From: Escherichia coli | GTDB taxonomy: Bacteria; Pseudomonadota; Gammaproteobacteria; Enterobacterales; Enterobacteriaceae | Reading direction: 5' to 3' (one strand) | DNA length: 64,000 nucleotides | NCBI RefSeq assembly: GCF_001677475.2 | Contig: NZ_CP015229.1 | In this document: one piece after another, positions 1 through 64,000 of the stretch | How the letters are laid out: each line of letters starts with the position of its first letter | Numbering within the stretch: the first letter of the stretch is position 1 | The notes under the pieces: model-generated | The model's database searches: none | What the model was told of the DNA's origin: nothing | What the model saw: only the letters and a program-made list of their open reading frames with translations | Position numbers and translations under genes: made by a program

Positions 1-9556: not shown

Positions 9557-10747
9557 ATGATGAAAACTGTTAATGAGCTGATTAAGGATATCAATTCGCT
9601 GACCTCTCACCTTCACGAGAAAGATTTTTTGTTAACGTGGGAACAGACGCCAGATGAACTGAAACAAGTACTGGACGTTGCCGCAGCATTAAAAGCACTG
9701 CGTGCTGAAAACATCTCAACCAAAGTCTTTAATAGTGGATTAGGTATTTCCGTATTCCGCGACAACTCCACCCGTACCCGCTTCTCTTATGCTTCCGCGC
9801 TTAACCTGCTCGGCCTTGCACAGCAAGATCTCGACGAAGGCAAATCACAAATCGCTCACGGCGAAACCGTGCGTGAAACCGCCAATATGATCTCCTTCTG
9901 CGCCGATGCCATCGGTATTCGTGACGATATGTATCTGGGCGCAGGCAACGCTTATATGCGTGAAGTTGGCGCTGCACTTGATGACGGCTACAAGCAGGGC
10001 GTACTGCCGCAGCGTCCGGCTTTAGTGAACCTTCAATGCGATATTGACCACCCGACTCAGTCAATGGCTGACCTCGCATGGTTACGTGAACACTTTGGTT
10101 CGCTGGAAAACCTGAAAGGTAAAAAAATCGCCATGACCTGGGCCTACTCCCCAAGCTATGGCAAACCGCTCTCTGTACCACAAGGTATCATCGGCCTGAT
10201 GACTCGCTTCGGTATGGATGTCACCCTGGCCCATCCGGAAGGCTACGACCTGATCCCGGATGTCGTTGAAGTCGCTAAAAACAATGCTAAAGCCTCCGGC
10301 GGTAGCTTCCGTCAGGTCACCAGCATGGAAGAAGCCTTCAAAGACGCAGACATCGTTTATCCGAAGTCATGGGCACCTTACAAAGTGATGGAAGAGCGTA
10401 CTGAATTGCTGCGTGCGAACGACCACGAAGGCTTAAAAGCACTGGAAAAACAGTGTCTGGCACAGAACGCGCAACACAAAGACTGGCATTGTACTGAAGA
10501 GATGATGGAACTGACCCGTGATGGCGAAGCCCTGTACATGCACTGCCTGCCAGCTGATATCAGCGGCGTATCCTGTAAAGAAGGTGAAGTGACTGAAGGC
10601 GTATTCGAAAAATACCGTATCGCAACCTACAAAGAAGCCAGCTGGAAGCCTTATATCATCGCCGCGATGATCCTGTCCCGTAAATACGCCAAACCAGGTG
10701 CACTGCTCGAGCAACTGCTGAAAGAAGCGCAAGAACGCGTGAAATAA
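9557..10747 (+). CDS. ygeW: YgeW-type carbamoyltransferase (aspartate/ornithine carbamoyltransferase fold)
   Basis: 396 aa, N-terminus MMKTVNELIKD; contains the carbamoyl-phosphate-binding STRTR motif. Confidence 0.88.
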   Translation: MMKTVNELIKDINSLTSHLHEKDFLLTWEQTPDELKQVLDVAAALKALRAENISTKVFNSGLGISVFRDNSTRTRFSYASALNLLGLAQQDLDEGKSQIAHGETVRETANMISFCADAIGIRDDMYLGAGNAYMREVGAALDDGYKQGVLPQRPALVNLQCDIDHPTQSMADLAWLREHFGSLENLKGKKIAMTWAYSPSYGKPLSVPQGIIGLMTRFGMDVTLAHPEGYDLIPDVVEVAKNNAKASGGSFRQVTSMEEAFKDADIVYPKSWAPYKVMEERTELLRANDHEGLKALEKQCLAQNAQHKDWHCTEEMMELTRDGEALYMHCLPADISGVSCKEGEVTEGVFEKYRIATYKEASWKPYIIAAMILSRKYAKPGALLEQLLKEAQERVK

Positions 10748-10753
10748 CCCCTC

Positions 10754-10775
10754 GGGCCGATCAGCTGGTCGGCCC
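10754..10775 (+). terminator. hairpin GGGCCGA-tcagctgg-TCGGCCC after ygeW
   Basis: Inverted repeat read directly; followed by TCTATTTCC. Confidence 0.4.
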
Positions 10776-10804
10776 TCTATTTCCAGAGGCCAAAAGGATA
10801 GGAT

Positions 10805-12001
10805 ATGTCCGTTTTCTCATTGAAGATTGATATCGCCGATAACAAATTTTTCAACGGCGAAACATCACCGCTCTTTTCGCAAAGCCAGGCCAAACTGGCG
10901 CGCCAGTTCCACCAGAAAATAGCTGGTTATCGCCCAACACCGCTTTGTGCGCTGGACGATCTCGCAAACCTTTTTGGTGTGAAGAAAATTCTCGTCAAAG
11001 ACGAATCAAAACGATTCGGTCTGAACGCCTTCAAAATGCTCGGCGGTGCGTACGCTATCGCTCAATTATTGTGTGAAAAATATCATCTTGATATCGAAAC
11101 GCTGTCATTTGAGCACCTGAAAAATGCCATCGGCGAAAAAATGACCTTTGCGACCACCACCGACGGCAACCACGGGCGCGGTGTGGCATGGGCCGCTCAG
11201 CAACTCGGTCAGAACGCGGTGATTTACATGCCGAAAGGTTCTGCTCAGGAACGCGTTGACGCCATTCTGAACCTCGGTGCCGAGTGCATCGTCACGGATA
11301 TGAACTATGACGATACCGTTCGCCTGACCATGCAACACGCGCAGCAGCACGGCTGGGAAGTGGTACAGGACACGGCATGGGAAGGTTACACAAAAATCCC
11401 AACCTGGATCATGCAAGGCTACGCAACACTGGCAGATGAAGCCGTCGAGCAAATGCGTGAAATGGGCGTAACCCCGACGCACGTTCTGCTGCAAGCCGGT
11501 GTCGGTGCAATGGCCGGTGGTGTGCTGGGTTATCTGGTCGACGTCTACAGCCCGCAAAATCTGCACAGCATTATTGTTGAACCTGACAAAGCTGACTGTA
11601 TTTATCGCTCTGGCGTCAAAGGCGACATCGTCAACGTTGGCGGTGATATGGCCACCATCATGGCAGGCCTGGCCTGTGGCGAACCTAACCCGCTGGGGTG
11701 GGAAATCCTACGTAACTGCGCCACCCAATTCATCTCCTGCCAGGACAGCGTTGCCGCATTAGGTATGCGCGTACTGGGTAATCCGTACGGCAACGATCCA
11801 CGCATCATCTCCGGTGAATCTGGCGCTGTCGGTTTGGGCGTTCTCGCGGCGGTTCATTATCACCCGCAACGTCAAAGCCTGATGGAAAAACTGGCGCTGA
11901 ACAAAGATGCCGTAGTGCTGGTTATCAGCACTGAAGGCGACACCGACGTGAAGCACTACCGCGAAGTTGTCTGGGAAGGCAAACACGCTGTAGCACCTTA
12001 A
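10805..12001 (+). CDS. ygeX: diaminopropionate ammonia-lyase (PLP-dependent)
   Basis: 398 aa; PLP-dependent fold; conserved position after ygeW. Confidence 0.88.
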   Translation: MSVFSLKIDIADNKFFNGETSPLFSQSQAKLARQFHQKIAGYRPTPLCALDDLANLFGVKKILVKDESKRFGLNAFKMLGGAYAIAQLLCEKYHLDIETLSFEHLKNAIGEKMTFATTTDGNHGRGVAWAAQQLGQNAVIYMPKGSAQERVDAILNLGAECIVTDMNYDDTVRLTMQHAQQHGWEVVQDTAWEGYTKIPTWIMQGYATLADEAVEQMREMGVTPTHVLLQAGVGAMAGGVLGYLVDVYSPQNLHSIIVEPDKADCIYRSGVKGDIVNVGGDMATIMAGLACGEPNPLGWEILRNCATQFISCQDSVAALGMRVLGNPYGNDPRIISGESGAVGLGVLAAVHYHPQRQSLMEKLALNKDAVVLVISTEGDTDVKHYREVVWEGKHAVAP

Positions 12002-12058
12002 TCACCCTATTGGAACTACTCCCTGCAAAACGGGGAGTAAAAAATCTGGAGAAAAATA

Positions 12059-13270
12059 ATGGCTAAGAATATTCCATTCAAACTGATTCTTGAAAAAGCA
12101 AAAGATTACCAGGCGGACATGACTCGCTTCCTGCGCGATATGGTTGCGATCCCCAGCGAAAGCTGCGACGAAAAACGCGTAGTACATCGTATTAAAGAAG
12201 AGATGGAAAAAGTCGGCTTCGATAAAGTTGAAATCGACCCGATGGGTAACGTTCTCGGCTATATCGGCCACGGCCCGCGTCTGGTGGCAATGGACGCTCA
12301 TATTGATACCGTCGGCATTGGCAACATCAAAAACTGGGACTTCGATCCGTACGAAGGCATGGAAACTGATGAGCTGATCGGTGGTCGCGGTACTTCCGAC
12401 CAGGAAGGCGGCATGGCATCTATGGTTTATGCCGGTAAAATCATTAAAGACCTCGGTCTGGAAGATGAATATACCCTGCTGGTTACCGGTACGGTGCAGG
12501 AAGAAGACTGCGACGGTCTGTGCTGGCAGTACATTATTGAACAATCCGGCATTCGCCCGGAATTTGTGGTCAGTACCGAACCAACCGACTGCCAGGTATA
12601 CCGTGGTCAGCGCGGTCGTATGGAAATTCGCATTGATGTTCAGGGTGTTAGCTGCCACGGTTCTGCACCAGAACGCGGTGATAACGCCATTTTCAAAATG
12701 GGGCCGATTCTTGGCGAATTACAAGAACTGTCCCAACGTTTGGGCTATGACGAATTCCTCGGCAAAGGCACCCTCACCGTTTCTGAAATCTTCTTCACAT
12801 CCCCAAGCCGTTGCGCTGTAGCAGATAGCTGCGCCGTCTCTATTGACCGCCGTCTGACCTGGGGCGAAACCTGGGAAGGCGCGCTGGACGAAATCCGCGC
12901 CCTGCCTGCAGTACAGAAAGCTAACGCGGTTGTTTCTATGTACAACTACGACCGTCCGTCCTGGACTGGCCTGGTTTACCCAACCGAATGCTATTTCCCG
13001 ACCTGGAAAGTGGAAGAAGATCACTTCACCGTTAAAGCACTGGTGAATGCCTACGAAGGTCTGTTTGGCAAAGCGCCGGTTGTTGATAAGTGGACCTTCT
13101 CAACTAACGGCGTATCTATCATGGGCCGTCACGGCATTCCGGTGATCGGCTTTGGCCCAGGTAAAGAACCTGAAGCGCATGCACCTAACGAAAAAACCTG
13201 GAAATCTCACCTGGTGACCTGTGCCGCGATGTACGCGGCAATCCCGTTAAGCTGGCTGGCAACCGAATAA
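12059..13270 (+). CDS. ygeY: M20-family peptidase / amidohydrolase
   Basis: 403 aa; M20/ArgE/DapE-like metal-binding motifs. Confidence 0.85.
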
Positions 13271-13287
13271 TTACTCTTCACTTATTC

Positions 13288-13312
13288 CCCTCCGGTTCGC
13301 CGGAGGGTTTTT
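13288..13312 (+). terminator. rho-independent terminator-like hairpin CCCTCCGG-ttcg-CCGGAGGG followed by TTTTT, immediately before hyuA
   Basis: 8-bp GC-rich stem, tetraloop and T-tract read directly. Confidence 0.6.
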
Positions 13313-13322
13313 GGAGTTTGCT

Positions 13323-14708
13323 ATGCGCGTATTGATCAAAAACGGCACTGTCGTTAACGCAGATGGACAAGCCAAACAGGATTTGCTGATTGAAAGCGGG
13401 ATTGTTCGCCAGTTGGGCAACAATATTTCGCCGCAGCTCCCGTATGAAGAAATTGATGCCACTGGCTGTTACGTTTTCCCTGGCGGCGTGGATGTCCATA
13501 CGCATTTCAATATTGATGTCGGCATCGCGCGCAGTTGTGATGATTTTTTTACCGGTACCCGCGCAGCTGCGTGTGGCGGTACAACAACCATTATTGACCA
13601 TATGGGATTTGGCCCAAACGGCTGTCGGTTACGCCATCAACTGGAGGTTTATCGTGGCTATGCCGCCCATAAGGCGGTCATCGACTACAGCTTTCATGGT
13701 GTGATCCAGCACATTAATCACGCCATCCTCGACGAAATCCCTATGATGGTCGAGGAAGGGCTGAGCAGTTTTAAACTCTATTTAACCTATCAATACAAAC
13801 TCAACGATGACGAGGTTTTGCAGGCATTACGCCGTCTGCATGAATCCGGCGCGCTGACCACCGTGCACCCGGAAAATGATGCAGCTATCGCCAGCAAGCG
13901 GGCGGAGTTTATCGCCGCAGGGTTAACCGCGCCGCGCTATCACGCCTTGAGTCGCCCTCTGGAATGCGAAGCGGAAGCCATCGCCCGCATGATTAACCTG
14001 GCACAAATTGCCGGTAACGCCCCGCTCTATATCGTGCACCTGTCTAACGGCTTAGGTCTGGATTATCTGCGTCTTGCCCGTGCGAATCACCAGCCAGTCT
14101 GGGTTGAAACCTGCCCACAATATCTCCTGTTGGACGAACGCAGTTACGATACAGAAGATGGCATGAAGTTCATTCTTAGCCCACCGCTGCGTAACGTACG
14201 CGAGCAGGACAAACTGTGGTGTGGCATCAGCGATGGTGCGATTGATGTGGTGGCGACCGATCACTGCACCTTCTCGATGGCGCAACGCCTGCAAATTTCT
14301 AAAGGCGATTTCAGTCGCTGCCCAAATGGCTTACCCGGTGTGGAAAACCGCATGCAGTTACTGTTTTCCAGTGGCGTGATGACGGGACGTATAACACCGG
14401 AACGTTTTGTTGAATTAACCAGCGCAATGCCCGCCAGGCTGTTTGGCCTGTGGCCGCAAAAAGGGATATTAGCGCCCGGTTCCGATGGTGACGTGGTGAT
14501 TATCGACCCACGTCAGAGCCAACAAATTCAGCATCGCCATCTCCACGACAACGCCGACTACTCGCCCTGGGAGGGGTTTACCTGTCAGGGCGCGATTGTC
14601 AGAACATTATCCCGTGGTGAAACGATTTTCTGTGACGGCAGCTTTACAGGCAAAGCCGGGCGAGGTCGTTTCCTGCGACGCAAACCGTTTGTCCCTCCCG
14701 TGCTCTAA
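13323..14708 (+). CDS. hyuA: D-phenylhydantoinase / dihydropyrimidinase-family cyclic amidohydrolase
   Basis: Translation from MRVLIKNGTVVNADGQ; metal-dependent hydrolase motifs (GGVDVHTH); the supplied ORF starts 4 codons earlier inside the terminator. Confidence 0.88.
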   Translation: MRVLIKNGTVVNADGQAKQDLLIESGIVRQLGNNISPQLPYEEIDATGCYVFPGGVDVHTHFNIDVGIARSCDDFFTGTRAAACGGTTTIIDHMGFGPNGCRLRHQLEVYRGYAAHKAVIDYSFHGVIQHINHAILDEIPMMVEEGLSSFKLYLTYQYKLNDDEVLQALRRLHESGALTTVHPENDAAIASKRAEFIAAGLTAPRYHALSRPLECEAEAIARMINLAQIAGNAPLYIVHLSNGLGLDYLRLARANHQPVWVETCPQYLLLDERSYDTEDGMKFILSPPLRNVREQDKLWCGISDGAIDVVATDHCTFSMAQRLQISKGDFSRCPNGLPGVENRMQLLFSSGVMTGRITPERFVELTSAMPARLFGLWPQKGILAPGSDGDVVIIDPRQSQQIQHRHLHDNADYSPWEGFTCQGAIVRTLSRGETIFCDGSFTGKAGRGRFLRRKPFVPPVL

Positions 14709-14755
14709 CCACTGCCAGGGATCTATACACAATCAAGAATGATGAGTGAGGAAAA

Positions 14756-15688
14756 ATGAGTAAGAAAATTGTTCTCGCCCTGGGCGGGAATGCGCTGGGC
14801 GACGACCTGGCCGGACAAATGAAAGCGGTAAAAATTACTTCTCAGGCAATTGTTGATTTAATTGCCCAGGGACATGAGGTCATCGTCACTCACGGTAACG
14901 GGCCACAGGTGGGCATGATTAACCAGGCCTTTGAAGCTGCCGCAAAAACTGAAGCGCACTCGCCAATGCTGCCGATGTCTGTCTGTGTTGCCTTAAGCCA
15001 GGGCTATATTGGTTACGATCTACAAAACGCCTTAAGAGAAGAACTGCTTTCTCGTGGCATTAATAAACCTGTAGCAACGCTGGTTACCCAGGTCGAAGTC
15101 GATGCTAACGATCCGGCATTCCTCAACCCGACCAAGCCGATCGGTTCGTTCTTTACCGAGCAGGAAGCAGAGCAACTGACAAAACAGGGTTACACTCTGA
15201 AAGAAGATGCTGGTCGCGGCTATCGCCGTGTTGTTGCCTCGCCAAAACCGGTTGATATCATTGAAAAAGAAACGGTTAAAGCTCTGGTAGATGCAGGTCA
15301 GGTGGTGATCACCGTTGGCGGTGGTGGTATTCCTGTTATTCGTGAAGGTAACCATCTGCGTGGTGCCAGCGCGGTTATTGATAAAGACTGGGCCAGCGCC
15401 CGTTTAGCAGAAATGATTGATGCCGATATGCTGATCATTCTGACTGCGGTAGAAAAAGTGGCCATTAACTTCGGTAAAGAGAATGAACAGTGGCTCGATC
15501 GCCTGTCATTAAGTGATGCTGAACGCTTTATCGAAGAAGGTCATTTTGCGAAAGGTTCTATGCTGCCTAAAGTGGAAGCAGCCGCCTCGTTTGCTCGCTC
15601 TCGCGCAGGTCGTGAAGCACTGATTACCGTATTGAGCAAAGCGAAAGAAGGGATTGAAGGCAAAACCGGAACGGTGATTTGTCAGTAA
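14756..15688 (+). CDS. yqeA: carbamate kinase-like protein
   Basis: 310 aa; amino-acid kinase fold (MSKKIVLALGGNAL). Confidence 0.88.
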   Translation: MSKKIVLALGGNALGDDLAGQMKAVKITSQAIVDLIAQGHEVIVTHGNGPQVGMINQAFEAAAKTEAHSPMLPMSVCVALSQGYIGYDLQNALREELLSRGINKPVATLVTQVEVDANDPAFLNPTKPIGSFFTEQEAEQLTKQGYTLKEDAGRGYRRVVASPKPVDIIEKETVKALVDAGQVVITVGGGGIPVIREGNHLRGASAVIDKDWASARLAEMIDADMLIILTAVEKVAINFGKENEQWLDRLSLSDAERFIEEGHFAKGSMLPKVEAAASFARSRAGREALITVLSKAKEGIEGKTGTVICQ

Positions 15689-15694
15689 TTTAAA

Positions 15695-15727
15695 GGCCGG
15701 GTGGGTAATACCATCCGGCCATTTTCA
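15695..15727. terminator. bidirectional hairpin GGCCGGGTGG-gtaata-CCATCCGGCC between convergent yqeA and yqeB
   Basis: 10-bp stem (one G-U pair) followed by ATTTTCATTT. Confidence 0.6.
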
Positions 15728-15728
15728 T

Positions 15729-17354
15729 TTAAGCCACTTCCAGCACTTCTTTTGTCGCTTTAACGCCCTGATGCATCAACATCATTAACGCCTCAAGTAC
15801 GCCGCCGCCAATTGCCCGGGCTTTATCAGAAACGCTGGTGAAATCAGCCGTTTCACCACGTGGATCGATATCACCAATTTTAAAACCACCGACCACCGCC
15901 AGTCCGTCGTTCAACAAGCCACGCACCATCCCCGTCAACGGTGCTTTAATTTCATGCTCACCAATCCAGGCAATCACATCGCCCTCTTTCACCAGATCGC
16001 CTAATTTCACGTTGGATCGCATAATGCCTGCAGCAGGAGCACGGATCACCCGTCGGGTGGTATGCCCCATAATATTGCCGGGAACACCGGTATTCTCCTG
16101 CGCACAACCAGAGTAAATCACCTGACCGAGCCAGTGCCCGCGATTTGTTTCAATTACCGCGTGGCAATCCTTCCCAGCAGTAAAGCCCGGCCCAAGCGCG
16201 ATTGTTACTGGTGCCATGTCTGCCCGCGTACCCAAATTCTGTTTCGCCAGAATAGCGTCCACCACGCAAAGCGGTTTCAGTTCATCAAGCAATGAACAGG
16301 CGGGATCTACCATCACAGGGATGAATCCGCGTTCGGTAAGTTTCATCGCTTCCGCAGAGCTGGTTGCCAGGCGGGCAGTGACGCCTTCGACCGTCATTTC
16401 GCCATCGAACACGGCCTGGGCAAACGCCACGGTACAACGAATCACTGTCGGTTGTTCCACTTCCAGCATGATCACTTTAAAACCCGCATGATACAGACGT
16501 AGCGCCACACCACTGGCGATATCCCCCGCACCGCGAATCACCACCAGCTGGTGTCCGGAAGGATGAGAAGGTTTCATCATCAGCCCACCCGGCGCGTTAT
16601 TTTTCACCTGTAATATTTCTGCCAGCACGCTGATGGCGATCTCCTGCGGCGTTTCCGCACCTATGTTGTAACCAACGGGCGCATGTAAACGGGCAATATG
16701 TTCTTCAGCCACGCCTTTTTCACGAAGTTGACGCAAGAAAAGCTGAACCTTGCGACGACTTGCCAGCAACCCCAGCCATGCAATGGGCTGTTCAATGAGT
16801 TTGTCGAGGGCTTCACGATCCTGATTATTCGTGGCAATCAGGACAAAATTATCATGGCGAATATCCAGTGCTTCCACTGCCGCACCAAACGACTCAGCAT
16901 GGAGAAGCGTGGTTGATGGTGGAAATAATTCAGGATTAAGGCTTTCGCGATAAATATCGGCAACGGCAATTTCAAATCCTAATAGCGCCGCACTTTGGGC
17001 TATCGCCCGGTTGACATGCCCCGCGCCAATCAACACCAGACGAGGACGCATACCATGGACGCTGATAAACACGGACATTGCACCTCCACAATCTGACCCG
17101 ACAGCATCCACACCGTTACGAGCCATACGTCCATGGAATAATCGCGGCTTACGCTCCTGCAATGCCTGAAGCGACTCTTCAATCACCTTCCGCTCAACCA
17201 TTCCGCCACCAATTGTACCGACGATAGAGCCATCGGCGCGCACTAACATTTGTGCAGAATGGCGGGGAGTCGAGCCTCGGCTATCAACAATTTGCGCCAT
17301 CGCAAACGGACAATTTTGCTCTTCGAGTTTTGCAGCCTCTGTGAAAATATTCAT
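15729..17354 (-). CDS. yqeB: YqeB; XdhC/CoxI-like molybdenum-hydroxylase maturation protein (selenium-dependent molybdenum hydroxylase marker)
   Basis: 541 aa; XdhC-like accessory domains; partner of yqeC. Confidence 0.85.
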   Translation of the reverse strand: MNIFTEAAKLEEQNCPFAMAQIVDSRGSTPRHSAQMLVRADGSIVGTIGGGMVERKVIEESLQALQERKPRLFHGRMARNGVDAVGSDCGGAMSVFISVHGMRPRLVLIGAGHVNRAIAQSAALLGFEIAVADIYRESLNPELFPPSTTLLHAESFGAAVEALDIRHDNFVLIATNNQDREALDKLIEQPIAWLGLLASRRKVQLFLRQLREKGVAEEHIARLHAPVGYNIGAETPQEIAISVLAEILQVKNNAPGGLMMKPSHPSGHQLVVIRGAGDIASGVALRLYHAGFKVIMLEVEQPTVIRCTVAFAQAVFDGEMTVEGVTARLATSSAEAMKLTERGFIPVMVDPACSLLDELKPLCVVDAILAKQNLGTRADMAPVTIALGPGFTAGKDCHAVIETNRGHWLGQVIYSGCAQENTGVPGNIMGHTTRRVIRAPAAGIMRSNVKLGDLVKEGDVIAWIGEHEIKAPLTGMVRGLLNDGLAVVGGFKIGDIDPRGETADFTSVSDKARAIGGGVLEALMMLMHQGVKATKEVLEVA

Positions 17355-17401
17355 ACCAACCTCAATGGATATCCTTTCAGTAACCCGGAATACCCGGGCC
17401 G

Positions 17402-18172
17402 CTAATTCACAAATCTGCGCGCGATTGCAGGATGTTCTTGTATATCGCCCAGCCAGATTGCCTCTACGTTGTGTTGTTGCAGCGGTTGAAGGAGCTCGCT
17501 TTGCGCAATCGCATTCTCACATTGAGAAAAACGGTTAATGAACCAGACTCGCCGACAACCTTGCGGTACGTTTTTAAATGCGCCCTGAGGGTGGCGAACC
17601 AGCGCAACGAGATCGCTCAGTTGCAAGGTTGCATCAGGTGTTAACCCGGTAATATCAGCAAACTGCGACCAGCGATGGACATTTTCTGTGCTCACTTTCG
17701 CACCCAAAATATGTCCTCCCATCACAGCAATCACGCAGCAACTGCTTTTGGGTATGCAAGGTTCGTGCTCATCAGGCGCTTTTAACGGCATTCCACGCGA
17801 GCCATCTGCCTCAATGAGAATTACGTCACACTCTGGTCGTTGCACCAGTGCATCAATCGCTTCTGGCGTAAATCCCTGCACTTTTCCCTGGTTCGCTTTC
17901 CAGCTGTGAAAACAAAATGAAATGGGGGATGTAAGAGACGTATGAGGAAGCATGGCGGGATCACGACAGAAAACCACGGGCCAGTGAGACGTTGGCATAA
18001 ACATATGTGTCGTCGTAGTGATTAACACACGCCTGCCGCTAGCCTGGAGTAGTTCTGCCAGCCAAAAAAGCAAGCTGGTTTTCCCCCCAGCACCAACAAC
18101 AGAAATCACAGTGGGACGTTTCTGCGCGCCTAAATCAATGAATAATGCCGATGGGTCAACTATACTTTTCAC
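17402..18172 (-). CDS. yqeC: YqeC; P-loop protein (second selenium-dependent molybdenum hydroxylase marker)
   Basis: 256 aa; Walker A-like VVGAGGKTS near the N-terminus. Confidence 0.85.
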   Translation of the reverse strand: MKSIVDPSALFIDLGAQKRPTVISVVGAGGKTSLLFWLAELLQASGRRVLITTTTHMFMPTSHWPVVFCRDPAMLPHTSLTSPISFCFHSWKANQGKVQGFTPEAIDALVQRPECDVILIEADGSRGMPLKAPDEHEPCIPKSSCCVIAVMGGHILGAKVSTENVHRWSQFADITGLTPDATLQLSDLVALVRHPQGAFKNVPQGCRRVWFINRFSQCENAIAQSELLQPLQQHNVEAIWLGDIQEHPAIARRFVN

Positions 18173-18274
18173 GAGTCTTTATGACCTCTCTGGGATAAAT
18201 TACCCCCAACTTAATCCATCAGGAAGTAACGCAATTATCAGGCGTTATTAGCCCCTATAAATAATGGAACCACT

Positions 18275-18853
18275 ATGTCAGCCATCGACTGTATAATTAC
18301 CGCTGCCGGATTATCATCAAGAATGGGGCAATGGAAAATGATGTTACCCTGGCAACAGGGAACAATTCTTGATACAAGTATCAAAAATGCGTTGCAGTTT
18401 TGTAGCCGAATTATTTTAGTCACCGGCTATCGTGGTAATGAACTGCACGAACGTTATGCGAACCAGAGCAATATCACTATTATACACAACCCAGATTATG
18501 CGCAGGGTTTACTAACATCAGTAAAGGCCGCAGTACCCGCGGTAAAAACAGAATATTGTTTTCTCACCCACGGTGACATGCCTACCCTCACCATCGATAT
18601 TTTTAGAAAAATCTGGTCGTTACGAAATGATGGCGCAATACTGCCACTCCATAATGGCATTCCCGGCCATCCGATTTTAGTGTCAAAGCCATGCCTGATG
18701 CAGGCAATCCAGCGTCCCAATATCACCAATATGCGTCAAGCACTCCTTATGGGAGAACATTATTCCGTCGAAATAGAAAATGCAGAAATAATTTTAGATA
18801 TTGATACTCCAGACGACTTTATTACAGCGAAAAAAAGGTATACTGAAATTTAG
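18275..18853 (+). CDS. mocA: molybdenum cofactor cytidylyltransferase
   Basis: 192 aa; MobA-like nucleotidyltransferase (N-terminus ITAAGLSSRMG). Confidence 0.88.
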   Translation: MSAIDCIITAAGLSSRMGQWKMMLPWQQGTILDTSIKNALQFCSRIILVTGYRGNELHERYANQSNITIIHNPDYAQGLLTSVKAAVPAVKTEYCFLTHGDMPTLTIDIFRKIWSLRNDGAILPLHNGIPGHPILVSKPCLMQAIQRPNITNMRQALLMGEHYSVEIENAEIILDIDTPDDFITAKKRYTEI

Positions 18854-19087
18854 AAAACGTAGTTAAACGATTGCGTTCAAATATTTAACCCTTCCAGTTC
18901 TCTTTATCATAATGATAAGGAATCACTGATTTTGAGAAAAGAGAAAAAGTGATAAATGGGTTGCCAATAATAATTTCCAGGAGTGATTTTAATTCTCATT
19001 TGGCACCTGTGAGTTCATTCACAAAAAGCCCCTAAGTTTCGAGCCGCCTCACATTTTTTTATATTTCCCGCCAAACCTGGCAAGAGT

Positions 19088-19103
19088 GGTGCGATTGTTG
19101 CTC
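19088..19103 (+). promoter_or_regulatory. candidate sigma54 promoter upstream of ygfK: TGGCaagagtgGTGC
   Basis: GG and GC at canonical spacing, about 72 nt upstream of ygfK; -12 element GTGC, so imperfect. Confidence 0.3.
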
Positions 19104-19174
19104 TATCCCCCTAAACCACCGGATTTCTCAACACCGGTCACTCAATGATATCTGTATAAGCTAAGGAGAGGGTT

Positions 19175-22100
19175 ATGGGGGATATTATGCGTCCCATTCC
19201 GTTTGAGGAACTTTTGACGCGCATATTTGATGAATACCAACAACAACGCTCAATCTTTGGTATTCCCGAGCAACAGTTTTACTCACCCGTAAAAGGTAAA
19301 ACTGTTAGCGTCTTCGGTGAAACCTGTGCCACTCCCGTCGGCCCTGCCGCTGGCCCGCACACGCAGCTCGCGCAAAATATTGTCACTTCCTGGCTGACTG
19401 GCGGACGCTTCATCGAACTAAAAACCGTCCAAATTCTTGACCGCCTGGAGCTGGAAAAGCCCTGTATCGATGCCGAAGACGAGTGCTTTAACACCGAATG
19501 GTCTACCGAATTTACCCTGCTTAAAGCCTGGGATGAATACCTCAAAGCCTGGTTTGCCCTGCACCTTCTCGAAGCGATGTTCCAGCCTTCTGATTCCGGT
19601 AAATCGTTCATCTTTAATATGAGCGTCGGTTACAACCTCGAAGGTATTAAGCAACCGCCGATGCAACAGTTCATCGACAATATGATGGACGCATCTGACC
19701 ATCCGAAATTCGCTCAATATCGCGATACACTGAATAAATTACTCCAGGATGACGCATTTTTAACCCACCACGGATTGCAGGAAAAGCGCGAAAGCTTGCA
19801 AGCCTTACCCGCTCGCATCCCCACCAGCATGGTGCAGGGCGTCACCCTCTCCACCATGCACGGCTGTCCTCCGCATGAAATTGAAGCCATTTGCCGCTAC
19901 ATGCTGGAAGAAAAAGGGCTCAATACCTTTGTGAAACTCAACCCGACCTTACTGGGGTACGCGCGTGTTCGTGAGATCCTCGATGTCTGCGGTTTCGGTT
20001 ACATAGGCTTAAAAGAAGAGTCATTTGATCACGACCTCAAGCTGACGCAAGCGCTGGAAATGCTGGAACGCCTGATGTCACTGGCAAAAGAAAAATCACT
20101 CGGCTTTGGCGTAAAACTGACTAACACTCTCGGCACCATCAACAATAAAGGCGCACTGCCTGGTGAAGAGATGTATATGTCAGGCCGTGCGCTGTTCCCG
20201 CTCTCCATCAATGTTGCAGCAGTTCTCTCTCGCGCCTTTGACGGCAAACTGCCCATTTCTTATTCCGGTGGTGCCAGTCAGCTGACTATCCGCGATATTT
20301 TTGATACTGGTATTCGCCCTATTACTATGGCAACCGACCTGCTGAAACCTGGCGGCTATCTGCGCTTAAGTGCCTGCATGCGCGAGCTGGAAGGCTCCGA
20401 CGCCTGGGGGCTTGACCATGTTGACGTCGAACGACTGAACAAACTGGCAGCAGACGCGTTAACCATGGAATACACCCAGAAACACTGGAAGCCAGAAGAG
20501 CGTATTGAAGTGGCAGAAGACCTGCCGCTGACCGACTGCTACGTTGCCCCCTGTGTTACTGCCTGCGCTATCAAGCAAGATATTCCGGAATACATCCGTT
20601 TGCTTGGCGAACATCGCTATGCTGACGCGCTGGAACTCATCTACCAACGCAACGCCCTGCCCGCCATTACCGGTCATATTTGCGATCACCAGTGCCAATA
20701 CAACTGTACCCGCCTGGATTACGACAGTGCGCTGAATATCCGTGAACTGAAAAAAGTCGCGCTGGAAAAAGGTTGGGATGAATATAAGCAACGCTGGCAC
20801 AAACCAGCCGGTTCTGGTTCACGCCATCCGGTTGCCGTGATTGGTGCAGGTCCGGCGGGTCTGGCAGCAGGTTACTTCCTTGCCAAAGCGGGCCATCCGG
20901 TTACGCTGTTTGAACGCGAAGCCAATGCGGGCGGCGTGGTGAAAAATATCATTCCTCAGTTCCGTATTCCTGCAGAGTTAATTCAGCACGATATCGATTT
21001 TGTTGCCGCTCACGGCGTGAAATTTGAGTATGGCTGCTCACCCGATCTGACCGTTGAACAGTTAAAAAATCAGGGCTTCCACTATGTCCTGATTGCCACC
21101 GGCACTGATAAAAATAGCGGTGTGAAACTGGCGGGCGACAACCAAAATGTCTGGAAATCACTCCCCTTCCTGCGTGAATACAACAAGGGCACAGCGCTCA
21201 AGCTGGGCAAACATGTGGTCGTTGTCGGGGCGGGTAACACGGCAATGGACTGCGCTCGTGCGGCGTTACGCGTTCCAGGCGTAGAAAAAGCAACGGTCGT
21301 TTACCGTCGTTCACTGCAAGAGATGCCAGCATGGCGCGAAGAGTATGAAGAAGCGTTGCACGACGGTGTGGAGTTCCGTTTCCTGAATAATCCGGAACGT
21401 TTCGATGCTGATGGCACCTTAACCTTGCGCGTTATGTCGCTTGGCGAACCTGATGAAAAAGGTCGTCGCCGTCCGGTTGAAACCAACGAAACAGTAATAC
21501 TGCATGTAGACAGCCTGATCACCGCCATTGGTGAACAGCAGGATACTGAAGCCCTGAATGCGATGGGCGTGCCGCTGGACAAAAACGGCTGGCCAGACGT
21601 CGACCATAATGGCGAAACTCGTCTGACTGACGTCTTTATGATCGGCGACGTACAGCGCGGACCATCCTCCATTGTCGCTGCTGTCGGAACCGCGCGTCGG
21701 GCGACCGATGCCATCCTTAGTCGGGAAAATATCCGTTCCCACCAGAGCGATAAATACTGGAATAACGTCAATCCGGCGGAAATCTATCAACGCAAAGGCG
21801 ATATCTCTATCACCCTGGTGGATAGCGACGATCGTGACGCGTTTGTCGCCCAGGAAGCCGCACGCTGCCTTGAATGTAACTACGTTTGCAGCAAGTGTGT
21901 GGATGTCTGCCCGAACCGCGCCAACGTATCCATTGCGGTCCCTGGCTTCCAGAACCGTTTCCAGACGCTGCACCTCGATGCTTACTGTAACGAATGCGGC
22001 AACTGCGCTCAGTTCTGTCCGTGGAACGGTAAACCGTACAAAGACAAAATCACCGTCTTCAGCCTGTCGCAAGACTTTGATAACAGCAGCAACCCTGGCT

Positions 22101-22273
22101 TCCTTGTGGAAGATTGCCGGGTACGAGTACGTCTGAATAACCAAAGCTGGGTGTTAAGCATCGACAGCGAAGGTCAGTTCAACAACGTACCACCGGAGCT
22201 GAACGATATGTGCCGCATCATTAGCCATGTCCACCAGCATCATCATTATCTGCTGGGCCGTGTGGAGGTGTAA
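19175..22273 (+). CDS. ygfK: large Fe-S / FAD-NAD(P) oxidoreductase (putative selenate reductase-type subunit YgfK)
   Basis: 1032 aa; Rossmann GxGxxG motifs ([24 protein letters not shown]) and C-terminal cysteine clusters; continuous frame with no internal stop. Confidence 0.88.
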   Translation: MGDIMRPIPFEELLTRIFDEYQQQRSIFGIPEQQFYSPVKGKTVSVFGETCATPVGPAAGPHTQLAQNIVTSWLTGGRFIELKTVQILDRLELEKPCIDAEDECFNTEWSTEFTLLKAWDEYLKAWFALHLLEAMFQPSDSGKSFIFNMSVGYNLEGIKQPPMQQFIDNMMDASDHPKFAQYRDTLNKLLQDDAFLTHHGLQEKRESLQALPARIPTSMVQGVTLSTMHGCPPHEIEAICRYMLEEKGLNTFVKLNPTLLGYARVREILDVCGFGYIGLKEESFDHDLKLTQALEMLERLMSLAKEKSLGFGVKLTNTLGTINNKGALPGEEMYMSGRALFPLSINVAAVLSRAFDGKLPISYSGGASQLTIRDIFDTGIRPITMATDLLKPGGYLRLSACMRELEGSDAWGLDHVDVERLNKLAADALTMEYTQKHWKPEERIEVAEDLPLTDCYVAPCVTACAIKQDIPEYIRLLGEHRYADALELIYQRNALPAITGHICDHQCQYNCTRLDYDSALNIRELKKVALEKGWDEYKQRWHKPAGSGSRHPVAVIGAGPAGLAAGYFLAKAGHPVTLFEREANAGGVVKNIIPQFRIPAELIQHDIDFVAAHGVKFEYGCSPDLTVEQLKNQGFHYVLIATGTDKNSGVKLAGDNQNVWKSLPFLREYNKGTALKLGKHVVVVGAGNTAMDCARAALRVPGVEKATVVYRRSLQEMPAWREEYEEALHDGVEFRFLNNPERFDADGTLTLRVMSLGEPDEKGRRRPVETNETVILHVDSLITAIGEQQDTEALNAMGVPLDKNGWPDVDHNGETRLTDVFMIGDVQRGPSSIVAAVGTARRATDAILSRENIRSHQSDKYWNNVNPAEIYQRKGDISITLVDSDDRDAFVAQEAARCLECNYVCSKCVDVCPNRANVSIAVPGFQNRFQTLHLDAYCNECGNCAQFCPWNGKPYKDKITVFSLSQDFDNSSNPGFLVEDCRVRVRLNNQSWVLSIDSEGQFNNVPPELNDMCRIISHVHQHHHYLLGRVEV

Positions 22274-22275
22274 TC

Positions 22276-23604
22276 ATGTTGATTCTGAAGAATGTCACCG
22301 CAGTGCAGTTACACCCAGCGAAAGTGCAGGAAGGCGTTGATATCGCCATCGAAAATGATGTGATTGTCGCTATCGGCGATGCCCTGACGCAACGCTACCC
22401 CGATGCCAGCTACAAAGAGATGCATGGTCGGATTGTGATGCCAGGAATTGTCTGCTCGCACAACCATTTTTACTCGGGGCTGTCCCGCGGAATTATGGCA
22501 AACATCGCCCCCTGCCCGGATTTCATCTCAACGCTGAAAAATCTCTGGTGGCGACTCGATCGCGCCCTTGATGAAGAGTCGCTCTATTACAGCGGACTGA
22601 TTTGTTCCCTGGAAGCGATTAAGAGCGGATGTACATCGGTTATCGATCACCATGCCTCTCCGGCGTATATCGACGGGTCGCTCTCCACATTGCGCAACGC
22701 ATTTTTAAAAGTTGGCCTGCGCGCGATGACCTGTTTTGAAACTACTGACCGTAACAACGGCATCAAAGAGTTGCAGGAAGGTGTAGAAGAAAACATCCGC
22801 TTCGCCCGTCAGATTGATGAGGCGAAGAAAGCAGCAACTGAGCCGTATCTGGTGGAAGCACATATCGGCGCTCACGCGCCGTTTACCGTGCCGGATGCCG
22901 GTCTGGAAATGCTGCGCGAAGCCGTAAAAGCCACTGGGCGTGGTTTACACATTCACGCTGCTGAAGATCTTTACGACGTTTCTCACAGTCACCACTGGTA
23001 CGGCAAAGATCTGCTGGCACGGCTGGCGCAATTCGATCTTATCGATAGCAAAACGCTGGTCGCCCACGGCCTGTATCTGTCGAAAGAGGATATCGCCCTG
23101 CTTAATCAGCATGACGCGTTCCTGGTACATAACGCCCGCTCCAACATGAATAACCATGTTGGTTACAACCATCATCTTAGCGATATCCGCAATCTGGCAC
23201 TGGGAACCGATGGTATCGGTTCAGACATGTTTGAAGAGATGAAATTCGCCTTCTTTAAACATCGTGACGCTGGTGGTCCGCTGTGGCCTGACAGTTTTGC
23301 CAAAGCCCTGACTAACGGCAACGAACTAATGAGTCGCAACTTTGGTGCGAAATTCGGCCTTCTGGAAGCCGGTTATAAAGCTGATTTAACCATTTGCGAT
23401 TACACCTCGCCAACGCCGTTGCTGGCGGACAATATCGCCGGGCATATCGCTTTCGGTATGGGCTCAGGCAGCGTTCACAGCGTGATGGTCAATGGTGTGA
23501 TGGTCTATGAAGACCGACAGTTTAACTTCGATTGCGATTCCATTTATGCGCAAGCCAGAAAAGCCGCTGCCAGTATGTGGCGTCGGATGGATGCGCTGGC
23601 ATAA
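22276..23604 (+). CDS. ssnA: amidohydrolase-family protein (cytosine/guanine deaminase-like)
   Basis: 442 aa; metal-dependent hydrolase HxH motif (SHNHF); 2-bp gap from ygfK. Confidence 0.88.
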   Translation: MLILKNVTAVQLHPAKVQEGVDIAIENDVIVAIGDALTQRYPDASYKEMHGRIVMPGIVCSHNHFYSGLSRGIMANIAPCPDFISTLKNLWWRLDRALDEESLYYSGLICSLEAIKSGCTSVIDHHASPAYIDGSLSTLRNAFLKVGLRAMTCFETTDRNNGIKELQEGVEENIRFARQIDEAKKAATEPYLVEAHIGAHAPFTVPDAGLEMLREAVKATGRGLHIHAAEDLYDVSHSHHWYGKDLLARLAQFDLIDSKTLVAHGLYLSKEDIALLNQHDAFLVHNARSNMNNHVGYNHHLSDIRNLALGTDGIGSDMFEEMKFAFFKHRDAGGPLWPDSFAKALTNGNELMSRNFGAKFGLLEAGYKADLTICDYTSPTPLLADNIAGHIAFGMGSGSVHSVMVNGVMVYEDRQFNFDCDSIYAQARKAAASMWRRMDALA

Positions 23605-23654
23605 ATGACAAATACCCTCTTCCCGTAGGGAAGAGGGTTAAATAAGGAAAGAAG

Positions 23655-24434
23655 ATGATTGAACAATTTTTTAGGCCCGACTCTGTCGAACAGGCGCTGG
23701 AACTGAAGCGCTGCTACCAGGATGAAGCCGTCTGGTTCGCCGGGGGCAGCAAACTCAACGCTACACCAACCCGTACCGATAAAAAGATTGCCATTTCCTT
23801 ACAGGATCTGGAACTGGACTGGGTTGACTGGGATAACGGTGCACTGCGGATTGGCGCAATGTCTCGCTTGCAGTCACTGCGTGATGCGCGATTTATTCCT
23901 GCAGCACTGCGTGAAGCCCTCGGCTTTGTCTACTCTCGCCATGTTCGTAATCAGTCGACCATTGGTGGTGAAATCGCCGCCCGGCAGGAAGAGTCTGTGC
24001 TGCTTCCCGTCCTGCTGGCACTGGATGCTGAACTGGTTTTTGGCAATGGCGAAACACTGTCAATCGAAGAGTACCTGGCCTGCCCATGCGATCGCCTGCT
24101 AACCGAAATTATCATTAAAGATCCGTATCGCACCTGTGCGACCCGCAAAATTAGCCGTTCTCAGGCAGGTTTAACCGTCGTGACGGCAGCCGTTGCAATG
24201 ACAGACCACGACGGTATGCGAATTGCGCTGGATGGCGTCGCCAGTAAAGCCCTGCGTCTGCACGATGTTGAAAAACAAAATCTGGAAGGCAATGCACTTG
24301 AACAGGCTGTCGCCAACGCCATTTTCCCGCAGGAAGATTTGCGGGGCAGCGTGGCCTATAAACGCTATATCACGGGAGTTCTGGTAGCCGACCTGTATGC
24401 CGACTGCCAACAGGCTGGGGAGGAAGCCGTATGA
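23655..24434 (+). CDS. ygfM: FAD-binding subunit of a molybdopterin dehydrogenase
   Basis: 259 aa; CO dehydrogenase flavoprotein-like (AGGSKLN). Confidence 0.85.
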   Translation: MIEQFFRPDSVEQALELKRCYQDEAVWFAGGSKLNATPTRTDKKIAISLQDLELDWVDWDNGALRIGAMSRLQSLRDARFIPAALREALGFVYSRHVRNQSTIGGEIAARQEESVLLPVLLALDAELVFGNGETLSIEEYLACPCDRLLTEIIIKDPYRTCATRKISRSQAGLTVVTAAVAMTDHDGMRIALDGVASKALRLHDVEKQNLEGNALEQAVANAIFPQEDLRGSVAYKRYITGVLVADLYADCQQAGEEAV

Positions 24435-27301
24435 TCATCCACTTTACTTTAAATGGCGCGCCTCAGGAGCTAACCGTTAATCCAGGCGAAAACGTGCAAA
24501 AGCTGTTGTTTAACATGGGAATGCACTCTGTACGCAACAGCGATGATGGATTCGGGTTTGCCGGTTCTGACGCAATTATCTGTAACGGTAATATCGTTAA
24601 CGCGTCCTTGCTTATTGCCGCACAGTTAGAGAAGGCAGATATTCGTACCGCAGAATCTCTGGGCAAATGGAACGAGTTAAGTCTGGTTCAACAGGCAATG
24701 GTTGATGTTGGCGTGGTGCAGTCTGGTTATAACGATCCAGCTGCAGCTCTGATTATCACCGATCTTCTCGATCGCATCGCCGCACCTACCCGCGAAGAGA
24801 TCGACGACGCGCTTTCTGGTTTGTTCAGCCGCGATGCAGGCTGGCAACAATACTATCAGGTCATTGAACTGGCGGTTGCACGTAAAAATAATCCGCAGGC
24901 CACCATTGATATCGCTCCGACTTTCCGTGACGACCTTGAAGTCATTGGCAAGCATTATCCTAAAACTGATGCCGCGAAAATGGTGCAGGCGAAACCCTGC
25001 TATGTTGAAGACCGCATAACGGCTGACGCCTGCGTCATTAAAATGTTACGTAGCCCACACGCTCACGCACTGATTACTCATCTGGATGTCAGCAAAGCTG
25101 AAGCCTTACCGGGCGTCGTTCACGTTATTACTCACCTGAATTGCCCGGATATCTACTATACCCCGGGTGGTCAGAGCGCACCGGAACCGTCACCGCTTGA
25201 CCGCCGTATGTTCGGCAAGAAAATGCGTCATGTCGGCGATCGTGTTGCTGCGGTCGTCGCAGAAAGTGAAGAAATTGCGCTCGAAGCACTGAAGCTCATC
25301 GACGTTGAATATGAAGTGCTTAAGCCGGTAATGTCGATCGACGAAGCAATGGCGGAAGATGCGCCTGTCGTGCACGATGAACCAGTGGTGTATGTTGCTG
25401 GTGCGCCAGATACTCTGGAAGACGATAACAGCCATGCAGCCCAGCGCGGCGAGCATATGATCATCAACTTCCCGATCGGTTCTCGCCCTCGCAAAAATAT
25501 CGCTGCCAGTATTCATGGTCATATTGGCGATATGGACAAAGGCTTTGCCGATGCCGATGTGATCATTGAGAGAACCTATAACTCAACGCAGGCACAGCAG
25601 TGCCCGACTGAAACACATATCTGCTTTACCCGGATGGACGGCGATCGTCTGGTTATCCACGCCTCCACCCAGGTACCATGGCACTTACGCCGCCAGGTCG
25701 CGCGCCTCGTGGGCATGAAACAGCATAAAGTTCATGTCATTAAAGAGCGAGTTGGCGGCGGTTTTGGTTCCAAACAGGACATCCTGCTGGAAGAAGTGTG
25801 CGCCTGGGCAACCTGCGTGACCGGGCGTCCGGTACTGTTCCGCTACACCCGTGAAGAAGAGTTTATTGCTAACACCTCTCGTCACGTCGCGAAAGTCACC
25901 GTCAAACTGGGAGCGAAAAAAGATGGTCGCCTGACGGCAGTGAAGATGGATTTCCGCGCCAACACTGGCCCTTACGGCAACCACTCACTCACCGTACCGT
26001 GTAACGGACCGGCGCTGTCGCTGCCGTTATATCCGTGCGATAACGTCGATTTCCAGGTCACCACCTACTACAGCAACATTTGCCCAAATGGTGCTTATCA
26101 GGGTTATGGCGCACCGAAAGGTAACTTCGCTATCACCATGGCATTAGCGGAACTGGCTGAACAGTTACAGATCGACCAACTGGAAATTATCGAACGTAAC
26201 CGGGTACACGAAGGGCAAGAGCTGAAAATTCTCGGTGCAATCGGTGAAGGTAAAGCGCCGACCTCTGTTCCTTCCGCCGCCAGCTGCGCACTGGAAGAGA
26301 TCCTGCGTCAGGGGCGCGAGATGATCCAATGGTCGTCACCGAAACCGCAAAATGGTGACTGGCATATCGGTCGCGGCGTCGCCATTATCATGCAGAAATC
26401 GGGGATCCCGGATATCGATCAGGCTAACTGCATGATCAAACTGGAATCGGACGGTACCTTTATCGTTCATTCTGGAGGTGCGGATATTGGTACTGGTCTG
26501 GATACTGTGGTGACGAAACTGGCAGCAGAAGTGCTGCACTGCCCACCGCAGGACGTGCATGTTATCTCCGGTGATACCGATCATGCCTTGTTTGATAAAG
26601 GCGCATATGCCTCGTCCGGTACTTGCTTCTCGGGTAACGCGGCGCGTTTAGCAGCGGAAAATCTGCGGGAGAAAATTCTGTTCCACGGCGCGCAAATGTT
26701 GGGTGAGCCAGTGGCAGATGTTCAACTAGCAACGCCGGGCGTCGTGCGCGGCAAGAAAGGCGAAGTTAGTTTCGGGGATATTGCCCATAAAGGCGAAACC
26801 GGCACCGGCTTTGGTTCACTGGTGGGAACTGGCAGTTATATCACGCCTGATTTCGCCTTCACGTATGGCGCAAACTTCGCTGAAGTTGCCGTCAATACGC
26901 GTACGGGTGAAATCCGCCTGGATAAATTCTACGCCTTGCTGGACTGCGGTACACCGGTCAATCCAGAGTTAGCGTTGGGACAAATCTACGGTGCCACCCT
27001 GCGTGCTATCGGCCACAGTATGAGCGAAGAGATCATTTATGACGCCGAAGGTCACCCGTTAACGCGTGATTTACGCAGTTACGGCGCACCGAAAATTGGT
27101 GACATTCCGCGTGATTTCCGCGCTGTGTTGGTGCCGAGCGACGATAAAGTCGGCCCGTTCGGGGCAAAATCGATCTCGGAAATCGGTGTAAATGGCGCAG
27201 CTCCGGCGATTGCTACCGCAATTCACGATGCCTGCGGCATCTGGTTACGCGAATGGCATTTCACACCGGAGAAAATACTCACCGCGCTGGAAAAAATATA
27301 A
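24431..27301 (+). CDS. xdhD: molybdopterin-dependent hydroxylase fused to an N-terminal 2Fe-2S-like domain
   Basis: 956 aa; aldehyde oxidase/xanthine dehydrogenase-type large subunit; start overlaps the ygfM stop (ATGA). Confidence 0.9.
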   Translation: MIIHFTLNGAPQELTVNPGENVQKLLFNMGMHSVRNSDDGFGFAGSDAIICNGNIVNASLLIAAQLEKADIRTAESLGKWNELSLVQQAMVDVGVVQSGYNDPAAALIITDLLDRIAAPTREEIDDALSGLFSRDAGWQQYYQVIELAVARKNNPQATIDIAPTFRDDLEVIGKHYPKTDAAKMVQAKPCYVEDRITADACVIKMLRSPHAHALITHLDVSKAEALPGVVHVITHLNCPDIYYTPGGQSAPEPSPLDRRMFGKKMRHVGDRVAAVVAESEEIALEALKLIDVEYEVLKPVMSIDEAMAEDAPVVHDEPVVYVAGAPDTLEDDNSHAAQRGEHMIINFPIGSRPRKNIAASIHGHIGDMDKGFADADVIIERTYNSTQAQQCPTETHICFTRMDGDRLVIHASTQVPWHLRRQVARLVGMKQHKVHVIKERVGGGFGSKQDILLEEVCAWATCVTGRPVLFRYTREEEFIANTSRHVAKVTVKLGAKKDGRLTAVKMDFRANTGPYGNHSLTVPCNGPALSLPLYPCDNVDFQVTTYYSNICPNGAYQGYGAPKGNFAITMALAELAEQLQIDQLEIIERNRVHEGQELKILGAIGEGKAPTSVPSAASCALEEILRQGREMIQWSSPKPQNGDWHIGRGVAIIMQKSGIPDIDQANCMIKLESDGTFIVHSGGADIGTGLDTVVTKLAAEVLHCPPQDVHVISGDTDHALFDKGAYASSGTCFSGNAARLAAENLREKILFHGAQMLGEPVADVQLATPGVVRGKKGEVSFGDIAHKGETGTGFGSLVGTGSYITPDFAFTYGANFAEVAVNTRTGEIRLDKFYALLDCGTPVNPELALGQIYGATLRAIGHSMSEEIIYDAEGHPLTRDLRSYGAPKIGDIPRDFRAVLVPSDDKVGPFGAKSISEIGVNGAAPAIATAIHDACGIWLREWHFTPEKILTALEKI

Positions 27302-27310
27302 GTAATAAAT

Positions 27311-27338
27311 GGCCGCTTCGGCGGCCTGTTTCTCTGTT
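27311..27338 (+). terminator. rho-independent terminator GGCCGC-ttcg-GCGGCC followed by a T-rich run, after xdhD
   Basis: Stem-loop and T-rich tail read directly. Confidence 0.6.
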
Positions 27339-27465
27339 TGAACGATGACTAAATAGTGACTGCGAAAATGAGATAAGCCGTTCTCAAGGCGTCCTGCGCC
27401 CCAAATTCGTGGGAATTTATTTTACTAATTCAGATGATCAAATTTACTTTAAAAGGAGTGAAGGG

Positions 27466-28866
27466 ATGTCTGATATAAACCATGCAGGTTCTGACCTTAT
27501 ATTTGAACTGGAGGATCGCCCTCCCTTTCATCAGGCTCTCGTTGGTGCCATTACCCATCTGTTGGCAATTTTTGTTCCGATGGTAACCCCCGCGTTAATC
27601 GTGGGTGCAGCCTTACAGCTTTCCGCTGAAACAACCGCCTATCTTGTTTCTATGGCGATGATCGCCTCTGGTATTGGTACCTGGTTACAAGTAAACCGCT
27701 ACGGCATCGTCGGTTCTGGCCTACTCTCAATTCAGTCAGTCAATTTTTCATTTGTTACGGTCATGATTGCGCTGGGCAGCAGCATGAAAAGCGACGGTTT
27801 TCACGAAGAGTTAATCATGTCGTCGCTCCTCGGCGTCTCCTTCGTTGGCGCATTTCTGGTTGTCGGATCTTCATTTATCTTGCCCTATTTACGTCGGGTT
27901 ATTACGCCTACCGTCAGCGGTATTGTGGTACTGATGATCGGCTTAAGCCTGATTAAAGTCGGCATTATCGATTTTGGTGGAGGATTTGCAGCCAAAAGCA
28001 GCGGTACGTTCGGCAATTACGAACATCTCGGCGTTAGTTTATTGGTTTTAATTGTGGTGATCGGCTTTAACTGCTGTCGCAGTCCGTTGCTACGCATGGG
28101 AGGGATCGCCATTGGGCTATGTGTCGGCTATATCGCATCGTTATGCCTGGGCATGGTGGATTTCAGCAGTATGCGCAATTTGCCGTTAATCACCATCCCG
28201 CATCCGTTCAAATACGGCTTTAGTTTTAGCTTCCATCAGTTCCTGGTGGTTGGCACGATTTATCTGCTTAGCGTGCTGGAAGCTGTCGGCGATATCACCG
28301 CCACGGCAATGGTTTCCCGCCGCCCCATTCAGGGGGAAGAGTATCAGTCCCGACTGAAAGGCGGCGTGCTGGCAGATGGTCTGGTTTCTGTTATCGCCTC
28401 CGCTGTCGGTTCATTACCATTAACCACGTTTGCGCAAAATAATGGGGTTATTCAGATGACTGGCGTCGCTTCACGTTATGTCGGGCGAACCATCGCGGTA
28501 ATGCTGGTTATCCTCGGCTTATTTCCGATGATTGGCGGCTTCTTCACAACCATACCCTCGGCAGTTCTGGGAGGCGCAATGACGTTGATGTTTTCCATGA
28601 TTGCTATCGCCGGGATTCGCATCATCATCACCAACGGTTTAAAGCGCCGAGAAACACTTATTGTCGCCACTTCTTTAGGTTTAGGACTTGGCGTCTCCTA
28701 CGATCCCGAAATTTTTAAAATATTGCCAGCCTCTATTTATGTACTAGTTGAAAACCCTATTTGTGCTGGCGGGTTAACTGCGATTTTATTAAATATTATC
28801 CTCCCTGGTGGCTACCGACAGGAAAACGTTCTGCCTGGTATTACCTCAGCGGAAGAGATGGATTAA
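27466..28866 (+). CDS. xanQ: xanthine permease (NCS2/NAT family)
   Basis: Translation from MSDINHAGSDL; multi-pass membrane protein; supplied ORF extends 19 codons upstream; ribosome-binding site AAAGGAG just before this ATG. Confidence 0.88.
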   Translation: MSDINHAGSDLIFELEDRPPFHQALVGAITHLLAIFVPMVTPALIVGAALQLSAETTAYLVSMAMIASGIGTWLQVNRYGIVGSGLLSIQSVNFSFVTVMIALGSSMKSDGFHEELIMSSLLGVSFVGAFLVVGSSFILPYLRRVITPTVSGIVVLMIGLSLIKVGIIDFGGGFAAKSSGTFGNYEHLGVSLLVLIVVIGFNCCRSPLLRMGGIAIGLCVGYIASLCLGMVDFSSMRNLPLITIPHPFKYGFSFSFHQFLVVGTIYLLSVLEAVGDITATAMVSRRPIQGEEYQSRLKGGVLADGLVSVIASAVGSLPLTTFAQNNGVIQMTGVASRYVGRTIAVMLVILGLFPMIGGFFTTIPSAVLGGAMTLMFSMIAIAGIRIIITNGLKRRETLIVATSLGLGLGVSYDPEIFKILPASIYVLVENPICAGGLTAILLNIILPGGYRQENVLPGITSAEEMD

Positions 28867-28880
28867 CAGTAAAGGAGTCA

Positions 28881-30200
28881 ATGATGTCAGGAGAACACAC
28901 GTTAAAAGCGGTACGAGGCAGTTTTATTGATGTCACCCGTACGGTCGATAACCCGGAAGAGATTGCCTCTGTGCTGCGGTTTATTAAGGATGGTTTATTA
29001 CTCATTAAACAGGGAAAAGTGGAATGGTTTGGCGAATGGGAAAACGGAAAGCATCAAATTCCTGACACCATTCGCGTGCGCGACTATCGCGGCAAACTTA
29101 TAGTACCGGGCTTTGTCGATACACATATCCATTATCCGCAAAGTGAAATGGTGGGGGCCTATGGTGAACAATTGCTGGAGTGGTTGAATAAACACACCTT
29201 CCCTACTGAACGTCGTTATGAGGATTTAGAGTACGCCCGCGAAATGTCGGCATTCTTCATCAAGCAGCTTTTACGTAACGGAACCACCACGGCGCTGGTG
29301 TTTGGCACTGTTCATCCGCAATCCGTTGATGCGCTGTTTGAAGTCGCCAGTCATATCAATATGCGTATGATTGCCGGTAAGGTGATGATGGACCGCAACG
29401 CACCGGATTATCTGCTCGACACTGCCGAAAGCAGCTATCACCAAAGCAAAGAGCTGATCGAACGCTGGCACAAAAATGGTCGTCTGTTGTATGCGATTAC
29501 GCCACGCTTCGCCCCTACCTCATCTCCTGAACAGATGGCGATGGCGCAACGCCTGAAAGAAGAATATCCGGATACGTGGGTACATACCCATCTCTGTGAA
29601 AACAAAGATGAAATTGCCTGGGTGAAATCGCTTTATCCTGACCATGATGGTTATCTTGATGTTTACCATCAGTACGGCCTGACCGGTAAAAATTGTGTCT
29701 TTGCTCACTGCGTCCATCTCGAAGAAAAAGAGTGGGATCGTCTCAGCGAAACCAAATCCAGCATTGCTTTCTGTCCGACCTCCAACCTTTACCTCGGCAG
29801 CGGCTTATTCAACTTGAAAAAAGCATGGCAGAAGAAAGTCAAAGTGGGCATGGGAACGGATATCGGTGCCGGAACAACTTTTAACATGCTGCAAACGCTG
29901 AACGAAGCCTACAAGGTATTGCAATTACAAGGCTATCGCCTCTCGGCATATGAAGCGTTTTACCTGGCCACGCTCGGCGGAGCGAAATCTTTGGGCCTTG
30001 ACGATTTGATTGGCAACTTTTTACCTGGCAAAGAGGCTGATTTCGTGGTGATGGAACCCACCGCCACTCCGCTACAGCAGCTGCGCTATGACAACTCTGT
30101 TTCTTTAGTCGACAAATTGTTCGTGATGATGACGTTGGGCGATGACCGTTCGATCTACCGCACCTACGTTGATGGTCGTCTGGTGTACGAACGCAACTAA
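28881..30200 (+). CDS. guaD: guanine deaminase
   Basis: Translation from MMSGEHTLKAVRGSF; amidohydrolase HxH motif (DTHIHYPQ); ribosome-binding site AAAGGAG upstream; the supplied ORF has a 40-codon N-terminal extension that I reject. Confidence 0.9.
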   Translation: MMSGEHTLKAVRGSFIDVTRTVDNPEEIASVLRFIKDGLLLIKQGKVEWFGEWENGKHQIPDTIRVRDYRGKLIVPGFVDTHIHYPQSEMVGAYGEQLLEWLNKHTFPTERRYEDLEYAREMSAFFIKQLLRNGTTTALVFGTVHPQSVDALFEVASHINMRMIAGKVMMDRNAPDYLLDTAESSYHQSKELIERWHKNGRLLYAITPRFAPTSSPEQMAMAQRLKEEYPDTWVHTHLCENKDEIAWVKSLYPDHDGYLDVYHQYGLTGKNCVFAHCVHLEEKEWDRLSETKSSIAFCPTSNLYLGSGLFNLKKAWQKKVKVGMGTDIGAGTTFNMLQTLNEAYKVLQLQGYRLSAYEAFYLATLGGAKSLGLDDLIGNFLPGKEADFVVMEPTATPLQQLRYDNSVSLVDKLFVMMTLGDDRSIYRTYVDGRLVYERN

Positions 30201-30235
30201 TAATAAAACTTTAACATCCTCGTGAGGACATCATT

Positions 30236-31603
30236 ATGTCTGGAGACATCCTACAAACACCGGACGCACCAAAGCCACAGGGCGCGCTGGATAATTATTT
30301 TAAAATTACCGCTCGTGGCAGTACCGTTCGTCAGGAAGTACTGGCTGGCTTAACGACCTTTCTGGCCATGGTTTATTCCGTTATCGTCGTTCCGGGAATG
30401 CTGGGCAAAGCAGGTTTTCCTCCCGCAGCTGTGTTTGTTGCCACCTGTCTGGTCGCGGGCTTCGGCTCGTTGCTGATGGGATTATGGGCCAATTTGCCAA
30501 TGGCGATTGGTTGCGCGATTTCCTTGACGGCGTTTACCGCATTCAGTCTGGTTCTCGGGCAACAAATTAGCGTTCCTGTCGCACTGGGCGCGGTCTTTCT
30601 GATGGGCGTCATCTTCACCGCCATTTCCGTAACCGGTGTGCGTACCTGGATCTTACGTAATTTACCGATGGGGATAGCTCACGGTACAGGTATCGGTATC
30701 GGCCTGTTTCTGCTGCTGATTGCTGCTAACGGTGTGGGAATGGTTATCAAAAACCCGATTGAAGGCTTGCCAGTGGCGCTCGGTGCGTTTACCTCCTTCC
30801 CAGTGATGATGAGCTTGCTGGGGCTGGCGGTCATCTTCGGTCTGGAAAAGTGCCGCGTACCCGGCGGGATCTTGTTGGTGATTATTGCCATCTCGATCAT
30901 CGGCTTAATCTTTGATCCAGCGGTGAAATACCACGGTCTGGTGGCGATGCCAAGCCTGACTGGCGAAGATGGTAAATCTCTGATTTTCAGCCTCGATATT
31001 ATGGGCGCACTCCAGCCAACTGTACTTCCGAGTGTACTGGCATTGGTGATGACCGCAGTGTTCGACGCCACTGGTACCATCCGTGCCGTCGCCGGTCAGG
31101 CGAATTTGTTGGATAAAGACAACCAGATCATCAACGGCGGCAAAGCCCTGACCAGTGACTCAGTAAGTTCAATATTCTCCGGCCTGGTGGGCGCAGCGCC
31201 CGCAGCGGTTTATATCGAATCAGCGGCAGGAACCGCCGCCGGGGGTAAAACAGGGTTAACCGCAACCGTAGTGGGGGTGTTATTCCTGCTGATTCTGTTC
31301 TTATCACCGCTGTCATTTTTGATCCCTGGTTACGCCACTGCACCCGCTCTGATGTACGTAGGTTTGCTGATGTTAAGTAACGTCTCGAAGCTGGATTTCA
31401 ATGATTTTATTGACGCTATGGCTGGCCTGGTGTGTGCCGTGTTCATCGTTCTGACTTGTAATATCGTTACCGGTATTATGCTGGGCTTTGTGACACTGGT
31501 CGTAGGCCGCGTCTTTGCACGCGAATGGCAAAAGCTGAATATTGGTACGGTGATCATTACTGCCGCACTGGTCGCATTTTACGCGGGTGGTTGGGCAATC
31601 TAA
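30236..31603 (+). CDS. ghxQ: guanine/hypoxanthine permease (NCS2 family)
   Basis: 455 aa multi-pass membrane protein. Confidence 0.88.
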
Positions 31604-31608
31604 TAGAT

Positions 31609-31640
31609 TCTCCGCGCCTTTCAGCGCGGAGATTTCTTTC
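31609..31640. terminator. bidirectional terminator TCTCCGCGC-ctttca-GCGCGGAGA with T-run, between ghxQ and ygfS
   Basis: 9-bp perfect stem read directly. Confidence 0.65.
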
Positions 31641-32130
31641 ACAGAGGATTCTCACCGCTGGCAACAATACGCTGCTGGCGGACTCGCCTGAGTTCTCTTT
31701 CAGTAAGCAACTGCAGCGCCTGTGTTGGGCAAGATTCAACGCAGGCTGGCCCCTCTTCCCGCTGTTCACAGAGATCGCATTTCACGATTTGTTGCCGGGT
31801 ATCCCCCGGCAACGACTGAATGGTGATCATTCCAAACGGGCACGCACTGACGCAACTCTGACAGCCAATACAACGGGCAGAATTGGTCTGCACCACCTGC
31901 TCGCCCATCGTCAGCGCCCCCACGGGGCAAGCGCCAACACAAGGGGCGTTTTCACACTGATGGCACATCACCGGCGCACTGATGCTGTCCAGTCGCTGTA
32001 CCTTCAGCCGGGGTAAAAAGACATCGGCATTCAACTCCTGTTCTGAAGGGTGAGCGACCACACAGGCTACTTCACAAGTACGGCAGCCAATACAGTCAGC
32101 CGGATTAACGATAACTAACGATTTCATCAC
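31639..32130 (-). CDS. ygfS: 4Fe-4S ferredoxin-type protein
   Basis: 163 aa with multiple CxxCxxCxxxCP motifs. Confidence 0.88.
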
Positions 32131-34046
32131 GATGCCTTCGTATCAAACAGAGTTAACATATCGCGCGCCGCCTGCCTTCCTGCGGCCATTGCAGTGACAA
32201 CCAGATCCGCGCCATGAACTGCATCACCACCAGCAAAGACTTTTTTCAGATGCGTCTGGGTAGGTAAATACCCGACGTCACCGGTTTGAATCAGGCCCCA
32301 TTTATCGAGTTTAATTCCGCTGCCCTGCAACCACGGCATGGCATGCGCCTGGAAACCAAAGGCCATAATGAGAACATCGGCGGGCAATTCAAACTCTGAA
32401 CCCGCTACCGGACGAGGACGACGGCGACCATCCGGCCCCGGCTCACCCATGGCGGTACGAATCAGGCCCACCGCAGTTAAACGCCCATCTTCGTCACAAG
32501 CGATATATTGCGGCTGAACATTGAACTGAAACTCGACACCTTCCTCGCGCGCATTGACCACCTCTTTGCGCGAGCCCGGCATACTGACTTCATCACGACG
32601 ATACGCGCAGGTCACGCTGGCGGCATTGAGGCGGATGGAAGTCCGCAAACAATCCATGGTCGTATCGCCACCGCCCAATACCACGACTCGCTTACCTTCC
32701 ACATCCGTCAGCGGATACTCTTCAGACTCCGGCAACCCCATGAGCTGGCGGGTATGGGCAGTCAGGAATGGTAGAGCCTGAATGACACCGGGCGCATCTT
32801 CATGCGGCAGATCTGCTCGCATCATCCCGTAAGTCCCCACGCCGATGAAAACTGCATCATATTCAGAAGTTAAATCGCTAAAGGCAATATCGCGGCCAAT
32901 TTCACAGTTAAGATGAAAGTCGATTCCCATTGCGGTGAATATCTCTCGCCGCTGGCTTAATACCGTTTTATCGAGTTTGAAAGGAGGTATGCCAAAAGTC
33001 AGCATACCGCCAATTTCTGGATGGCGATCAAAGACATCAACCTGAACTCCTGCGCGCGCCAAAATATCAGCACACCCTAACCCTGCAGGCCCTGCGCCAA
33101 TCACCGCCACTTTTTCGATACGGGGAACAACTTTGCTGACATCGGGACGCCAGCCCATCGCCAGCGCGGTATCGGTAATGTAGCGTTCCAGATTCCCGAT
33201 AGAGACTGCGCCAGAGTGATCTTTCAAAGTACATGCGCCTTCACAAAGACGGTCCTGTGGACATACCCTGCCGCAGATTTCTGGCAAGGAACTGGTCTGG
33301 TGGCAAAGTTCTGCCGCTTCAATAATCTTTCCTTCCTGCACCAGACGGATGTAATCCGGAATAGCGTTATGCAGCGGGCAATGCCAGTTGCAGTTAGCTT
33401 TTTCGGCGCAATAAACACAGCGGTCACTCTCATAAGTCGCTTGTTGTGGATCCAGCCCGTAATAGATTTCGCCAAAGTGGGTTTTCCGTTCACTCGCTGA
33501 AATTTTATCTGCGCCTTTACGCGAGTTAACGGGGAGCAACGCTGCACTGCGAGATGGCTGAGCGTCTGATGACGCTTTTCCTGCTGCCGTTTTGCGCTGG
33601 CGGACCACCTTTATCTGTTGCAACCCTTTATCGTCCATCAGCCGTAACGCCTGTGTTGGGCAGACTTCAATACAGGCTTGCGTGCCGGAACTACGCTGGT
33701 TACAAAGGTCGCATTTCTGCGCAATCGTATCGACCATCTCAACGACGCCAAAGGGGCAAGCGATTGCGCATCTTTTACAACCAATACATTTTTGCTCGTC
33801 CAGTTGTACGCTATCGGGCTGGAAAGTCAGAGCATTAACCGGACAAGCCGTAACGCAAGGGGCATTGTTGCAGTGATGGCAGGCCACCGGATTCGCAGCC
33901 TGGCCTTTCCCTACAACGTGGATACGCGGTCGAAAGTCACTGTGACTCAGCGGCCAGTTTTCTTGATTATGTGCCATCGCACAGGCAATTTCACAAGCAT
34001 GACAGCCTATACATTCCGCAGCTTCAGCAGCGATAAACTTATTCAT
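32127..34046 (-). CDS. ygfT: fused 4Fe-4S / FAD-NAD(P) pyridine nucleotide-disulfide oxidoreductase
   Basis: Translation from [23 protein letters not shown]; Rossmann motif [12 protein letters not shown]; supplied ORF extends 5 codons upstream; stop overlaps the ygfS start. Confidence 0.88.
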
Positions 34047-34397
34047 TTGCATCCCTTTCATTTAATGAGTTATGTCTTCTCAAATTTCGCGATGCAATAA
34101 ATGGGCATATATTAGGTAGCATGGCCGATTTAATTATAATTTTGCGACTGAGTTCAAATTATTGCCCCTCAATCTGTGCCGCTTTCATTATTTCAACATT
34201 GCCGACCAAAAGAGAGCTAACCAGATAAAAACGATTAAATACGAGAGTGCGACATGCCAGAATGATTAATGAAATATCAATATGAGAAAATTACAGATAA
34301 TTCCATTGTCAGGTTCTCTTCTCATTTTCGTGGTTTAACCACGATTATGTGATTGCCTCCGCAATTCCTGTCTCTAACTCCCCTTCCTCGCAAAAAC

Positions 34398-34413
34398 TGG
34401 CACTCCACGAGCA
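34398..34413 (+). promoter_or_regulatory. candidate sigma54 promoter upstream of uacT: TGGCACtccacgaGCA
   Basis: TGGCAC at -24 and GC at -12 with canonical spacing, about 69 nt upstream of uacT. Confidence 0.35.
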
Positions 34414-34481
34414 TGTGTTTAGACAGTTTCATTAACGTAAACGGTTGCTTTTTACTCTGGCGAGCGAAAGGAGAAACACTG

Positions 34482-35930
34482 ATGAGCGCCATAGATTCCC
34501 AACTTCCCTCATCTTCAGGGCAAGATCGCCCAACTGATGAGGTTGACCGCATATTATCACCAGGAAAGCTGATCATACTCGGTCTGCAACACGTCCTTGT
34601 CATGTACGCAGGTGCAGTCGCTGTTCCTCTTATGATTGGTGACCGACTGGGCCTCTCAAAAGAAGCTATTGCGATGCTCATTAGCTCGGATCTCTTTTGC
34701 TGCGGGATCGTCACATTATTGCAATGTATCGGTATCGGCCGCTTTATGGGGATCCGCCTGCCGGTGATTATGTCGGTGACCTTCGCCGCTGTAACACCAA
34801 TGATAGCCATTGGGATGAACCCGGATATCGGCCTGCTGGGGATATTCGGTGCCACTATCGCCGCGGGTTTTATCACCACATTATTAGCGCCACTTATCGG
34901 TCGCTTGATGCCTTTATTCCCGCCACTGGTTACCGGTGTGGTTATTACTTCTATCGGACTTAGCATCATTCAGGTGGGTATTGACTGGGCCGCAGGAGGT
35001 AAAGGGAATCCGCAATATGGTAATCCTGTTTATTTAGGTATCTCCTTTGCTGTCTTAATTTTTATCTTGCTCATTACTCGCTATGCGAAAGGATTTATGT
35101 CCAACGTCGCCGTATTACTGGGGATTGTATTTGGCTTTTTACTTTCGTGGATGATGAATGAAGTCAATTTATCCGGGCTACATGATGCTTCATGGTTTGC
35201 GATTGTCACGCCGATGTCATTTGGTATGCCGATTTTCGATCCCGTTTCCATTCTGACCATGACTGCCGTGTTAATCATCGTGTTTATCGAGTCGATGGGG
35301 ATGTTCCTGGCACTGGGTGAAATAGTCGGTCGTAAACTCTCTTCACACGATATTATTCGCGGGTTGCGTGTCGATGGCGTAGGGACAATGATAGGCGGAA
35401 CGTTTAACAGCTTCCCCCACACGTCATTTTCTCAAAACGTTGGCCTGGTTAGCGTGACGCGCGTTCATAGCCGCTGGGTGTGTATTTCTTCGGGAATTAT
35501 ATTAATCCTGTTTGGCATGGTGCCAAAAATGGCGGTGCTGGTCGCCTCCATTCCGCAATTTGTGCTGGGCGGTGCTGGGCTGGTGATGTTCGGCATGGTA
35601 CTGGCGACAGGGATTCGAATTCTGTCGCGCTGTAACTACACCACCAACCGTTACAACCTCTATATTGTGGCGATCAGTCTCGGCGTTGGCATGACTCCGA
35701 CGCTCTCTCACGATTTCTTTTCTAAGTTACCGGCCGTACTGCAACCGTTGCTGCATAGCGGCATTATGCTCGCAACCCTTAGCGCCGTTGTGCTGAACGT
35801 CTTCTTTAATGGCTATCAGCATCATGCTGATCTGGTGAAGGAATCCGTCTCTGATAAAGATTTAAAAGTCAGGACAGTACGTATGTGGCTTCTGATGCGC
35901 AAGCTGAAGAAAAATGAGCATGGAGAATAA
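34482..35930 (+). CDS. uacT: uric acid permease (NCS2/NAT family)
   Basis: Translation from MSAIDSQLPSSSGQDRPTDE; supplied ORF has a 43-codon extension; multi-pass membrane protein. Confidence 0.88.
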   Translation: MSAIDSQLPSSSGQDRPTDEVDRILSPGKLIILGLQHVLVMYAGAVAVPLMIGDRLGLSKEAIAMLISSDLFCCGIVTLLQCIGIGRFMGIRLPVIMSVTFAAVTPMIAIGMNPDIGLLGIFGATIAAGFITTLLAPLIGRLMPLFPPLVTGVVITSIGLSIIQVGIDWAAGGKGNPQYGNPVYLGISFAVLIFILLITRYAKGFMSNVAVLLGIVFGFLLSWMMNEVNLSGLHDASWFAIVTPMSFGMPIFDPVSILTMTAVLIIVFIESMGMFLALGEIVGRKLSSHDIIRGLRVDGVGTMIGGTFNSFPHTSFSQNVGLVSVTRVHSRWVCISSGIILILFGMVPKMAVLVASIPQFVLGGAGLVMFGMVLATGIRILSRCNYTTNRYNLYIVAISLGVGMTPTLSHDFFSKLPAVLQPLLHSGIMLATLSAVVLNVFFNGYQHHADLVKESVSDKDLKVRTVRMWLLMRKLKKNEHGE

Positions 35931-36178
35931 TATGAATCTTTTAATGCGCGCTATATTCAGTCTGTTGTTGCTTTTTACTCTCTCTATTCCTGTCATTTCT
36001 GACTGTGTTGCAATGGCCATTGAAAGTCGCTTCAAATATATGATGCTGCTTTTTTAAATGGTTTTACCTGTCGACATCCGCTCAAAACGGGCGGTTGTCG
36101 ATAAACGCTCACTTGGTTAATCATTTCACTCTTCAATTATCTATAATGATGAGTGATCAGAATTACATGTGAGAAATT

Positions 36179-36727
36179 ATGCAAACGGAACACGTCATTT
36201 TATTGAATGCACAGGGAGTTCCCACGGGTACGCTGGAAAAGTATGCCGCACACACGGCAGACACTCTCTTACATCTCGCGTTCTCCAGTTGGCTGTTTAA
36301 TGCCAAAGGACAATTATTAGTTACCCGCCGCGCTCTGAGCAAAAAAGCATGGCCTGGCGTGTGGACTAACTCGGTTTGTGGGCACCCACAACTGGGAGAA
36401 AGCAACGAAGACGCGGTGATCCGCCGTTGCCGTTATGAGCTTGGCGTGGAAATTACGCCTCCTGAATCTATCTATCCTGACTTTCGCTATCGCGCCACCG
36501 ATCCGAATGGCATTGTGGAAAATGAAGTGTGTCCGGTATTTGCCGCACGCACGACCAGTGCATTACAGATCAACGATGATGAAGTGATGGATTATCAATG
36601 GTGTGATTTAGCAGATGTATTACACGGTATTGATGCCACACCGTGGGCGTTCAGTCCGTGGATGGTGATGCAGGCAGCCAATAGTGAAGCAAGAAAATTG
36701 TTGTCTGCTTTCGCGCAGCACAATTAA
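36179..36727 (+). CDS. idi: isopentenyl-diphosphate delta-isomerase (Nudix fold)
   Basis: 182 aa, [22 protein letters not shown]. Confidence 0.92.
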
Positions 36728-36769
36728 AAAACCCCGACATTTGCCGGGGTTGTGAGCATAACGTAATGC

Positions 36770-38287
36770 TTATTTTACCGGACGCATCGCCGGGAACAGA
36801 ATAACGTCGCGGATGGTATGGCTGTTGGTGAACAGCATTACCATACGGTCGATACCAATTCCCAGACCTGCTGTCGGCGGTAAGCCGTGTTCCAGTGCGG
36901 TGACATAATCTTCGTCGTAGAACATCGCTTCGTCGTCACCTGCATCTTTCGCGGCAACCTGATCCAGGAAGCGCTGCGCCTGATCTTCCGCGTCATTCAG
37001 CTCGCTAAAGCCGTTACCGATTTCACGACCACCGATAAAGAACTCAAAGCGGTCTGTGATTTCCGGGTTAACGTCGTTACGACGCGCCAGCGGAGAAACT
37101 TCTGCCGGATATTCAGTAATGAAGGTCGGCTGGATCAGATGTGCTTCTGCCACTTCTTCGAAGATCTCGGTAACGATACGGCCCAGACCCCAGCTCTTCT
37201 CAACGTGGATGCCGATAGATTCAGCAATCGCTTTCGCAGAGTCGAAGTTGTCCAGATCTGCCATGTCGGTTTCCGGGCGATATTTCTTGATCGCTTCACG
37301 CATGGTCAGTTTTTCGAACGGTTTACCGAAGTCCAGCGTTACGTCGCCGTAGGTCACTTCCGTCTTACCGAGAATATCCTGTGCCAGAGTACGGAACAGC
37401 GATTCGGTCAGCTCGATCAGATCTTTGTAATCTGCGTAAGCCATATAGAGTTCCATCATGGTGAACTCTGGGTTATGACGTACGGAAATACCTTCGTTAC
37501 GGAAGTTACGGTTGATTTCGAATACACGCTCGAAGCCACCGACCACCAGACGCTTGAGGTACAGTTCCGGCGCGATACGCAGGTACATGTCGAGATCCAG
37601 CGCATTATGGTGGGTGATGAACGGACGCGCAGCCGCACCGCCTGGGATCACCTGCATCATCGGCGTTTCAACTTCCATAAAGCCGCGATTCACCATGAAC
37701 TGGCGAATGCCAGAGAGGATCTGCGAGCGCACTTTAAAGGTGTTGCGGGATTCATCGTTAGAGATGAGATCCAGATAACGCTGACGATAGCGCGCTTCCT
37801 GGTCCTGCAAGCCGTGGAATTTGTCCGGCAGCGGACGCAGTGCTTTGGTCAGCAGACGCAGCTCGGTGCAGTGGATAGACAGTTCGCCAGTTTTGGTTTT
37901 GAACAGTTTACCTTTCGCGCCGAGGATGTCGCCGAGGTCCCATTTTTTGAACTGCTCGTTGTAAACGCCTTCCGGCAGATCGTCACGGGCAACGTACAGC
38001 TGAATGCGGCCCCCCACGTCCTGCAGGGTAACGAAAGACGCTTTACCCATAATACGACGGGTCATCATGCGGCCGGCAACGGCGACTTCGATGTTCAGCG
38101 CTTCCAGTTCTTCGTTCTCTTTACCGTCGAATTCTGCGTGCAATTGGTCAGAGGTATGATCGCGACGGAAATCGTTCGGGAAGGCAATCCCCTGCTCGCG
38201 CAGGTTCGCCAGCTTCTCACGACGCGTTTTCAGTTCATTGTTAAGATCGACTACCGCGTCAGCGCCCTGTGCGTGTTGTTCAGACAT
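36770..38287 (-). CDS. lysS: lysine--tRNA ligase (constitutive)
   Basis: 505 aa class II aminoacyl-tRNA synthetase; N-terminus [26 protein letters not shown]. Confidence 0.93.
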
Positions 38288-38296
38288 GTTGGTTCC

Positions 38297-39395
38297 TCAT
38301 AACCCTGCTTTCAAACTTGCTTCGATAAATTGATCCAGGCTGCCGTCCAGCACGGCCTGCGTGTTACGGGTTTCTACCCCGGTACGCAGATCTTTAATGC
38401 GGGAGTCATCAAGGACATAAGAACGAATCTGGCTGCCCCAGCCGATGTCGGATTTGTTATCTTCCATCGCCTGCTTCTCGGCATTTTTCTTCTGCATCTC
38501 CAGTTCATAAAGCTTCGCTTTCATCTGCTTCATGGCCTGGTCTTTGTTCTTGTGCTGGGAACGGTCGTTCTGGCACTGGGTCACGATCCCAGTTGGGATG
38601 TGAGTAATACGCACCGCAGATTCGGTACGGTTAACGTGCTGACCGCCCGCGCCGGACGCGCGATAAACGTCAATGCGCAGATCCGCCGGGTTGATTTCGA
38701 TATCAATATCATCATCAACTTCCGGGTAAACAAACGCAGAGCTGAACGACGTGTGGCGACGACCGCCGGAGTCAAACGGGCTCTTACGCACCAGGCGGTG
38801 AACGCCAGTTTCTGTACGCAGCCAGCCGTAAGCGTAATCGCCGGAGATTTTGATCGTCACGGATTTAATACCCGCCACTTCACCTTCCGACTCTTCGATG
38901 ATTTCAGTTTTGAAACCACGCGATTCTGCCCAGCGCAGATACATACGCTCAAGCATGCTCGCCCAGTCCTGTGCTTCCGTACCGCCAGACCCCGCCTGAA
39001 TATCGAGGTAGCAGTCGGCGCTGTCATATTCGCCAGAGAACATACGGCGGAACTCAAGCTGCGCCAGTTTTTCTTCCAGGGCGTCGAGTTCAGCAACGGC
39101 TTCGTTAAAGGTTTCTTCGTCGTCAGCTTCTACAGCCAGTTCCAGCAGACCAGAAACATCTTCCAGCCCCTGTTTCATTTGGTCGAGGGTGTCGACAACG
39201 GCTTCGAGGGAGGAACGCTCTTTACCCAGCGCCTGTGCGCGTTCGGGTTCGTTCCAGACATCCGGCTGTTCCAGCTCGGCGTTTACTTCTTCCAGACGCT
39301 CTTTCTTGGCGTCGTAGTCAAAGATACCCCCTAAGAACGTCGGAGCGTTCCGTGAGGTCCTGAATGCGATTATTTACCGGATTAATTTCAAACAT
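38297..39395 (-). CDS. prfB: peptide chain release factor 2, expressed through a programmed +1 frameshift
   Basis: Minus-strand ATG at 39395 opens a 25-codon frame ending CTT TGA C (39317-39323), preceded by the internal Shine-Dalgarno AGGGGG; the +1 frame then continues to the stop at 38297 and includes the GGQ motif (SGAGGQHVN). Confidence 0.93.
39317..39331 (-). other. prfB: prfB programmed +1 frameshift site: AGGGGGTAT CTT TGA C
   Basis: Read directly on the minus strand. Confidence 0.9.
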
Positions 39396-39485
39396 GGTCT
39401 GATTTCTTTTATTGAGCTAGTCAAAATGCGGTGATAAGAGCGGGATTGTACCCAATCCACGCTCTTTTTTATAGAGAAGATGACG

Positions 39486-41219
39486 CTAAATTGGCCAGAT
39501 ATTGTCGATGATAATTTGCAGGCTGCGGTTGCCGCGAAACTCGTTAATATCGAGCTTGTAAGCCAGTTGTACTTCGCGCACGCCGTTATCCGGCCAGAGG
39601 GCGGTATCGACATTAAAAGCAATACCATCCAGCAGCGGACCGCCGCCGACCGGTTCGACCATCACCTTCAAATGACGTTCGCCCACCAGCCGCTGTTGCA
39701 GCAGACGGAAATGACCGTCAAACAGCGGCTCCGGGAACATCTGCCCCCACGGGCCAGCATCGCGCAGCAGCTGAGCCACTTCCATGGTCATTTCGGCCGG
39801 GCTTAACGGACCGTCTGACACTACTTCGCCTTGCAATAGCGAAGGGTCCAGCCACTCAGAAACCAGTTCGCCAAACCGTTGTTGAAAGAGTTCGAATTTA
39901 TCCTCTTCCAGCGACAAACCCGCCGCCATCGCATGACCGCCAAACTTGAGCATCATGCCGGGGTAGAGTGTGTCTAATCGCTCCAGCGCATCACGCATAT
40001 GCAGCCCCTGAATCGAGCGACCGGAACCTTTCAGCGTACCGTCACCTGCTGGCGCAAAGGCGATAACCGGACGGTGAAAACGCTCTTTGATGCGCGAAGC
40101 CAGAATACCGACAACGCCCTGATGCCATTCGGGGTGATACATTGCCAGCCCGCCGGGTAGCGTGTCACGGCTGCGCTCCAGTTTCTCGCACAGGGTCAGG
40201 GCTTCAATCTGCATTCCTTGTTCGATCTCTTTTCGCGTCTGGTTTAGCGCATCGAGTTCATTTGCCAGCACGCGCGCTTCGCCGATGTTGTCGCAGAGCA
40301 ACAGCGCCACACCGACGGACATATCATCCAGTCGCCCGGCAGCATTGAGACGTGGCCCCAGCGCAAAACCTAAATCGCTGGCGGCGAGTTTTTGTGCATC
40401 ACGGTTTGCCACTTCAAGCAGAGCTTTAATCCCTGGACGGCACTTTCCGGCACGGATGCGACTCATCCCCTGCCAGGTCAGAATGCGATTATTAGCGTCC
40501 AGCGGCACGACGTCCGCTACTGTCCCCAGCGCGACCAGATCCAGCAGTTCTGCCAGGTTAGGAATTGCGATGCCATGCTCATCAAACCAGCCCTGATCAC
40601 GCAAAAAGGTGCGCAGCGCCAGCATCAGATAAAACGCCACACCCACGCCTGCCAGTGATTTCGACGGGAAATTACAGTCGCGCAAGTTAGGGTTAATGAT
40701 CGCTTCCGCTGCGGGTAATGTGTCGCCCGGCAAATGGTGATCGGTAACAATAACCGGAATGCCCAACGAGCGAGCGTGTTCAACCCCCGCATGGGAGGAA
40801 ATTCCGTTATCCACCGTGACAATTAACTGCGCGCCACGGGCATGGGCCTGATCGACCACTTCCGGGCTTAAGCCGTAACCGTCTTCGAAACGGTTTGGAA
40901 CCAGGTAGTCGATATTGCTGCAACCAAGCGAGCGCATCGCCAGCACGCTTAGAGCCGTACTGGTGGCACCGTCTGCGTCGAAATCACCGACCACAATAAT
41001 CCGCGTTCCTTCGCGAAAAGCGTTGTAAAGGATCTCAACGGCCTTTTCGACGCCGCTCAGTTGCTGCCAGGGCAGCATACCTTTAACACTGCGTTCCAGT
41101 TCTTGCGCACTGCGTACTCCCCGGCTGGCGTATAAACGGCGCAGCAAGGGAGGCAATTCAGCGGGCAAGTCTGCCGTTTCATCGACTTCACGGCGACGAA
41201 GTTGTATCTGTTGTTTCAC
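39486..41219 (-). CDS. recJ: single-stranded-DNA-specific exonuclease RecJ
   Basis: 577 aa; DHH phosphoesterase motifs. Confidence 0.92.
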   Translation of the reverse strand: MKQQIQLRRREVDETADLPAELPPLLRRLYASRGVRSAQELERSVKGMLPWQQLSGVEKAVEILYNAFREGTRIIVVGDFDADGATSTALSVLAMRSLGCSNIDYLVPNRFEDGYGLSPEVVDQAHARGAQLIVTVDNGISSHAGVEHARSLGIPVIVTDHHLPGDTLPAAEAIINPNLRDCNFPSKSLAGVGVAFYLMLALRTFLRDQGWFDEHGIAIPNLAELLDLVALGTVADVVPLDANNRILTWQGMSRIRAGKCRPGIKALLEVANRDAQKLAASDLGFALGPRLNAAGRLDDMSVGVALLLCDNIGEARVLANELDALNQTRKEIEQGMQIEALTLCEKLERSRDTLPGGLAMYHPEWHQGVVGILASRIKERFHRPVIAFAPAGDGTLKGSGRSIQGLHMRDALERLDTLYPGMMLKFGGHAMAAGLSLEEDKFELFQQRFGELVSEWLDPSLLQGEVVSDGPLSPAEMTMEVAQLLRDAGPWGQMFPEPLFDGHFRLLQQRLVGERHLKVMVEPVGGGPLLDGIAFNVDTALWPDNGVREVQLAYKLDINEFRGNRSLQIIIDNIWPI

Positions 41220-41224
41220 GCGAA

Positions 41225-41935
41225 TTATTTACCGCTGGTCATTTTTTGGTGTTCGTCGAGGAATTCTTTCATGTCTTTCGGTGGCTGGTAACCCGGAACA
41301 AGTGTGCCATTGCTCAGCACAATTGCCGGTGTGCCGCTAACGCCAAGCTGGACGCCAAGTGCGTAATGATCGGCAATATCGATATCGCAACTTGCCGGAG
41401 TGGCAGCTTTACCTGCCATCACATCATCAAACGCTTTGTTTTTATCTTTCGCACACCAGATAGCTTTCATTTCTTTCTCTGCATCGCTGTCCAGCCCCTG
41501 GCGCGGGAAAGCAAGATAACGCACGGTGATCCCCAGCGCGTTGTAGTCTGCCATTTGCTCATGCAGTTTGTGGCAGTAACCACAGGTAATATCAGTAAAC
41601 ACGGTGATGACGTGTTTTTCCTGCGGCGCTTTATAAACGATCATCTCTTTTTCAAGCGCATTCAACTGCTTTAACAGCATCTTATTGGTGACATTGACCG
41701 GAGCCGTGCCACTAACGTCATACATTGGCCCCTGAATGATATGTTTACCATCATCGGTGATGTACAACACACCGCTGTTAGTCAGAACTGTCTTCATGCC
41801 AGCTACAGGCGCGGGCTGAATATCGCTGCTTTTGATGCCCATTTTGGCTAACGTTTGTTGAATTGCCGCGTCATCAGCCTGAGCAAAGCCTGAAAACGCC
41901 GCTAACAAAGTAAACAACATAAAACCTTTCTTCAT
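41225..41935 (-). CDS. dsbC: thiol:disulfide interchange protein DsbC
   Basis: 236 aa; signal peptide and thioredoxin-fold CGYC active site. Confidence 0.92.
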   Translation of the reverse strand: MKKGFMLFTLLAAFSGFAQADDAAIQQTLAKMGIKSSDIQPAPVAGMKTVLTNSGVLYITDDGKHIIQGPMYDVSGTAPVNVTNKMLLKQLNALEKEMIVYKAPQEKHVITVFTDITCGYCHKLHEQMADYNALGITVRYLAFPRQGLDSDAEKEMKAIWCAKDKNKAFDDVMAGKAATPASCDIDIADHYALGVQLGVSGTPAIVLSNGTLVPGYQPPKDMKEFLDEHQKMTSGK

Positions 41936-41959
41936 AAATCTTCCCGTTCTTTTCAGACA

Positions 41960-42856
41960 TCACGCCCGCGGGTGATGCTGTTGATGAAGTTGCCGCAGAC
42001 GCTCGGTAGCGACATGCGTATAAATTTGCGTGGTGGAGAGATCGCTGTGGCCCAGTAGCATCTGCACCACGCGTAAATCCGCACCATGATTTAATAAATG
42101 AGTGGCAAAAGCGTGACGCAACACATGCGGTGACAGCTTTTCGCTGTCGATACCCGCCAGCACGGCATAATGTTTAATGCGGTGCCAGAAGGTTTGTCGC
42201 GTCATCTGCTGCGCACGCTGGCTGGGGAACAACACATCAATAGAGACACCGTTCAACAACCACGGTCGCCCATGCTCGAGATACGTTTCCAGCCAGTAAA
42301 CCGCCTCTTCACCTAACGGTACCAGGCGCTCTTTGTTGCCTTTACCAATGACCCGCACTACGCCCTGACGCAGGCTGATATCACTCATTGTCAGTCCGAC
42401 CAGTTCAGAGACACGCAGCCCGGTAGCATACAACACTTCAAGCATGGCTTTATCGCGTAGCTCCAGTGGCTGATCAATTAATGGTGCCTGTAATAAACGT
42501 TCAACCTGCGCTTCGCTTAAATCTTTTGGCAAACGCTGGGGCAATTTCGGTGAAGCGAGATGCGCACTGGGATCGTCTTCACGAAACTTTTCGCGATAAA
42601 GATACTGGAACAATCGGCGCACTGCACTCAGCAAACGCGCTGAGCTGGTGGCTTTATACCCGCCCTCCAGCCGTTCTGCCAGTAATGCCTGCAAATCGTC
42701 ACTTTGCGCAGTCGCCAGCGTCAACCCGCGGTGATGCAACCACTCCACCATCATTGACAGATCGCGACGGTATGCGTTCAACGTATTTTCAGCCAGATTT
42801 TTTTCCAGCCACAGAGCATCAAGAAACTGCTCGATGCGTGCCAGATCCTGTTTCAC
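41960..42856 (-). CDS. xerD: site-specific tyrosine recombinase XerD (chromosome dimer resolution)
   Basis: 298 aa; catalytic segment HVLRHAFATHLL...LGHSDLSTTQIYTHV. Confidence 0.92.
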   Translation of the reverse strand: MKQDLARIEQFLDALWLEKNLAENTLNAYRRDLSMMVEWLHHRGLTLATAQSDDLQALLAERLEGGYKATSSARLLSAVRRLFQYLYREKFREDDPSAHLASPKLPQRLPKDLSEAQVERLLQAPLIDQPLELRDKAMLEVLYATGLRVSELVGLTMSDISLRQGVVRVIGKGNKERLVPLGEEAVYWLETYLEHGRPWLLNGVSIDVLFPSQRAQQMTRQTFWHRIKHYAVLAGIDSEKLSPHVLRHAFATHLLNHGADLRVVQMLLGHSDLSTTQIYTHVATERLRQLHQQHHPRA

Positions 42857-42967
42857 TTGCGCCCCTTATGGTCACTCATTTGATCCATTATGCCTTATTG
42901 TGCCGTGACTAAAGCGATTCTGATACACTAGCCGCAAAAGCCACAGCAGAATCGAGAAGCTTACGTT

Positions 42968-43489
42968 ATGAATATGGGTCTTTTTTACGGTTCCAGCACC
43001 TGTTACACCGAAATGGCGGCAGAAAAAATCCGCGATATTATCGGCCCAGAACTGGTGACCTTACATAACCTCAAGGACGACTCCCCGAAATTAATGGAGC
43101 AGTACGATGTGCTCATTCTGGGTATCCCGACCTGGGATTTTGGCGAAATCCAGGAAGACTGGGAAGCCATCTGGGATCAGCTCGACGACCTGAACCTCGA
43201 AGGTAAAATTGTTGCGCTGTATGGGCTTGGCGATCAACTGGGATACGGCGAGTGGTTCCTCGATGCGCTCGGTATGCTGCATGACAAGCTCTCGACCAAA
43301 GGCGTGAAGTTCGTCGGCTACTGGCCAACGGAAGGATATGAGTTTACCAGCCCGAAACCGGTGATTGCTGACGGGCAACTGTTCGTGGGCCTGGCGCTGG
43401 ACGAAACTAATCAGTATGACCTTAGCGACGAGCGTATTCAGAACTGGTGCGAGCAAATCCTCAACGAAATGGCAGAGCATTACGCCTGA
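42968..43489 (+). CDS. fldB: flavodoxin 2
   Basis: 173 aa, [21 protein letters not shown]. Confidence 0.9.
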
Positions 43490-43528
43490 TGTCACTGACG
43501 GCTTAGCGCATATGCTTTGCCGTCATCT

Positions 43529-44195
<667 letters not shown>

Positions 44196-44425
44196 TCACG
44201 AAAATCCAGTACCCGGCTATTGTAACGTGTTTTTCGACTTCTTTTACGGGAATATCAGTAAACACAATCGCGATCGCGAAATTAATTCACAACAATTCAA
44301 GAGCTTCATTTTTTTGGAAGTCGCCTCGCAGAAGGCACAGATCGCGTAGTGAAAGCACTTGCATTGCCTCATAGCTCTTTTACCATTAGTTATTAATACG
44401 CCGTTAAGCAACTCAGGACTCTATT

Positions 44426-45406
44426 ATGGCTTTTACACCTTTTCCTCCCCGTCAGCCTACGGCTTCTGCCCGTTTACCGCTGACGCTGATGACGCTTGAT
44501 GACTGGGCGCTTGCCACCATTACTGGCGCGGACAGCGAAAAATATATGCAGGGTCAGGTGACAGCAGATGTCAGCCAGATGACAGAAAATCAGCATCTGC
44601 TCGCCGCCCATTGCGACGCCAAAGGTAAAATGTGGAGCAATTTACGTCTGTTCCGCGACGGCGATGGCTTTGCATGGATTGAACGGCGCAGCGTGCGTGA
44701 ACCGCAGCTGACTGAACTGAAAAAATATGCGGTGTTCTCTAAAGTGACCATCGCGCCAGACGACGAGCGTGTGCTGCTTGGTGTTGCCGGTTTTCAGGCG
44801 CGCGCCGCGCTGGCCAATCTCTTTAGTGAACTGCCTTCGAAAGAAAAACAGGTAGTTAAAGAAGGCGCGACCACTTTGCTATGGTTTGAACACCCGGCAG
44901 AACGTTTCCTGATCGTAACCGATGAAGCTACTGCCAATATGCTGACCGATAAACTGCGCGGTGAAGCGGAACTGAACAATAGCCAACAGTGGCTGGCATT
45001 AAACATTGAAGCGGGTTTCCCGGTGATTGATGCCGCGAACAGCGGGCAGTTTATCCCACAGGCGACCAATCTCCAGGCGCTGGGCGGTATCAGCTTTAAG
45101 AAAGGCTGTTATACCGGACAAGAGATGGTGGCGCGAGCAAAATTCCGTGGTGCCAATAAACGTGCGCTCTGGTTGCTGGCAGGTAGTGCCAGCCGACTGC
45201 CGGAAGCTGGTGAAGATTTAGAGCTGAAAATGGGCGAGAACTGGCGTCGCACCGGTACGGTGCTGGCTGCGGTAAAACTGGAAGATGGTCAGGTCGTGGT
45301 ACAGGTCGTCATGAATAACGATATGGAACCGGACAGCATCTTCCGCGTGCGTGACGATGCGAATACATTGCATATCGAGCCGCTGCCGTATTCGCTCGAA
45401 GAGTAA
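44426..45406 (+). CDS. ygfZ: folate-binding protein YgfZ (GcvT-like fold; Fe-S cluster repair / tRNA modification)
   Basis: 326 aa; conserved KGCYxGQE motif. Confidence 0.9.
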
Positions 45407-45413
45407 ATCTCTG

Positions 45414-45448
45414 TGTCGCATCAGGCATTTATCGCCTGATGCGACACG
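45414..45448. terminator. bidirectional 14-bp-stem hairpin GTGTCGCATCAGGC-atttatc-GCCTGATGCGACAC between ygfZ and yqfA
   Basis: Perfect inverted repeat read directly. Confidence 0.6.
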
Positions 45449-45482
45449 GGTGTGTCTTTTCAGGCCTACAAAGGCACACCCA

Positions 45483-46145
<663 letters not shown>

Positions 46146-46305
46146 TTACTCCGGAGAAACGTACACGCACATGTATACCTCTCCAGCGTAACTGAGAATA
46201 GTTCCAGTGAACACCTGTTAGCTAAAATAAATTCTGATTTGAGACTAATCTCCGAAAAATCAGGAAATTAAATGCGAAATTTCAACTAACAGGCGTGAGT
46301 TCAAT

Positions 46306-46617
46306 TTAAAGGCATTTAAATTCAATCACATAAAACTGTGTCTGGCCGGGATAGATATCGGCAATGACCTTTTTCAGATCAGTCAGGGGCATATTTTCCT
46401 GCTCTGCATGTTTTTCCGTCAGTGTATCCAGCGTTACGGTTGAGGTTGCGGTGACTTCAATCGTGCAAAAATAACCGTCATCTTCAAAACGTCCGACACG
46501 AAGCACATCACCCGTTTTGAAGTGCGATTCAGACTCGTCGCGGATGGTGATGGTTTTACGCCCAGCCAGAATGTCATCCTGGAAACGTTGAAAAAAAGTG
46601 ATGTCGTTTGGCTGCAT
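46306..46617 (-). CDS. yqfB: ASCH-domain protein YqfB
   Basis: 103 aa, [27 protein letters not shown]. Confidence 0.85.
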
Positions 46618-46634
46618 GGTACTATTTCCTGTAA

Positions 46635-48095
<1,461 letters not shown>

Positions 48096-48107
48096 GTAGA
48101 TGAAGTA

Positions 48108-48138
48108 CCGGATGCAATGCTTGTTGCGTTGCATCCGG
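48108..48138. terminator. hairpin CCGGATGCAATGC-ttgtt-GCGTTGCATCCGG between convergent bglA and ygfF
   Basis: Near-perfect 13-bp inverted repeat. Confidence 0.5.
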
Positions 48139-48156
48139 TCAGACAACTTTCCTGCT

Positions 48157-48900
48157 TTATTTCCCGCCCGCCAAATCGATAAAACTTCCCGTGACATAAG
48201 AGGCTTTATCACTAAGCAGCCAGACAATGGCCTGCGCGACCTCTTCCGCCTGTCCGCCGCGCTGCATGGGGATGTTCGACTTAACGCGATCGACGCGTCC
48301 GGGTTCACCACCGCTGGCATGCATTTCGGTATAAATAAACCCAGGCCGCACGCCGTTAACGCGAATGCCCTGCGCGGCGACTTCCAGCGATAATCCGGTG
48401 GTTAACGTATCAATCGCCCCTTTCGATGCCGCATAATCAACGTATTCTCCGGGTGATCCCAGCCTGGCTGCTACCGAAGAAACATTGACGATAGCGCCGC
48501 CACTGCCGCCGTTTTTCAGCGCCATGCGTTTTACCGCCTCGCGGCAGCAGAGAAAATAACCCGTCACGTTGGTGGAAAGTACTTGGTTGATTCGCTCTGC
48601 CGTGAGATTTTCCACTGTGCATTGGGTAAACAATATTCCTGCGTTATTGACCAGCGCGGCTAACGGTTCATCACGCTGATCGATTGCTGTAAACATTGCG
48701 ATAACCTGATTTTCGTCGCTGATATCCGCCTGGAGCACAAATGCCTTGCCACCGGCTTGCGTTATTAAGTTCACCACTTCCTGCGCCGCGTGGAGGTTTT
48801 GCTGATAATTAACCGCCACCGTATACCCTTCTTTTACCAGCAGCAGCGCAGTTGCCCGCCCAATGCCGCGACTACCACCGGTCACAAGTGCTATAGCCAT
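48157..48900 (-). CDS. ygfF: short-chain dehydrogenase/reductase (SDR) family oxidoreductase
   Basis: 247 aa; TGGSRGIG cofactor motif and YAASK catalytic motif. Confidence 0.88.
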   Translation of the reverse strand: MAIALVTGGSRGIGRATALLLVKEGYTVAVNYQQNLHAAQEVVNLITQAGGKAFVLQADISDENQVIAMFTAIDQRDEPLAALVNNAGILFTQCTVENLTAERINQVLSTNVTGYFLCCREAVKRMALKNGGSGGAIVNVSSVAARLGSPGEYVDYAASKGAIDTLTTGLSLEVAAQGIRVNGVRPGFIYTEMHASGGEPGRVDRVKSNIPMQRGGQAEEVAQAIVWLLSDKASYVTGSFIDLAGGK

Positions 48901-48917
48901 TTGTTTTCCCCAAAAAT

Positions 48918-49106
48918 AAAGGCGCCGAAGCGCCTTTCAAATTGATGACAAAGTGCGTTTTTATGCCGGATGCGGCGTGAACGCCTTATCCAGCCTACAA
49001 GATCGTGCAAATTCAATACATTGCAGAGACCATGTAGGCCTGATAAACGAAGTGCATCAGGCAATGTTGAGTTTGTCATCAGCCTCAAAGGCGCCGAAGC
49101 GCCTTT
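48918..49106. repeat. REP/BIME-like cluster: two REP-like palindromic units flanked by two identical 20-bp hairpins AAAGGCGCCGAAGCGCCTTT
   Basis: Identical hairpin copies at 48918-48937 and 49087-49106; REP-like units around 48965-48999 (GCCGGATGCGGCGTGAACGCCTTATCC) and 49034-49062 (GTAGGCCTGATAAACGAAGTGCATCAGGC). Confidence 0.7.
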
Positions 49107-49128
49107 AGAAGATAGTCGAATCAGTAAA

Positions 49129-52002
49129 TTACTGGTATTCGCTAATCGGTACGCAGGAGCAGAACAGGTTACGGTCGCCGTAAACATCATCCAGACGTTT
49201 CACTGTTGGCCAGTATTTGTCTGCCACGCCTGCCGGGAATACTGCAACGTCACGGCTGTACGGATGCGCCCACTCGGCGACCAGTTCGCTCTGAATGTGC
49301 GGCGCGTTCACCAGCGGGTTATCTTCCAGCGGCCAGACACCAGCTTTCACCTGTTCAATTTCTGCGCGGATAGCCAGCATAGCGTCGATAAAGCGATCCA
49401 GTTCCACTTTGCTTTCAGATTCAGTCGGTTCAACCATCAGCGTACCCGCCACCGGGAACGACATCGTCGGCGCGTGGAAACCGTAGTCGATCAGGCGCTT
49501 GGCAATATCCAGCTCGCTGATGCCGGTTTCTTCTTTCAGCGGGCGAATATCGAGAATACATTCGTGCGCCACGCGACCGTCGCGACCGGTATACAGCACC
49601 GGGAAGGCATCCTGCAGGCGGCTGGCAATATAGTTGGCGTTAAGAATTGCCACCTGGCTTGCTTTTTTCAGCCCTTCTGCGCCCATCATGCGGATGTACA
49701 TCCAGCTGATTGGCAGAATGGATGCGCTACCGAACGGTGCCGCAGAAACCGCGCCCTGACGGGTTAACATGCCTTCGATTTGCACCACGCTATGACCCGG
49801 TACAAACGGTGCCAGATGCGCTTTCACACCGATCGGTCCCATACCCGGACCACCACCGCCGTGCGGAATGCAGAAAGTTTTATGCAGGTTAAGGTGCGAA
49901 ACATCCGCGCCAATAAAGCCCGGCGAAGTGATACCAACCTGAGCGTTCATGTTCGCGCCATCAAGGTAAACCTGACCACCGAACTGATGCACGACTTCAC
50001 ACACCTCACGGATCGTTTCTTCATACACGCCGTGGGTGGAAGGATAGGTCACCATGATACAGGAGAGGTTATCGCCCGCCTGTTCCGCTTTCGCGCGCAG
50101 ATCAGTCAGATCGATGTTGCCGTTTTTATCACACGCCACAACCACCACCTGCATTCCTGCCATATGTGCAGAAGCGGGGTTAGTTCCGTGCGCAGAAGCC
50201 GGGATCAGGCAGATATCGCGATGCCCTTCGTTGCGGCTTTCATGATAATGACGAATCGCCAGCAGGCCCGCATATTCGCCCTGTGCGCCAGAGTTCGGCT
50301 GCATACAAACGGCGTCGTAACCGGTCAGTTTCACCAGCCAGTCAGCCAACTGCGCAATCATCTGCTGATAACCTTCGGCCTGTTCCGGCGGGCAGAACGG
50401 GTGCAGTTCGGCAAATTCCGGCCAGGTGATTGGGATCATCTCGGCGGCGGCGTTCAGTTTCATGGTGCAGGAACCCAGCGGGATCATCGCCTGATTCAGC
50501 GCCAGATCTTTACGCTCCAGCGAGTGCATATAGCGCATCATTTCGGTTTCGCTGTGGTAGCGATTAAACACCGGATGAGTGAGGATTTCGTCGTCGCGCA
50601 GCATCGCAGGCTGAATAGAGCGGCTGTCGTGAGCCACGTCTTTGTCCAGCGTGTCGATCTCCAGCCCGTGGTTATCGCCCAGCAGCACGCTGAAAAGCTG
50701 CATCACGTTTTCACGCGTGGTGGTTTCATCAAGGGTGATCCCAACCGCGTTCAGGATATCGCTACGCAGGTTGATTTCAGCCGCTTCGGCACGCGTCAGT
50801 ACGCCCGCTTTGTCGGCCACTTCCACACACAAGGTGTCGAAATAGTGCGCATGACGCAGTTTCAGACCTTTTTGTTGCAGGCCCGCCGCCAGGATATCGG
50901 TCAGACGGTGGATGCGGTTAGCGATACGTTTCAGGCCCACCGGGCCGTGATAAACGGCATACAGGCTGGCGATGTTTGCCAGCAGTACCTGGGAAGTACA
51001 AATGTTGGAGTTCGCTTTCTCACGGCGAATATGTTGCTCGCGAGTCTGCATCGCCATGCGCAGCGCGGTATTGCCAGCTGCATCTTTCGATACACCGATA
51101 ATACGGCCCGGCATTGAGCGTTTGTATTCATCTTTCGCCGCAAAGAATGCCGCGTGTGGGCCTCCGTAGCCCATCGGCACGCCGAAACGTTGCGCCGAAC
51201 CAAAGACAATATCCGCGCCCTGTTTACCCGGCGCAGTTAACAGCACCAGCGCCATAATATCGGCGGCAACGCTGACCACGATTTTGCGTGATTTCAGTTC
51301 GCTGATAAGCGCAGTATAGTCGTGGATTTCACCGGTAGTGCCGACCTGCTGTAACAGCACGCCGAAGACGTCCTGATGATCGAGCACTTTTTGCGCGTCA
51401 TCGACAATCACTTCAAAACCAAAGGTTTCGGCACGAGTACGGACCACATCCAGCGTTTGCGGATGCACATCGGAAGCCACGAAGAAGCGGTTGGCATTTT
51501 TCAGTTTGCTGACGCGTTTCGCCATCGCCATTGCTTCGGCGGCAGCAGTGGCTTCGTCAAGAAGAGAAGCCGATGCCATATCCAGCCCGGTTAAATCCAG
51601 CGTTACCTGCTGGAAGTTGAGCAGTGCTTCAAGGCGGCCCTGGGAGACTTCAGGTTGATACGGAGTATACGCGGTATACCAGCCCGGATTTTCCAGCATG
51701 TTACGCAGGATAACCGGCGGTAACTGCACGGCGGTGTACCCCATGCCGATGTAAGACGTGAAGCGTTTATTGCGACTGGCAATAGCCTTGAGTTCTGCCA
51801 GTGCGGCGTATTCGGTCGCCGGTGCGCCAACCTGCGGCGGAGTCGCAAGCTGAATATCTTTCGGCACAATCTGGCCGGTCAGCGCGTTTAACGATTGTGC
51901 GCCAACGGCATTCAGCATTTCTTGCTGTTGCGCGGCGTCCGGTCCGATATGGCGTTCAATAAAAGCGCCGCTGTTTTCAAGCTGGCTTAACGTCTGTGTC
52001 AT
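49129..52002 (-). CDS. gcvP: glycine dehydrogenase (decarboxylating), glycine cleavage system P-protein
   Basis: Translation from [22 protein letters not shown]; supplied ORF has a 28-codon extension. Confidence 0.93.
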
Positions 52003-52040
52003 GAGCGATGGTTCCTGAAACGTGCAGTGAATTGTGAACC

Positions 52041-52110
52041 TCTCTCCTTGCGAAGAGAGTGAGGGTGAGGCGTAAAAGTTCCTCACCCTGATCCTCTCCC
52101 GCAGAAGAGG
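52041..52110 (-). other. three consecutive hairpins in the gcvH-gcvP intercistronic region
   Basis: CTCTC-n8-GAGAG (52041-52058), AGGGTGAGG-n10-CCTCACCCT (52061-52088) and TCCTCT-n8-AGAGGA (52091-52110). Confidence 0.4.
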
Positions 52111-52120
52111 AATAAAGCCG

Positions 52121-52510
52121 TTACTCGTCTTCTAACAATGCTTCGTATGCGGTCGCATCCAGCAGTGATTCCAGTTCGCTTTCATCGCTGGCTTTGATTT
52201 TGAAAATCCAGCCGCCTGCATACGGTTCGCTGTTCACCAGTTCCGGGGAATCGCTCAGTGCGTCGTTTACCGCCACGATTTCACCGCTTACTGGCGCATA
52301 AATGTCTGACGCCGCTTTTACTGATTCGGCAACCGCGCAGTCATCGCCCGCGCTAACCGTTGCGCCCACTTCCGGCAGGTCAACAAACACCATATCGCCT
52401 AACAGCTCCTGGGCATGTTCGGTGATACCAACGGTGTAAGTGCCGTCGGCTTCTTTACGCAGCCATTCGTGTTCTTTGCTGTATTTCAGTTCTGCTGGTA
52501 CGTTGCTCAT
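52121..52510 (-). CDS. gcvH: glycine cleavage system H-protein (lipoyl carrier)
   Basis: Translation [16 protein letters not shown]; lipoyl-lysine context; start taken at the second ATG of the supplied ORF. Confidence 0.92.
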
Positions 52511-52533
52511 CAATCAATCTCCAAAAAAGTAAA

Positions 52534-53628
52534 TCACGCGACGGCTTTACCGTTACGCACAAAAACAGGTTTCGTCACTTTAACCGGCATTTCACGGTTG
52601 CGAATTTGCACAATCGCTGTTTCACCAATACCTTCCGGCACGCGCGCCAGCGCAATGCTGTAACCCAGCGTCGGGGAGAAAGTACCGCTGGTGATAATGC
52701 CTTCATGCTGGTTGCCCTGCGCATCGGTAAAGCGTACCGGCAGTTCATTACGCAGCACGCCTTTTTCGGTCATCACCAGACCAACCAGTTTTTCTGTGCC
52801 ATGCTCACGCTGCACTTCCAGGGCTTCACGACCGATAAAGTCACGATCTGCCGGTTCCCAGGCGATAGTCCAGCCCATGTTGGCGGCTAACGGAGAAATG
52901 GTTTCGTCCATCTCCTGACCATAAAGATTCATACCCGCTTCCAGACGCAGCGTGTCACGCGCGCCCAGGCCGCATGGCTTAACGCCCGCTTCCACCAGCG
53001 CACGCCAGAAATCGGCCGCTTTTTCATTGGGCAGCGCAATTTCATAGCCCGCTTCACCGGTATAACCAGTGGTGGCAATAAACAGATCGCCCGCCTGCAC
53101 GCCAAAGAACGGTTTCATCCCTTCCACCGCCTGACGCTGGGCGTCATTAAACAGTGTGGCAGCTTTTGCCTGCGCATTCGGCCCTTGTACGGCAATCATG
53201 GAAAGGTCATCACGAACGGTAATTTCGATGCCGAAAGGTTCAGCGTGTTGGGTGATCCAGGAGAGGTCTTTTTCGCGGGTGGCGGAGTTAACAACGAGGC
53301 GGAAGAAATCTTCAGTAAAATAGTAGACGATGAGATCATCTATCACACCGCCAGAGGCATTCAACATCCCCGAGTAAAGGGCTTTGCCGCTTTTGGTGAG
53401 TTTCGCCACATCGTTCGCCAGCAGATAACGCAGAAACTCCCGGGTGCGGCTGCCGCGGAGATCGACGATGGTCATATGTGACACATCAAACATTCCGGCA
53501 TCGGTACGTACCGCATGATGTTCGTCGATTTGCGAACCGTAATGCAGCGGCATCATCCAGCCGTGGAAATCCACCATGCGAGCGCCGCAAAGCGTGTGTT
53601 GTTCGTACAAAGGAGTCTGTTGTGCCAT
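52534..53628 (-). CDS. gcvT: aminomethyltransferase, glycine cleavage system T-protein
   Basis: 364 aa, [33 protein letters not shown]. Confidence 0.93.
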
Positions 53629-54010
53629 CTTGTCCTCATTGAATAAGCGGGGCTGACAACTTTTTCATGGCGAAATTATCACCACGAAACCCAGCATCGG
53701 GGCCACTCCCGGTCCCCAACGCAATCGTTCTCTTTTGTCTGAACTTACCACCGAAACAGACTGTTAACCATAAGGTAAAATTGATCATCACATTAGCTTA
53801 TGGTTAAAAAACGCCAAAATCGCAACAGAATAAAAAACCAAAAAACACACCAGTTTCTATACAAAGATGATGCTATTAGAAAGTTAATTTGAATAAGGCA
53901 ATATTAAGAACTGAAAAAATGTCAAAAAATACTAAATCAAAAAATCATGGCATTAGAAAATATAATGCGAAAACGGAGGTGAAATTAGTTTATTTCAAAT
54001 GAGGAAAATC

Positions 54011-54040
54011 TCCCGGCGAAAAAACCGGGAGATGAAAGTG
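54011..54040 (-). terminator. rho-independent terminator downstream of ubiI: TCTCCCGG-ttttttcg-CCGGGAGA then TTTT (minus strand)
   Basis: Hairpin plus T-tract on the minus strand, about 40 nt after the ubiI stop. Confidence 0.6.
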
Positions 54041-54075
54041 TGATGGGTATCAAATAAACAACAGAGGAAAAATTT

Positions 54076-55278
54076 TTAACGCAGCCATTCAGGCAAATCG
54101 TTTAATCCCATTGCCTGGCGGATAAGTTGCGGCTTAACGCCAGGAAGCGTGTCGGCCAGTTTCAAACCAATATCACGCAGCAGTTTTTTCGCCGGATTGG
54201 TACCGGAAAACAGATCGCGGAATCCCTGCATACCAGCCAGCATCAGCGCCGCACTGTGCTTGCGGCTACGCTCATAGCGACGCAGATAAATGTACTGCCC
54301 GATGTCTTTCCCCTGACGATGCAACCGTTTCAGTTCAGCAATCAGCTCTGCAGCATCCATAAAGCCGAGATTTACCCCCTGCCCCGCCAGCGGGTGAATG
54401 GTATGCGCGGCGTCGCCCACCAGCGCCAGACGATGCGCGGCAAACTGGCGCGCATAACGCCCCGTCAGTGGGAACACCTGACGCGCGCTCTCAACCTTGC
54501 ATAAGCCAAGGCGATTATCAAAAGCGATATTTAACGCGCGATTAAATTCGTCTTCACTTGCCTGCTGCATCCGCTGCGCTTCCTCTGGCGACAGTGACCA
54601 GACAATCGAGCAAAGATGCGGATCGCTAAGCGGTAAAAAGGCCAGAATGCCTTCGCCATGGAAAACCTGCCGCGCCACCGCATCATGCGGTTCTTCCGTG
54701 CGAATGGTCGCTACCAGCGCGTGATGCTGATAATCCCAGAAAGTCAGCGGAATATCGGCTTTGTTGCGCAACCAGGAATTAGCGCCGTCCGCGCCAATCA
54801 CCAGGCGCGCCGTTAACATGCTGCCATCTTTCAGCGTCAGGAAGGTTTCGTTTTCTCCCCAGGCGACCTGCTGTAATTCTGCGGGGGCCAACAGAGTGAT
54901 ATCTGACGACTGATGCGCTTTGTTCCACAGCGCGTAGTGAATCACTGAGTTTTCAACGATATGCCCAAGATGGCTATAGCCCATGCTTTGATCGTCAAAC
55001 GAAATGTGACCAAAACTGTCTTTGTCCCACACTTCCATGCCGTGATAGCAGCTGGCCCTACGAGCGAGAATGTCCTGCCAGACGCCAAGACGGGTGAGTA
55101 ATTTTTCGCTGGCGGCATTGATAGCCGAAACGCGCAGTTGTGGTGGTGCATCCGCCGCCAGAGGTTCCGGTACGCGCTGCTCCAGTACGGCAACGCGTAA
55201 GCCGCTACCCTGTAAGCCGCAGGCAACCGCCAGCCCCACCATGCCGCCGCCAACAATGGCTACATCAACACTTTGCAT
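54076..55278 (-). CDS. ubiI: FAD-dependent 2-octaprenylphenol hydroxylase
   Basis: 400 aa; N-terminal FAD fold VAIVGGGMVGLAVA. Confidence 0.9.
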   Translation of the reverse strand: MQSVDVAIVGGGMVGLAVACGLQGSGLRVAVLEQRVPEPLAADAPPQLRVSAINAASEKLLTRLGVWQDILARRASCYHGMEVWDKDSFGHISFDDQSMGYSHLGHIVENSVIHYALWNKAHQSSDITLLAPAELQQVAWGENETFLTLKDGSMLTARLVIGADGANSWLRNKADIPLTFWDYQHHALVATIRTEEPHDAVARQVFHGEGILAFLPLSDPHLCSIVWSLSPEEAQRMQQASEDEFNRALNIAFDNRLGLCKVESARQVFPLTGRYARQFAAHRLALVGDAAHTIHPLAGQGVNLGFMDAAELIAELKRLHRQGKDIGQYIYLRRYERSRKHSAALMLAGMQGFRDLFSGTNPAKKLLRDIGLKLADTLPGVKPQLIRQAMGLNDLPEWLR

Positions 55279-55300
55279 TGTTTATTCCTTAAAACCGCCT

Positions 55301-56479
55301 TCAACGCGCCACCCAACCGAGGGTGCGCTGCGCCAGCACATCGCGTGCCGGGGTGAATAATTCCATCGTCATCAGCCCGATGTTGCGCCCGACAACCAGC
55401 GGCGTCCAACGGTTGGCAAAAAGATGTACAAGGCTGTCCGTGACGCCAATGGTTGCTTCGCGATCGCTCTGTCGACGCTGCTGATAACGACACAATACGC
55501 CGTAATCACCCATGTCTTCTCCGCGCTCCTGCGCCTGAGTCAGGGTTTCCGCAAGACTCATGACATCTCGCATACCGAGGTTGAATCCTTGCCCGGCAAT
55601 TGGGTGCAGAGTTTGCGCCGCATTGCCCACCAGCACGGTACGATGGGTAATAGGTCTGGCGGCGCGGGTTAACGCCAGCGGATAAGCACTGCGTTTACCT
55701 GCGTGGGTAATTTTCCCAAGTCGCCAACCAAAGGCCGACTGGAGTTCACGGCAAAACTTCTCATCACTCCACGACAGCACCTCTTCGCGCCGTTCCAGTG
55801 GATGACACCAGACCAGCGAACAGCGTCCGTCAGACATCGGCAACATCGCCAGCGGGCCATGTTGTGTAAAGCGTTCAAAAGCGCGCCCTTCATGCGCAAC
55901 GGAAGTCGCAACGTTGGCAATCACAGCCAGTTGTTCGTAAGGCTCCTGCTGCCAGTCAACGCCGCACGCGGTGGCTAACGCTGAATGGGTGCCATCAGCG
56001 GCTACCAGCACGCGGCCCGTCAGCGTCTCGCCACTCTCCAGCGTCACTTCAACGTGACTCTGAGTACGGGCAACGTTAGCCACGCGATCCGGGCAATGCA
56101 GCGTTACGCCAGGTGCTTTTCGCAGCAATGCAAACAGCCGTTGCCCGACATTATGCAATTCGACAACCTGCCCCAGCGCCGCCAGTTGGTAATCTTCTGC
56201 GGCGAGGGTGACGAATCCGGCATGACCACGATCGCTGACATGCACGGTAGTGATGGCGGTTGCGCAATCAGCCAAAGATTGCCAGACGCCGATGCGCGCC
56301 AGTTGCTGACAGGTACCCGCCGCCAGCGCAATAGCTCGTCCATCAAAGCCCGGATGAGCATGTGACTCTGGTGCGGTCGCCTCAATTAAATGAACCGGCA
56401 GCGCCCCGTGACTTAACCGGGAAATAGCCAGCGCCAGCGTCGCGCCCGCCATGCCGCCACCGACGATGATTACGCTCAT
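55301..56479 (-). CDS. ubiH: FAD-dependent 2-octaprenyl-6-methoxyphenol hydroxylase
   Basis: 392 aa; N-terminus MSVIIVGGGMAGATLA. Confidence 0.9.
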   Translation of the reverse strand: MSVIIVGGGMAGATLALAISRLSHGALPVHLIEATAPESHAHPGFDGRAIALAAGTCQQLARIGVWQSLADCATAITTVHVSDRGHAGFVTLAAEDYQLAALGQVVELHNVGQRLFALLRKAPGVTLHCPDRVANVARTQSHVEVTLESGETLTGRVLVAADGTHSALATACGVDWQQEPYEQLAVIANVATSVAHEGRAFERFTQHGPLAMLPMSDGRCSLVWCHPLERREEVLSWSDEKFCRELQSAFGWRLGKITHAGKRSAYPLALTRAARPITHRTVLVGNAAQTLHPIAGQGFNLGMRDVMSLAETLTQAQERGEDMGDYGVLCRYQQRRQSDREATIGVTDSLVHLFANRWTPLVVGRNIGLMTMELFTPARDVLAQRTLGWVAR

Positions 56480-57801
56480 TGCTTTCTCGCAGCTGCCATC
56501 AACGCTTCGATTTCTTCCGGCTTTTTCACCACGCTGGCGGTGAGGTTTTCGTTGCCGGTTTCGGTAATCACAATGTCGTCTTCAATACGAATGCCGATAC
56601 CGCGATATTGTTCTGGCACATCCGCATCCGGCGCGATATACAGACCAGGCTCTACGGTCAGTACCATCCCCGGTTCCAGAATGCGCGAGCGATCCTGACC
56701 ATAAACGCCAACGTCATGGACATCCAGTCCTAACCAGTGGCTAAGGCCATGCATAAAGAAAGGACGATGGGCGTTCTGAGCGATCAGTTCATCAACATCA
56801 CCTTTCAGAATGCCGAGTTTTACCAGGCCGCTAACCATGATACGCACCACTTCACCGGTGACTTCCTGAATGGAAGTTCCCGGACGATACAGGCGCAGGC
56901 TGGTTTCAAGAGACTCCAGCACAATGTCGTAGATTTCACGCTGGGCCTGAGTGAATTTGCCGTTGACCGGGAAGGTGCGGGTAATATCGCCAGCGTAACC
57001 TTTGTATTCGCAACCCGCATCAATCAACACCAGGTCACCGTCACGCAGTTCACACTCGTTTTCGGTGTAATGCAGAATGCAGCCGTTTTCACCGCTGCCG
57101 ACGATGGTGTTGTAGGACGGATAACGCGCACCGTGGCGGTTAAATTCGTGGTGAATTTCGCCTTCCAGATGGTACTCGAACATTCCCGGACGGCATTTTT
57201 CCATCGCCCGGGTATGCGCCAGGGCGGTGATTTCTCCCGCGCGGCGAAGTACGGCAATCTCTTCCGGCGATTTGAACAGGCGCATTTCATGGACCATGGG
57301 ACGCCAGTCGATCATCGTTGCCGGTGCGGTGAGATTTTGCCGCGAACCTTTACGCAGTTTTTCCAGCGCGCTGTTCACGATTTCATCAGCATATGCATAT
57401 TCGCCCTGGGCGTGGTAAACCACATCCAGACCATTAAGTAGTTGATAAAGTTGCTGATTAATTTCGCTGAATGCCAGTGCGCGGTCAACGCCCAGTTTCT
57501 CTGGCGCGGCATCCTGACCTAAACGACGGCCAAACCAGATCTCCGCCGTCAGGTCGCGAACGCGGTTAAACAGAACGCTGTGATTATGAGTGTCATCGCT
57601 TTTAATCAGCACCAGCACCGCTTCCGGTTCGTTAAAGCCGGTGAAGTACCAGAAGTCACTGTTCTGACGATAGGGGTATTCGCTGTCGGCGCTACGTGTT
57701 ACTTCTGGTGCAGCAAAAATCAGCGCGGCGCTGCCGGGTTGCATTTGCTCCACCAGGGCCTGACGGCGACGCTGAAACTCTTGCCGGGATATCTCACTCA
57801 T
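56476..57801 (-). CDS. pepP: Xaa-Pro aminopeptidase (aminopeptidase P)
   Basis: Translation from MSEISRQEFQRRRQAL; M24 peptidase fold; supplied ORF has a 71-codon extension; stop overlaps the ubiH start. Confidence 0.9.
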   Translation of the reverse strand: MSEISRQEFQRRRQALVEQMQPGSAALIFAAPEVTRSADSEYPYRQNSDFWYFTGFNEPEAVLVLIKSDDTHNHSVLFNRVRDLTAEIWFGRRLGQDAAPEKLGVDRALAFSEINQQLYQLLNGLDVVYHAQGEYAYADEIVNSALEKLRKGSRQNLTAPATMIDWRPMVHEMRLFKSPEEIAVLRRAGEITALAHTRAMEKCRPGMFEYHLEGEIHHEFNRHGARYPSYNTIVGSGENGCILHYTENECELRDGDLVLIDAGCEYKGYAGDITRTFPVNGKFTQAQREIYDIVLESLETSLRLYRPGTSIQEVTGEVVRIMVSGLVKLGILKGDVDELIAQNAHRPFFMHGLSHWLGLDVHDVGVYGQDRSRILEPGMVLTVEPGLYIAPDADVPEQYRGIGIRIEDDIVITETGNENLTASVVKKPEEIEALMAAARKQ

Positions 57802-57826
57802 AACACTCTCCTTACGTTTTTTGTTT

Positions 57827-58405
57827 TTAGTGTAGAGTCGGTTTTTGTACTTCTGGCGCGGTCGGTTGCGGATGAGTAAAGGTGTCGTGGCATAACAGCG
57901 CGGCAACACGAACGTATTCGATGATCTCTTCAAGCGACATTTCAAGCTCTTCCTGATCTTCGTCTTCGTCGTAGCCCAGCTGCGCGATGTTACGCAGATC
58001 GTCGATAGCTTCACCGGTTTCTCCGGTCACTTTGTCCAGCTTCGGTTGCGTAACGCCAAGACCAAGCAGGAAGTGATTGACCCAACCTGCCAGCGCATCA
58101 GCCCGATCGAAAACGCTGACATCATCGCCATCAGGCAGATAAAGCTGAAAAAGGAAGCCGTCATCCTGCAGGGCATCGCTGGTGGCAGAGTGCATTTTGC
58201 GCAGTGCCTGTGCCAGCTCATGACCGAAAGCCATGCCTTCGTTCGTCAGGTCGTGAAGTAGCGGCAGCCATGAGCTGTCATCGTTACCGCCACATATCAT
58301 CCCGCTGATTAAACCATGCATCTCAGCAGGGGTCAGACCCGTCCCTTGTTGGTTCAGATACTGGTTCATTTCGTTGTAACCAGGCATTTCGTTCTGTATA
58401 GACAT
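57827..58405 (-). CDS. ygfB: UPF0149-family protein YgfB
   Basis: Translation [17 protein letters not shown]; start could be 2 codons upstream (58411). Confidence 0.85.
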
Positions 58406-58506
58406 AAGCATTCGTCGTCAAAGGGAGGAATATTCATGATATGCTACCACTTTGGGCCCTGGTGGACCAGAAAAGGGCTTGTCTCTTCTCATCAGGGTAG
58501 CTATAG

Positions 58507-58902
<396 letters not shown>

Positions 58903-58943
58903 CACTTTTCGGTTTACTGTGGTAGAGTAACCGTGAAGACAAA

Positions 58944-59128
58944 ATTTCTCTGAGATGTTCGCAAGCGGGCCAGTCCCCTGAGCCGATATTTCATACCACA
59001 AGAATGTGGCGCTCCGCGGTTGGTGAGCATGCTCGGTCCGTCCGAGAAGCCTTAAAACTGCGACGACACATTCACCTTGAACCAAGGGTTCAAGGGTTAC
59101 AGCCTGCGGCGGCATCTCGGAGATTCCC
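58944..59128 (+). ncRNA. ssrS: 6S RNA (SsrS), RNA polymerase-sigma70 regulatory RNA
   Basis: Sequence ATTTCTCTGAGATGTTCGCAAGCGGGCCAGTCCCCTGAGCCGATATTTCATACCACAAGAATGTGG...GGCATCTCGGAGATTCCC matches the 6S RNA sequence as I remember it; ends are approximate to within a few nt. Confidence 0.9.
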
Positions 59129-59201
59129 TTCTTATCTGGCACCAGCCATGACGCAACTACCAGAACTCCCACTGACATTATCCCGACAAGAAATCCGCAA
59201 A

Positions 59202-59750
59202 ATGATTCGGCAACGTCGTCGTGCGTTAACGCCGGAACAACAGCAGGAAATGGGTCAACAAGCCGCTACCCGGATGATGACGTATCCCCCGGTGGTGATG
59301 GCACATACGGTCGCTGTATTCCTCTCTTTTGATGGCGAACTCGACACCCAGCCACTCATAGAACAACTCTGGCGCGCCGGTAAGCGCGTATATCTTCCAG
59401 TTTTGCATCCCTTTAGTGCCGGTAATTTGCTGTTCCTGAATTACCATCCGCAAAGCGAACTGGTGATGAACAGGTTGAAGATCCATGAGCCAAAACTGGA
59501 TGTGCGTGACGTGCTACCCCTTTCCCGATTAGACGTGTTGATCACACCGCTGGTCGCCTTTGATGAGTACGGTCAGCGCCTGGGAATGGGCGGTGGTTTT
59601 TATGATCGGACCTTACAAAACTGGCAGCGCTATCAAATGCAACCGGTGGGTTATGCGCATGATTGTCAGTTGGTGGAAAAACTCCCCGTTGAAGAGTGGG
59701 ATATCCCACTTCCTGCGGTGGTTACACCGTCGAAAGTCTGGGAGTGGTAA
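59202..59750 (+). CDS. fau: 5-formyltetrahydrofolate cyclo-ligase
   Basis: Translation from MIRQRRRALTPEQQQEMGQQAATRMM; the supplied ORF (start 59004) extends back into ssrS and I reject that extension. Confidence 0.85.
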   Translation: MIRQRRRALTPEQQQEMGQQAATRMMTYPPVVMAHTVAVFLSFDGELDTQPLIEQLWRAGKRVYLPVLHPFSAGNLLFLNYHPQSELVMNRLKIHEPKLDVRDVLPLSRLDVLITPLVAFDEYGQRLGMGGGFYDRTLQNWQRYQMQPVGYAHDCQLVEKLPVEEWDIPLPAVVTPSKVWEW

Positions 59751-59810
59751 GGGCGACACACCTGCATCGCCCTGATTGACATCGTTGATTCTTTAACCTA
59801 ATTTAGTGAG

Positions 59811-59950
59811 TAAGGGTAAGGGAGGATTGCTCCTCCCCTGAGACTGACTGTTAATAAGCTGGGAAACTTATGAGTAACAGTACAATCAGTATGATGACAA
59901 GTCGCATCATAACCCTTCTCCTTTAAGCCCTCGCTTCGGTGAGGGCTTTT
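59811..59950 (+). ncRNA. sibC: SibC antisense small RNA (type I antitoxin), cis-encoded opposite ibsC
   Basis: Candidate promoter TTGACA (59776-59781), 17-nt spacer, TAATTT (59799-59804); terminator hairpin AAGCCCTC-gcttcggt-GAGGGCTT plus T-run at 59925-59950; fully overlaps ibsC on the opposite strand; ends approximate. Confidence 0.7.
59851..59910 (-). CDS. ibsC: IbsC small hydrophobic toxic peptide (19 aa), type I toxin
   Basis: Minus strand ATG ATG CGA CTT GTC ATC ATA CTG ATT GTA CTG TTA CTC ATA AGT TTC CCA GCT TAT TAA translates to MMRLVIILIVLLLISFPAY; too short to appear in the supplied ORF list. Confidence 0.8.
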   Translation of the reverse strand: MMRLVIILIVLLLISFPAY

Positions 59951-60138
59951 CCGTTACAGCCCCATGCTGCCCTGCCATCGTAAATCCCCATTAAATAAAC
60001 ACAACGCATTGATCTGACTTTGATTTATTTTCTGGAGCAGACTCGCAAAGTAGAATGCGCAACGCGGCAACGGTGTGGAGAAGGGATAAAAAAACGGGCA
60101 AGTCAGTGACCTGCCCGTTGATTGTCAGAGAAGGGGAA

Positions 60139-61371
60139 TTAGTACAGCAGACGGGCGCGAATGGTACCCGGAATAGCTTTCATTGCCTGCAGCGCTTTTT
60201 CGGCAACGTCTTCGTCGGCTTCAATATCAATAACTACATAACCCATCTGGGCGGAAGTTTGCAGATATTGCGCGGCGATGTTGACCCCCTGCTCGGCAAA
60301 AATTTTGTTGAGCGCAGTTAGCACGCCCGGACGGTTTTCGTGGATGTGCATCAGACGACGCCCACCGTGCAGTGGCAGCGAGACTTCCGGGAAGTTCACC
60401 GCAGAGAGCGTTGAGCCATTGTCAGAGTACTTGATCAATTTACCCGCAACTTCCAGGCCGATATTCTCCTGCGCTTCCTGAGTCGAACCGCCAATGTGTG
60501 GCGTCAGAAGAACGTTGTCGAATTCACACAGCGGAGAGGTAAATGGATCGCTATTGGTCGCCGGTTCCGTCGGGAATACGTCGATTGCCGCCCCCGCCAG
60601 ATGTTTGCTCGCCAGCGCGTCACACAGCGCTGGAATATCCACCACAGTACCGCGCGAGGCATTAATTAGCAGCGAGCCGGGCTTCATTAGTGAAATTTCT
60701 TTCGCGCCCATCATATTTTTGGTGGACGGATTCTCTGGTACATGCAGACTCACCACATCGCTCATATTCAGCAGGTCAGAAAGATGCTGTATCTGAGTGG
60801 CGTTGCCTAGCGGCAGTTTGTTTTCAATATCATAAAAGTAAACATACATTCCCAGCGATTCAGCCAGAATGCCCAATTGCGTACCAATATGACCGTAGCC
60901 GATGATACCCAGCTTTTTGCCGCGCGCTTCAAAAGAACCCGCCGCCAGTTTGTTCCACACGCCACGGTGCGCTTTAGCATTGGCTTCCGGCACGCCGCGC
61001 AATAGCAGCAGCAGTTCGCCAATCACCAGCTCCGCAACAGAGCGAGTATTTGAGAACGGTGCGTTAAATACCGGGATACCGCGTTTTGCCGCCGCATCCA
61101 GATCAACCTGGTTTGTTCCGATACAGAAACAGCCAATAGCGACCAGTTTTTCTGCGGCGTTGATCACGTCTTCAGTCAGATGGGTACGGGATCGCAGGCC
61201 GATGAAGTGGGCATCGCGGATGGATTCTTTTAATTGTTCATCATCCAGCGCGCCTTTGTGAAATTCGATGTTGGTGTAACCAGCTGCACGAAGGCTTTCC
61301 AGCGCCTTTTGGTGCACGCCTTCTACCAGCAGAAACTTAATCTTGTCTTTCTCCAGCGATACCTTTGCCAT
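60139..61371 (-). CDS. serA: D-3-phosphoglycerate dehydrogenase
   Basis: 410 aa, MAKVSLEKDKIKFLLVEGVHQKALESLRAAGY; C-terminal regulatory (ACT) domain. Confidence 0.93.
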   Translation of the reverse strand: MAKVSLEKDKIKFLLVEGVHQKALESLRAAGYTNIEFHKGALDDEQLKESIRDAHFIGLRSRTHLTEDVINAAEKLVAIGCFCIGTNQVDLDAAAKRGIPVFNAPFSNTRSVAELVIGELLLLLRGVPEANAKAHRGVWNKLAAGSFEARGKKLGIIGYGHIGTQLGILAESLGMYVYFYDIENKLPLGNATQIQHLSDLLNMSDVVSLHVPENPSTKNMMGAKEISLMKPGSLLINASRGTVVDIPALCDALASKHLAGAAIDVFPTEPATNSDPFTSPLCEFDNVLLTPHIGGSTQEAQENIGLEVAGKLIKYSDNGSTLSAVNFPEVSLPLHGGRRLMHIHENRPGVLTALNKIFAEQGVNIAAQYLQTSAQMGYVVIDIEADEDVAEKALQAMKAIPGTIRARLLY

Positions 61372-61626
61372 TTACCCAATCCTGTCTTTTGAAATGTTGT
61401 GTGCGGATTTGCGTCCGCCTTTCAACATATCAAAAAATAATATTGCGGCAATATGAACGTTTGCGTCGCGATGTTGAGGAAATATCACGCAAAGGTAATT
61501 ATTGGATGAATATGCTGGTTTAGAGGATTTATTTAGAGCAATCGACAATAGCCAGGTAAAAACGTGACACATGTCACCAAATTTAATGAAGAGAATTTTT
61601 TTAACGGGGGAGGTTCCCCCGTCAGA

Positions 61627-62286
61627 TCATTTCACAATGGTTTTGACACCGTCAGGTGTGCCAATCAGCGCAACGTCCGCGCCACGGTTAGCAAACAAGC
61701 CAACAGTCACCACGCCAGGAATCGCATTTATGGCGTTTTCCATCGCTATCGGGTCAAGGATTTCCATGCCGTGGACGTCGAGGATCACGTTGCCGTTATC
61801 GGTCACCACGCCCTGACGGTATTCCGGACGACCGCCCAGTTTCACCAGCTGGCGCGCCACTGCACTACGTGCCATCGGGATAACTTCTACTGGCAGCGGG
61901 AATTTGCCCAGAATATCAACCTGCTTGGAGGCGTCGGCAATACAGATAAATTTTTCCGCAACCGAAGCAATGATTTTTTCACGGGTCAGCGCCGCGCCGC
62001 CGCCTTTGATCATTTGCATGTGGCCGTTGATTTCATCTGCGCCATCAACGTAGATGCCAAGGCTGTCGACTTCGTTGAGATCAAAAACGTGAATGCCGAG
62101 GCTTTTCAGTTTTTCAGTGGAAGCATCTGAACTGGAAACGGCCCCTTCAATCTGGCCTTTCATTGTACCGAGCGCGTCAATAAAGTGTGCGGCGGTGGAA
62201 CCTGTACCTACACCAACAATGGTGCCGGGCTGAACATACTGAAGTGCCGCCCATCCTACTGCTTTTTTCAATTCATCCTGCGTCAT
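61627..62286 (-). CDS. rpiA: ribose-5-phosphate isomerase A
   Basis: Translation from [31 protein letters not shown]; supplied ORF has a 12-codon extension. Confidence 0.92.
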
Positions 62287-62368
62287 GATCGTTTCGCCTG
62301 TGGTATGAAATTTCACACGCATTATACTCTAAATAATTCGAGTTGCAGGAAGGCGACAAGAGAGTGAC

Positions 62369-62471
62369 AAATTCGTCAGGAACGAATTTGCCCAGCCGCA
62401 GGCTGGCCTTCGGTGAGAGACATGGATGTCTCTCATTAATCCCCAGGAGCTTACAGAAGTAAGTGACTGGG
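62369..62471. other. cluster of four consecutive hairpins in the rpiA-argP intergenic region
   Basis: CAAATTCGT-cagga-ACGAATTTG (62369-62390); CCAGCC-gca-GGCTGG (62392-62406); GAGAGACA-tgga-TGTCTCTC (62415-62434); CCCCAG-n19-CTGGGG (62441-62471). Confidence 0.35.
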
Positions 62472-62862
62472 GTGAGCGAACGCAGACGCAGCACATGCAA
62501 CTTGAAGTATGACGAGTATATACAAAAAAAGCGATTCAGACCCCGTTGGCAAGCCGCGTGGTTAACTCATCCATAAAATATCGCGCAATGGCGGGCATCC
62601 CCTTTCGCCCGGCAAATAAAGCATACAACGGTCTGGGTATGCCGCTCCACGGTGCGAACAGAGGCAATAACGCCACGCCATTCAACATAACCAGGGCGCG
62701 AAGTCGCTAAGCGAAATGCAATAGCGCAAATCCCTGATCTTTTAAGCTGCGCGTTTAACCATTGATACAAATGTTACCCACCGACGGCTTCGGTATATGC
62801 AACCTGACACAAAATTGTGTCATAGTGCAGGAAAAAGCATTTACCAGGAGCAGACAACAGCA

Positions 62863-63756
62863 ATGAAACGCCCGGACTACAGAACATTACAGGCACTGGA
62901 TGCGGTGATACGTGAACGAGGATTTGAGCGCGCGGCACAAAAGCTGTGCATTACACAATCAGCCGTCTCACAGCGCATTAAGCAACTGGAAAATATGTTC
63001 GGGCAGCCGCTGTTGGTGCGTACCGTACCGCCGCGCCCGACGGAACAAGGGCAAAAACTGCTGGCACTGCTGCGCCAGGTGGAGTTGCTGGAAGAAGAGT
63101 GGCTGGGCGATGAACAAACCGGTTCAACTCCGCTGCTGCTTTCACTGGCGGTCAACGCTGACAGTCTGGCGACGTGGTTGCTTCCGGCGCTGGCTCCTGT
63201 GTTAGCTGATTCGCCTATCCGCCTCAACTTGCAGGTAGAAGATGAAACCCGCACTCAGGAACGTCTGCGCCGTGGCGAAGTGGTCGGCGCGGTGAGTATT
63301 CAACATCAGGCGCTGCCGAGTTGTCTTGTCGATAAGCTCGGTGCGCTTGACTATCTGTTCGTCAGCTCAAAACCGTTTGCCGAAAAATATTTCCCTAACG
63401 GCGTAACGCGTTCGGCATTATTGAAAGCACCTGTGGTCGCCTTTGACCATCTTGACGATATGCACCAGGCCTTTTTGCAGCAAAACTTCGATCTGCCCCC
63501 AGGCAGCGTACCGTGCCATATCGTTAATTCTTCAGAAGCGTTCGTACAACTTGCTCGCCAGGGCACCACCTGCTGTATGATCCCGCACCTGCAAATCGAG
63601 AAAGAACTGGCCAGCGGTGAATTGATTGACTTAACGCCGGGGCTATTTCAACGCCGGATGCTCTACTGGCACCGCTTTGCTCCTGAAAGCCGCATGATGC
63701 GTAAAGTCACTGATGCGTTGCTCGATTATGGTCACAAAGTCCTTCGTCAGGATTAA
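62863..63756 (+). CDS. argP: LysR-family transcriptional regulator ArgP (IciA)
   Basis: Translation from [43 protein letters not shown]; supplied ORF has a 22-codon extension. Confidence 0.92.
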
Positions 63757-63769
63757 TCCATCAAATAAT

Positions 63770-63800
63770 GCCTGATAGCACATATCAGGCGTTATCCTCA
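63770..63800 (+). terminator. rho-independent terminator GCCTGATA-gcac-TATCAGGC followed by a T-rich run, after argP
   Basis: 8-bp inverted repeat read directly. Confidence 0.55.
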
Positions 63801-63959
63801 CTTCTTTTTGTATTCCTTGAAACACATCACAAAATAGACAAATCTCAGGCGGCAAAAAACGACGTCTGAATGCATTTTTTTTGCTGGAGACAAACCCACG
63901 TAAAAAGCTCACCGTAAGCGCAAATACCCTCATTTTGATTGCGTTTTACGGAGCAAATA

Positions 63960-64000: not shown

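Follow-up and report, generated by a model that had tools for sequence, protein, structure and literature searches.

Stabilising hairpins between cistrons are known, e.g., the REP element between malE and malF and the hairpins in the puf operon of Rhodobacter. Pathway stoichiometry is said to have been the subject of the Rend-seq work of Lalanne et al. 2018. For ABC-importer operons of Ruminiclostridium, PMC9045158 describes experimentally validated internal terminators, which set stoichiometry and have a U content below that of operon-end terminators.

The locus described here lies in a window of 64,000 nucleotides, i.e., the whole stretch of DNA which was analysed, from Escherichia coli (GCF_001677475.2, NZ_CP015229.1). 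Like the malE-malF REP and the puf hairpins, it contains stable stem-loops just 3' of a cistron and without a U-tract, which could block 3' exonucleases and could lead to segmental differences in mRNA stability; unlike the malE-malF REP, its hairpins are unique sequences within the window. As with the stoichiometry-setting terminators of PMC9045158, GC-rich stem-loops of lower U content stand between co-directional genes, and the predicted effect would be the same, with upstream genes expressed more strongly than downstream genes. The differences from those terminators are three successive hairpin junctions with a single clear U-tract, and termination which is predicted. In the literature searched, the urate-pathway papers describe neither the hairpins nor the transcript architecture, full-text searches with the gene names retrieved no account of the hairpins, and transcript 3' ends, northern blots or half-lives for this operon were looked for without result. 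The elements are of an ordinary kind in a well-studied operon; what is new is the conservation and covariation of the hairpins.

The five-gene module and urate degradation

ORF listing of the window showed five co-directional genes on the + strand, ygeW, ygeX, ygeY, hyuA and yqeA, at the coordinates given in an earlier note on this DNA, and RefSeq carries the same five genes at the orthologous E. coli locus as ygeW, dpaL, ygeY, hyuA and arcC. All products exceeded the curated NCBIfam cut-offs (equivalog-level matches): ygeW (9557-10747) encodes a knotted carbamoyltransferase (NF005538, 825 bits, cut-off 453; TIGR03316, 675 bits, cut-off 500), ygeX/dpaL (10805-12001) a PLP-dependent 2,3-diaminopropionate ammonia-lyase (TIGR03528, 651 bits, cut-off 532), ygeY (12059-13270) an M20-family hydrolase (TIGR03526, 722 bits, cut-off 321.5), hyuA (13323-14708) a D-hydantoinase-type cyclic amidohydrolase (TIGR02033, 675 bits, cut-off 393) and yqeA/arcC (14756-15688) a carbamate kinase (TIGR00746, 386 bits, cut-off 358). 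The proteins are 99-100% identical to annotated E. coli orthologues, and gene order is unchanged. RefSeq places the start of ygeW at 9560, one codon downstream of 9557. The hyuA ORF also contains an in-frame TTG at 13311; the ATG at 13323 is the start in orthologues and in RefSeq.

The five genes make up a distal module, encoding the last steps of anaerobic reductive urate (2,8-dioxopurine) degradation. This pathway was reconstituted in vitro with E. coli enzymes by Li et al. 2025 (PMC12507026) and by Liu et al. 2025 (bioRxiv 10.1101/2025.04.24.650524), and the functions of the five enzymes have been established by this published enzymology. According to both papers, HyuA opens the ring of ureidomethyl-hydantoin (UMH) to give 2,3-diureidopropionate, YgeW phosphorolyses one of its ureido groups to carbamoyl phosphate, YgeY hydrolyses the other, yielding diaminopropionate, and YgeX converts diaminopropionate to pyruvate and 2 NH3; they disagree on which ureido group is taken by YgeW. 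YqeA forms ATP from carbamoyl phosphate and ADP, ATP being produced by YgeW and YqeA together (bioRxiv 10.1101/2025.04.24.650524). Anaerobic growth on urate and adenine is lost on deletion of ygeW-arcC. The cluster described in the two papers for E. coli and gut anaerobes has the same genes in the same order, with no difference at the protein level. The enzyme assignments of the earlier note were right, as judged from NCBIfam cut-offs, RefSeq and enzymology. Its proposed route from a ring-opened purine or hydantoin-like intermediate to carbamoyl phosphate and ATP was shown experimentally in 2025 (PMC12507026; bioRxiv 10.1101/2025.04.24.650524), and its statement that the substrate chain was not fully defined is therefore out of date.

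The coupling of phosphorolysis to ATP synthesis resembles that of the arginine deiminase pair, ornithine carbamoyltransferase and carbamate kinase, an analogy drawn explicitly by Liu et al. (bioRxiv 10.1101/2025.04.24.650524). Unlike ornithine carbamoyltransferase, YgeW acts on 2,3-diureidopropionate, not citrulline, and it belongs to a distinct knotted subfamily (133 bits against the ornithine carbamoyltransferase model, cut-off 281).

The window also encodes ygeV, xdhABC, ygfK, ssnA, ygfM, xdhD, yqeB and yqeC; the upstream-pathway enzymes XdhD-YgfM, YgfK and SsnA are encoded near the five-gene module. ORFs 19175-22273, 22276-23604, 23655-24434 and 24431-27301 exceed the cut-offs of TIGR03315, TIGR03314, TIGR03312 and TIGR03313, respectively. 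The divergent ygeV (7302-9080, - strand; RefSeq at the orthologous locus) encodes a sigma-54 enhancer-binding regulator with strong NCBIfam matches to the sigma-54 interaction domain, and is regarded in the literature as putative activator of the regulon.

Hairpins in the spacers and their conservation

The hairpin before hyuA (13288-13312, + strand), CCCTCCGG-TTCG-CCGGAGGG followed by U5, was evident from the sequence and from a terminator scan. Its stem-loop (13288-13307) begins 17 nt after the TAA of ygeY and consists of 8 bp, 7 of them GC, closed by a UUCG loop; the T5 tract (13308-13312) ends exactly 10 nt before the hyuA ATG at 13323, as the earlier note had described. The Shine-Dalgarno sequence of hyuA, GGAG (13313-13316, + strand), 6 nt before the ATG, directly abuts U5; when related loci are aligned, [CT]GGAG or GAGG recurs here as a conserved feature. 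Folding of the 52-nt spacer gave -18.4 kcal/mol versus -11.3 +/- 2.6 for shuffled sequences (z -2.8, 2/200). The terminator score d, calculated with modern energy parameters, was about +29, compared with +1.5 for the hairpin at the operon end. In all its sequence features the element looks like a canonical intrinsic terminator, more so than the operon-end hairpin.

Two further hairpins had been missed by the earlier note. One, at 10754-10775 (+ strand), 6 nt after the ygeW stop, is the strongest internal hairpin: GGGCCGATC-AGCT-GGTCGGCCC forms 9 pairs, 7 of them GC, in the scan for terminator-like structures. Its tail TCTATTTCC has an interrupted 5 T of 8 (d about -4.6), and the fold of the ygeW-ygeX spacer is unexceptional for its composition (z -1.07). 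The distance from this hairpin to the ygeX Shine-Dalgarno sequence is about 30 nt. The other, at the operon end (15695-15720, + strand; GGCCGGGTGG-GTAATA-CCATCCGGCC, tail ATTTTCATTT, 10 pairs in the terminator scan), lies between the convergent yqeA and yqeB (fold z -6.23). The hyuA-yqeA spacer is without structure when its fold is compared with shuffles (z +0.7).

After ygeX, the hairpin at 12017-12039 (+ strand) was found in sequence and fold where the earlier note had placed it, with the stem TACTCCCTG/CGGGGAGTA, the loop CAAAA and then A6; the stem UACUCCCUG/CGGGGAGUA comprises 9 bp, including one G-U pair, around the 5-nt loop. For this spacer, folding gave -15.3 kcal/mol versus -8.3 +/- 2.2 for shuffles (z -3.3, 1/200). 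Since A6 follows, not T, the structure is not terminator-like; it was absent from the output of the terminator scan, and with the tail AAAAAATC its d was about -60. What the earlier note suggested, namely that transcripts terminate internally, are attenuated or differ in stability, is reasonable at 13288-13312, with its terminator features; at 12017-12039, which has no U-tract, termination is not a reasonable proposal.

For comparative analyses 80 related loci were used, and the ygeY-hyuA spacer was scored in 72, ygeW-ygeX in 68 and ygeX-ygeY in 69 of them. A ygeY-hyuA hairpin of -14 kcal/mol or lower was present in 70/72 loci, versus 22% in coding or shuffled controls; the same threshold was reached between ygeW and ygeX in 60/68 loci, and between ygeX and ygeY in only 24/69, the hairpin being absent where that spacer is 19-33 nt. 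Covariation was determined by explicit counting of pairs on the MAFFT alignment and on an alignment refined with a covariance model (CM). For ygeY-hyuA, the sequence-only alignment yielded 86% paired versus 74%, 43 versus 15 double-change cells and a score of 0.317 versus 0.149 after shuffling (0.352 in the CM-refined alignment). The corresponding values for ygeW-ygeX were 89.9% versus 80.3% paired, 49 versus 17 double-change cells and 0.373 versus 0.186, with slid controls of 0.02-0.16; ygeX-ygeY scored 0.336 versus 0.203, with compensatory changes at 7/8 pairs. At each junction 0/500 shuffles scored as high; shuffled means for the three hairpins were 0.15-0.20, and slid controls 0.16 or less. 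Compensatory changes are thus well above both types of control, and we therefore regard the three hairpins as selected structures. From the plain MAFFT alignment RNAalifold obtained only a weak consensus of 5 pairs, because MAFFT aligns without regard to structure. By comparative sequence analysis, then, three of the four intergenic spacers have been shown to hold stable GC-rich hairpins maintained through compensatory substitutions.

The tails behave differently. Counted, like d, on hairpins with contiguous stems, at least 5 T of 8 occurred in 3/58 relatives for ygeW-ygeX, 0/34 for ygeX-ygeY and 10/62 for ygeY-hyuA (d > 0 in 16/62), versus 25/54 at the operon end. Among the internal hairpins a clear U-tract is found only at ygeY-hyuA, in Escherichia and some other genera. 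In the sequences compared, the feature conserved across genera is the hairpin, not the U-tract, a point which the earlier note had missed; in most genera, therefore, it cannot be for termination that the hairpin is conserved. Within Escherichia, stem and U-tract were unchanged in the seven variants examined, with loop and flanks varying. The 86-nt ygeY-hyuA junction was found in 5163 E. coli genomes, a count in which all genomes that match the junction carry it.

Transcription of the module and function of the hairpins

A sigma-54 type -24/-12 promoter element, TGGCACAGTTATTGT (9451-9465, + strand), is located about 90 nt upstream of ygeW and differs at one position from the consensus used, TGGCAC-N5-TTGC. 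Such an element was detected 79-122 nt upstream of ygeW in 34/69 related loci, and binding of sigma-54 RNA polymerase was mapped by gSELEX to the ygeV/ygeW spacer (PMC8743547). A separate sigma-54 promoter for hyuA was considered and rejected, since none of 72 loci has such an element in the spacer or in the final 150 nt of ygeY. The YgeV iModulon contains hyuA together with ygeWXY, and in engineered E. coli the insertion of one promoter ahead of ygeW led to more flux through the whole pathway. Since the U-tract is only 10 nt from the hyuA ATG, every hyuA mRNA crosses the hairpin.

These data suggest that the module would be transcribed as a single unit from the promoter at 9451-9465 under YgeV, and that the hairpins act on the mRNA. 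We consider it probable, on the sequence features above, that leaky internal termination together with protection of 3' ends produces graded expression from one sigma-54 promoter. The pre-hyuA hairpin of Escherichia (8-bp GC stem, UUCG, U5) would be both a leaky intrinsic terminator and a 3'-end cap, and transcripts of ygeW-ygeX-ygeY should outnumber read-through transcripts with hyuA-yqeA. The ygeW and ygeX hairpins, and likewise the U-poor ygeY-hyuA hairpins of most other genera, may be mainly weak terminators or barriers to 3'-to-5' exonucleases. The expected outcome is W >= X >= Y > hyuA/yqeA; in short, the hairpins most likely set the amount of each enzyme. A hint of polarity could be seen in metabolites: albizziin, a YgeY substrate according to Li et al. 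(PMC12507026), accumulates only in the promoter-insertion strain, and UMH, the substrate of HyuA, was detected in this strain and, when glucose was omitted, in the wild type also. The build-up of metabolites in an engineered strain has other possible causes.

The hairpins could instead act in translation, by insulating ribosome binding sites from upstream structure or re-initiating ribosomes, or as a structured standby platform. In nearly all loci with short spacers the ygeY-hyuA hairpin ends 1-10 nt before the hyuA Shine-Dalgarno sequence, and this distance is kept where 170-310 nt of repeat DNA are inserted upstream (loci L003, L053 and L009), a position with which a hyuA-side role is equally compatible; neighbouring operons of the regulon use overlapping or abutting genes instead. 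We regard this function nevertheless as rather unlikely, since pairing of the hyuA Shine-Dalgarno sequence with the nucleotides that follow the ygeY stop was no better than in controls (P(unpaired) 0.37 versus 0.33 with shuffled flanks, 40 loci), the ygeW hairpin is distant from the ygeX Shine-Dalgarno sequence, and other direct support was not found. A translational-coupling switch, in which an outer helix with these nucleotides would mask the hyuA Shine-Dalgarno sequence, was rejected on the same values; the pyrimidine-rich flank pairs trivially with GGAG.

Slightly less plausible still is efficient termination before hyuA, with ygeWXY and hyuA-yqeA as separate units and a hyuA promoter inside ygeY. 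The top terminator score of the operon at 13288-13312 and the use of "ygeWXY operon" in some literature would agree with it, as would the spacers of Photobacterium and Aeromonas, which have large U-tailed hairpins and, with 100-365 nt, space for a promoter. However, with the 10-nt gap in Escherichia a promoter upstream of the terminator would still have to read through; besides the missing sigma-54 element, no sigma-70-like match was detected near 13100-13300 on the + strand, and within the YgeV iModulon hyuA varies together with ygeWXY.

It is improbable that hairpin and Shine-Dalgarno sequence before hyuA form a regulated checkpoint and not a fixed valve. If they did, a pathway signal, an RNA-binding protein or coupling to the ribosome would switch either read-through into hyuA-yqeA or the translation of these genes. 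Expression would thereby be partitioned, with the enzymes for ring opening and ATP formation on one side and those of ygeWXY on the other, and the layout of three hairpins would represent a conserved form of RNA-level control that is specific to the urate operon. Very improbable is a regulated attenuator in the strict sense, where read-through is conditional and depends on a metabolite, on ribosome coupling or on an RNA-binding protein. A terminator directly ahead of a gene whose expression is required, with a stem under strong purifying selection, invites this idea, but the 52-nt spacer is too small for an aptamer, no Rfam match was obtained (E <= 1; 7000-19000, both strands), and no conserved alternative pairing was found, such pairing being no better than control; the attenuation which the earlier note had suggested thus finds no sequence support. 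The U-tract is, moreover, lost in most genera, and the ygeY stop is 17 nt upstream of the hairpin, farther than a terminating ribosome usually reaches. That the hairpins are chance palindromes or functionless mobile-repeat copies is scarcely credible in spite of the abundance of terminator-like patterns (19 found versus 13 expected in a 12-kb stretch) and the ygeW-ygeX fold of z -1.07, given the position conserved across genera with compensatory changes (70/72 loci versus 22% in controls). An origin from REP or other mobile repeats was rejected, as each hairpin sequence occurs once in the 64-kb window (<=3 mismatches allowed; no REP/BIME-like copies).

Graded expression by leaky termination and 3'-end protection would have practical consequences. 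Probiotic E. coli strains are being engineered with this operon for lowering urate in gout models, a single constitutive promoter having been placed upstream of ygeW; a terminator 10 nt before hyuA and two hairpins upstream would cap the HyuA/YqeA output of such designs, and could explain the intermediates accumulating in the engineered strain. The operon is also a clean natural case in which internal hairpin structure is conserved across genera and the U-tract is not.

Operon annotations in use are inconsistent, being ygeW, ygeWXY or ygeW-arcC, and the naming splits at exactly these hairpins, with "ygeW" alone in PMC8743547 and "ygeWXY" elsewhere.

The gene block and its pathway

Five co-directional open reading frames on the + strand (9557-10747, 10805-12001, 12059-13270, 13323-14708 and 14756-15688) make up the block which RefSeq names ygeW, dpaL (ygeX), ygeY, hyuA and arcC (yqeA) in the matching E. 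coli genomes; all five products scored above the curated cut-offs of NCBIfam equivalog models. Neighbours of the block are ygeV, which lies on the opposite strand, and the convergent yqeB and yqeC; the genes for earlier pathway steps, ygfK, ssnA, ygfM and xdhD, are also inside the window. A 6.4-kb query (window 9400-15800) located the same block in 5161 out of 5426 complete genomes of E. coli. Since the highest full-length DNA identity to any of these over the 6.4 kb was 98.6%, the window does not belong to strain K-12. The 86-nt ygeY|hyuA junction (spacers are named by their flanking genes) is 100% identical to that of strains such as O157:H7. From its sequence, the window may stem from a divergent or mosaic Escherichia lineage.

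The metabolic role of the module is already settled, since the pathway was reconstituted with E. coli proteins by Li et al. (2025; PMC12507026) and Liu et al. (2025; bioRxiv 10.1101/2025.04.24.650524). According to both papers, urate is reduced by XdhD-YgfM to 2,8-dioxopurine, which YgfK and SsnA dearomatise and open at the six-membered ring, yielding ureidomethyl-hydantoin; the hydantoin is in turn opened by HyuA, with 2,3-diureidopropionate as the product, phosphorolysis by YgeW takes off one ureido group, YqeA forms ATP from carbamoyl phosphate and ADP, YgeY hydrolyses the other ureido group, and YgeX converts 2,3-diaminopropionate to pyruvate and ammonia. A ygeW-arcC deletion is known to abolish anaerobic growth on urate and adenine. 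Thus, the earlier note was right in proposing that a ring-opened purine or hydantoin-like intermediate yields carbamoyl phosphate and then ATP, and its remark that the substrate chain was not fully defined is outdated. The two papers disagree on regiochemistry. In the scheme of Li et al. (PMC12507026), YgeW cleaves the 2-ureido group, so that albizziin (3-ureido-2-aminopropionate) is formed, and YgeY acts on the 3-ureido group; in that of Liu et al. (bioRxiv 10.1101/2025.04.24.650524), YgeW cleaves the 3-ureido group, with 3-amino-2-ureidopropanoate as the product, and YgeY acts on the 2-ureido group.

For comparison, 80 related loci (HyuA identity 64-99%) were taken from a one-genome-per-species scan; they came from Enterobacterales, Aeromonas, Photobacterium and a few Betaproteobacteria. 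The gene order, with ygeV divergent from ygeW-ygeX-ygeY-hyuA-yqeA, was kept in nearly all of them. Reduced loci consisting of divergent ygeV, ygeX and hyuA, without ygeW, ygeY and yqeA, were seen in Serratia marcescens, Symbiopectobacterium and Lonsdalea (L060, L072, L080). In Photobacterium loci (L061, L073-L075, L077, L079, L081, L082) the product of the gene 3' of hyuA has only 38-40% identity to YqeA and thus belongs to another carbamate-kinase lineage; the ygeY|hyuA spacers of these loci, 257-365 nt long, contain large U-tailed hairpins.

Structure and conservation of the internal hairpins

The ygeY|hyuA hairpin (13288-13307, +; CCCTCCGG-TTCG-CCGGAGGG) is directly followed by a T5 tract (13308-13312), the Shine-Dalgarno sequence GGAG (13313-13316) and the hyuA ATG at 13323, all on the same strand; hairpin and T5 (13288-13312) are as the earlier note had described them. 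The 9-bp hairpin which it had placed 3' of ygeX (12017-12039, +) is also present, but not terminator-like, since A6 and not T follows the stem. Overlooked at that time was a GC-rich 9-bp hairpin directly 3' of ygeW (10754-10775, +), which was detected, like the operon-end hairpin (15695-15720, +), by a consensus terminator scan. When the spacers were folded against 200 dinucleotide shuffles each, z-scores were -2.8 for ygeY|hyuA, -3.3 for ygeX|ygeY, -1.1 for ygeW|ygeX and -6.2 for the operon end; no structure was found in the hyuA|yqeA spacer (z = +0.7). Terminator-like patterns as such were not rare in a 12-kb stretch (19 found, 13 expected), and the four strongest were all located exactly within intergenic gaps. 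No second copy of either internal hairpin sequence was seen in the 64-kb window, and an Rfam search of 7000-19000 on both strands gave no match at E ≤ 1.

Among the relatives, the most stable single hairpin of each spacer reached -14 kcal/mol or lower in 70/72 loci for ygeY|hyuA, 60/68 for ygeW|ygeX, 24/69 for ygeX|ygeY and 9/76 for hyuA|yqeA, compared with 22% both in 55-nt coding windows of the same loci and in shuffled spacers. The ygeY|hyuA stems differ in sequence among genera with pairing retained (CCCTCCGG/CCGGAGGG, TCCCGCCGC/GCGGCGGGA, GCCCCGGCA/TGCCGGGGT, CCCCGAAGG/CCTTCGGGG). In a sequence-only MAFFT alignment of 42 distinct ygeY|hyuA spacers, 86% of cells were paired (74% in shuffles), both sides had changed in 43 cells (15 in shuffles), and the covariation score was 0.317 versus 0.149, a value attained by 0/500 shuffles; controls with slid partners, which preserve relatedness, gave 0.05-0.10. 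A covariance model built from this alignment recovered the junction in 42 sources, i.e., the window and 41 loci (E ≤ 0.016), with only two marginal matches elsewhere (E 0.48 and 0.79), and the refined alignment was 89.9% paired with a score of 0.352. Scores for ygeW|ygeX (0.373 versus 0.186) and ygeX|ygeY (0.336 versus 0.203) were likewise attained by 0/500 shuffles, with low values for slid controls. Within E. coli, the 86-nt junction was present at ≥ 95% identity in all 5163 genomes matching it; aligned Escherichia variants have identical stem and U-tract and differ in their flanks and in the loop, which reads TTCG or TTTA. Conservation and covariation, measured against the controls, thus mark the three internal hairpins as selected structures.

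As a set of genes the module was known before. Its hairpins, undescribed in the literature searched, exemplify a well-known kind of element, namely internal terminators and intercistronic stabilisers. The original observation of genes and hairpins stands and is extended; its interpretation is partly supported.

Transcription through the hairpins and alternative readings (ALTERNATIVES)

Contiguous-stem hairpins with U-rich tails (at least 5 T in 8 nt) were counted in 3/58 cases after ygeW, 0/34 after ygeX, 10/62 before hyuA and 25/54 after yqeA, at the operon end; by these counts the U-tract is not the conserved feature. An approximate terminator score d (d'Aubenton-Carafa type, with ViennaRNA energies) was +29 for the ygeY|hyuA element of the window, +1.5 for the operon-end hairpin, -4.6 for the ygeW hairpin and -60 for the ygeX hairpin. 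For ygeY|hyuA it was positive in 16/62 loci (Escherichia, some Citrobacter, Hafnia, Morganella and some Aeromonas); in most Enterobacteriaceae the stem is followed by a gap of 1-10 nt and the Shine-Dalgarno sequence, e.g., GGCGGGAG-TCT-GGAG. Klebsiella oxytoca and Raoultella are examples in which the hairpin has no U-tract. In their low U content the internal hairpins resemble experimentally studied internal terminators which set operon stoichiometry and which are reported to contain less U than terminal ones (PMC9045158).

About 90 nt 5' of ygeW there is a -24/-12 element of the sigma-54 type (TGGCACAGTTATTGT, 9451-9465), which is kept at -79 to -122 in 34/69 loci; across 72 loci, neither the 3' end of ygeY nor the ygeY|hyuA spacer contained such an element. 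By gSELEX, sigma-54 RNA polymerase was located to the ygeV/ygeW spacer (PMC8743547). Flux along the entire pathway rose when one constitutive promoter was inserted before ygeW (Li et al. 2025, PMC12507026). The genes listed for the YgeV iModulon include ygeW, ygeX, ygeY and hyuA; yqeA, the last gene, is absent. Publications name the unit inconsistently ("ygeW" alone, "ygeWXY", "ygeW-dpaL-ygeY-hydA-arcC"), and these divisions fall exactly at the hairpins.

Most likely, the hairpins attenuate a single sigma-54 transcript and stabilise it segment by segment. In Escherichia, the ygeY|hyuA element would be an intrinsic terminator with some read-through and would also cap the 3' end; hairpins poor in U would either terminate weakly or hold up exonucleases, and ygeW/X/Y message would exceed hyuA/yqeA message. 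In the promoter-insertion strain of Li et al. (PMC12507026), and only there, albizziin, their YgeY substrate, accumulates; ureidomethyl-hydantoin, the HyuA substrate, was detected in that strain and in the wild type without glucose. The proposed imbalance fits this metabolite pattern, which is indirect evidence for it. The hairpins have some practical relevance to the engineering of urate-degrading probiotics.

An action on translation, by insulation of the hyuA ribosome-binding site, is suggested by the fixed closeness of the ygeY|hyuA hairpin to the Shine-Dalgarno sequence. Moreover, GC-rich repeat DNA of 170-310 nt (with motifs such as CCCTCTCCCC...GGGGAGAGGGTTAGGGTGAGGG) is inserted in this spacer in four loci (L003, 5774-5950; L053, 5786-5950; L009, 5744-5960; L049, 5638-5940) from Escherichia sp. 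E1V33, E. whittamii, Klebsiella indica and Serratia oryzae, in each case 5' of the hairpin, which still adjoins the hyuA ribosome-binding site. In the one specific test, on sequestration of the Shine-Dalgarno sequence by an outer helix, the loci did no better than the control. Fully separate transcription of ygeWXY and hyuA-yqeA is plausible in Photobacterium and Aeromonas, with their long spacers, but unlikely in Escherichia, because the U-tract ends only 10 nt before hyuA begins and every hyuA mRNA must therefore be transcribed through the hairpin. Regulated attenuation at ygeY|hyuA found no support in the sequence, and chance palindromes or mobile repeats are excluded by covariation and by the uniqueness of the sequences within the window.

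Neighbouring motifs and repeats

In the ygeV/ygeW spacer, about 45 bp 5' of the -24 element, a CRP-like half-palindrome (TGTGA-TCAACC-CCACA, 9392-9407) fits the catabolite repression and "native Crp-binding site" mentioned by Li et al. (PMC12507026). Another, small helix 3' of the ygeW hairpin (CCTCT/AGAGG, 10774-10789; CTCC/GGAG in Citrobacter) seems to covary too. Directly 5' of the ygeX start is a tandem GGA pair (AAGGATAGGAT, 10790-10804; consensus AAGGATAAGGA in relatives), nearly invariant across Enterobacteriaceae (alignment A3, columns about 66-78), which could be a strong Shine-Dalgarno sequence only, or a CsrA-type binding site.

In many E. coli genomes an additional 180 bp or so lies between yqeA and yqeB (e.g., 9300-9490 in the related locus L001); this insert contains REP-like palindromes (GCCGGATGCGGCG..., GTAGGCCTGATAAGCG...) and has a copy of the operon-end hairpin GGCCGGGTGGGTAATACCATCCGGCC on either side. 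It is missing from the window (equivalent 15689-15728) and from some other genomes. A perfect 11-bp hairpin (ACCCTCTTCCC-GTA-GGGAAGAGGGT, 23614-23638, +) also occupies the ssnA|ygfM spacer, the sole sizeable one in the adjacent operon, which serves the same pathway; at the other junctions there (ygfK|ssnA, ygfM|xdhD, xdhA|xdhB|xdhC) the genes overlap or abut. Located 3' of xdhD is a bidirectional hairpin (GGCCGCTTCGGCGGCC, 27311-27326).

Follow-up and report, generated by a model that had tools for sequence, protein, structure and literature searches.

A conserved sigma-54 site in front of the ygfK operon of Escherichia coli and candidate sites for its regulation

The mocA–ygfK intergenic region and its sigma-54 site

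The window, that is, the whole 64-kb stretch of Escherichia coli DNA that we have analyzed, contains the genes mocA (ygfJ; 18275-18853) and ygfK (19175-22273, plus strand), both read in the same direction. Their limits are taken from a list of open reading frames; those of ygfK are also found in the RefSeq annotation of matching E. coli genomes. The ygfK gene is the first of the ygfK-ssnA-ygfM-xdhD operon, and a role in isoxanthine reduction has been described for it (10.1101/2025.05.19.654654). The features discussed below lie in the 321 nt region between mocA and ygfK. The 601 bases around the finding have 95-99% identity to 5,161 complete E. coli genomes. Identity to K-12 MG1655 is 98% over the intergenic region and complete over positions 19033-19190.

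A predicted sigma-54 (-24/-12) promoter of ygfK, GTGGTGCGATTGTTGCT, is found at 19086-19102 on the plus strand. Its GG is at 19088-19089 and its GC at 19100-19101, it ends 72 nt before the ygfK ATG (19175), and transcription would start at about 19112-19113. The sequence has the GG-N10-GC spacing within the consensus TGGCAC-N5-TTGCW, with TGG and TTGCT present. Its -24 half has two mismatches to the consensus, T for C and G for A.

In order to score this site we have used a weight matrix obtained from 130 sigma-54 sites detected by ChIP-seq (Tables 1 and 2 of Bonocora et al., PMC4591121), from which the sites of the cluster itself were excluded. The score of GTGGTGCGATTGTTGCT is 14.2 bits, which corresponds to the 47th percentile of the 130 sites, approximately their median. 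Only three sites in the window reach 14 bits or more with this matrix. They are the top three of about 128,000 positions on both strands: xdhA with 15.5 bits, ygeW with 14.8 and ygfK with 14.2. When the 321 nt intergenic region was shuffled 5,000 times, preserving dinucleotides, a site with at least 14.19 bits appeared with a frequency of 0.0008. The score of GTGGTGCGATTGTTGCT is within the range of bound sites and above chance.

This site is not new. Letter for letter, it is the sequence which Bonocora et al. 2015 list as OS31, a sigma-54 ChIP-seq peak (PMC4591121). The entry for OS31 gives a peak centre at 3014019, a FAT of 26, the plus strand, the gene b2878 (ygfK) and 62 nt from the predicted start to the gene, and its EcoCyc status is "P" (predicted) (PMC4591121). 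Our strain is not K-12, but 17-mer, strand and the 62 nt distance are the same, and nothing substantial differs. With its FAT of 26, OS31 has rank 9 among 42 intergenic sense sites, and its occupancy was detected in vivo, in K-12 in M9 (PMC4591121). In the same work, ygfK is one of five genes in which an rpoN-dependent microarray signal and a ChIP peak coincide; it is cited among the genes which respond to rpoN deletion or overexpression (PMC4591121). Genomic SELEX with the sigma-54 holoenzyme in vitro lists the spacer between ygeV and ygeW; ygfK is absent. The ygfK sigma-54 promoter is already catalogued, both in the 2015 ChIP-seq study and in EcoCyc. As a discovery, the promoter adds nothing to what is found in ChIP-seq, EcoCyc and iModulon work.

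Conservation of the site and choice of register

A scan of a genome collection with the first 400 residues of YgfK has given 80 loci. They are found in Escherichia, Citrobacter, Klebsiella, Trabulsiella, Kluyvera, Cedecea, Serratia, Edwardsiella, Morganella, Erwinia, Aeromonas, Vibrio, Photobacterium and Shewanella, and also in some Betaproteobacteria and Spirochaetes. The analysis includes the 79 loci with enough upstream sequence, and a site was counted when it had 9.5 bits or more and was located no further than 200 nt upstream of ygfK. Such a sigma-54 site is present in 74 of the 79 loci, versus 4.3% of background 200-nt chunks taken from the same loci. The end of the motif lies 50-155 nt ahead of the ygfK start in these 74 loci, and the conserved site always has the register of 19086-19102. 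Its range goes from Escherichia as far as Vibrio and Aeromonas, and includes some Betaproteobacteria. The position of the site before ygfK is held both in loci where mocA lies upstream and in those where the divergent yqeC/yqeB do.

These loci provide 72 distinct sequence contexts, in which T-G-G and T-T-G-C have 1.9-2.0 bits; conservation is partial in the spacer, and the flanks have practically 0 bits. Contact bases with almost 2 bits between flanks with almost none are the signature of selection on the sigma-54 contacts. Judging from these alignments, a real and deeply conserved sigma-54 promoter is found in front of the ygfK operon, with its sigma-54 contact bases under purifying selection. 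The initial annotation of this DNA had proposed such a promoter before ygfK, and its identity to OS31 and its conservation bear this out.

The -24 element is TGGT in many Enterobacteriaceae (Escherichia, Citrobacter, Klebsiella and relatives; loci L004-L028 and others). The canonical TGGC is found in Edwardsiella (CTGGCGTGATTGTTGCT), Morganella, Aeromonas and the Vibrionaceae. The off-consensus TGGT has been retained for a long time, although the E. coli site has a high ChIP occupancy.

Dozens of chance matches with 9-12 bits are present in the window, so it may be asked if GTGGTGCGATTGTTGCT is just one more of them, resembling the sigma-54 consensus by coincidence and without any biological role. 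The shuffle probability of 0.0008 speaks against this, and the ChIP-seq peak found in vivo, together with the conservation in 74 of 79 loci, effectively refutes it: the probability of such a coincidence is negligible.

The register requires some discussion. The initial annotation located the element at 19088-19103, about 72 nt upstream of the operon, but the bases that it quoted are TGGCaagagtgGTGC. This 15-mer does exist and has the right spacing, with GG at 19079-80 and GC at 19091-92, separated by 10 nt. However, it is found at 19078-19092, shifted some 10 nt to the left, with its end 82 nt from the ATG; the distance of 72 nt is that of GTGGTGCGATTGTTGCT. A better-than-chance sigma-54 site is indeed present at the coordinates that were given, while the bases that were quoted belong to a different register, with GTGGTGCGATTGTTGCT 9 nt downstream. 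This quoted register, CTGGCAAGAGTGGTGCG (19077-19093, plus strand), is a weak sigma-54-like match which overlaps the real site.

Two of the checks proposed in that annotation, weight-matrix scoring and conservation, favor GTGGTGCGATTGTTGCT and not the bases quoted. With the 130-site matrix the quoted register only has 8.3 bits, as compared with 14.2 for the register of 19086-19102. Such a value corresponds to the 1st percentile of the 130 ChIP sites; the window has 58 sites with the same score or a better one, and sites with at least 8.32 bits appear in the shuffled sequences with a frequency of 0.054. A smaller matrix, obtained from 38 intergenic ChIP-seq sites, gives scores that are too similar to tell the two registers apart, 11.2 bits for the quoted one and 12.2 for that of 19086-19102, so the distinction comes from the 130-site matrix and from conservation. 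Using the smaller matrix, the quoted register has 11.1, 8.6 and 7.3 bits in the three Escherichia loci (L001-L003). At the equivalent position in all the other loci, the score is less than 0 bits. The register of 19086-19102 is the one kept in 74 of 79 loci, while the quoted one is limited to Escherichia.

Nevertheless, CTGGCAAGAGTGGTGCG might be functional by itself, or might be a second site in tandem, starting about 9 nt further upstream. Besides the correct spacing of GG and GC it has a good -24 half, CTGGCAAG, which is also that of nac, the 38-site matrix gives it 11.2 bits, and the resolution of ChIP-seq is too coarse for an offset of 9 nt. On the other hand, MEME picked the register of 19086-19102 in the ChIP study, and not the quoted one, whose score with the larger matrix is shared or exceeded by so many other sites in the window. 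The quoted register is missing outside Escherichia and is already mutated in E. coli E69 and in E. whittamii. Moreover, the occupancy of two overlapping sites would be mutually exclusive. A functional role for CTGGCAAGAGTGGTGCG appears very unlikely: it is probably an overlapping, non-functional pseudo-site.

Other elements of the intergenic region

The elements around the promoter have been located using an alignment of 18 Enterobacteriaceae and promoter-anchored scans. One of them is a perfect palindrome, TTATCAtaaTGATAA, at 18904-18918 (no strand assigned), centred at about -201 from the predicted start. It is the sole match in the window with no mismatches. When up to two mismatches are allowed, ten matches are found in the window. 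Five of them are upstream of four sigma-54 promoters, those of xdhA, ygeW, ygfK and ygfT: besides TTATCAtaaTGATAA, there is one at 3396-3410 for xdhA (-151), two for ygeW at 9235-9249 (-234) and 9264-9278 (-205), and one at 34274-34288 for ygfT (about -199). Of 74 loci, 69 have the core of the palindrome, TATCAnnnTGATA (up to one mismatch), and its position in them is -180/-181, -200/-202 or -213/-214. In this promoter-anchored scan the distance classes are approximately whole helical turns apart. This conservation of helical phase, and the recurrence of the palindrome upstream of xdhA, ygeW and ygfT, make it a candidate YgeV site.

The ygeV gene (7302-9080, minus strand) is the only one in the cluster which codes for a sigma-54 enhancer-binding protein; Pfam detects PAS, Sigma54_activat (E 2e-70), AAA_lid_14 and HTH_8 domains. 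In other genera, tblastn detected no homologue of YgeV at 3 kb or less from ygfK. The YgeV iModulon includes ygfK-ssnA-ygfM-xdhD together with xdhABC, ygeWXY-hyuA, ygfT and uacT (PMC10602906, PMC12132413). The idea of a coordinated YgeV regulon, to which the initial annotation wished to add weight, is already published in this form and our results are consistent with it. Among the papers that we have read, direct genetic dependence on YgeV is given for ygfT only; that of ygfK we infer. In work on EHEC, YgeV is presented as an indole-related regulator (IsrR). We have found no description of a YgeV binding motif in the literature searched, which did not include EcoCyc, RegulonDB or Iwadate and Kato 2019. 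Only these by-products may be new: a putative operator for YgeV, the way in which it is phased, and the constant position of the CRP site described below.

We have also considered if the palindrome might be a Fur box. The E. coli copy contains ATAATGATAA of the Fur consensus used for comparison, but its spacer is not conserved in other genera. Only TATCA…TGATA is conserved, so we have rejected this reading. A further sequence, AAACGATTGCGTT, is found at 18865-18877, just past the mocA stop codon, and its conservation extends to Citrobacter and Klebsiella indica besides Escherichia. From its similarity to the PurR box, we take it to resemble the half-palindrome of a LacI/PurR-type operator.

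A perfect CRP consensus (TGTGA-N6-TCACA), TGTGAgttcatTCACA, is found at 19008-19023 (no strand assigned), centred at -96.5. It is the only match in the window with no mismatches. Most loci from the Enterobacterales have a CRP site at -96.5/-97.5; in Aeromonas and the Vibrionaceae it is absent. The CRP targets detected by genomic SELEX include ygfK, the ygeV<>ygeW spacer and the ygfT<>ygfU spacer (Shimada et al. 2011, PMC3105977). Glucose represses uric-acid degradation in wild-type E. coli, and a Crp site has been reported in the ygeV-ygeW spacer (10.1101/2025.05.19.654654). The involvement of CRP at ygfK is suggested by the site itself, by the SELEX data and by the glucose repression of the pathway. 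We have also observed a CRP site with one mismatch at 9392-9407, at -76.5 of the ygeW promoter. The CRP positions in ygfK and ygeW (-96.5 and -76.5) differ by 20 bp, approximately two helical turns.

Two more conserved elements are found in this region. One of them, TTCGAGCCGCCTCACA (19038-19053, no strand assigned), contains a CRP-like half-site and is centred at -66.5, 30 bp or three helical turns from the CRP site. Its TCACA is invariant in the 18 Enterobacteriaceae, and many loci have the element at -66.5/-67.5. It might be recognized by a factor other than CRP, or be an additional weak site for CRP itself. The counterpart of this element in Erwinia and Pantoea is TGCGAAnnnnnGTCACG. The other one is a conserved block, GAGTGATTTTAATTCTCATT, at 18981-19000 (no strand assigned), approximately -122, which is nearly invariant in the 18 Enterobacteriaceae and matches neither the palindrome nor the IHF and CRP sites. 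No IHF consensus (WATCAANNNNTTR) was found between palindrome and promoter when up to one mismatch was allowed.

Downstream of the promoter, the predicted 5' untranslated region (19112-19174, plus strand) would have about 62 nt, in agreement with Table 1 of Bonocora et al. It contains a possible small hairpin, ACCGG…CCGGT (19118-19138), and a ribosome binding site, AAGGAG (19163-19168). The CCGG arms of the hairpin recur in other Enterobacteriaceae. A Rfam scan of 18700-19400 for leader RNAs and riboswitches only gave a meaningless miRNA match (E = 0.92).

A ChIP-seq peak does not always correspond to an active promoter: Bonocora et al. caution that a site bound by sigma-54 need not be productive, and many of their sites may not be (PMC4591121). 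Sigma-54 might thus be bound but idle in front of ygfK, with expression driven by a nearby CRP-dependent sigma-70 promoter or by read-through from mocA, which is co-directional and ends 321 nt upstream. Two features could suggest such a promoter, the CRP site with its perfect consensus (19008-23) and a hexamer, TATATT, at 19060-65. However, our scan for sigma-70 promoters in 18800-19250 only gave two matches at chance level, neither of them between the CRP site and ygfK. The TATATT hexamer would place CRP near -57, not at the canonical -61.5, and is conserved no further than Escherichia and Citrobacter. Both variants of this explanation are difficult to reconcile with a sigma-54 motif and an upstream palindrome which are conserved with fixed phasing across bacterial orders, including genomes without mocA in which the upstream gene is divergent. 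The rpoN-dependent expression signal reported for ygfK also argues against an idle site. We consider this explanation improbable, although less so than a functional CTGGCAAGAGTGGTGCG, and prefer an active sigma-54 promoter at 19086-19102.

Sigma-54 sites of the cluster and proposed regulation

The initial annotation counted ygfK as the third operon of the cluster with a sigma-54 promoter. This is correct as far as ygfK is concerned, yet it is an undercount, as ChIP-seq lists five sites. The xdhA promoter, CTGGCGTAAATCTTGCC (3528-3544, plus strand), with 15.5 bits, is identical to OS29. The ygeW promoter, CTGGCACAGTTATTGTT (9450-9466, plus strand), has 14.8 bits, and OS30 is a one-base variant of it. 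The ygfT site, TATGCCCATTTATTGCA (34092-34108, minus strand), has been read from the sequence and is one base off OS32. A further site, TGAGCACGAACCTTGCA (17755-17771, minus strand), is found inside yqeC and directed towards yqeB; it is an exact match to IS34 and is conserved across loci. Together with OS31 these make five known sigma-54 sites in the cluster, not two.

Sites of the IS34 type are kept as xxxGCAyGAACCTTGCA in about 45 loci, approximately 375-420 nt upstream of yqeB. In genomes without yqeC the site is intergenic, 36-190 nt upstream of yqeB. The sigma-54 sites of ygeW and ygfK are separated by 9,636 nt in the window (9458 to 19094) and by 9,816 nt in K-12, according to the coordinates of Bonocora et al. 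About 180 nt of this interval must therefore be missing from our strain.

The promoters of xdhA, ygeW and ygfT are similar to that of ygfK: they have the same -24/-12 architecture, belong to the YgeV iModulon and have an upstream site resembling TTATCA-N3-TGATAA. Those of ygeW and ygfT are also reported CRP SELEX targets, like ygfK. On the other hand, only ygfK has TGGT instead of TGGC at -24, and only in ygfK are both the palindrome and the CRP site perfect. Its ChIP occupancy is the highest of the four, with a FAT of 26 versus 11, 3 and 3 in the group formed by xdhA, ygeW and ygfT.

A similar arrangement is known in the prpBCDE operon of E. coli and Salmonella, whose promoter depends on sigma-54 and PrpR and is under positive control by CRP. 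As proposed for ygfK, this sigma-54 promoter serves a catabolic operon and has an enhancer-binding protein of its own, with CRP sites between enhancer and promoter which result in catabolite repression. The two systems differ in the member of the activator family and in its ligand. The prpB sigma-54 site is present in Table 1 of Bonocora et al. (PMC4591121). The DioR regulon of the Clostridiales (PMC6615313) resembles our cluster in its genes, with homologues of ygeW-ygfK-ssnA-ygeY, yqeB and yqeC-ygfJ, and in having predicted sigma-54 sites and a dedicated enhancer-binding protein. It differs from the cluster in its phylum, in the enhancer-binding protein and in gene order. A distinct upstream motif has been described for DioR (PMC6615313).

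From all these results, GTGGTGCGATTGTTGCT is very likely a sigma-54-dependent promoter (ygfKp) of ygfK-ssnA-ygfM-xdhD, the genes for that half of the anaerobic uric-acid pathway in which reduction and dearomatisation take place. The sigma-54 RNA polymerase would contact GG at 19088-89 (-24) and GC at 19100-01 (-12). The closed complex would wait at ygfKp, since its opening would require an AAA+ enhancer-binding protein. This activator is probably YgeV, which is encoded 10 kb upstream. Located about 200 bp upstream and on the same helical face, YgeV would open the closed complex, and transcription would start near 19112-13, leaving a leader of about 62 nt. As to where YgeV binds, we slightly favor TTATCAtaaTGATAA, at about -201, and its counterparts upstream of ygeW and ygfT (about -200) and of xdhA (-151). 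We are somewhat more inclined to believe that cAMP-CRP at -96.5 bends the intervening DNA, or aids activation in some other way, which would tie expression to the absence of glucose. Such bending, or other positive input from this position, would account for catabolite repression.

A broader and more tentative suggestion, whose chances we place a little below even, is that the 15-bp palindrome TTATCA-N3-TGATAA is a YgeV operator that has not been described before, with a position which varies only by whole helical turns in genera as far from Escherichia as Vibrio, Aeromonas and Shewanella, and that in the Enterobacterales an in-phase CRP site (-96.5 in ygfK, -76.5 in ygeW) replaces IHF in its usual architectural role.

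In the anaerobic uric-acid pathway of gut bacteria, the ygfK-ssnA-ygfM-xdhD operon codes for the reduction of uric acid to isoxanthine and for the steps of ring dearomatisation and cleavage. Probiotic E. coli strains are being engineered with this pathway in order to lower urate. The sites described here give the experimenter precise bases to mutate or replace: those of the sigma-54 promoter and of the likely YgeV and CRP sites. If the suggested operator and the role of CRP are true, the urate pathway would require a YgeV signal plus cAMP.

Follow-up and report, generated by a model that had tools for sequence, protein, structure and literature searches.

The ygfK-ssnA-ygfM-xdhD genes of Escherichia coli as a probable operon for reductive uric acid breakdown, with an XdhD that lacks its iron-sulfur cysteine ligands

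What do four closely packed genes for flavin-, iron-sulfur- and molybdenum-type proteins do in Escherichia coli, and do their products form one enzyme? The genes occupy positions 19175-27301 of the window (the whole 64,000-nucleotide stretch of contig NZ_CP015229.1 that was analysed), and the original prediction, made from the letters, took them for a single four-subunit hydroxylase with an unknown substrate. The function is in fact already known: two 2025 studies (PMC12507026; 10.1101/2025.04.24.650524) attributed to the operon the first three reactions in the anaerobic breakdown of uric acid. They define urate as the substrate, so that part of the prediction is out of date.

Gene identities and the urate-reduction pathway

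In the ORF listing all four genes are intact, start with ATG and lie on the plus strand, at exactly the coordinates first proposed: ygfK (19175-22273, 1032 aa), ssnA (22276-23604, 442 aa), ygfM (23655-24434, 259 aa) and xdhD (24431-27301, 956 aa). Among NCBIfam profiles, YgfK is a full-length equivalog match to TIGR03315 (1776 bits, cut-off 835), and SsnA matches both TIGR03314 (739.5 bits, cut-off 455.5) and NF005540 (709.6, cut-off 444) over its full length. YgfM matches TIGR03312 (485 bits, cut-off 241) and XdhD spans profile positions 1-951 of 951 in TIGR03313 (2116 bits, cut-off 1101.9). By NCBIfam and Pfam, the gene identities and domain content had been read correctly. The 8.1-kb four-gene segment has 98% DNA identity to E. 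coli and is found at coverage of at least 80% in 5168 of 5426 complete E. coli genomes, which carry the same gene order and the annotation ygfK/ssnA/ygfM/xdhD. Against each complete E. coli genome in the search, window DNA differs by 1.5-2%. XdhD matches, at 100% identity, the commonest E. coli version of the protein, a cluster that holds 8988 E. coli database sequences. The four genes are E. coli ygfK, ssnA, ygfM and xdhD. An Rfam scan of positions 17000-29000 (E up to 1) returned nothing.

[quoted passage not shown] Function is assigned to these exact sequences because they are orthologous, at about 98% DNA identity, to the E. coli proteins assayed by Li et al. 2025 (PMC12507026) and Liu et al. 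2025 (bioRxiv 10.1101/2025.04.24.650524). XdhD, the molybdenum subunit, together with its FAD-binding partner YgfM, would first reduce urate to 2,8-dioxopurine; purified E. coli XdhD makes this conversion, and a band of ~30 kDa, putatively YgfM, co-purifies with it (PMC12507026). YgfK with NAD(P)H would then dearomatise 2,8-dioxopurine by reducing its pyrimidine ring, and the amidohydrolase SsnA would open the reduced ring, yielding ureidomethyl-hydantoin and 5-ureido-dihydrouracil, the products reported for E. coli YgfK plus SsnA (PMC12507026). The 2025 papers disagree on whether YgfK is active alone with NADPH or only when coupled to SsnA, with NAD(P)H (PMC12507026; 10.1101/2025.04.24.650524). 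Metabolite phenotypes of delta-xdhD and delta-ygfK mutants fit the assigned steps (same sources; 10.1101/2022.07.24.501321). The original guess of anaerobic urate reduction was right, in that E. coli XdhD makes 2,8-dioxopurine (PMC12507026) and the defined substrate is the guessed urate, not an unrelated compound. The single four-subunit hydroxylase gives way to three consecutive enzymes, whose gene pairs lie apart in other genomes.

YgfK has the predicted architecture of an NAD(P)H-dependent, DPD-like reductase. Its first 450 residues were modelled by AlphaFold with a pLDDT of 94.5, and the best Foldseek matches of the model are pig DPD and DHODH (probability 1.0); this N-terminal barrel has no Pfam match and is 14-17% identical to DPD. 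Downstream are Fer4_20 (453-532) and Pyr_redox_2 (552-839) domains, PDB sequence matches to NfnA, GltD and residues 63-499 of pig DPD, and two C-terminal 4Fe-4S cysteine motifs (C898-C912 and C938-C948). We predict a DPD/DHODH-like FMN barrel, followed by a GltD/DPD-like module for FeS, FAD and NAD(P)H and by two [4Fe-4S] clusters. FeS reconstitution of YgfK has been reported (PMC12507026).

Genes for cofactor maturation lie nearby. The upstream neighbour, mocA (18275-18853, plus strand), encodes a molybdenum cofactor cytidylyltransferase and adjoins ygfK in most related loci; MocA may supply the cytosine dinucleotide form of the cofactor. Beyond it on the minus strand are yqeC (17402-18172) and yqeB (15729-17354), accessory genes of selenium-dependent molybdenum hydroxylases, which are adjacent in most XdhD-containing loci, so the YqeB/YqeC link drawn originally was right. 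Their products may modify the cofactor with selenium. Dependence on selenium (SelD) and a labile selenium cofactor were shown for the DOPDH of Clostridium sporogenes, not for E. coli XdhD (10.1101/2025.04.24.650524). The selD gene lies outside the window.

Operon structure and regulation

The junctions first described, with gaps of 2 bp and 50 bp and a 4-bp overlap, were confirmed from the ORFs and the sequence. A GGAGG lies within the end of ygfK, 2 bp before ssnA follows, and another precedes the ATGA stop/start overlap of ygfM and xdhD. Between these pairs, the 50-bp ssnA-ygfM spacer contains a hairpin (23614-23638, plus strand) with an 11-bp stem, a 3-nt loop and no T-tail (-19.9 kcal/mol, z -4.5). 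The idea of one translationally coupled unit holds for two tightly coupled pairs, ygfK-ssnA and ygfM-xdhD, but not across the spacer and its hairpin. In other genera, stems of 7 bp or more occur in 34 of 38 distinct ssnA-ygfM spacers, and a T-rich tail in none of the 38. Since alignment of the hairpins between genera is not possible, what was recorded is their presence and stability, along with one compensatory pair between Escherichia strains. No mention of a conserved ssnA-ygfM hairpin was found in a literature search on the pathway. As a secondary speculation, the hairpin might set the ratio of the two enzyme modules.

The four genes are predicted to form a single operon, since the 50-bp spacer is too small for a promoter and its hairpin lacks a T-tail, since all four belong to the YgeV iModulon, and since a terminator-like GC hairpin (GGCCGC-TTCG-GCGGCC with a T-rich tail; 27311-27340, plus strand) lies 3' of xdhD. 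Scans of the window for terminators (10 found versus 10.9 expected) and for consensus sigma-70 promoters (11 versus 10.5) were at chance level, and just these two hairpins were kept.

Across 80 related loci the two pairs are separable. Wherever a locus reaches that far, ygfK lies directly upstream of ssnA, with a gap of -4 to +30 bp apart from two exceptions. Other genes split the pairs, or the pairs are reordered, in Photobacterium, Ferrimonas and Vibrio, and in Photobacterium and Ferrimonas a separate sigma-54 element belongs to ygfM. In many Enterobacteriaceae, ygfK-ssnA is retained and xdhD is not found within 10 kb of it. We considered whether the "xdhA-like" genes beside ygfK-ssnA in such species are XdhD in disguise and rejected this: their identity to XdhA and to XdhD alike is about 28%, they carry the Arg, and the E606 insertion is missing from them (see below).

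Upstream of ygfK we identified a sigma-54 promoter (19086-19102, plus strand; GTGGTGCGATTGTTGCT), with GG at -24 and GC at -12 at fixed spacing in TGGTGCGATTGTTGCT (19087-19102). A loose sigma-54 pattern matches the whole window at chance level (44 versus 45), and the site was accepted because of its phylogenetic footprint, a matching -24/-12 element upstream of ygfK in about 75 of 75 distinct related loci, and because it equals the K-12 sigma-54 ChIP-seq site OS31 (PMC4591121). Each of the four sigma-54 promoter regions of the island contains the sequence TATCA-N3-TGATA: with at most one mismatch it occurs seven times in the window (1.28 expected), five of them in these regions, at 3397, 9138, 9236, 18905 and 34275. 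The copy TATCATAATGATA at 18905-18917 is a candidate upstream activating site, and in 72 of 74 loci the palindrome occurs in the 450 bp preceding ygfK. It is a candidate enhancer site of the enhancer-binding protein YgeV, a role of which a literature search on the pathway found no mention. A putative CRP-type site, TGTGAGTTCATTCACA at 19008-19023, is a perfect match to TGTGA-N6-TCACA and by inspection is conserved across Enterobacterales; glucose repression has been reported (PMC12507026). The neighbouring YgeV may thus activate the operon via the palindromes, with input from CRP.

The active site and iron-sulfur-type domain of XdhD

As had been proposed, XdhD is distinct from XdhABC, with 29% identity to XdhA. 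It has Pfam matches to Fer2_2, the Ald_Xan_dh_C a/b-hammerhead (PF01315) and MoCoBD_1/2 (PF02738, PF20256), and in its a/b-hammerhead, two MoCo-binding domains and catalytic Glu it resembles the xanthine oxidase family. The catalytic E917 corresponds in the alignment to the Glu in the "GEPP" motif of XdhA, Q557 replaces the Arg that is conserved in xanthine-oxidising enzymes and present in XdhA, and E606 lies inside an 11-residue insertion absent from XdhA; all three residues are invariant in 45 of 45 distinct orthologs. Glu606, which XdhA lacks, has been proposed to orient urate (PMC12507026). The alignment of YgfM with XdhB extends to the AGGS and TIGGE motifs, consistent with an FAD subunit. 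An extra [4Fe-4S] cluster in YgfM, as in the FAD subunit of 4-hydroxybenzoyl-CoA reductase, was considered and rejected, as just two cysteines are conserved.

The unexpected part of XdhD is its FeS-type domain (residues 1-165). All eight cysteine ligands of the two four-cysteine [2Fe-2S] clusters that characterise the family are replaced, the corresponding residues being D38, A44, D47, S59, S98, N101, S133 and D135. All 45 locus orthologs have these non-cysteine residues, as do 114-117 of the 117 database representatives, and the fold of the domain is retained despite the loss. Cysteine occupies all eight columns in XdhC and in a 50%-identical metagenomic XdhD ortholog. More distant orthologs were sought on seven contigs, four of which were too short for xdhD. 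Because every ligand is replaced, the usual kind of iron-sulfur protein is ruled out for XdhD itself. In the literature covered here on the pathway, no mention of this cysteine loss was found.

Without cluster ligands in XdhD, the electron path from FAD to molybdenum is therefore unexplained. The NADH-driven assay of XdhD-YgfM was an end-point LC-MS measurement with 10 uM enzyme (PMC12507026); it is hard to reconcile with the missing ligands, which leaves the stated path from NADH to FAD to Mo in doubt. We put forward tentatively, giving it slightly less than even weight, that E. coli-type XdhD has kept its FAD subunit and FeS fold and lost both [2Fe-2S] clusters, so that the FAD-FeS-FeS-Mo wire is broken and urate reduction is driven in some other way. 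The enzyme could act as a ping-pong "transhydroxylase", its one Mo site also serving a second substrate. Alternatively, its electrons could come from an external donor, possibly with a connection to the formate/YgfT/AegA requirement. If the clusters are indeed lost, XdhD would add a new variant, and a new arrangement of cofactors, to an enzyme family that has been studied very thoroughly, and the published "NADH to FAD to Mo" scheme would need revision.

Alternative readings and known systems

Could the four products nevertheless form one molybdo-flavo-iron-sulfur complex, with YgfK as the FeS/flavin module that feeds electrons to the Mo site of XdhD? The genes share one sigma-54 promoter, and with XdhD devoid of FeS ligands and YgfK rich in FeS, an external electron relay would make sense. 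However, YgfK, with or without SsnA, acts on 2,8-dioxopurine in the absence of XdhD (PMC12507026; 10.1101/2025.04.24.650524), and tagged XdhD was reported with the ~30 kDa protein and no larger band of YgfK size (PMC12507026). The splitting and reordering of the pairs in Photobacterium, Ferrimonas and Vibrio also argue against a complex, as do the many Enterobacteriaceae with ygfK-ssnA and no nearby xdhD. Moreover, to judge from its retained fold, the degenerate FeS domain would still fill the relay's place near the cofactor. We consider a single complex improbable.

Older names point elsewhere. RefSeq and NCBIfam/TIGRFAM still use "putative selenate reductase subunit YgfK", and linkage to the selenium-cofactor genes yqeB and yqeC would suit a selenate reductase; this reading is largely refuted and almost certainly wrong, given that selenium-dependent maturation of the molybdenum enzyme explains the link (10.1101/2025.04.24.650524) and that the genes are urate-induced (ygfK) and needed for conversion of urate to acetate, which is blocked in delta-ygfK and delta-ssnA (10.1101/2022.07.24.501321). 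Some sources name XdhD a "probable hypoxanthine oxidase", that is, a second, physiologically oxidative hypoxanthine/purine hydroxylase, and the C. sporogenes homolog also runs in reverse, from 2,8-dioxopurine to urate (10.1101/2025.04.24.650524). We find such a role very unlikely, since xanthine is no longer consumed in a delta-xdhA mutant that still has xdhD, urate builds up in delta-xdhD and no 2,8-dioxopurine is formed there (PMC12507026), and the Arg of xanthine-oxidising enzymes is Gln557 in XdhD. Reductive urate degradation by three consecutive enzymes is the reading we retain, and the database names "putative selenate reductase subunit YgfK" and "Mo/Fe-S-binding subunit" should be corrected. 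As already published, a substantial share of the uric acid in humans is removed by gut bacteria with this pathway, a point of relevance to gout and kidney disease. If XdhD is truly cluster-free, its electron supply is not understood, and this bears on the donor and partner proteins to be provided when urate-degrading probiotics are engineered.

The E. coli K-12 genes b2878-b2881 (PMC12507026) have the same order, lengths, junctions and sigma-54 site as those described here, with no substantive difference. The C. sporogenes system (10.1101/2025.04.24.650524) shares the pathway and its first two reactions with that of E. coli, and both are linked to YqeB/YqeC/SelD. Neither NADH nor NADPH is used by the clostridial enzyme, for which the assays employed methyl viologen and a dependence on SelD was shown directly. 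The XdhD of Clostridioides difficile has no YgfM subunit according to Li et al. (PMC12507026), whereas E. coli-type XdhD has its YgfM partner and none of the eight FeS cysteines.

With XdhABC of E. coli and the XDH of Rhodobacter capsulatus (1JRO), XdhD-YgfM shares the a/b-hammerhead, two MoCo domains, catalytic Glu and separate FAD subunit. Besides the low identity to XdhA, Gln557 in place of Arg and the E606 insertion, XdhD differs in having a degenerate FeS domain fused into the molybdenum subunit itself, and in that its reaction is reductive removal of O6 from urate, not hydroxylation. The later steps recall DPD and dihydropyrimidinase (PydA/PydB): YgfK has the DPD module set, and SsnA hydrolyses a reduced ring like PydB. 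In pig DPD (1H7W) the barrel comes after the FAD/NADPH domains, whereas it is N-terminal in YgfK, so the domain order is permuted; the substrate of YgfK is a purine. [quoted passage not shown]

Gene identity and published function

The genes ygfK (19175-22273; 1032 aa), ssnA (22276-23604; 442 aa), ygfM (23655-24434; 259 aa), and xdhD (24431-27301; 956 aa) are ATG-started open reading frames on the + strand. These coordinates match the original prediction exactly, and the spacing it described was read directly from the sequence: ygfK and ssnA are separated by 2 bp, with GGAGG within the 3' end of ygfK; ssnA and ygfM by 50 bp; and ygfM and xdhD share an ATGA overlap preceded by GGAGG. Against the matching NCBIfam models, the scores of all four proteins exceed the curated cut-offs by a wide margin. 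The 8-kb segment has 98% DNA identity to E. coli, where ygfK, ssnA, ygfM, and xdhD are annotated, and is found in 5168 of 5426 complete E. coli genomes (at least 80% coverage). The neighborhood has the order of the E. coli purine island: xdhABC, ygeV, ygeW-ygeX-ygeY-hyuA-yqeA, yqeB/yqeC (opposite strand), mocA, ygfK-ssnA-ygfM-xdhD, then xanQ-guaD-ghxQ, ygfS/ygfT, and uacT. Top DNA identity to the 5426 genomes is only 98.0-98.5% for 19175-27301 and 36770-44000; despite this, XdhD matches the most frequent E. coli protein sequence exactly. The DNA thus comes from a lineage with no close representative in that set, perhaps Shigella or a rare Escherichia clade. One of the related loci fetched from other genomes, L002, is labelled 'E. 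coli E69' and has an identity of only 92.5%.

The substrate of this system, originally described as unknown, has been settled by two 2025 papers, so that description is outdated, although the suggestion of anaerobic urate reduction made alongside it proved right. Li et al. (PMC12507026) found that tagged XdhD from E. coli co-purifies with a ~30 kDa protein, taken as YgfM, and that this preparation with NADH converts urate to 2,8-dioxopurine ('yanthine'). With NAD(P)H, SsnA and FeS-reconstituted YgfK jointly convert 2,8-dioxopurine to ureidomethyl-hydantoin and 5-ureido-dihydrouracil. In their deletion mutants, urate accumulates and 2,8-dioxopurine is absent (delta-xdhD), or ureidomethyl-hydantoin is absent (delta-ygfK). 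Liu et al. (bioRxiv 10.1101/2025.04.24.650524) established the same pathway in Clostridium sporogenes, where the first enzyme requires SelD. Urate also induces ygfK in E. coli, and conversion of urate to acetate is lost in delta-ygfK and delta-ssnA (10.1101/2022.07.24.501321). The system is thus explained by experiment, and the finding as first stated is already known. Purified YgfK is unaffected by selenate (Liu et al.), despite which its name in RefSeq and NCBIfam remains 'putative selenate reductase subunit'. The remaining interest lies in an apparently cluster-free XdhD, a hairpin at a module boundary, and a candidate YgeV site.

Two gene pairs and the spacer between them

We mapped the island genes onto 80 loci around ssnA orthologs, one genome per species. 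Wherever a locus extends upstream of ssnA, ygfK lies directly upstream; the two genes are -4 to +30 bp apart except in two loci. Similarly, ygfM and xdhD are adjacent wherever both occur (gap -4 to +4 bp). Where ssnA and ygfM are neighbors, their spacer of 27-96 bp is always the longest of the three junctions. Other genes intervene between the two pairs in Photobacterium and Ferrimonas, and the Vibrio order is xdhD-guaD-ghxQ-ygfK-ssnA. Many Enterobacteriaceae (Klebsiella, Raoultella, Kluyvera, Enterobacter, Cedecea, Kosakonia, and Rahnella) have ygfK-ssnA followed directly by ygfS/ygfT/uacT, and ygfM-xdhD is absent within 10 kb of ygfK-ssnA in many loci of this family (L018-L022, L024-L032, L039, L062, L063, L065, and L072). 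Several ygfK-ssnA loci without ygfM-xdhD likewise lack yqeB/yqeC. The separability of the gene pairs and the published biochemistry argue for two modules and three enzymes, rather than a single four-subunit hydroxylase. In L026, L031, and L063, the loci examined on this point, a third type of three-subunit molybdenum hydroxylase adjoins uacT and mocA; it has ~28% identity to both XdhA and XdhD, with the Arg of XdhA present and the E606 insertion of XdhD absent.

Within the 50-bp ssnA-ygfM spacer we identified a hairpin (23614-23638, + strand) with a perfect 11-bp stem and no T-tail (-19.9 kcal/mol, z -4.5). In 34 of 38 distinct ssnA-ygfM spacers the stem runs for at least 7 bp without interruption; 22 of the 38 have z < -2 versus shuffles, and none of the 38 has a T-rich tail after the hairpin. 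Stem sequences vary by genus, and one compensatory change between Escherichia strains (C-G to U-A) falls at the loop-closing pair. Where ssnA is last before convergent ygfS, several loci (e.g., L020, L024, L027, and L031) have a hairpin with a U-tract instead. The spacer hairpin probably acts at the boundary of the two modules, as an element that protects or processes an mRNA 3' end or as a weak pause. No paper on it was found in the literature searched.

Promoter and candidate regulatory sites

The sigma-54 promoter of ygfK, GTGGTGCGATTGTTGCT (19086-19102, + strand), is identical to K-12 sigma-54 ChIP-seq site OS31 upstream of ygfK (PMC4591121). A -24/-12 element is present upstream of ygfK in all ~75 distinct loci, from Escherichia to Photobacterium, Vibrio, Aeromonas, and Reinekea. 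At the other end, xdhD is followed by a GC stem with a TTCG loop and T-rich tail (27311-27340, + strand). Given the OS31 match and the inclusion of all four genes in the transcriptomic 'YgeV iModulon', the promoter and co-regulation are also known. Another member of this iModulon, uacT, has a sigma-54-like -24/-12 element with two mismatches, TGGCACTCCACGAGCA, ~70 bp upstream (34398-34413).

A palindrome, TATCATAATGATA (18905-18917), lies ~180 bp upstream of the ygfK promoter. Allowing at most one mismatch, TATCA-N3-TGATA occurs seven times in the window versus 1.28 expected, a count reached in none of 100 shuffles. Five of the seven fall in four intergenic regions bearing the island's ChIP-seq sigma-54 sites; besides the ygfK copy, these are in the xdhA region (3397-3409), the ygeV/ygeW region (9138-9150 and 9236-9248), and the ygfT/uacT region (34275-34287). 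Palindromes stand 100-310 bp upstream of each of the island's four sigma-54 promoters. The 450 bp upstream of ygfK contain the motif in 72 of 74 loci, versus a coding background of 0.043 per kb, and detached ygfM-xdhD pairs have their own sigma-54-like element plus tandem palindrome copies. The island-encoded enhancer-binding protein YgeV may well bind at TATCA-N3-TGATA; no published YgeV site was found in the literature searched. A perfect copy inside ygeX (dpaL), TATCATCTTGATA (11081-11093), could be a chance occurrence or could regulate from within the gene. The stretch from the palindrome to the ygfK promoter contains a perfect CRP-type site, TGTGAGTTCATTCACA (19008-19023), conserved by inspection across Enterobacterales. 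This site fits the report by Li et al. that glucose represses urate degradation.

Cofactor architecture of XdhD and YgfK

XdhD is unusual in its N-terminal domain. Residues 1-165 share homology with the family's 2x[2Fe-2S] subunits (Pfam Fer2_2, E 6e-12), and the top Foldseek matches to the AlphaFold model of this region are small FeS subunits of nicotinate dehydrogenase, glyceraldehyde oxidoreductase, 4-hydroxybenzoyl-CoA reductase, and CO dehydrogenase. However, all eight cysteines that would bind the clusters are missing (residues 1-170; 24431-24940). The ligand columns hold D38, A44, D47, and S59, and S98, N101, S133, and D135, versus eight of eight cysteines in XdhC of the same window. 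All 45 distinct locus orthologs share these replacements, as do 114-117 of 117 database representatives (at least 75% identity), the motifs containing them are invariant (NSDDGFGFAGSDAI, VQSGYNDPAAAL, and LSGLFSRDAGYQQ), and the cysteines are lost in every gammaproteobacterial XdhD ortholog examined. Model confidence is lowest (pLDDT < 50) exactly at the former cluster-II loop, residues 33-54. A metagenomic ortholog with 49.8% identity (L083:20419-23123) retains all eight cysteines, together with Q557 and the E606 insertion; a ygfM-like gene upstream overlaps it by 4 bp, and ygfK, ssnA, ygeY, and ygeX belong to the same cluster. This ortholog shows the cysteine loss to be derived. The RefSeq name 'Mo/Fe-S-binding subunit' for XdhD, which has none of the ligands, is therefore doubtful.

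Enzymes of this family route electrons from FAD to Mo by way of two clusters, across a span that in the bovine and Rhodobacter structures is too long for direct transfer. With just two conserved cysteines, YgfM does not provide XdhD with a substitute cluster. The published 'NADH to FAD (YgfM) to Mo' scheme is consequently left unexplained. The assay behind it was end-point LC-MS with 10 uM enzyme (Li et al.), and the cysteine loss is unmentioned in the main texts of Li et al. and Liu et al. and in the reviews searched. Possibly, Mo is reduced directly by a second substrate (ping-pong). Alternatively, electrons could come from an external FeS donor, which might tie in with the formate/YgfT/AegA requirement, or could follow a route made possible by an unexpected subunit geometry.

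XdhD contains Fer2_2, hammerhead, and two MoCo-binding domains and has 29% identity to XdhA. Q557 (Arg in XdhA), E606, and the catalytic E917 are invariant in 45/45 distinct orthologs; E606, highlighted by Li et al., sits in an 11-residue insertion that XdhA lacks. Among PDB sequences, XdhD is best matched by the alpha subunit of another reductive dehydroxylase, 4-hydroxybenzoyl-CoA reductase.

In YgfK, Pfam identifies Fer4_20 (453-532), a pyridine-nucleotide oxidoreductase domain (552-839), and weak 4Fe-4S matches near 895-955, but no domain in residues 1-450 (19175-20524). PDB sequence matches (NfnA, GltD, and residues 63-499 of pig dihydropyrimidine dehydrogenase, DPD) span only ~436-895. 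For the N-terminal domain, 1448 representatives were gathered (50%-identity clustering level), 59 were aligned, and the structure was predicted. The model of residues 1-450 (pLDDT 94.5) has pig DPD and dihydroorotate dehydrogenases (DHODH) as top Foldseek matches (probability 1.0), and we confidently predict a DPD/DHODH-like TIM barrel. The C-terminus has two ferredoxin-type Cys motifs. Taken together, the Pfam and PDB matches, the fold model, and the Cys motifs identify YgfK as a DPD-like enzyme, in agreement with modelling by Li et al.; it has the same modules as dihydropyrimidine dehydrogenase in permuted order, with the FMN barrel shifted to the N-terminus.

Follow-up and report, generated by a model that had tools for sequence, protein, structure and literature searches.

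Positions 27466–35930 of the 64-kb stretch of DNA analysed here (the window), which comes from the 65-min ygeV–ygfU region of the Escherichia coli chromosome, hold purine permeases and a guanine deaminase beside molybdoenzymes of the xanthine dehydrogenase type, and this raises the question of whether they belong to one catabolic island or are a collection of salvage genes. An earlier note on this DNA favoured the island. Our analysis confirms the observation and partly supports the interpretation, which is already published: a 2025 review assigns xanQ, guaD, ghxQ, uacF-ygfS, and uacT all to one 'island' (PMC12623156).

Gene content and genomic setting

In K-12, ygeV–ygfU (b2869–b2888) is the cluster for anaerobic 'reductive' uric acid degradation (Liu et al. 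2023; Kasahara et al. 2023; Li et al. 2025), and the gene set, order, and orientation found here are identical, with no material difference. The window is 97–99% identical to E. coli genomes, and left of tRNA-Gly this strain has a different variable segment with GH15 and GhoT/OrtT genes. Of 5426 complete E. coli genomes, 5373 contain a match to the 8465-nt interval, each at a single place, and RefSeq labels its genes there as xanQ, guaD, ghxQ, ygfS, ygfT, and uacT. All pathway ORFs of the window are intact:

3600..7262, + strand: xdhABC, xanthine dehydrogenase, hypoxanthine to xanthine to urate (annotation)
7302..9080, − strand: ygeV, sigma-54 enhancer-binding protein, presumed cluster regulator (annotation)
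9560..15688, + strand: ygeW-ygeX(dpaL)-ygeY-hyuA-yqeA(arcC), lower part of the reductive urate pathway (annotation, ORFs, Li et al.)
19175..23604, + strand: ygfK-ssnA, isoxanthine dearomatising reductase and ring-opening amidohydrolase (annotation, ORFs, Li et al.)
23655..27301, + strand: ygfM-xdhD, urate-to-isoxanthine reductase, FAD and Mo/Fe-S subunits (annotation, ORFs, Li et al.)
27466..28866, + strand: xanQ (ygfO), 466 aa, xanthine:H+ symporter, NAT/NCS2 (RefSeq, profiles)
28884..30200, + strand: guaD (ygfP), 438 aa, guanine deaminase, guanine to xanthine
30236..31603, + strand: ghxQ (ygfQ), 455 aa, guanine/hypoxanthine permease, AzgA-like branch of PF00860
31639..32127, − strand: ygfS, ferredoxin-like 4Fe-4S dicluster protein
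32127..34046, − strand: ygfT (uacF), Fe-S/flavin GltD-like oxidoreductase, 'formate-dependent uric acid utilization protein'
34482..35930, + strand: uacT (ygfU), 482 aa, urate:H+ symporter, NAT/NCS2 family

The four genes named in the earlier note, xanQ, guaD, ghxQ, and uacT, are thus borne out by intact ORFs, profile matches, and RefSeq, but its list left out the minus-strand pair ygfS-ygfT. YgfT scores 1498 bits on the equivalog model NF009451 (cut-off 1154), and YgfS, with Fer4 Pfam domains and HydN-like NCBIfam matches, is 45% identical to the YgfT N-terminus. The ygfS start and the ygfT stop share 1 nt, and ygfS is translationally coupled to ygfT, which is induced by urate (Liu et al., bioRxiv 10.1101/2022.07.24.501321). 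YgfT-YgfS would make up an electron-transfer module, built on Fe-S and flavin and linked with the formate-dependent use of urate.

The permeases belong to two branches

All three permeases had been taken as NCS2-family members, and all three match PF00860 (XanQ 370, GhxQ 275, and UacT 414 bits). For XanQ and UacT the assignment holds in the classical sense: by profile and motif they are NAT/NCS2 permeases, scoring 455 and 454 bits, respectively, on TIGR00801 (cut-off 291.8), with UacT also reaching 510 bits on TIGR03173, and they carry the NAT signature as QNNGVIQMTG at residue 324 of XanQ and QNVGLVSVTR at residue 318 of UacT. PF00860, TIGR00801, and the NAT motif are common to them and to UapA of A. 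nidulans (PDB 5I6C) and UraA of E. coli (PDB 3QE7), chains of which are the closest solved structures to UacT (E ~1e-30), whereas the substrates differ, being xanthine only for XanQ and urate for UacT according to RefSeq names and the cited papers. The name 'NCS2' fits GhxQ, however, only if it is taken as broadly as PF00860 and TCDB take it. It matches no NCBIfam NCS2 model, including TIGR00801, it lacks the NAT motif, and BLASTP against XanQ and UacT gives no significant similarity (E = 0.095 and 0.43). The structures closest to it are AZG1 (E = 2e-36) and AZG2 (E = 1e-26), and its profile matches place it with the AzgA-like permeases (A. nidulans AzgA; plant AZG1/AZG2, PDB 8IRL and 9J12; E. 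coli GhxP/YjcD), with which it has PF00860 in common, and outside the NAT branch. GuaD reaches 632.6 bits on the equivalog TIGR02967 (cut-off 375.4), and its gene starts 17 nt downstream of xanQ.

The neighbouring enzymes

The neighbouring enzymes degrade urate anaerobically (Liu et al., bioRxiv 10.1101/2022.07.24.501321; Li et al., PMC12507026). The interval had been described as lying next to two enzymes of the xanthine dehydrogenase type. Only ygfM-xdhD is adjacent, ending 164 nt upstream of the xanQ start, whereas xdhABC lies ~20 kb away. Nor do both act before urate: XdhA converts xanthine to urate, with a phenotype reported for delta-xdhA, while XdhD reduces urate to isoxanthine and hence acts after urate, so that we rejected XdhD as a second xanthine hydroxylase (Li et al., PMC12507026). 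These pathway papers (Liu et al., Li et al.) do not discuss xanQ, guaD, or ghxQ, our literature search found no permease or guaD mutants assayed for anaerobic purine catabolism, and when delta(xanQ-uacT) was assayed with purine analogues it showed no phenotype (PMC3809563).

Conservation of the arrangement

Synteny had been suggested as a check, and it agrees with the island: xdhD-(xanQ)-guaD-ghxQ lies on one strand, with guaD-ghxQ directly after xdhD, in 53 of the 55 related loci, representing 18 of the 20 genera. These loci come from Enterobacterales, Aeromonadales, Vibrionales, and Ferrimonas. In Morganella and Vibrio just 63–121 nt follow xdhD before the next gene, and co-transcription with ygfM-xdhD is likely there; in three species without ygfS/ygfT, uacT stands directly behind ghxQ. 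The ~4.6-Mb genome of E. coli encodes 10 NCS2 paralogues (PMC3809563). Because three of these 10 are packed within 8.5 kb here and the arrangement is conserved across genera, the grouping of the permeases goes beyond chance.

Apparent two-tier regulation

A shared regulator or related expression had been named as the decisive point for the island. This was found for uacT and ygfT but not for xanQ, guaD, and ghxQ, and the regulation of the cluster appears to be two-tiered. The published YgeV iModulon, cited in PMC10602906, includes uacT, ygfT, xdhABC, ygeWXY, hyuA, ygfK, ssnA, ygfM, and xdhD, and the same paper cites a drop in ygfT expression when ygeV is mutated. ChIP-seq has placed sigma-54 upstream of xdhA, ygeW, ygfK, and ygfT (Bonocora 2015). 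The sites and motifs of this tier are as follows:

3417-3430, − strand: TATCAATATGAGTG, related palindrome upstream of xdhA
3528-3544: xdhA sigma-54 site (ChIP-seq)
9450-9466: ygeW sigma-54 promoter (ChIP-seq, gSELEX)
18904..18918, unstranded: palindrome TTATCATTATGATAA, ~176 nt upstream of the ygfK sigma-54 promoter
19087-19102: ygfK sigma-54 promoter (ChIP-seq)
34094..34110, − strand: weak sigma-54 site TATGCCCATTTATTGCA upstream of ygfT (K-12 ChIP-seq site OS32, Bonocora 2015; one substitution)
34274..34288, unstranded: palindromic enhancer-like motif ATATCAATATGAGAA, candidate YgeV site for the divergent ygfT/uacT
34348..34363, unstranded: CRP-like site TGTGATTGCCTCCGCA upstream of the uacT promoter (sequence pattern)
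34397..34415, + strand: candidate uacT sigma-54 promoter CTGGCAC-N7-GCATG (motif scan; GG-N10-GC spacing)

The 15-mer ATATCAATATGAGAA has a second exact copy in the ygeV-ygeW spacer (9235-9249), ~208 nt upstream of the ygeW sigma-54 promoter. Between ygfT and uacT it is conserved in 10 genera, and in related loci the palindrome stands at fixed distances upstream of ygfK (~265 nt before the gene in 33 scans), uacT, xdhA, and ygfM, also in Aeromonas, Vibrio, and one Rhodocyclaceae genome. In a scan of the whole window, all PWM matches of at least 13 bits fell inside the cluster. We therefore regard T(A/C)TCA-N3-TGA(G/T)A as most likely the YgeV operator, albeit as a candidate based on motif conservation. 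The sigma-54-type core at uacT is invariant in 10 genera while its flanks diverge; its −12 region is non-consensus (GAGCA), and the site is missing from the sigma-54 ChIP-seq and gSELEX tables. Both the binding of YgeV to the palindrome and the use of sigma-54 at uacT are put forward as predictions. The −24 element of the ygfT site is poorly conserved in other genera. The CRP-like GTGA-N8-C.C pattern is conserved, the Buttiauxella version approaching TGTGA-N6-TCACA, and might be a CRP site. Taken together, uacT and ygfT-ygfS would share sigma-54 promoters and the palindromic enhancer with the xdhA, ygeW, and ygfK operons. The layout resembles sigma-54/EBP catabolic regulons (NtrC/glnAp2, FhlA/hyc, RutR-independent rutA) in the −24/−12 promoters with GG-N10-GC spacing, the inverted-repeat enhancer 105–210 nt upstream, and an enhancer-binding-protein gene of its own, ygeV, inside the cluster. 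In the literature examined, we found no earlier description of the candidate operator or of the uacT promoter.

The genes xanQ, guaD, and ghxQ are absent from the iModulon list, and neither a sigma-54 nor a palindrome motif was detected upstream of them in the window and related loci; the data therefore do not show XanQ and GhxQ, two of the three permeases, to be regulated jointly with the hydroxylases. The interval also holds no convincing PurR box. Three hairpins mark this unit:

27311..27326, + strand: GGCCGCTTCGGCGGCC, directly 3' of the xdhD stop
27430..27473, + strand: xanQ leader hairpin, in which the invariant 16-mer TCAGATGATCAAATTT pairs with GGGAUGUCUGA, covering the AUG (27466-27468)
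31609..31632, unstranded: GC-rich hairpin between the convergent ghxQ and ygfS, 9-bp stem with 7 GC pairs, then TTTCTTTC

The first, judged from its position and from its stem, which other genera preserve despite changes in both arms (GGGCCGC/GCGGCCC, GGGGCTGC/GCAGCCCC), likely terminates or stabilises the ygfK-ssnA-ygfM-xdhD transcript. The last is likely the terminator of xanQ-guaD-ghxQ, which would thus form a separate unit behind the post-xdhD hairpin. In more than 25 Enterobacterales species the 16-mer TCAGATGATCAAATTT precedes the xanQ start by ~20 nt. All 24 sequences folded jointly with RNAalifold retain 14 pairs, without compensatory covariation, and the fold recurs in 6 genera with z-scores of −2.2 to −3.9. 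The leader matches nothing in Rfam, including NMT1 and the purine riboswitch, and resembles NMT1 (xanthine/urate) and purine riboswitches as a small conserved hairpin before a purine transporter. By occluding the xanQ start codon, it may have a regulatory function.

Discussion

Could xanQ-guaD-ghxQ mainly serve salvage or pool balancing, taking up guanine, hypoxanthine, and xanthine and turning guanine into xanthine for Gpt-dependent XMP synthesis, beside catabolic operons that are regulated independently? Xanthine produced by GuaD is also usable as a salvage substrate, and to this extent a salvage role is conceivable. Xi et al. are said to have assigned XDH to salvage in 2000. The unit's position outside the YgeV iModulon, the absence of sigma-54 and palindrome motifs upstream of xanQ, the conserved hairpin separating it from xdhD, and its own conserved leader all fit such a module. 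Nevertheless, we consider it unlikely, as guaD-ghxQ directly follows xdhD in nearly all loci, with the short gaps in Morganella and Vibrio, and uacT has joined behind ghxQ in three species. Moreover, xanP and ghxP/yjcD exist in E. coli as separate paralogues, of which ghxP at least is repressed by PurR, a hallmark of salvage genes (PMC3809563), whereas the interval has no convincing PurR box.

Much less probable still, to the point of being hardly credible, is a recently transferred 'genomic island' whose gene order is that of the donor and was not selected in E. coli. The cluster does adjoin tRNA-Gly (2283-2353) and a segment that varies between strains and is poor in GC (0.425 over positions 1-4000), and its spread in Enterobacteriaceae looks patchy, with no Salmonella or Enterobacter among the matches listed in a pattern-based scan (at least 68 loci). 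However, the GC content of the cluster (0.48–0.53) equals that of the flanking core genes, no mobility genes are annotated inside it, it occupies one place in almost every E. coli genome, and its regulatory motifs are conserved across orders.

The island reading is upheld by publications and synteny and, as to shared regulation, for uacT and ygfT. With high confidence in this reading as a whole, pathway supply and two-tier regulation together, we propose that the interval is the substrate-supply end of an anaerobic purine/urate catabolic cluster extending from ygeV to uacT. Xanthine would enter via XanQ, guanine and hypoxanthine via GhxQ, and urate via UacT, each permease presumably carrying a share of the catabolic flux in vivo. 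GuaD would turn guanine into xanthine. XdhABC, 20 kb upstream, converts hypoxanthine and xanthine to urate, and the adjacent XdhD-YgfM passes urate on as isoxanthine, from which YgfK, SsnA, HyuA, YgeY, YgeW, YqeA, and YgeX yield pyruvate, ammonia, and CO2, with a gain of ATP through carbamate kinase. For the permeases, the single label 'NCS2' for XanQ, GhxQ, and UacT masks a deep split. What this analysis adds to existing knowledge of the cluster is limited to the candidate YgeV operator, the candidate uacT sigma-54 promoter, and the xanQ leader.

Results

The gene order in the window was read off the annotation of strain 20 (NZ_CP064847), the best-matching E. coli reference, with which the window is collinear at about 97.7% identity, except in three places, namely the leftmost 2.1 kb, a segment with ygfF (48.1-49.1 kb), and some 190 nt around 62.4 kb.

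Gene order in the window; (-) marks genes on the minus strand
Left part: variable segment, tRNA-Gly, actS, xdhABC, ygeV (-), ygeW-ygeX-ygeY-hyuA-yqeA
Middle part: yqeB-yqeC (-), mocA, ygfK-ssnA-ygfM-xdhD, xanQ-guaD-ghxQ
Right part: ygfS-ygfT (-), uacT, idi, lysS, prfB, recJ ... scpA

The earlier note had seen three NCS2 permeases and a guanine deaminase next to two xanthine-dehydrogenase-type enzymes and had read them as one catabolic island. Its observation is confirmed: xanQ, guaD, ghxQ, and uacT are present with intact reading frames, as are all ORFs of the cluster, and its coordinates were exact, with the xanQ start at 27466 and the uacT stop at 35930. The minus-strand genes ygfS and ygfT (uacF) had been omitted. 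Of 5426 complete E. coli genomes, 5373 have the 8465-nt interval, each in a single place and with 95-99% identity. The interpretation is partly supported and right in substance; the role of XdhD, the adjacency of the hydroxylases, the NCS2 membership of GhxQ, and the regulation of two of the three permeases were wrongly described or unsupported. Of the two enzymes, only ygfM-xdhD adjoins the permeases; 164 nt separate its end from xanQ downstream, whereas xdhABC lies about 20 kb away.

The cluster itself is already known. The pathway has been reconstituted by Li et al. (PMC12507026): XdhD-YgfM makes isoxanthine by reducing urate, YgfK and SsnA dearomatize this product and then open its ring, and HyuA, YgeY, YgeW, YqeA, and YgeX complete the conversion to pyruvate and ammonia. 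XdhD, which had been taken for a xanthine hydroxylase, thus acts after urate and reductively. In the same study, a xdhA deletion abolished xanthine consumption, and a xdhD deletion caused urate to build up from xanthine; that guanine, hypoxanthine, and xanthine funnel into urate, as proposed, is correct and published. The reductive anaerobic urate degradation cluster as defined by Li et al. (2025) is complete at one locus in the window, with xdhD-ygfM, ygfK, ssnA, hyuA, ygeY, ygeW, yqeA, and ygeX intact at 9560-27301, and a 2025 review (PMC12623156) adds xanQ, guaD, ghxQ, uacF-ygfS, and uacT to the genes of this same island.

Outside the cluster, the left end (1-2140) carries GH15 (glycoside hydrolase family 15) and GhoT/OrtT toxin genes beside tRNA-Gly (2283-2353), where strain 20 has yqeF/yqeG. 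This segment has a low GC content of 0.425, its arrangement is found in about half of the E. coli genomes (2723), and it is the known variable site at glyU. The segment at 48099-49087, between bglA and gcvP, contains ygfF (an SDR oxidoreductase) and an Rfam match to the sRNA ES036 (CssrF) at 48999-49041; it is missing from strain 20, and its top identity to any complete E. coli genome is 93.7%, well below that of the flanks, with a query that includes a repeat present about 25 times per genome. The roughly 190 nt that are extra relative to strain 20 lie at 62326-62517, between rpiA and argP. The 6S RNA (ssrS, 58944-59127), the SIB RNA/ibsC toxin-antitoxin pair (59776-59926), and the programmed frameshift annotated in the reference for prfB (about 38297-39395) are ordinary known features.

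The NCS2 assignment of all three permeases held for XanQ and UacT but not for GhxQ. XanQ and UacT scored 455.3 and 454.0 bits on TIGR00801 (curated cut-off 291.8) and 370.6 and 414.1 bits on PF00860 (cut-off 27), and a search for the NAT signature [QEP]-N-x-G-x4-T-[RKG] found QNNGVIQMTG at XanQ residue 324 and QNVGLVSVTR at UacT residue 318. By profile and motif, both are therefore assigned to the NAT/NCS2 nucleobase:cation symporters; the solved relatives of UacT are UapA and UraA. Proton-coupled transport of xanthine by XanQ and of urate by UacT is predicted from RefSeq product names and the work cited for them, reportedly that of Karatza/Karena and Frillingos and of Papakostas and Frillingos in 2012. 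GhxQ had no NCBIfam family match at E <= 0.001, and hence none to TIGR00801, no NAT motif was found in the protein, and BLASTP against XanQ and UacT was not significant (E = 0.095 and 0.43). It scored 275.2 bits on PF00860, and its only PDB matches were AZG1 and AZG2 (E = 2.3e-36 and 1.2e-26), so that by these comparisons GhxQ belongs to the AzgA-like purine permease branch and not to the NAT branch. GuaD, with 632.6 bits on TIGR02967 (cut-off 375.4) and 734.9 bits on NF006679 (cut-off 351), is by profile a guanine deaminase at equivalog level. YgfT reached 1498.1 bits on the equivalog NF009451 (cut-off 1154) and has Fer4_20, Pyr_redox_2, and Fer4_7/11 domains, and is by profile and domains one of the YgfT/AegA formate-dependent urate utilization oxidoreductases. 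The ferredoxin-like YgfS shares 45% identity with the N-terminus of YgfT, of which it is a paralogue, and the ygfS start overlaps the ygfT stop.

A scan of 100,044 species genomes for XdhD gave at least 68 loci, onto which the window proteins were mapped by tblastn; the synteny count was restricted to the 55 loci, from 20 genera, with at least 9 kb downstream of xdhD. The synteny to be expected of a single island was indeed found: guaD-ghxQ lies directly downstream of xdhD, on the same strand, in 53 of the 55 loci and 18 of the 20 genera, and the two loci without it are from Betaproteobacteria. Between xdhD and guaD, xanQ is present in 40 of the 55; uacT is present in 18, all Enterobacteriaceae. 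The gap from xdhD to guaD shrinks to just 63-123 nt in Morganella and Vibrio, and xdhABC adjoins ghxQ in Aeromonas and Serratia. This conserved order, by comparison of genomes, strongly supports a functional link of GuaD and GhxQ to the urate-reducing enzyme, which exceeds what the consulted papers say on xanQ, guaD, and ghxQ. The right side is more variable, as ygfS is missing in Atlantibacter and some Citrobacter, and both ygfS and ygfT are missing in three species, where uacT follows ghxQ on the same strand after 64-88 nt; these loci (L007, L052, and L053; Citrobacter amalonaticus-like and Klebsiella indica) have a four-gene block xanQ-guaD-ghxQ-uacT. Four Vibrio loci (L039, L041, L042, and L070) lack xanQ and have the order mocA, ygfM-xdhD-guaD-ghxQ, and then ygfK-ssnA.

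Sigma-54 ChIP-seq sites have been reported upstream of xdhA, ygeW, ygfK, and weakly ygfT (Bonocora 2015). We located the published motifs at 3528-3544, 9450-9466, 19087-19102, and 34094-34110 (-), the last being the only site for ygfT, a weak one that the ChIP-seq data list. Another motif of this type lies about 70 nt ahead of the uacT start:

34397-34415: uacT sigma-54-type motif CTGGCACTCCACGAGCATG, CTGGCAC-N7-GCATG, with canonical GG-N10-GC spacing

Ten genera share its core unchanged, while the surrounding spacer has diverged beyond alignment, and the site is absent from the ChIP-seq and gSELEX site tables that were consulted. Upstream of uacT there is also a partly conserved CRP-like site at 34348-34363, which may parallel the Crp site in the ygeV-ygeW spacer (Li et al., PMC12507026).

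The exact 15-mer ATATCAATATGAGAA occurs twice, with kin palindromes of the form T(A/C)TCA-N3-TGA(G/T)A at two further positions:

3417-3430: kin palindrome, upstream of xdhA
9235-9249: ATATCAATATGAGAA, ygeV-ygeW spacer
18904-18918: kin palindrome, upstream of ygfK
34274-34288: ATATCAATATGAGAA, ygfT-uacT spacer

By our own estimate, the chance of an exact 15-mer common to two 450-nt spacers is about 4e-4. In a position-weight matrix (PWM) scan of the whole 64-kb window, ten hits reached 13 bits or more, every one of them between 3396 and 34288. In a survey of about 60 related loci, the spacing from the palindrome to the gene downstream was near-constant: about 265 nt for ygfK, 166-260 nt for xdhA, and, in most loci, about 200-270 nt for uacT. 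In those operons that begin with ygfM-xdhD (Kluyvera, Vibrio, Aliivibrio, and Ferrimonas), the palindrome precedes ygfM by about 255-300 nt. The element is common to five promoters and is conserved as far from Escherichia as Aeromonas, Vibrio, and one genome of the Rhodocyclaceae, in which it lies beside ygeV. It is located 105-210 nt from the sigma-54 motifs, a spacing typical of enhancer-binding proteins, such as the one encoded by ygeV. We lean towards the reading that the palindrome is a hitherto undefined YgeV operator and that uacT has an unreported sigma-54 promoter.

Separately, the four Vibrio loci have palindrome copies upstream of both ygfM and ygfK. A perfect-looking copy, TTCTCAATGTGAGAA, lies at 17514-17528 in the 3' end of the minus-strand gene yqeC, where it precedes the yqeB start (17354) by about 165 nt, and is kept in nearly all Enterobacterales loci (61 PWM hits). 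We looked for a sigma-54 motif between this intragenic copy and yqeB and found none, and a sigma-54 promoter for yqeB was dropped.

The expectation of shared expression and a shared regulator was borne out in part. According to PMC10602906, the YgeV iModulon of PRECISE-1K holds purine-catabolic genes, and ygfT expression is lowered in a ygeV mutant (citing Iwadate and Kato). The iModulon list includes uacT and ygfT, which are therefore co-expressed with both hydroxylases, but not xanQ, guaD, and ghxQ. The promoter signals divide in the same way: uacT has the sigma-54-type motif and the palindrome, but no such signal was found upstream of xanQ-guaD-ghxQ, as the xdhD-xanQ gap (27302-27465) contains no sigma-54-like match within 2 mismatches, and neither the window nor any of the about 60 loci has a PWM hit to the palindrome between xdhD and xanQ. 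There is no evidence for PurR control, because the box ACGCAAACGTTTGCGT (<= 3 mismatches) has a single match, at 34435-34450, which is at chance level (45 of 100 shuffles). No convincing sigma-70 promoter for xanQ was seen by eye, and a sigma-70 scan of 27000-36800 gave 11 sites with 12 expected.

The genes xanQ-guaD-ghxQ are tightly packed, just 17 and 35 nt apart, and the unit closes with a strong hairpin (31609-31632). Directly 3' of the xdhD stop, a GC-rich hairpin at 27311-27326 is kept in other genera with both arms changed; as it looks like a terminator or stabilizer, it suggests a separate or attenuated xanQ transcript. The xanQ start is preceded by about 20 nt by the 16-mer TCAGATGATCAAATTT (27430-27445), which is essentially invariant in more than 25 Enterobacterales species, and the Shine-Dalgarno and start region GGAGTRAAGGGATGTCTGAT varies just as little, even at the synonymous positions in codons 2-3. 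Base pairing between these blocks (UCAGAU.AUC with GAU.GUCUGA) encloses the AUG:

27430-27473: xanQ leader hairpin, invariant arms TCAGATGATCAAATTT and GGGATGTCTGAT (the latter with the frozen synonymous positions), start codon occluded

In none of the 24 sequences did RNAalifold lose any of the 14 pairs; there were two one-sided changes and none that was compensatory. Only the loop varies in length (element of 44-55 nt), and the same fold was obtained in six genera with z-scores of -2.2 to -3.9; the element is absent in Aeromonas. The simplest reading of the predicted hairpin would be a translational gate at the xanQ start codon; the complete invariance of the sequence speaks for a specific partner that recognizes it, more than for a purely structural role. 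Rfam had no match in 27466-35930 at the gathering threshold and nothing meaningful for the leader at E <= 1, which ruled out an NMT1 or purine riboswitch.

Several other candidates were rejected. An antisense small ORF of 17 codons over the leader, noticed by eye in the window sequence, was dismissed because the lengths of the inter-species loop indels are not divisible by three and its ATG is not kept. None of the RutR, Cra, Fur, FNR, and CRP consensus sequences appears to fit the 16-mer convincingly. Its seemingly deep conservation in a 'Flavobacterium' locus was an artifact: this contig (L067; NZ_JAUFQN010000014.1, 'Flavobacterium paronense', 7676 nt) carries the E. coli ygfK-xdhD-xanQ region with numerous indel errors, its apparent XdhD identity is just 55% while its intergenic region hardly differs from that of the window, and it is probably a contamination of that assembly.

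Discussion

Could xanQ-guaD-ghxQ simply serve salvage? The separate regulation of these genes would fit such a role, but their synteny with xdhD does not, and we regard a pure salvage role as unlikely. That the cluster is a recent horizontal-transfer island is more improbable by far, because its GC content is normal and it is near-universal in E. coli. The catabolic reading of the cluster is retained. Post-transcriptional control of xanQ-guaD-ghxQ by an undescribed leader, which would be a purine riboregulator or the target of a protein or sRNA, is a speculative option to which we give little weight.

Gut bacteria with the cluster lower host uric acid, which is relevant to gout and hyperuricemia, and engineered E. 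coli Nissle strains are under construction around it (PMC12507026). As its importance for uric acid lowering and probiotic engineering is already recognized, the finding itself adds nothing new; what we add are modest leads from sequence comparison, namely the candidate YgeV operator, the putative uacT sigma-54 promoter, and the predicted xanQ leader. If confirmed, the operator would define the regulon of an uncharacterized E. coli regulator, and the uacT promoter would account for urate uptake following the catabolic genes. The start-codon-occluding leader and the separate wiring of xanQ suggest, if confirmed, that the entry of xanthine and guanine is gated differently from that of urate, which would bear on the engineering of uricolytic probiotics.

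Follow-up and report, generated by a model that had tools for sequence, protein, structure and literature searches.

How do electrons from formate enter the degradation of urate in Escherichia coli? Urate breakdown by gut bacteria influences gout and the urate levels of the host, with E. coli serving as genetic model of the pathway. Its enzymatic steps were assigned in 2025; the published scheme omits YgfT (UacF) and YgfS and therefore leaves the formate dependence of degradation in E. coli unexplained. Here we analyse the ygfT-ygfS locus within a 64,000-nucleotide stretch of an E. coli chromosome (the window) and propose, as on balance the probable reading, that it is an operon of the urate cluster whose products accept electrons from formate dehydrogenase H (FdhF) and reduce NADP+ for the urate pathway.

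Part of the answer was already in print. According to later papers that cite Iwadate and Kato (2019), formate- and FdhF-dependent urate degradation requires aegA/ygfT; aegA, ygfT and ygeV take part in formate-dependent urate consumption, and AegA/YgfT were proposed to hand electrons of formate dehydrogenase on to NADP+ or to urate. By these accounts the genetic need for formate, fdhF and ygfT/aegA is shown. Urate strongly induces ygfT, expression of ygfT drops in a ygeV mutant, and the YgeV iModulon includes ygfT together with xdhD, ygfK and uacT. The initial annotation of this DNA had tied the pair to formate as well as to the purine cluster, and had named urate consumption by mutants and co-expression with xdhD and ygfK as tests. 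The link agrees with the published genetics, the requirement for aegA/ygfT and the iModulon supply the two outcomes, and the idea and its tests have thus mostly been published already, with positive results. The two reductive steps are assigned to XdhD and YgfK, and XdhD-YgfM and YgfK have been reconstituted in vitro with NADH alone, without YgfT/YgfS; therefore the pair is not catalytically essential to the core pathway. In the literature searched we found no biochemical data on YgfT or YgfS, and no recorded ygfS phenotype.

The identity of the two genes is firm. RefSeq annotation of E. coli names both open reading frames ygfS and ygfT (matching locus 99.6% identical), and both genes are found in 5344 of 5426 complete E. 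coli genomes, ygfS being interrupted by an IS element in some strains. The two minus-strand reading frames that had been called were confirmed by the open reading frame call and by RefSeq, as was the 435-bp region between the divergent starts of ygfT (34046) and uacT (34482); the description of ygfS as a poly-ferredoxin and of ygfT as a fusion of FeS and FAD/NAD(P) parts is borne out by RefSeq, Cys motifs and Pfam domains. The finding is correct, yet already known from published work.

Two details of the locus needed revision. A 4-bp overlap of ygfS and ygfT had been described; an overlap exists, but at the junction, which reads GTGATGA, it amounts to 1 bp with the annotated ygfS ATG (32127) and to 4 bp only if translation starts at a GTG (32130). 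The ATG is kept in 13 of 13 related loci, whereas the GTG position is GCA in Citrobacter sp. MGH106. Start and stop overlap in all 13 loci with ygfS, as TGATG (1 bp) in Escherichia and some others and as ATGA (4 bp) elsewhere, a conservation that points to a translationally coupled operon pair. The bidirectional terminator said to be shared with ghxQ also stands in part. A G+C-rich hairpin occupies the 35-bp gap separating the ghxQ and ygfS stop codons and is stable on both strands (−19.4 and −20.7 kcal/mol; z −4.1 and −4.8 vs shuffles), but the T-run is present on the plus (ghxQ) strand only, the minus-strand tail being AAUCUAUUAG, and the terminator scan called the hairpin on the plus strand and not on the minus strand. 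Termination of both ghxQ and ygfS by this hairpin is therefore at best plausible.

Table 1. Genes and sites of the ygfT-ygfS locus (positions are those of the window).
Feature	Position	Strand	Remarks
Hairpin	31609..31632		Between convergent ghxQ and ygfS stops; ghxQ intrinsic terminator, possibly ygfS too
ygfS	31639..32127	minus	162-aa cytoplasmic ferredoxin, four [4Fe-4S] motifs, HycB/HydN-like
ygfT (uacF)	32127..34046	minus	639 aa: ferredoxin domain, ~45-aa linker, GltD-like domain
PurR box GGGCAAGCGATTGCGC	33754..33769	+	Within ygfT coding region
Shine-Dalgarno AAAGGGA	34052..34058	minus	Serves ygfT start 34046; columns invariant in 8 genera
Non-canonical sigma-54 promoter of ygfT, TATGCCCATTTATTGCA	34093..34109	minus	-24 TGC instead of GGC; -12 TTGCA
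CRP-like box TTTGA-N6-TCGCA (ygfT sense)	34143..34158		Between upstream motif pair and promoter
Two 13-bp palindromic motifs, TCTCATATTGATA type	34255..34267 and 34275..34287		20 bp apart; block invariant in 8 genera
uacT sigma-54 promoter candidate, TGGCACTCCACGAGCA	34398..34413	+	GG and GC correctly spaced; 68 bp before uacT ATG

The gap between ygfT and uacT had been singled out for a search for promoter and regulator sites, and candidates lie on both strands (Table 1). The sigma-54 site of ygfT, in which GCC and TATTGCA are invariant across 8 genera, emerged only from comparison across genera and matched a published ChIP-seq site, OS32, which lies 36 bp upstream of ygfT and whose motif score, 4.5, is low (Bonocora, 2015); the OS32 17-mer matches it save for one spacer difference. 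A scan of the window with the canonical sigma-54 motif gave 44 matches vs 45 expected and is therefore uninformative alone, and a sigma-70 consensus scan of 31400-34700 was not above chance (4 vs 3.1 expected) and gave no candidate upstream of ygfT. The uacT candidate is conserved in Escherichia, Citrobacter and Pseudocitrobacter and is absent from the ChIP sites of Bonocora (2015). The 13-bp motif occurs 8 times in the window, vs 1.18 expected, and stands upstream of all four sigma-54 sites of the cluster, with matching copies at 3418, 9236 and 18905; the pair between ygfT and uacT is kept in Klebsiella and Enterobacter and is a candidate upstream activator site for YgeV/UacR, common to both divergent promoters. 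The half-sites of the CRP-like box are invariant and its spacer variable across the 8 genera, and with 8 of 10 matches to TGTGA-N6-TCACA it may be a CRP site. The PurR box is an exact match to the site that a PurR ChIP-chip study assigned to ygfT-ygfS. A perfect palindrome unique in the window, TCGTGGTTTAACCACGA (34328-34344), was rejected as a regulator site, since it lacks conservation even among the other species of Escherichia. In our reading ygfT-ygfS would be transcribed as a two-gene operon from a weak, non-canonical sigma-54 promoter that is YgeV-dependent and urate-induced.

YgfS carries 16 Cys in four [4Fe-4S]-type motifs (12/15/18/22, 55/58/63/67, 86/89/92/96 and 117/120/129/133), has Pfam matches to Fer4_11 and related families and lacks a twin-arginine (Tat) motif at its N-terminus, as would be expected of a four-cluster ferredoxin of the HycB/HydN type. 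Its best NCBIfam matches are the N-termini of AegA and YgfT, and HydN, none passing an equivalog cut-off; at 136 bits it falls short of the HydN equivalog NF007658 (cut-off 260) and is therefore a paralogue rather than HydN itself. YgfS is 45% identical to the N-terminus of YgfT, where four [4Fe-4S] motifs repeat the identical 16-Cys pattern. Its closest solved chains are HycB (7z0s_B) and HycB3/4 of hydrogen-dependent CO2 reductase (HDCR); these nearest solved kin of YgfS and of the YgfT N-terminus partner FdhF-type enzymes. Pinske (2018) grouped YgfS, YgfT and AegA as paralogues together with HydN, YsaA, HycB and HyfA, and described a two-hybrid interaction network of FdhF, HydN, YsaA, HycB and AegA. 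The same study found no strong direct two-hybrid interaction of AegA with FdhF, and dye-linked FDH-H activity was not lowered by deletion of aegA.

YgfT matches the NCBIfam equivalog NF009451 (‘formate-dependent uric acid utilization protein YgfT’) at 1498.1 bits across its full length (residues 1-639 of 639), well above the curated cut-off of 1154 bits. With 953 bits against the AegA model NF009408 it is under the cut-off of 1003 and is therefore a paralogue of AegA and not AegA. The ferredoxin part is followed by Fer4_20 (E 2.4e-37) and Pyr_redox_2 (E 2.6e-20) domains with FAD and NAD(P) Rossmann motifs, and residues 171-635 score 846 bits against TIGR01318 (GltD; cut-off 483). Dickeya GltD, which is a true small subunit of glutamate synthase, shares 60% identity with this domain, and the PDB relatives of the domain are the GltS small chain and NfnB (4ylf_B, 5jca_L). 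Two Cys clusters, an FAD Rossmann motif and an NADPH Rossmann motif with Arg-Arg for the 2'-phosphate mark it as a GltD-like module. Judged by sequence motifs, YgfT is predicted to hold four [4Fe-4S] clusters in its HycB-like part and two more, with FAD and an NADPH site, in its GltD-like part.

Could YgfT itself be the reductase of urate or of a downstream intermediate, with YgfS merely its electron donor? Iwadate and Kato, as cited in later work, allowed for direct transfer to urate, and YgfK, which reduces 2,8-dioxopurine, has Fer4_20 and Pyr_redox_2 as YgfT does. However, the ferredoxin and GltD-like parts fill all 639 residues of YgfT, the FMN and substrate domains of YgfK and dihydropyrimidine dehydrogenase are absent, both reductive steps already have their enzymes, and in Cedecea the pair stands in a context without purine genes, so that we consider this explanation extremely improbable.

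The ygfT-ygfS pair with its start/stop overlap is conserved in 12 enterobacterial genera, in most of them inside or adjoining the xdh/ygfK cluster. The selenoprotein gene fdhF adjoins the locus in 5 of the 12. Klebsiella, Enterobacter, Pluralibacter and Serratia have an fdhF orthologue (Sec140; 85-90% identical to K-12 FdhF) within the divergent uacT unit, and Cedecea has fdhF directly divergent from ygfT-ygfS, neither a purine gene nor a molybdenum hydroxylase lying nearby. In Mixta and Buttiauxella the direct divergent neighbour of the pair is a Mo/FAD xanthine-dehydrogenase-like operon. Citrobacter sp. R56 has an intact ygfT and no ygfS, and an AegA-type gene of Buttiauxella has a ygfS-like gene beside it. 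Ferredoxins of 154-167 aa and 51-59% identity in other genera were first taken for YsaA orthologues; gene context identified them as true ygfS orthologues. Genome-scan matches in Pantoea, Dickeya and Enterovibrio covered only the GltD-like part of YgfT and were set aside; the Dickeya match lies beside a gltB-sized gene and is therefore an ordinary gltD and no relative of ygfT. New here are the conservation across 12 genera, the fdhF adjacency in five, the ygfS-less Citrobacter and the candidate activator motif at four sigma-54 promoters.

These neighbourhoods bear on a second explanation, the electron-input module of the initial annotation, in which YgfS/YgfT, drawing on FdhF or, through the FAD, on NADPH, would hand low-potential electrons directly to the iron-sulfur/FAD chain of XdhD-YgfM or YgfK without a free NAD(P)H intermediate. 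By established redox potentials formate reduces more strongly than NAD(P)H, which would favour urate reduction. The position of the pair within or adjoining the xdh/ygfK cluster in most genera, and divergent from the Mo/FAD operon in Mixta and Buttiauxella, speaks for such a direct connection, as does the literature on the clostridial urate-reducing XdhAC, which does not use NAD(P)H and requires some other, low-potential donor. Nevertheless, E. coli XdhD-YgfM has its own FAD subunit and runs on NADH in vitro, YgfK does likewise, and in Cedecea the fdhF/ygfT-ygfS unit stands alone, with no molybdenum hydroxylase nearby. We regard direct transfer as unlikely, if worth keeping in mind.

We therefore return to electron acceptance from FdhF with reduction of NADP+. 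YgfS/YgfT would be an alternative electron-accepting partner of FdhF, and homology and gene neighbourhood suggest that YgfS, the N-terminal domain of YgfT, or both dock on FdhF in the manner of HycB within formate hydrogenlyase. The fusion of GltD-like domains to formate-dehydrogenase-like chains in 8oh5_C and 9bov_A and the two-hybrid network around FdhF also speak for this mechanism. Electrons from formate would then pass along the cluster chain to FAD and reduce NADP+, and the reducing power would serve the conversion of urate to 2,8-dioxopurine by XdhD-YgfM and then the dearomatisation of 2,8-dioxopurine by YgfK. We infer the docking, the part played by YgfS, the direction in which electrons flow and the choice of NADP+ as acceptor. 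The loss of ygfS in Citrobacter sp. R56, the IS-split ygfS, the two-hybrid and dye-assay results for AegA and the in vitro reconstitution with NADH but without the pair count against this mechanism.

A wider scheme is more tentative, and we hold it with rather less confidence than the mechanism itself. FdhF, YgfS and YgfT might together make up a soluble formate:NADP+ oxidoreductase, or else a wire from formate to the reductase, giving FdhF a second physiological home in addition to formate hydrogenlyase. An fdhF / ygfT-ygfS divergon might be ancestral, kept in Cedecea and joined by an inserted urate permease in Klebsiella, Enterobacter, Serratia and Pluralibacter, and YgfS might be the subunit dedicated to docking on FdhF, with HydN or YsaA able to stand in where it has been lost. 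Knowing how formate electrons enter would complete the pathway and aid the design of urate-lowering probiotic strains; if the scheme is true, a soluble formate:NADP+ system built of FdhF-YgfST would also lend itself to formate-driven regeneration of cofactors.

How does this pair compare with known systems? HycB of formate hydrogenlyase (7z0s_B) is the best solved relative of both YgfS and YgfT residues 1-140 (E 6.5e-32 and 2.4e-30), and the 16-Cys four-cluster pattern is common to them; AegA has the same ferredoxin plus GltD-like architecture as YgfT. GltD (TIGR01318; PDB 6s6s_G, 2vdc_G) shares with YgfT two [4Fe-4S] motifs, GAGPAGL (FAD), GGGDT.MDC (NADPH) and AYRRDE..MPGS. Unlike GltD, YgfT has an extra N-terminal four-cluster ferredoxin domain and no gene for a GltB partner nearby, and its electron partner is therefore not the glutamate synthase large subunit. 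NfnB of the NfnAB transhydrogenase likewise has a GltD-like module with FAD and two clusters, linking NADP(H) to iron-sulfur chains. It could thus be asked whether YgfT bifurcates or confurcates electrons in the manner of Nfn, its GltD-like FAD coupling NADPH with a second partner and splitting or merging electrons between a low-potential ferredoxin branch (YgfS with the N-terminal domain) and an acceptor of higher potential. The module is homologous to NfnB, the holder of the bifurcating FAD (4ylf_B, 5jca_L), and a review has raised the possibility for AegA. We nonetheless judge it very unlikely: unlike NfnAB, the ygfT-ygfS operon has no NfnA-type subunit with [2Fe-2S] and FAD, and GltD, the closest relative, does not bifurcate, while the sequence of YgfT does not tell a bifurcating from a plain mode. 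Lastly, in PDB 8oh5_C and 9bov_A a GltD-like module is fused to a molybdopterin/formate-dehydrogenase-type chain, whereas the enterobacterial formate dehydrogenase is encoded by a separate gene.

Of 5426 complete E. coli genomes, 5344 match the 4-kb stretch around ygfS-ygfT at 95-99.6% identity, and the gene names used here (ghxQ, ygfS, ygfT and uacT) are those of the best-matching E. coli record. The initial annotation likened the pair to a module that could feed electrons, for example from formate or NAD(P)H, into the neighbouring hydroxylases; what it observed is essentially correct and needs only minor changes on two points, the overlap and the terminator. Since the formate/purine interpretation agrees with published work, the finding is already known. 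The adjacency of fdhF and a shared upstream motif are nonetheless useful leads, which refine the established picture without overturning it.

The 435-bp region between the divergent ygfT and uacT was borne out, uacT starting at 34482. A 4-bp overlap of ygfT with ygfS, also claimed, holds only if ygfS starts at the upstream GTG of the junction GTGATGA; with the annotated ATG the overlap is 1 bp. Because the ATG is kept in 13 of 13 related loci examined, and GCA replaces the GTG in Citrobacter sp. MGH106, we take the ATG to be the true start. Several other genera have ATGA, a genuine 4-bp overlap, and judged from these junctions the conserved feature is start/stop coupling. The terminator said to serve both ghxQ and ygfS is a hairpin whose stability on either strand far exceeds that of shuffled sequence (z -4.1 and -4.8), but its T-run and the terminator scan call are confined to the plus strand; for ghxQ it is a sound terminator, for ygfS a weak one at best. 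In some E. coli, IS3 or IS1 has inserted within the stretch (NZ_CP063153.1, NZ_CP169035.1), and in NZ_CP063153.1 the ferredoxin gene is annotated twice, suggesting that ygfS is split. Elsewhere in the window, three small RNAs and one tRNA match Rfam models at gathering level.

Positions of features in the window and, where a handle is given, in related loci of other genera (L004, L016, L017, L021, L022 and L023)
Feature	Position	Strand	Remarks
ygfS	31639-32127	-	ORF and annotation of best-matching record
ygfT	32127-34046	-	ORF and annotation of best-matching record
Hairpin	31609-31632		Single hairpin filling the 35-bp gap from ghxQ stop to ygfS stop
Block 1	34093-34109		GCC-N4-TATTGCA; conserved in eight genera
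Block 2	34143-34158		TTTGA-N6-TCGCA; half-sites conserved, spacer variable (eight genera)
Block 3	34255-34267 and 34275-34287		Pair of 13-bp palindromic motifs, spaced 20 bp; conserved in eight genera
Sigma-54-like motif TGGCACTCCACGAGCA, facing uacT	34398-34413	+	68 bp before uacT start
TCTCATATTGATA-type copies	3418-3430, 9236-9248, 18905-18917, 34275-34287		Second copy at 34255-34267
CRP-type site TGTGATCAACCCCACA	9390-9405		Between upstream motif and ygeW sigma-54 promoter
PurR box	33754-33769		About 290 bp inside ygfT
Palindrome TCGTGGTTTAACCACGA	34328-34344		Perfect, 17 bp; ygfT-uacT intergenic
yqfG	35932-36057		41-aa ORF directly after uacT
yqfG homologues	L016 3931-4059; L017 4046-4162		Klebsiella; Enterobacter
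fdhF beside ygfT-ygfS orthologues	L016 1772-3919, L017 1865-4018, L021 2997-5144, L022 4356-6503, L023 784-2931		Klebsiella, Enterobacter, Serratia, Cedecea, Pluralibacter
ygfT of Citrobacter sp. R56	L004 10001-11975		Intact, 81% identity
6S RNA	58944-59127
Sib antitoxin RNA	59776-59926
ES036/CssrF sRNA	48999-49041
tRNA	2283-2353	-

A search for promoter and regulator sites in 34047-34481 had been suggested, and an alignment of the ygfT-uacT intergenic region across eight genera revealed three conserved blocks amid otherwise diverged sequence. Block 1 has sigma-54 promoter spacing, but its -24 element is TGC instead of GGC; it coincides with the sigma-54 ChIP-seq site OS32, 36 bp upstream of ygfT, whose motif score was low (Bonocora 2015). 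Block 2 may be a CRP-like box. The motif pair of block 3 is retained in Klebsiella and Enterobacter and belongs to a 13-bp palindromic type, TCTCATATTGATA, present in eight copies in the window against 1.18 expected, a count reached by no shuffle. Four of these are found at distances of 110-215 bp upstream of the cluster's four published sigma-54 sites (xdhA, ygeW, ygfK and ygfT), making the motif a good candidate for the upstream binding site of the activator YgeV/UacR; no earlier report of it was found in the literature searched. The CRP-type site at ygeW mirrors in its placement the CRP-like box upstream of ygfT, and the ygeV-ygeW region has a native Crp site according to a 2025 paper on the pathway. 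The sigma-54-like motif facing uacT, which Escherichia, Citrobacter and Pseudocitrobacter have in common, is absent from the published sigma-54 ChIP table; Klebsiella and Enterobacter instead have TGGCACAGCTTACGCA, 117-142 bp upstream. The box that a PurR ChIP-chip study assigned to ygfT-ygfS falls within the ygfT coding region, not in its promoter. The palindrome TCGTGGTTTAACCACGA is unique within the window and not conserved in other Escherichia species.

In published expression data, ygfT is strongly induced by urate, the ygfT-ygfS operon is likewise described as urate-induced, a ygeV mutant has lower ygfT expression, and the YgeV iModulon as tabulated joins ygfT to xdhABC, ygeWXY, hyuA, ygfK, ssnA, ygfM, xdhD and uacT. 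[quoted passage not shown]

The ygfT-ygfS pair was found in 12 genera. Escherichia, Citrobacter, Pseudocitrobacter and Yokenella share the E. coli arrangement; in Kluyvera, Klebsiella, Enterobacter and Pluralibacter the pair converges with ssnA-ygfK and not with ghxQ; in Mixta and Buttiauxella it diverges from a xanthine-dehydrogenase-like operon. The divergent neighbour is almost always a uacT-like permease. Near the Serratia pair we saw only fdhF, a permease and a xanthine-dehydrogenase-like operon, with no ssnA-ygfK at the locus. A gene table entry lacking a Pfam match proved to be the selenoprotein gene fdhF; it has an in-frame TGA at codon 140 with a conserved downstream element, and the encoded proteins are 85-90% identical to K-12 FdhF. 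In Klebsiella, Enterobacter, Pluralibacter and Serratia fdhF follows the permease gene closely, in the unit divergent from ygfT-ygfS, and the upstream sequence read in Klebsiella and Enterobacter contains no separate promoter region for fdhF. In Cedecea, where the pair has no purine-gene association and purine genes are absent nearby, fdhF is directly divergent from it. Independently of E. coli genetics, this neighbourhood points to FdhF as the pair's primary partner. The small yqfG has homologues of 38-42 aa at the equivalent position, between permease gene and fdhF in Klebsiella and Enterobacter; all share an SRF motif and a hydrophobic N-terminus.

YgfT scores 1498 bits on the NCBI equivalog 'formate-dependent uric acid utilization protein YgfT' (cut-off 1154) and slightly below the cut-off on the model of its paralogue AegA. 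Four ferredoxin-type cysteine motifs in residues 1-140 are followed, beyond a linker some 45 residues long, by a GltD-like module (Fer4_20 and Pyr_redox_2; residues 171-635), 60% identical to a genuine Dickeya glutamate synthase small subunit, whose gene adjoins a gltB-sized gene; the module conserves both cluster motifs as well as those for FAD and for NADPH, the latter including Arg-Arg. YgfS, with 16 cysteines forming four motifs of this type, shares 45% identity with the N-terminus of YgfT. It passed no equivalog cut-off, and HydN was ruled out (136 bits against 260).

The best reading is that formate is oxidised by FdhF, whose electrons would enter YgfS and/or the YgfT ferredoxin domain and pass via the GltD-like clusters and FAD to NADP+, the reducing power then driving XdhD-YgfM and YgfK. 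Iwadate and Kato (2019) proposed that AegA/YgfT pass formate dehydrogenase electrons to NADP+ or urate. The main rival is a direct wire from the pair into XdhD or YgfK. Bifurcation is less likely. A catalytic role of YgfT itself is also less likely: two 2025 studies assign reduction of urate to 2,8-dioxopurine to XdhD-YgfM, and its dearomatisation and opening to YgfK with SsnA, the E. coli enzymes using NADH in vitro, the reconstitution paper naming YgfT (as UacF) only as an earlier-proposed, uncharacterised oxidoreductase and the other not mentioning it.

For the FdhF-to-NADP+ route, the entry point may be a small ferredoxin. Pinske (2018) grouped YgfS, YgfT and AegA with HydN, YsaA, HycB and HyfA, and in two-hybrid assays AegA joined a network with HydN, YsaA and HycB while strong direct AegA-FdhF contact was absent, a pattern suggesting that a small ferredoxin could mediate FdhF contact. 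The obvious candidate for this is YgfS, with its translational coupling to YgfT, and HydN or YsaA are possible substitutes. Citrobacter sp. R56 has ygfT with the ghxQ end about 60 bp beyond it and ygfS cleanly absent, so at least one lineage can do without YgfS. Formate hydrogenlyase HycB and the HycB3/HycB4 of hydrogen-dependent CO2 reductase are the closest solved structures for both YgfS and the YgfT ferredoxin part; they are iron-sulfur partners of FdhF-type formate dehydrogenases, and in the solved structures 8oh5_C and 9bov_A a GltD-like domain is fused to a formate-dehydrogenase-like chain.

Follow-up and report, generated by a model that had tools for sequence, protein, structure and literature searches.

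Sigma-54 promoters are usually pictured as poised closed complexes, with IHF usually found at the place where, in the purine/urate cluster of Escherichia coli, a CRP-like site sits. Within this cluster, sigma-54 sites have already been published for xdhA, ygeW and ygfK (OS29–OS31), for ygfT, and for one position inside yqeC (PMC4591121). The YgeV iModulon has been described and ygfT dependence reported (PMC10602906), and the regulation of anaerobic urate degradation by gut bacteria has been called poorly understood (PMC12507026). What is new here is a candidate sigma-54-type promoter for uacT, the urate symporter gene of the cluster.

The window, that is the whole 64-kb stretch of E. coli DNA that was analysed, was annotated from RefSeq and matches the SMS-3-5 region (99.9% identity over a 1-kb query around the element). 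The annotated gene order of the cluster is xdhABC-ygeV-ygeWXY-hyuA-...-ygfK-ssnA-ygfM-xdhD-xanQ-guaD-ghxQ-ygfS-ygfT-uacT. An IS1A-family transposase gene and a tRNA-Gly gene (window positions ~1330–2353) are located just upstream of the cluster, between yqeH and actS. The divergent genes ygfT and uacT are separated by an intergenic region of 435 bp, and the product of ygeV is presumed to be the activator acting on the candidate uacT promoter. Within the uacT coding sequence, the segment CGTCACATTATTGCAATG (34711–34728) is an intragenic PhoB ChIP site in a K-12 table (PMC10294691). The features considered are the following.

7302–9080, minus strand: ygeV, annotated as 'sigma-54 interaction domain-containing protein', the enhancer-binding protein encoded in the cluster.
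32127–34046, minus strand: ygfT coding sequence, annotated as formate-dependent uric acid utilization protein, divergent from uacT, ATG at 34046.
34093–34109, minus strand: sigma-54 site of ygfT, TATGCCCATTTATTGCA (TATGCCCGTTTATTGCA in K-12), ChIP-verified in K-12 and scoring 6.0 bits in this strain.
34143–34158, no strand: CRP/FNR-like site TGCGACTGAGTTCAAA, which precedes the sigma-54 motif centre of ygfT by 49.5 bp and mirrors the uacT side.
34275–34287, no strand: upstream dyad TATCAATATGAGA, candidate YgeV enhancer site, flanked by the divergent promoters of ygfT and uacT; the uacT motif centre is 124 bp downstream.
34348–34363, no strand: CRP-like site TGTGATTGCCTCCGCA, with 8 of 10 matches to TGTGA-N6-TCACA.
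34397–34413, plus strand: candidate sigma-54 promoter core CTGGCACTCCACGAGCA (equivalent to CTGGCACtccacgaGCA), read from the sequence as GG-N10-GC.
34423–34425, plus strand: predicted uacT transcription start (motif centre 34405 plus 19), giving a leader of about 58 nt.
34482–35930, plus strand: uacT (ygfU), annotated by RefSeq as urate/H+ symporter coding sequence, the gene served by the candidate promoter.

The first-pass annotation had pointed to TGGCAC and GC at canonical spacing about 69 nt before the uacT start, and the sequence confirms it (34397–34413, plus strand; ATG at 34482). In the segment cTGGCACtccacgaGCAt (34397–34414, plus strand), TGGCAC occupies 34398–34403 and GCA 34411–34413. 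Between the GG (34399–34400) and the GC (34411–34412) there are 10 nt, as is canonical for the sigma-54 -24 and -12 elements. The -24 box is CTGGCAC (34397–34403) and the -12 box is an atypical GAGCA(T) (34409–34414). The element has the same orientation as uacT, ends 69 nt before its ATG, and is identical in K-12 MG1655. If transcription is taken to begin 19 bp past the motif centre, by the convention of Bonocora et al. 2015 (PMC4591121), the uacT start is inferred to be near 34424.

The pattern TGGCAC-N7-GC is found 8 times in the 64-kb window, mostly within genes, versus 3.5 ± 1.9 times in shuffled sequences, and the estimated expectation for one strand of the 435-bp intergenic region is ~0.01–0.03. 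Taken alone, the match is mildly unlikely and only weak evidence. Weight-matrix scoring, which the first-pass annotation had proposed, was performed with a matrix derived from the E. coli sigma-54 sites verified by ChIP in Bonocora et al. 2015 (PMC4591121; 135 sites), with a poor outcome. The 17-mer CTGGCACTCCACGAGCA scores 5.3 bits, under all 135 verified sites (minimum 6.6, median 14.5), and ranks 184th in the window. The low score arises because GA replaces TT ahead of the GC in the -12 box. An A directly before the GC occurs in 1 of the 135 verified sites and, by our reading, in none of 149 low-stringency motifs. The element had also been called the cleanest -24 element of the set: its -24 half is indeed perfect, but tied with that of ygeW, and the -12 half reads GAGCA instead of TTGCA. 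Nor is it the fourth candidate sigma-54 promoter of the cluster, as four intergenic sites and one inside yqeC were already ChIP-verified, which makes it the fifth or sixth. It is nevertheless the best sigma-54 match directed at uacT in a matrix scan of the intergenic region. A low matrix score is no disqualification in this regulon, because ygfT, whose site is ChIP-verified, reaches only 6.0 bits in this strain.

To examine conservation, the DNA preceding uacT was aligned for seven sequences representing five genera (E. coli, E. albertii, Citrobacter sp. R56, C. freundii, Serratia oryzae, Kluyvera and Pluralibacter), with orthologues taken from one genome per species. The mean column identity is 52%, and 24 of 250 columns are invariant. 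Ten of these constitute CTGGCA and GCAT at fixed spacing, nine belong to TGTGA-N7-C-N-C-NN-TT, a CRP-like site, and two are in the dyad. All nine key sigma-54 positions (CTGGCA and GCA) are invariant in the seven sequences (hypergeometric P = 1.4e-10). The spacer between the -24 and -12 boxes varies (TCCACGA, CCCACGA, TGTCTGC, TCCCTAA, CACCTAA, CGGATAA), and the A before the GC is kept in six of the seven species. Among the orthologues, the element is found from -74 to -148 relative to the uacT ATG. The distance from the CRP-like site to the element is 48.5–49.5 bp in all the aligned orthologues, and that from the dyad to the element is 121–132 bp in 6 of the 7 other sequences and 157 bp in Pluralibacter. 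As the distance to the ATG varies while the spacing to the CRP-like site and to the dyad is kept, the block appears to be a promoter module rather than an element of the mRNA leader.

Within the species, 4941 of 5315 E. coli genomes (93%) carry the 86-bp core unchanged. K-12 and SMS-3-5 do not differ between 34242 and 34462, and have eight differences in the ygfT-proximal half of the intergenic region. Before the Morganella uacT orthologue there is a canonical sigma-54 site, TTGGTCTGTATTTTGCT, that scores 13.5 bits, with a similar dyad upstream. In the M. psychrotolerans locus (L008, ~977–993), TTGGTCTGTATTTTGCT comes right after a terminator-like hairpin and TATCAATGTGATA is located ~185 bp upstream; no CRP-like site is present at the 48.5-bp position of this uacT site. 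In Kluyvera (L006), a second sigma-54-like site, TCGGCATTTTTATCGCT, is found ~132 nt before the uacT ATG and 30 nt upstream of the conserved CTGGCATCACCTAAGCA, which it outscores with 9.8 bits. Most of the distant uacT homologues, in Hafnia, Edwardsiella, Aeromonas and Burkholderiales, have no comparable sigma-54 element and are for this reason uninformative on the module. One Pandoraea locus (L015) has a single sigma-54 match of 11.1 bits.

The CRP-like site of uacT is centred at 34355.5, 49.5 bp upstream of the sigma-54 motif centre and about -68.5 from the predicted start. All seven orthologues keep its TGTGA and both C's of its second half-site. With a threshold of at least 8 of 10 matches to TGTGA-N6-TCACA, seven CRP-like matches are present in 1650 bp of regulatory DNA, versus 0.98 expected. 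Such sites (3480–3495, 9392–9407, 19008–19023, 19038–19053, 34143–34158 and 34348–34363) are found upstream of every sigma-54 promoter of the cluster, at quantised distances. Between the centre of the CRP-like site and that of the sigma-54 motif, the distance is 48.5 bp for xdhA and ygfK, 49.5 bp for ygfT and for the uacT candidate, and 58.5 bp for ygeW; ygfK has a second, perfect site, TGTGAGTTCATTCACA, at 78.5 bp. On the ygfT side, Citrobacter, Serratia oryzae and Kluyvera retain the spacing of 48.5–49.5 bp. The half-site TTTGA on this side does not distinguish CRP from FNR, whereas TGTGA on the uacT side is a CRP-type half-site. A C/T-rich tract (e.g. TTCCTTCCTCCCCTAACGC) separates the CRP-like site from the -24 box at both xdhA (3497–3520) and uacT (34366–34391).

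Further upstream, exact copies of the 13-mer dyad TATCAATATGAGA are found in the window at only two places, 9236–9248 (plus strand, ygeV-ygeW) and 34275–34287 (plus strand, ygfT-uacT). A copy with one mismatch is present upstream of xdhA (3418–3430, minus strand) and a palindromic variant, TATCATAATGATA, upstream of ygfK (18905–18917). Located upstream of all the sigma-54 promoters of the cluster, the dyad is probably the enhancer site of YgeV. Another copy with one mismatch is inside ygeY (12296–12308, minus strand). A second motif, TAATT(T/C)TCATTTGGCA, which contains a TCTCAT half-dyad, is common to the upstream regions of xdhA (3289–3305) and ygfK (18988–19003); the similar TTCTCATTTT is found upstream of uacT (34318–34325). 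The perfect 15-bp palindrome CGTGGTTTAACCACG (34329–34343) sits between the dyad and the CRP-like site. It was considered as an activator site and rejected, since the window has no second copy and its conservation does not extend to E. albertii or other species.

To our knowledge, an enhancer-binding protein acts only through sigma-54, and for this reason the membership of uacT in the YgeV iModulon counts in favour of sigma-54. The iModulon comprises uacT together with xdhABC, ygeWXY, hyuA, ygfK-ssnA-ygfM-xdhD and ygfT (PMC12133099 table; PMC10602906).

In K-12, no sigma-54 peak is present at the uacT element (~3029312 in U00096.2, 3031290 in U00096.3) in the ChIP-seq, ChIP-exo and genomic SELEX maps. 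In high-stringency ChIP-seq, the only peak of this intergenic region is that of ygfT at 3029005 (U00096.2; OS32, motif centre 3029008, FAT 3; PMC4591121), ~307 bp from the uacT element in K-12 coordinates; in the window, the two sites are 304 bp apart. At low stringency, no peak is listed from 2948012 to 3085050 (Bonocora et al. 2015, PMC4591121). The cultures were grown in M9 with glycerol (PMC4591121). Since they grew on glycerol, CRP should have been active, and low cAMP was rejected as the cause of the negative result at uacT. ChIP-exo gives only the ygfT site (B83, 3030971–3030985 in U00096.3), and the RpoN regulon table of the same study includes ygfS and ygfT without uacT; elsewhere, two peaks 396 bp apart were separated (PMC9735260). 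In vitro genomic SELEX retrieved only the ygeV/ygeW spacer in the cluster. As xdhA, ygfK and ygfT were missed as well, its negative result at uacT is not decisive.

The RpoN region 3028352–3029976 from the ChIP-chip data of Cho 2014 is unusually broad (1625 bp); it covers the uacT element and cannot resolve it. By our calculation, its midpoint is 3029164, and that of the ygfT and uacT motifs ~3029160. That the region is centred midway between both motifs is only suggestive. It is probable that the uacT core binds the holoenzyme too weakly to give a detectable closed complex under laboratory conditions. In the searchable literature, taken outside EcoCyc and RegulonDB, no report of a sigma-54 promoter for uacT was found, nor anything specific on the regulation of uacT/ygfU, its rpoN or CRP dependence or the mapping of its start. 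The locus is not named in the text and supplements of Schaefer 2015 (PMC4551910).

A consensus scan found no sigma-70 promoter between 34000 and 34520. Class I CRP sites are centred near -61.5, -71.5 or -82.5. Were CTGGCA a -35 hexamer, the CRP-like site would fall at about -77.5, out of helical phase with these positions (own calculation). CTGGCA as -35 or GAGCAT as -10 was rejected on account of this phasing, together with the absence, by eye, of a conserved partner hexamer in the orthologues; in the alignment read by eye, no -10 hexamer is conserved 16–18 bp downstream of CTGGCA. A search of the intergenic region for known RNA families returned only a meaningless sub-threshold match.

Against this background, the block CTGGCA...GCAT could be the site of another protein, such as a urate- or purine-responsive regulator, with uacT transcribed from an unrecognised activator-dependent sigma-70 promoter. 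Sigma-54 is not detected at uacT in ChIP-seq and ChIP-exo, and the non-canonical -12 box, which keeps its A in six of the seven species and has not drifted to the optimal T, suggests that sigma-54 affinity is possibly not what is selected. However, the element has no dyad symmetry, and its invariant bases coincide exactly with those read by sigma-54, namely GG, GC and the adjacent bases, and their spacing is exactly that of sigma-54. Its placement with respect to the CRP-like site also matches that of the verified motifs at xdhA, ygfK and ygfT. With no conserved -10, an empty sigma-70 scan and an implied CRP position that is out of phase, the involvement of another protein is considered improbable.

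A second alternative is that the element is a weak or decaying, non-productive sigma-54 site, with uacT expressed from elsewhere, for example from a weak sigma-70 promoter that depends on CRP, and only indirectly co-expressed with the cluster. For many sigma-54 sites of E. coli, no productive role is known (PMC4591121), the occupancy at uacT is below detection, and the RNA-seq counts of uacT are very low in a published K-12 dataset (5 and 4; PMC10294691). Decay, however, would not keep nine key bases across five genera together with a fixed spacing to two conserved elements. The core is identical in 93% of the E. coli genomes and no alternative promoter is visible, so little probability is granted to a non-productive site. 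Finally, a chance TGGCAC-N7-GC match without function, with which the 8 occurrences against 3.5 expected, mostly inside genes, and the rank of 184th would agree, is extremely improbable and already effectively refuted by the comparative data, namely the conservation (P = 1.4e-10), the geometry of the module and the invariance within the species.

We consider it fairly probable that the uacT element is a genuine, intrinsically weak, YgeV-dependent sigma-54 promoter core, which is part of a conserved module of three pieces. The observations behind this explanation are the sequence itself, its conservation, a geometry in common with ChIP-verified sites, the inclusion of uacT among the YgeV iModulon genes and the failure to find a sigma-70 promoter. 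The sigma-54 reading of the first-pass annotation is thus partly supported: the conservation, the CRP-like spacing, the dyad and the iModulon speak for it, the weight matrix and the K-12 binding maps against it.

From these observations we infer how the three pieces would work together. Sigma-54 RNA polymerase would recognise the perfect CTGGCAC and the sub-optimal GAGCA, in which an A stands for the near-universal T before the GC. YgeV would bind the dyad TATCAATATGAGA ~124 bp upstream, which would be common to the divergent ygfT promoter. Bound by CRP, the CRP-like site 49.5 bp upstream of the core (~-68.5) may bend or phase the DNA, or contact the polymerase, and so let YgeV reach the closed complex and open it with ATP. 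Transcription would start near 34424, with a uacT mRNA leader of ~58 nt.

More tentatively, the cluster promoters may represent a distinct sigma-54 class, in which a CRP-like site is locked 48.5–49.5 bp upstream in the usual place of IHF. The ygfT and uacT promoters would be deliberately crippled in complementary halves, the GG of the -24 box in one and the T of the -12 box in the other, and uacT would not be pre-loaded with sigma-54 holoenzyme, whose recruitment would require both CRP and urate-activated YgeV. This extension is possible but doubtful.

If uacT does have its own promoter under the control of YgeV, sigma-54 and CRP, urate uptake would be switched together with the catabolic enzymes. 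Gut bacteria that degrade urate anaerobically are being pursued as a means of lowering host uric acid, and the uacT promoter would offer reporters and strain engineering a defined target. It would further document that genome-wide occupancy maps can miss a conserved sigma-54 promoter. The more interesting by-products of the analysis are the fixed spacing between the CRP-like site and the core and the complementary degeneracy of the divergent pair. The former, being common to the promoters of the cluster, is directly testable.

The xdhA, ygeW and ygfK promoters resemble that of uacT in having a CRP-like site upstream of the core and a related dyad further upstream. They differ from it by their matrix scores of 14.5–15.8 bits, the top three of the window (xdhA at 3528, ygeW at 9450 and ygfK at 19086 in the matrix scan), by the T before the GC (or GT in ygeW), and by their ChIP peaks (FAT 3–26). 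The site inside yqeC, TGAGCACGAACCTTGCA (17755–17771, minus strand), corresponds to the published IS34; it is directed at yqeB and scores 9.7 bits in our scan.

In comparison with the canonical enterobacterial sigma-54 promoter (YTGGCACG-N4-TTGCW, as in glnAp2, hypA and pspA), the uacT element has GA for TT before the GC and no pre-bound closed complex was detected in vivo, whereas the GG/GC spacing, the perfect CTGGCAC, the location 60–90 nt before the start codon and the cognate enhancer-binding protein encoded nearby are alike. The -12 box has one parallel: among the ChIP-verified sites of E. coli, only IS16 in paaY, TTGGCATGGAAAAAGCA, has AGCA at -12 (FAT 5). As IS16 is ChIP-verified, sigma-54 can bind an AGCA -12 box in vivo. 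Unlike the uacT element, IS16 is intragenic and its spacer is A-rich, which the matrix favours, instead of C-rich.

The closest relative is the ygfT promoter in the same intergenic region. Sigma-54 occupies it in ChIP-seq and ChIP-exo, in contrast to uacT. The two have in common the 49.5-bp spacing to a CRP-like site, the membership in the YgeV iModulon and a similarly poor matrix score (6.0 versus 5.3 bits), and the upstream dyad would serve both. Their defects are complementary. At ygfT, the -24 box is degenerate (TATGCC, with TG for GG) and the -12 box canonical (TTGCA), whereas at uacT it is the -24 box that is perfect and the -12 box that is degenerate. In every species examined, the ygfT -24 box is without GG (TATGCC, ATCGCC, CGTGTC; loci L018, L004, L005 and L006) and TTGCA is perfect. 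The most economical reading is that of a divergent pair of weak sigma-54 promoters with a common enhancer and mirrored CRP-like sites.
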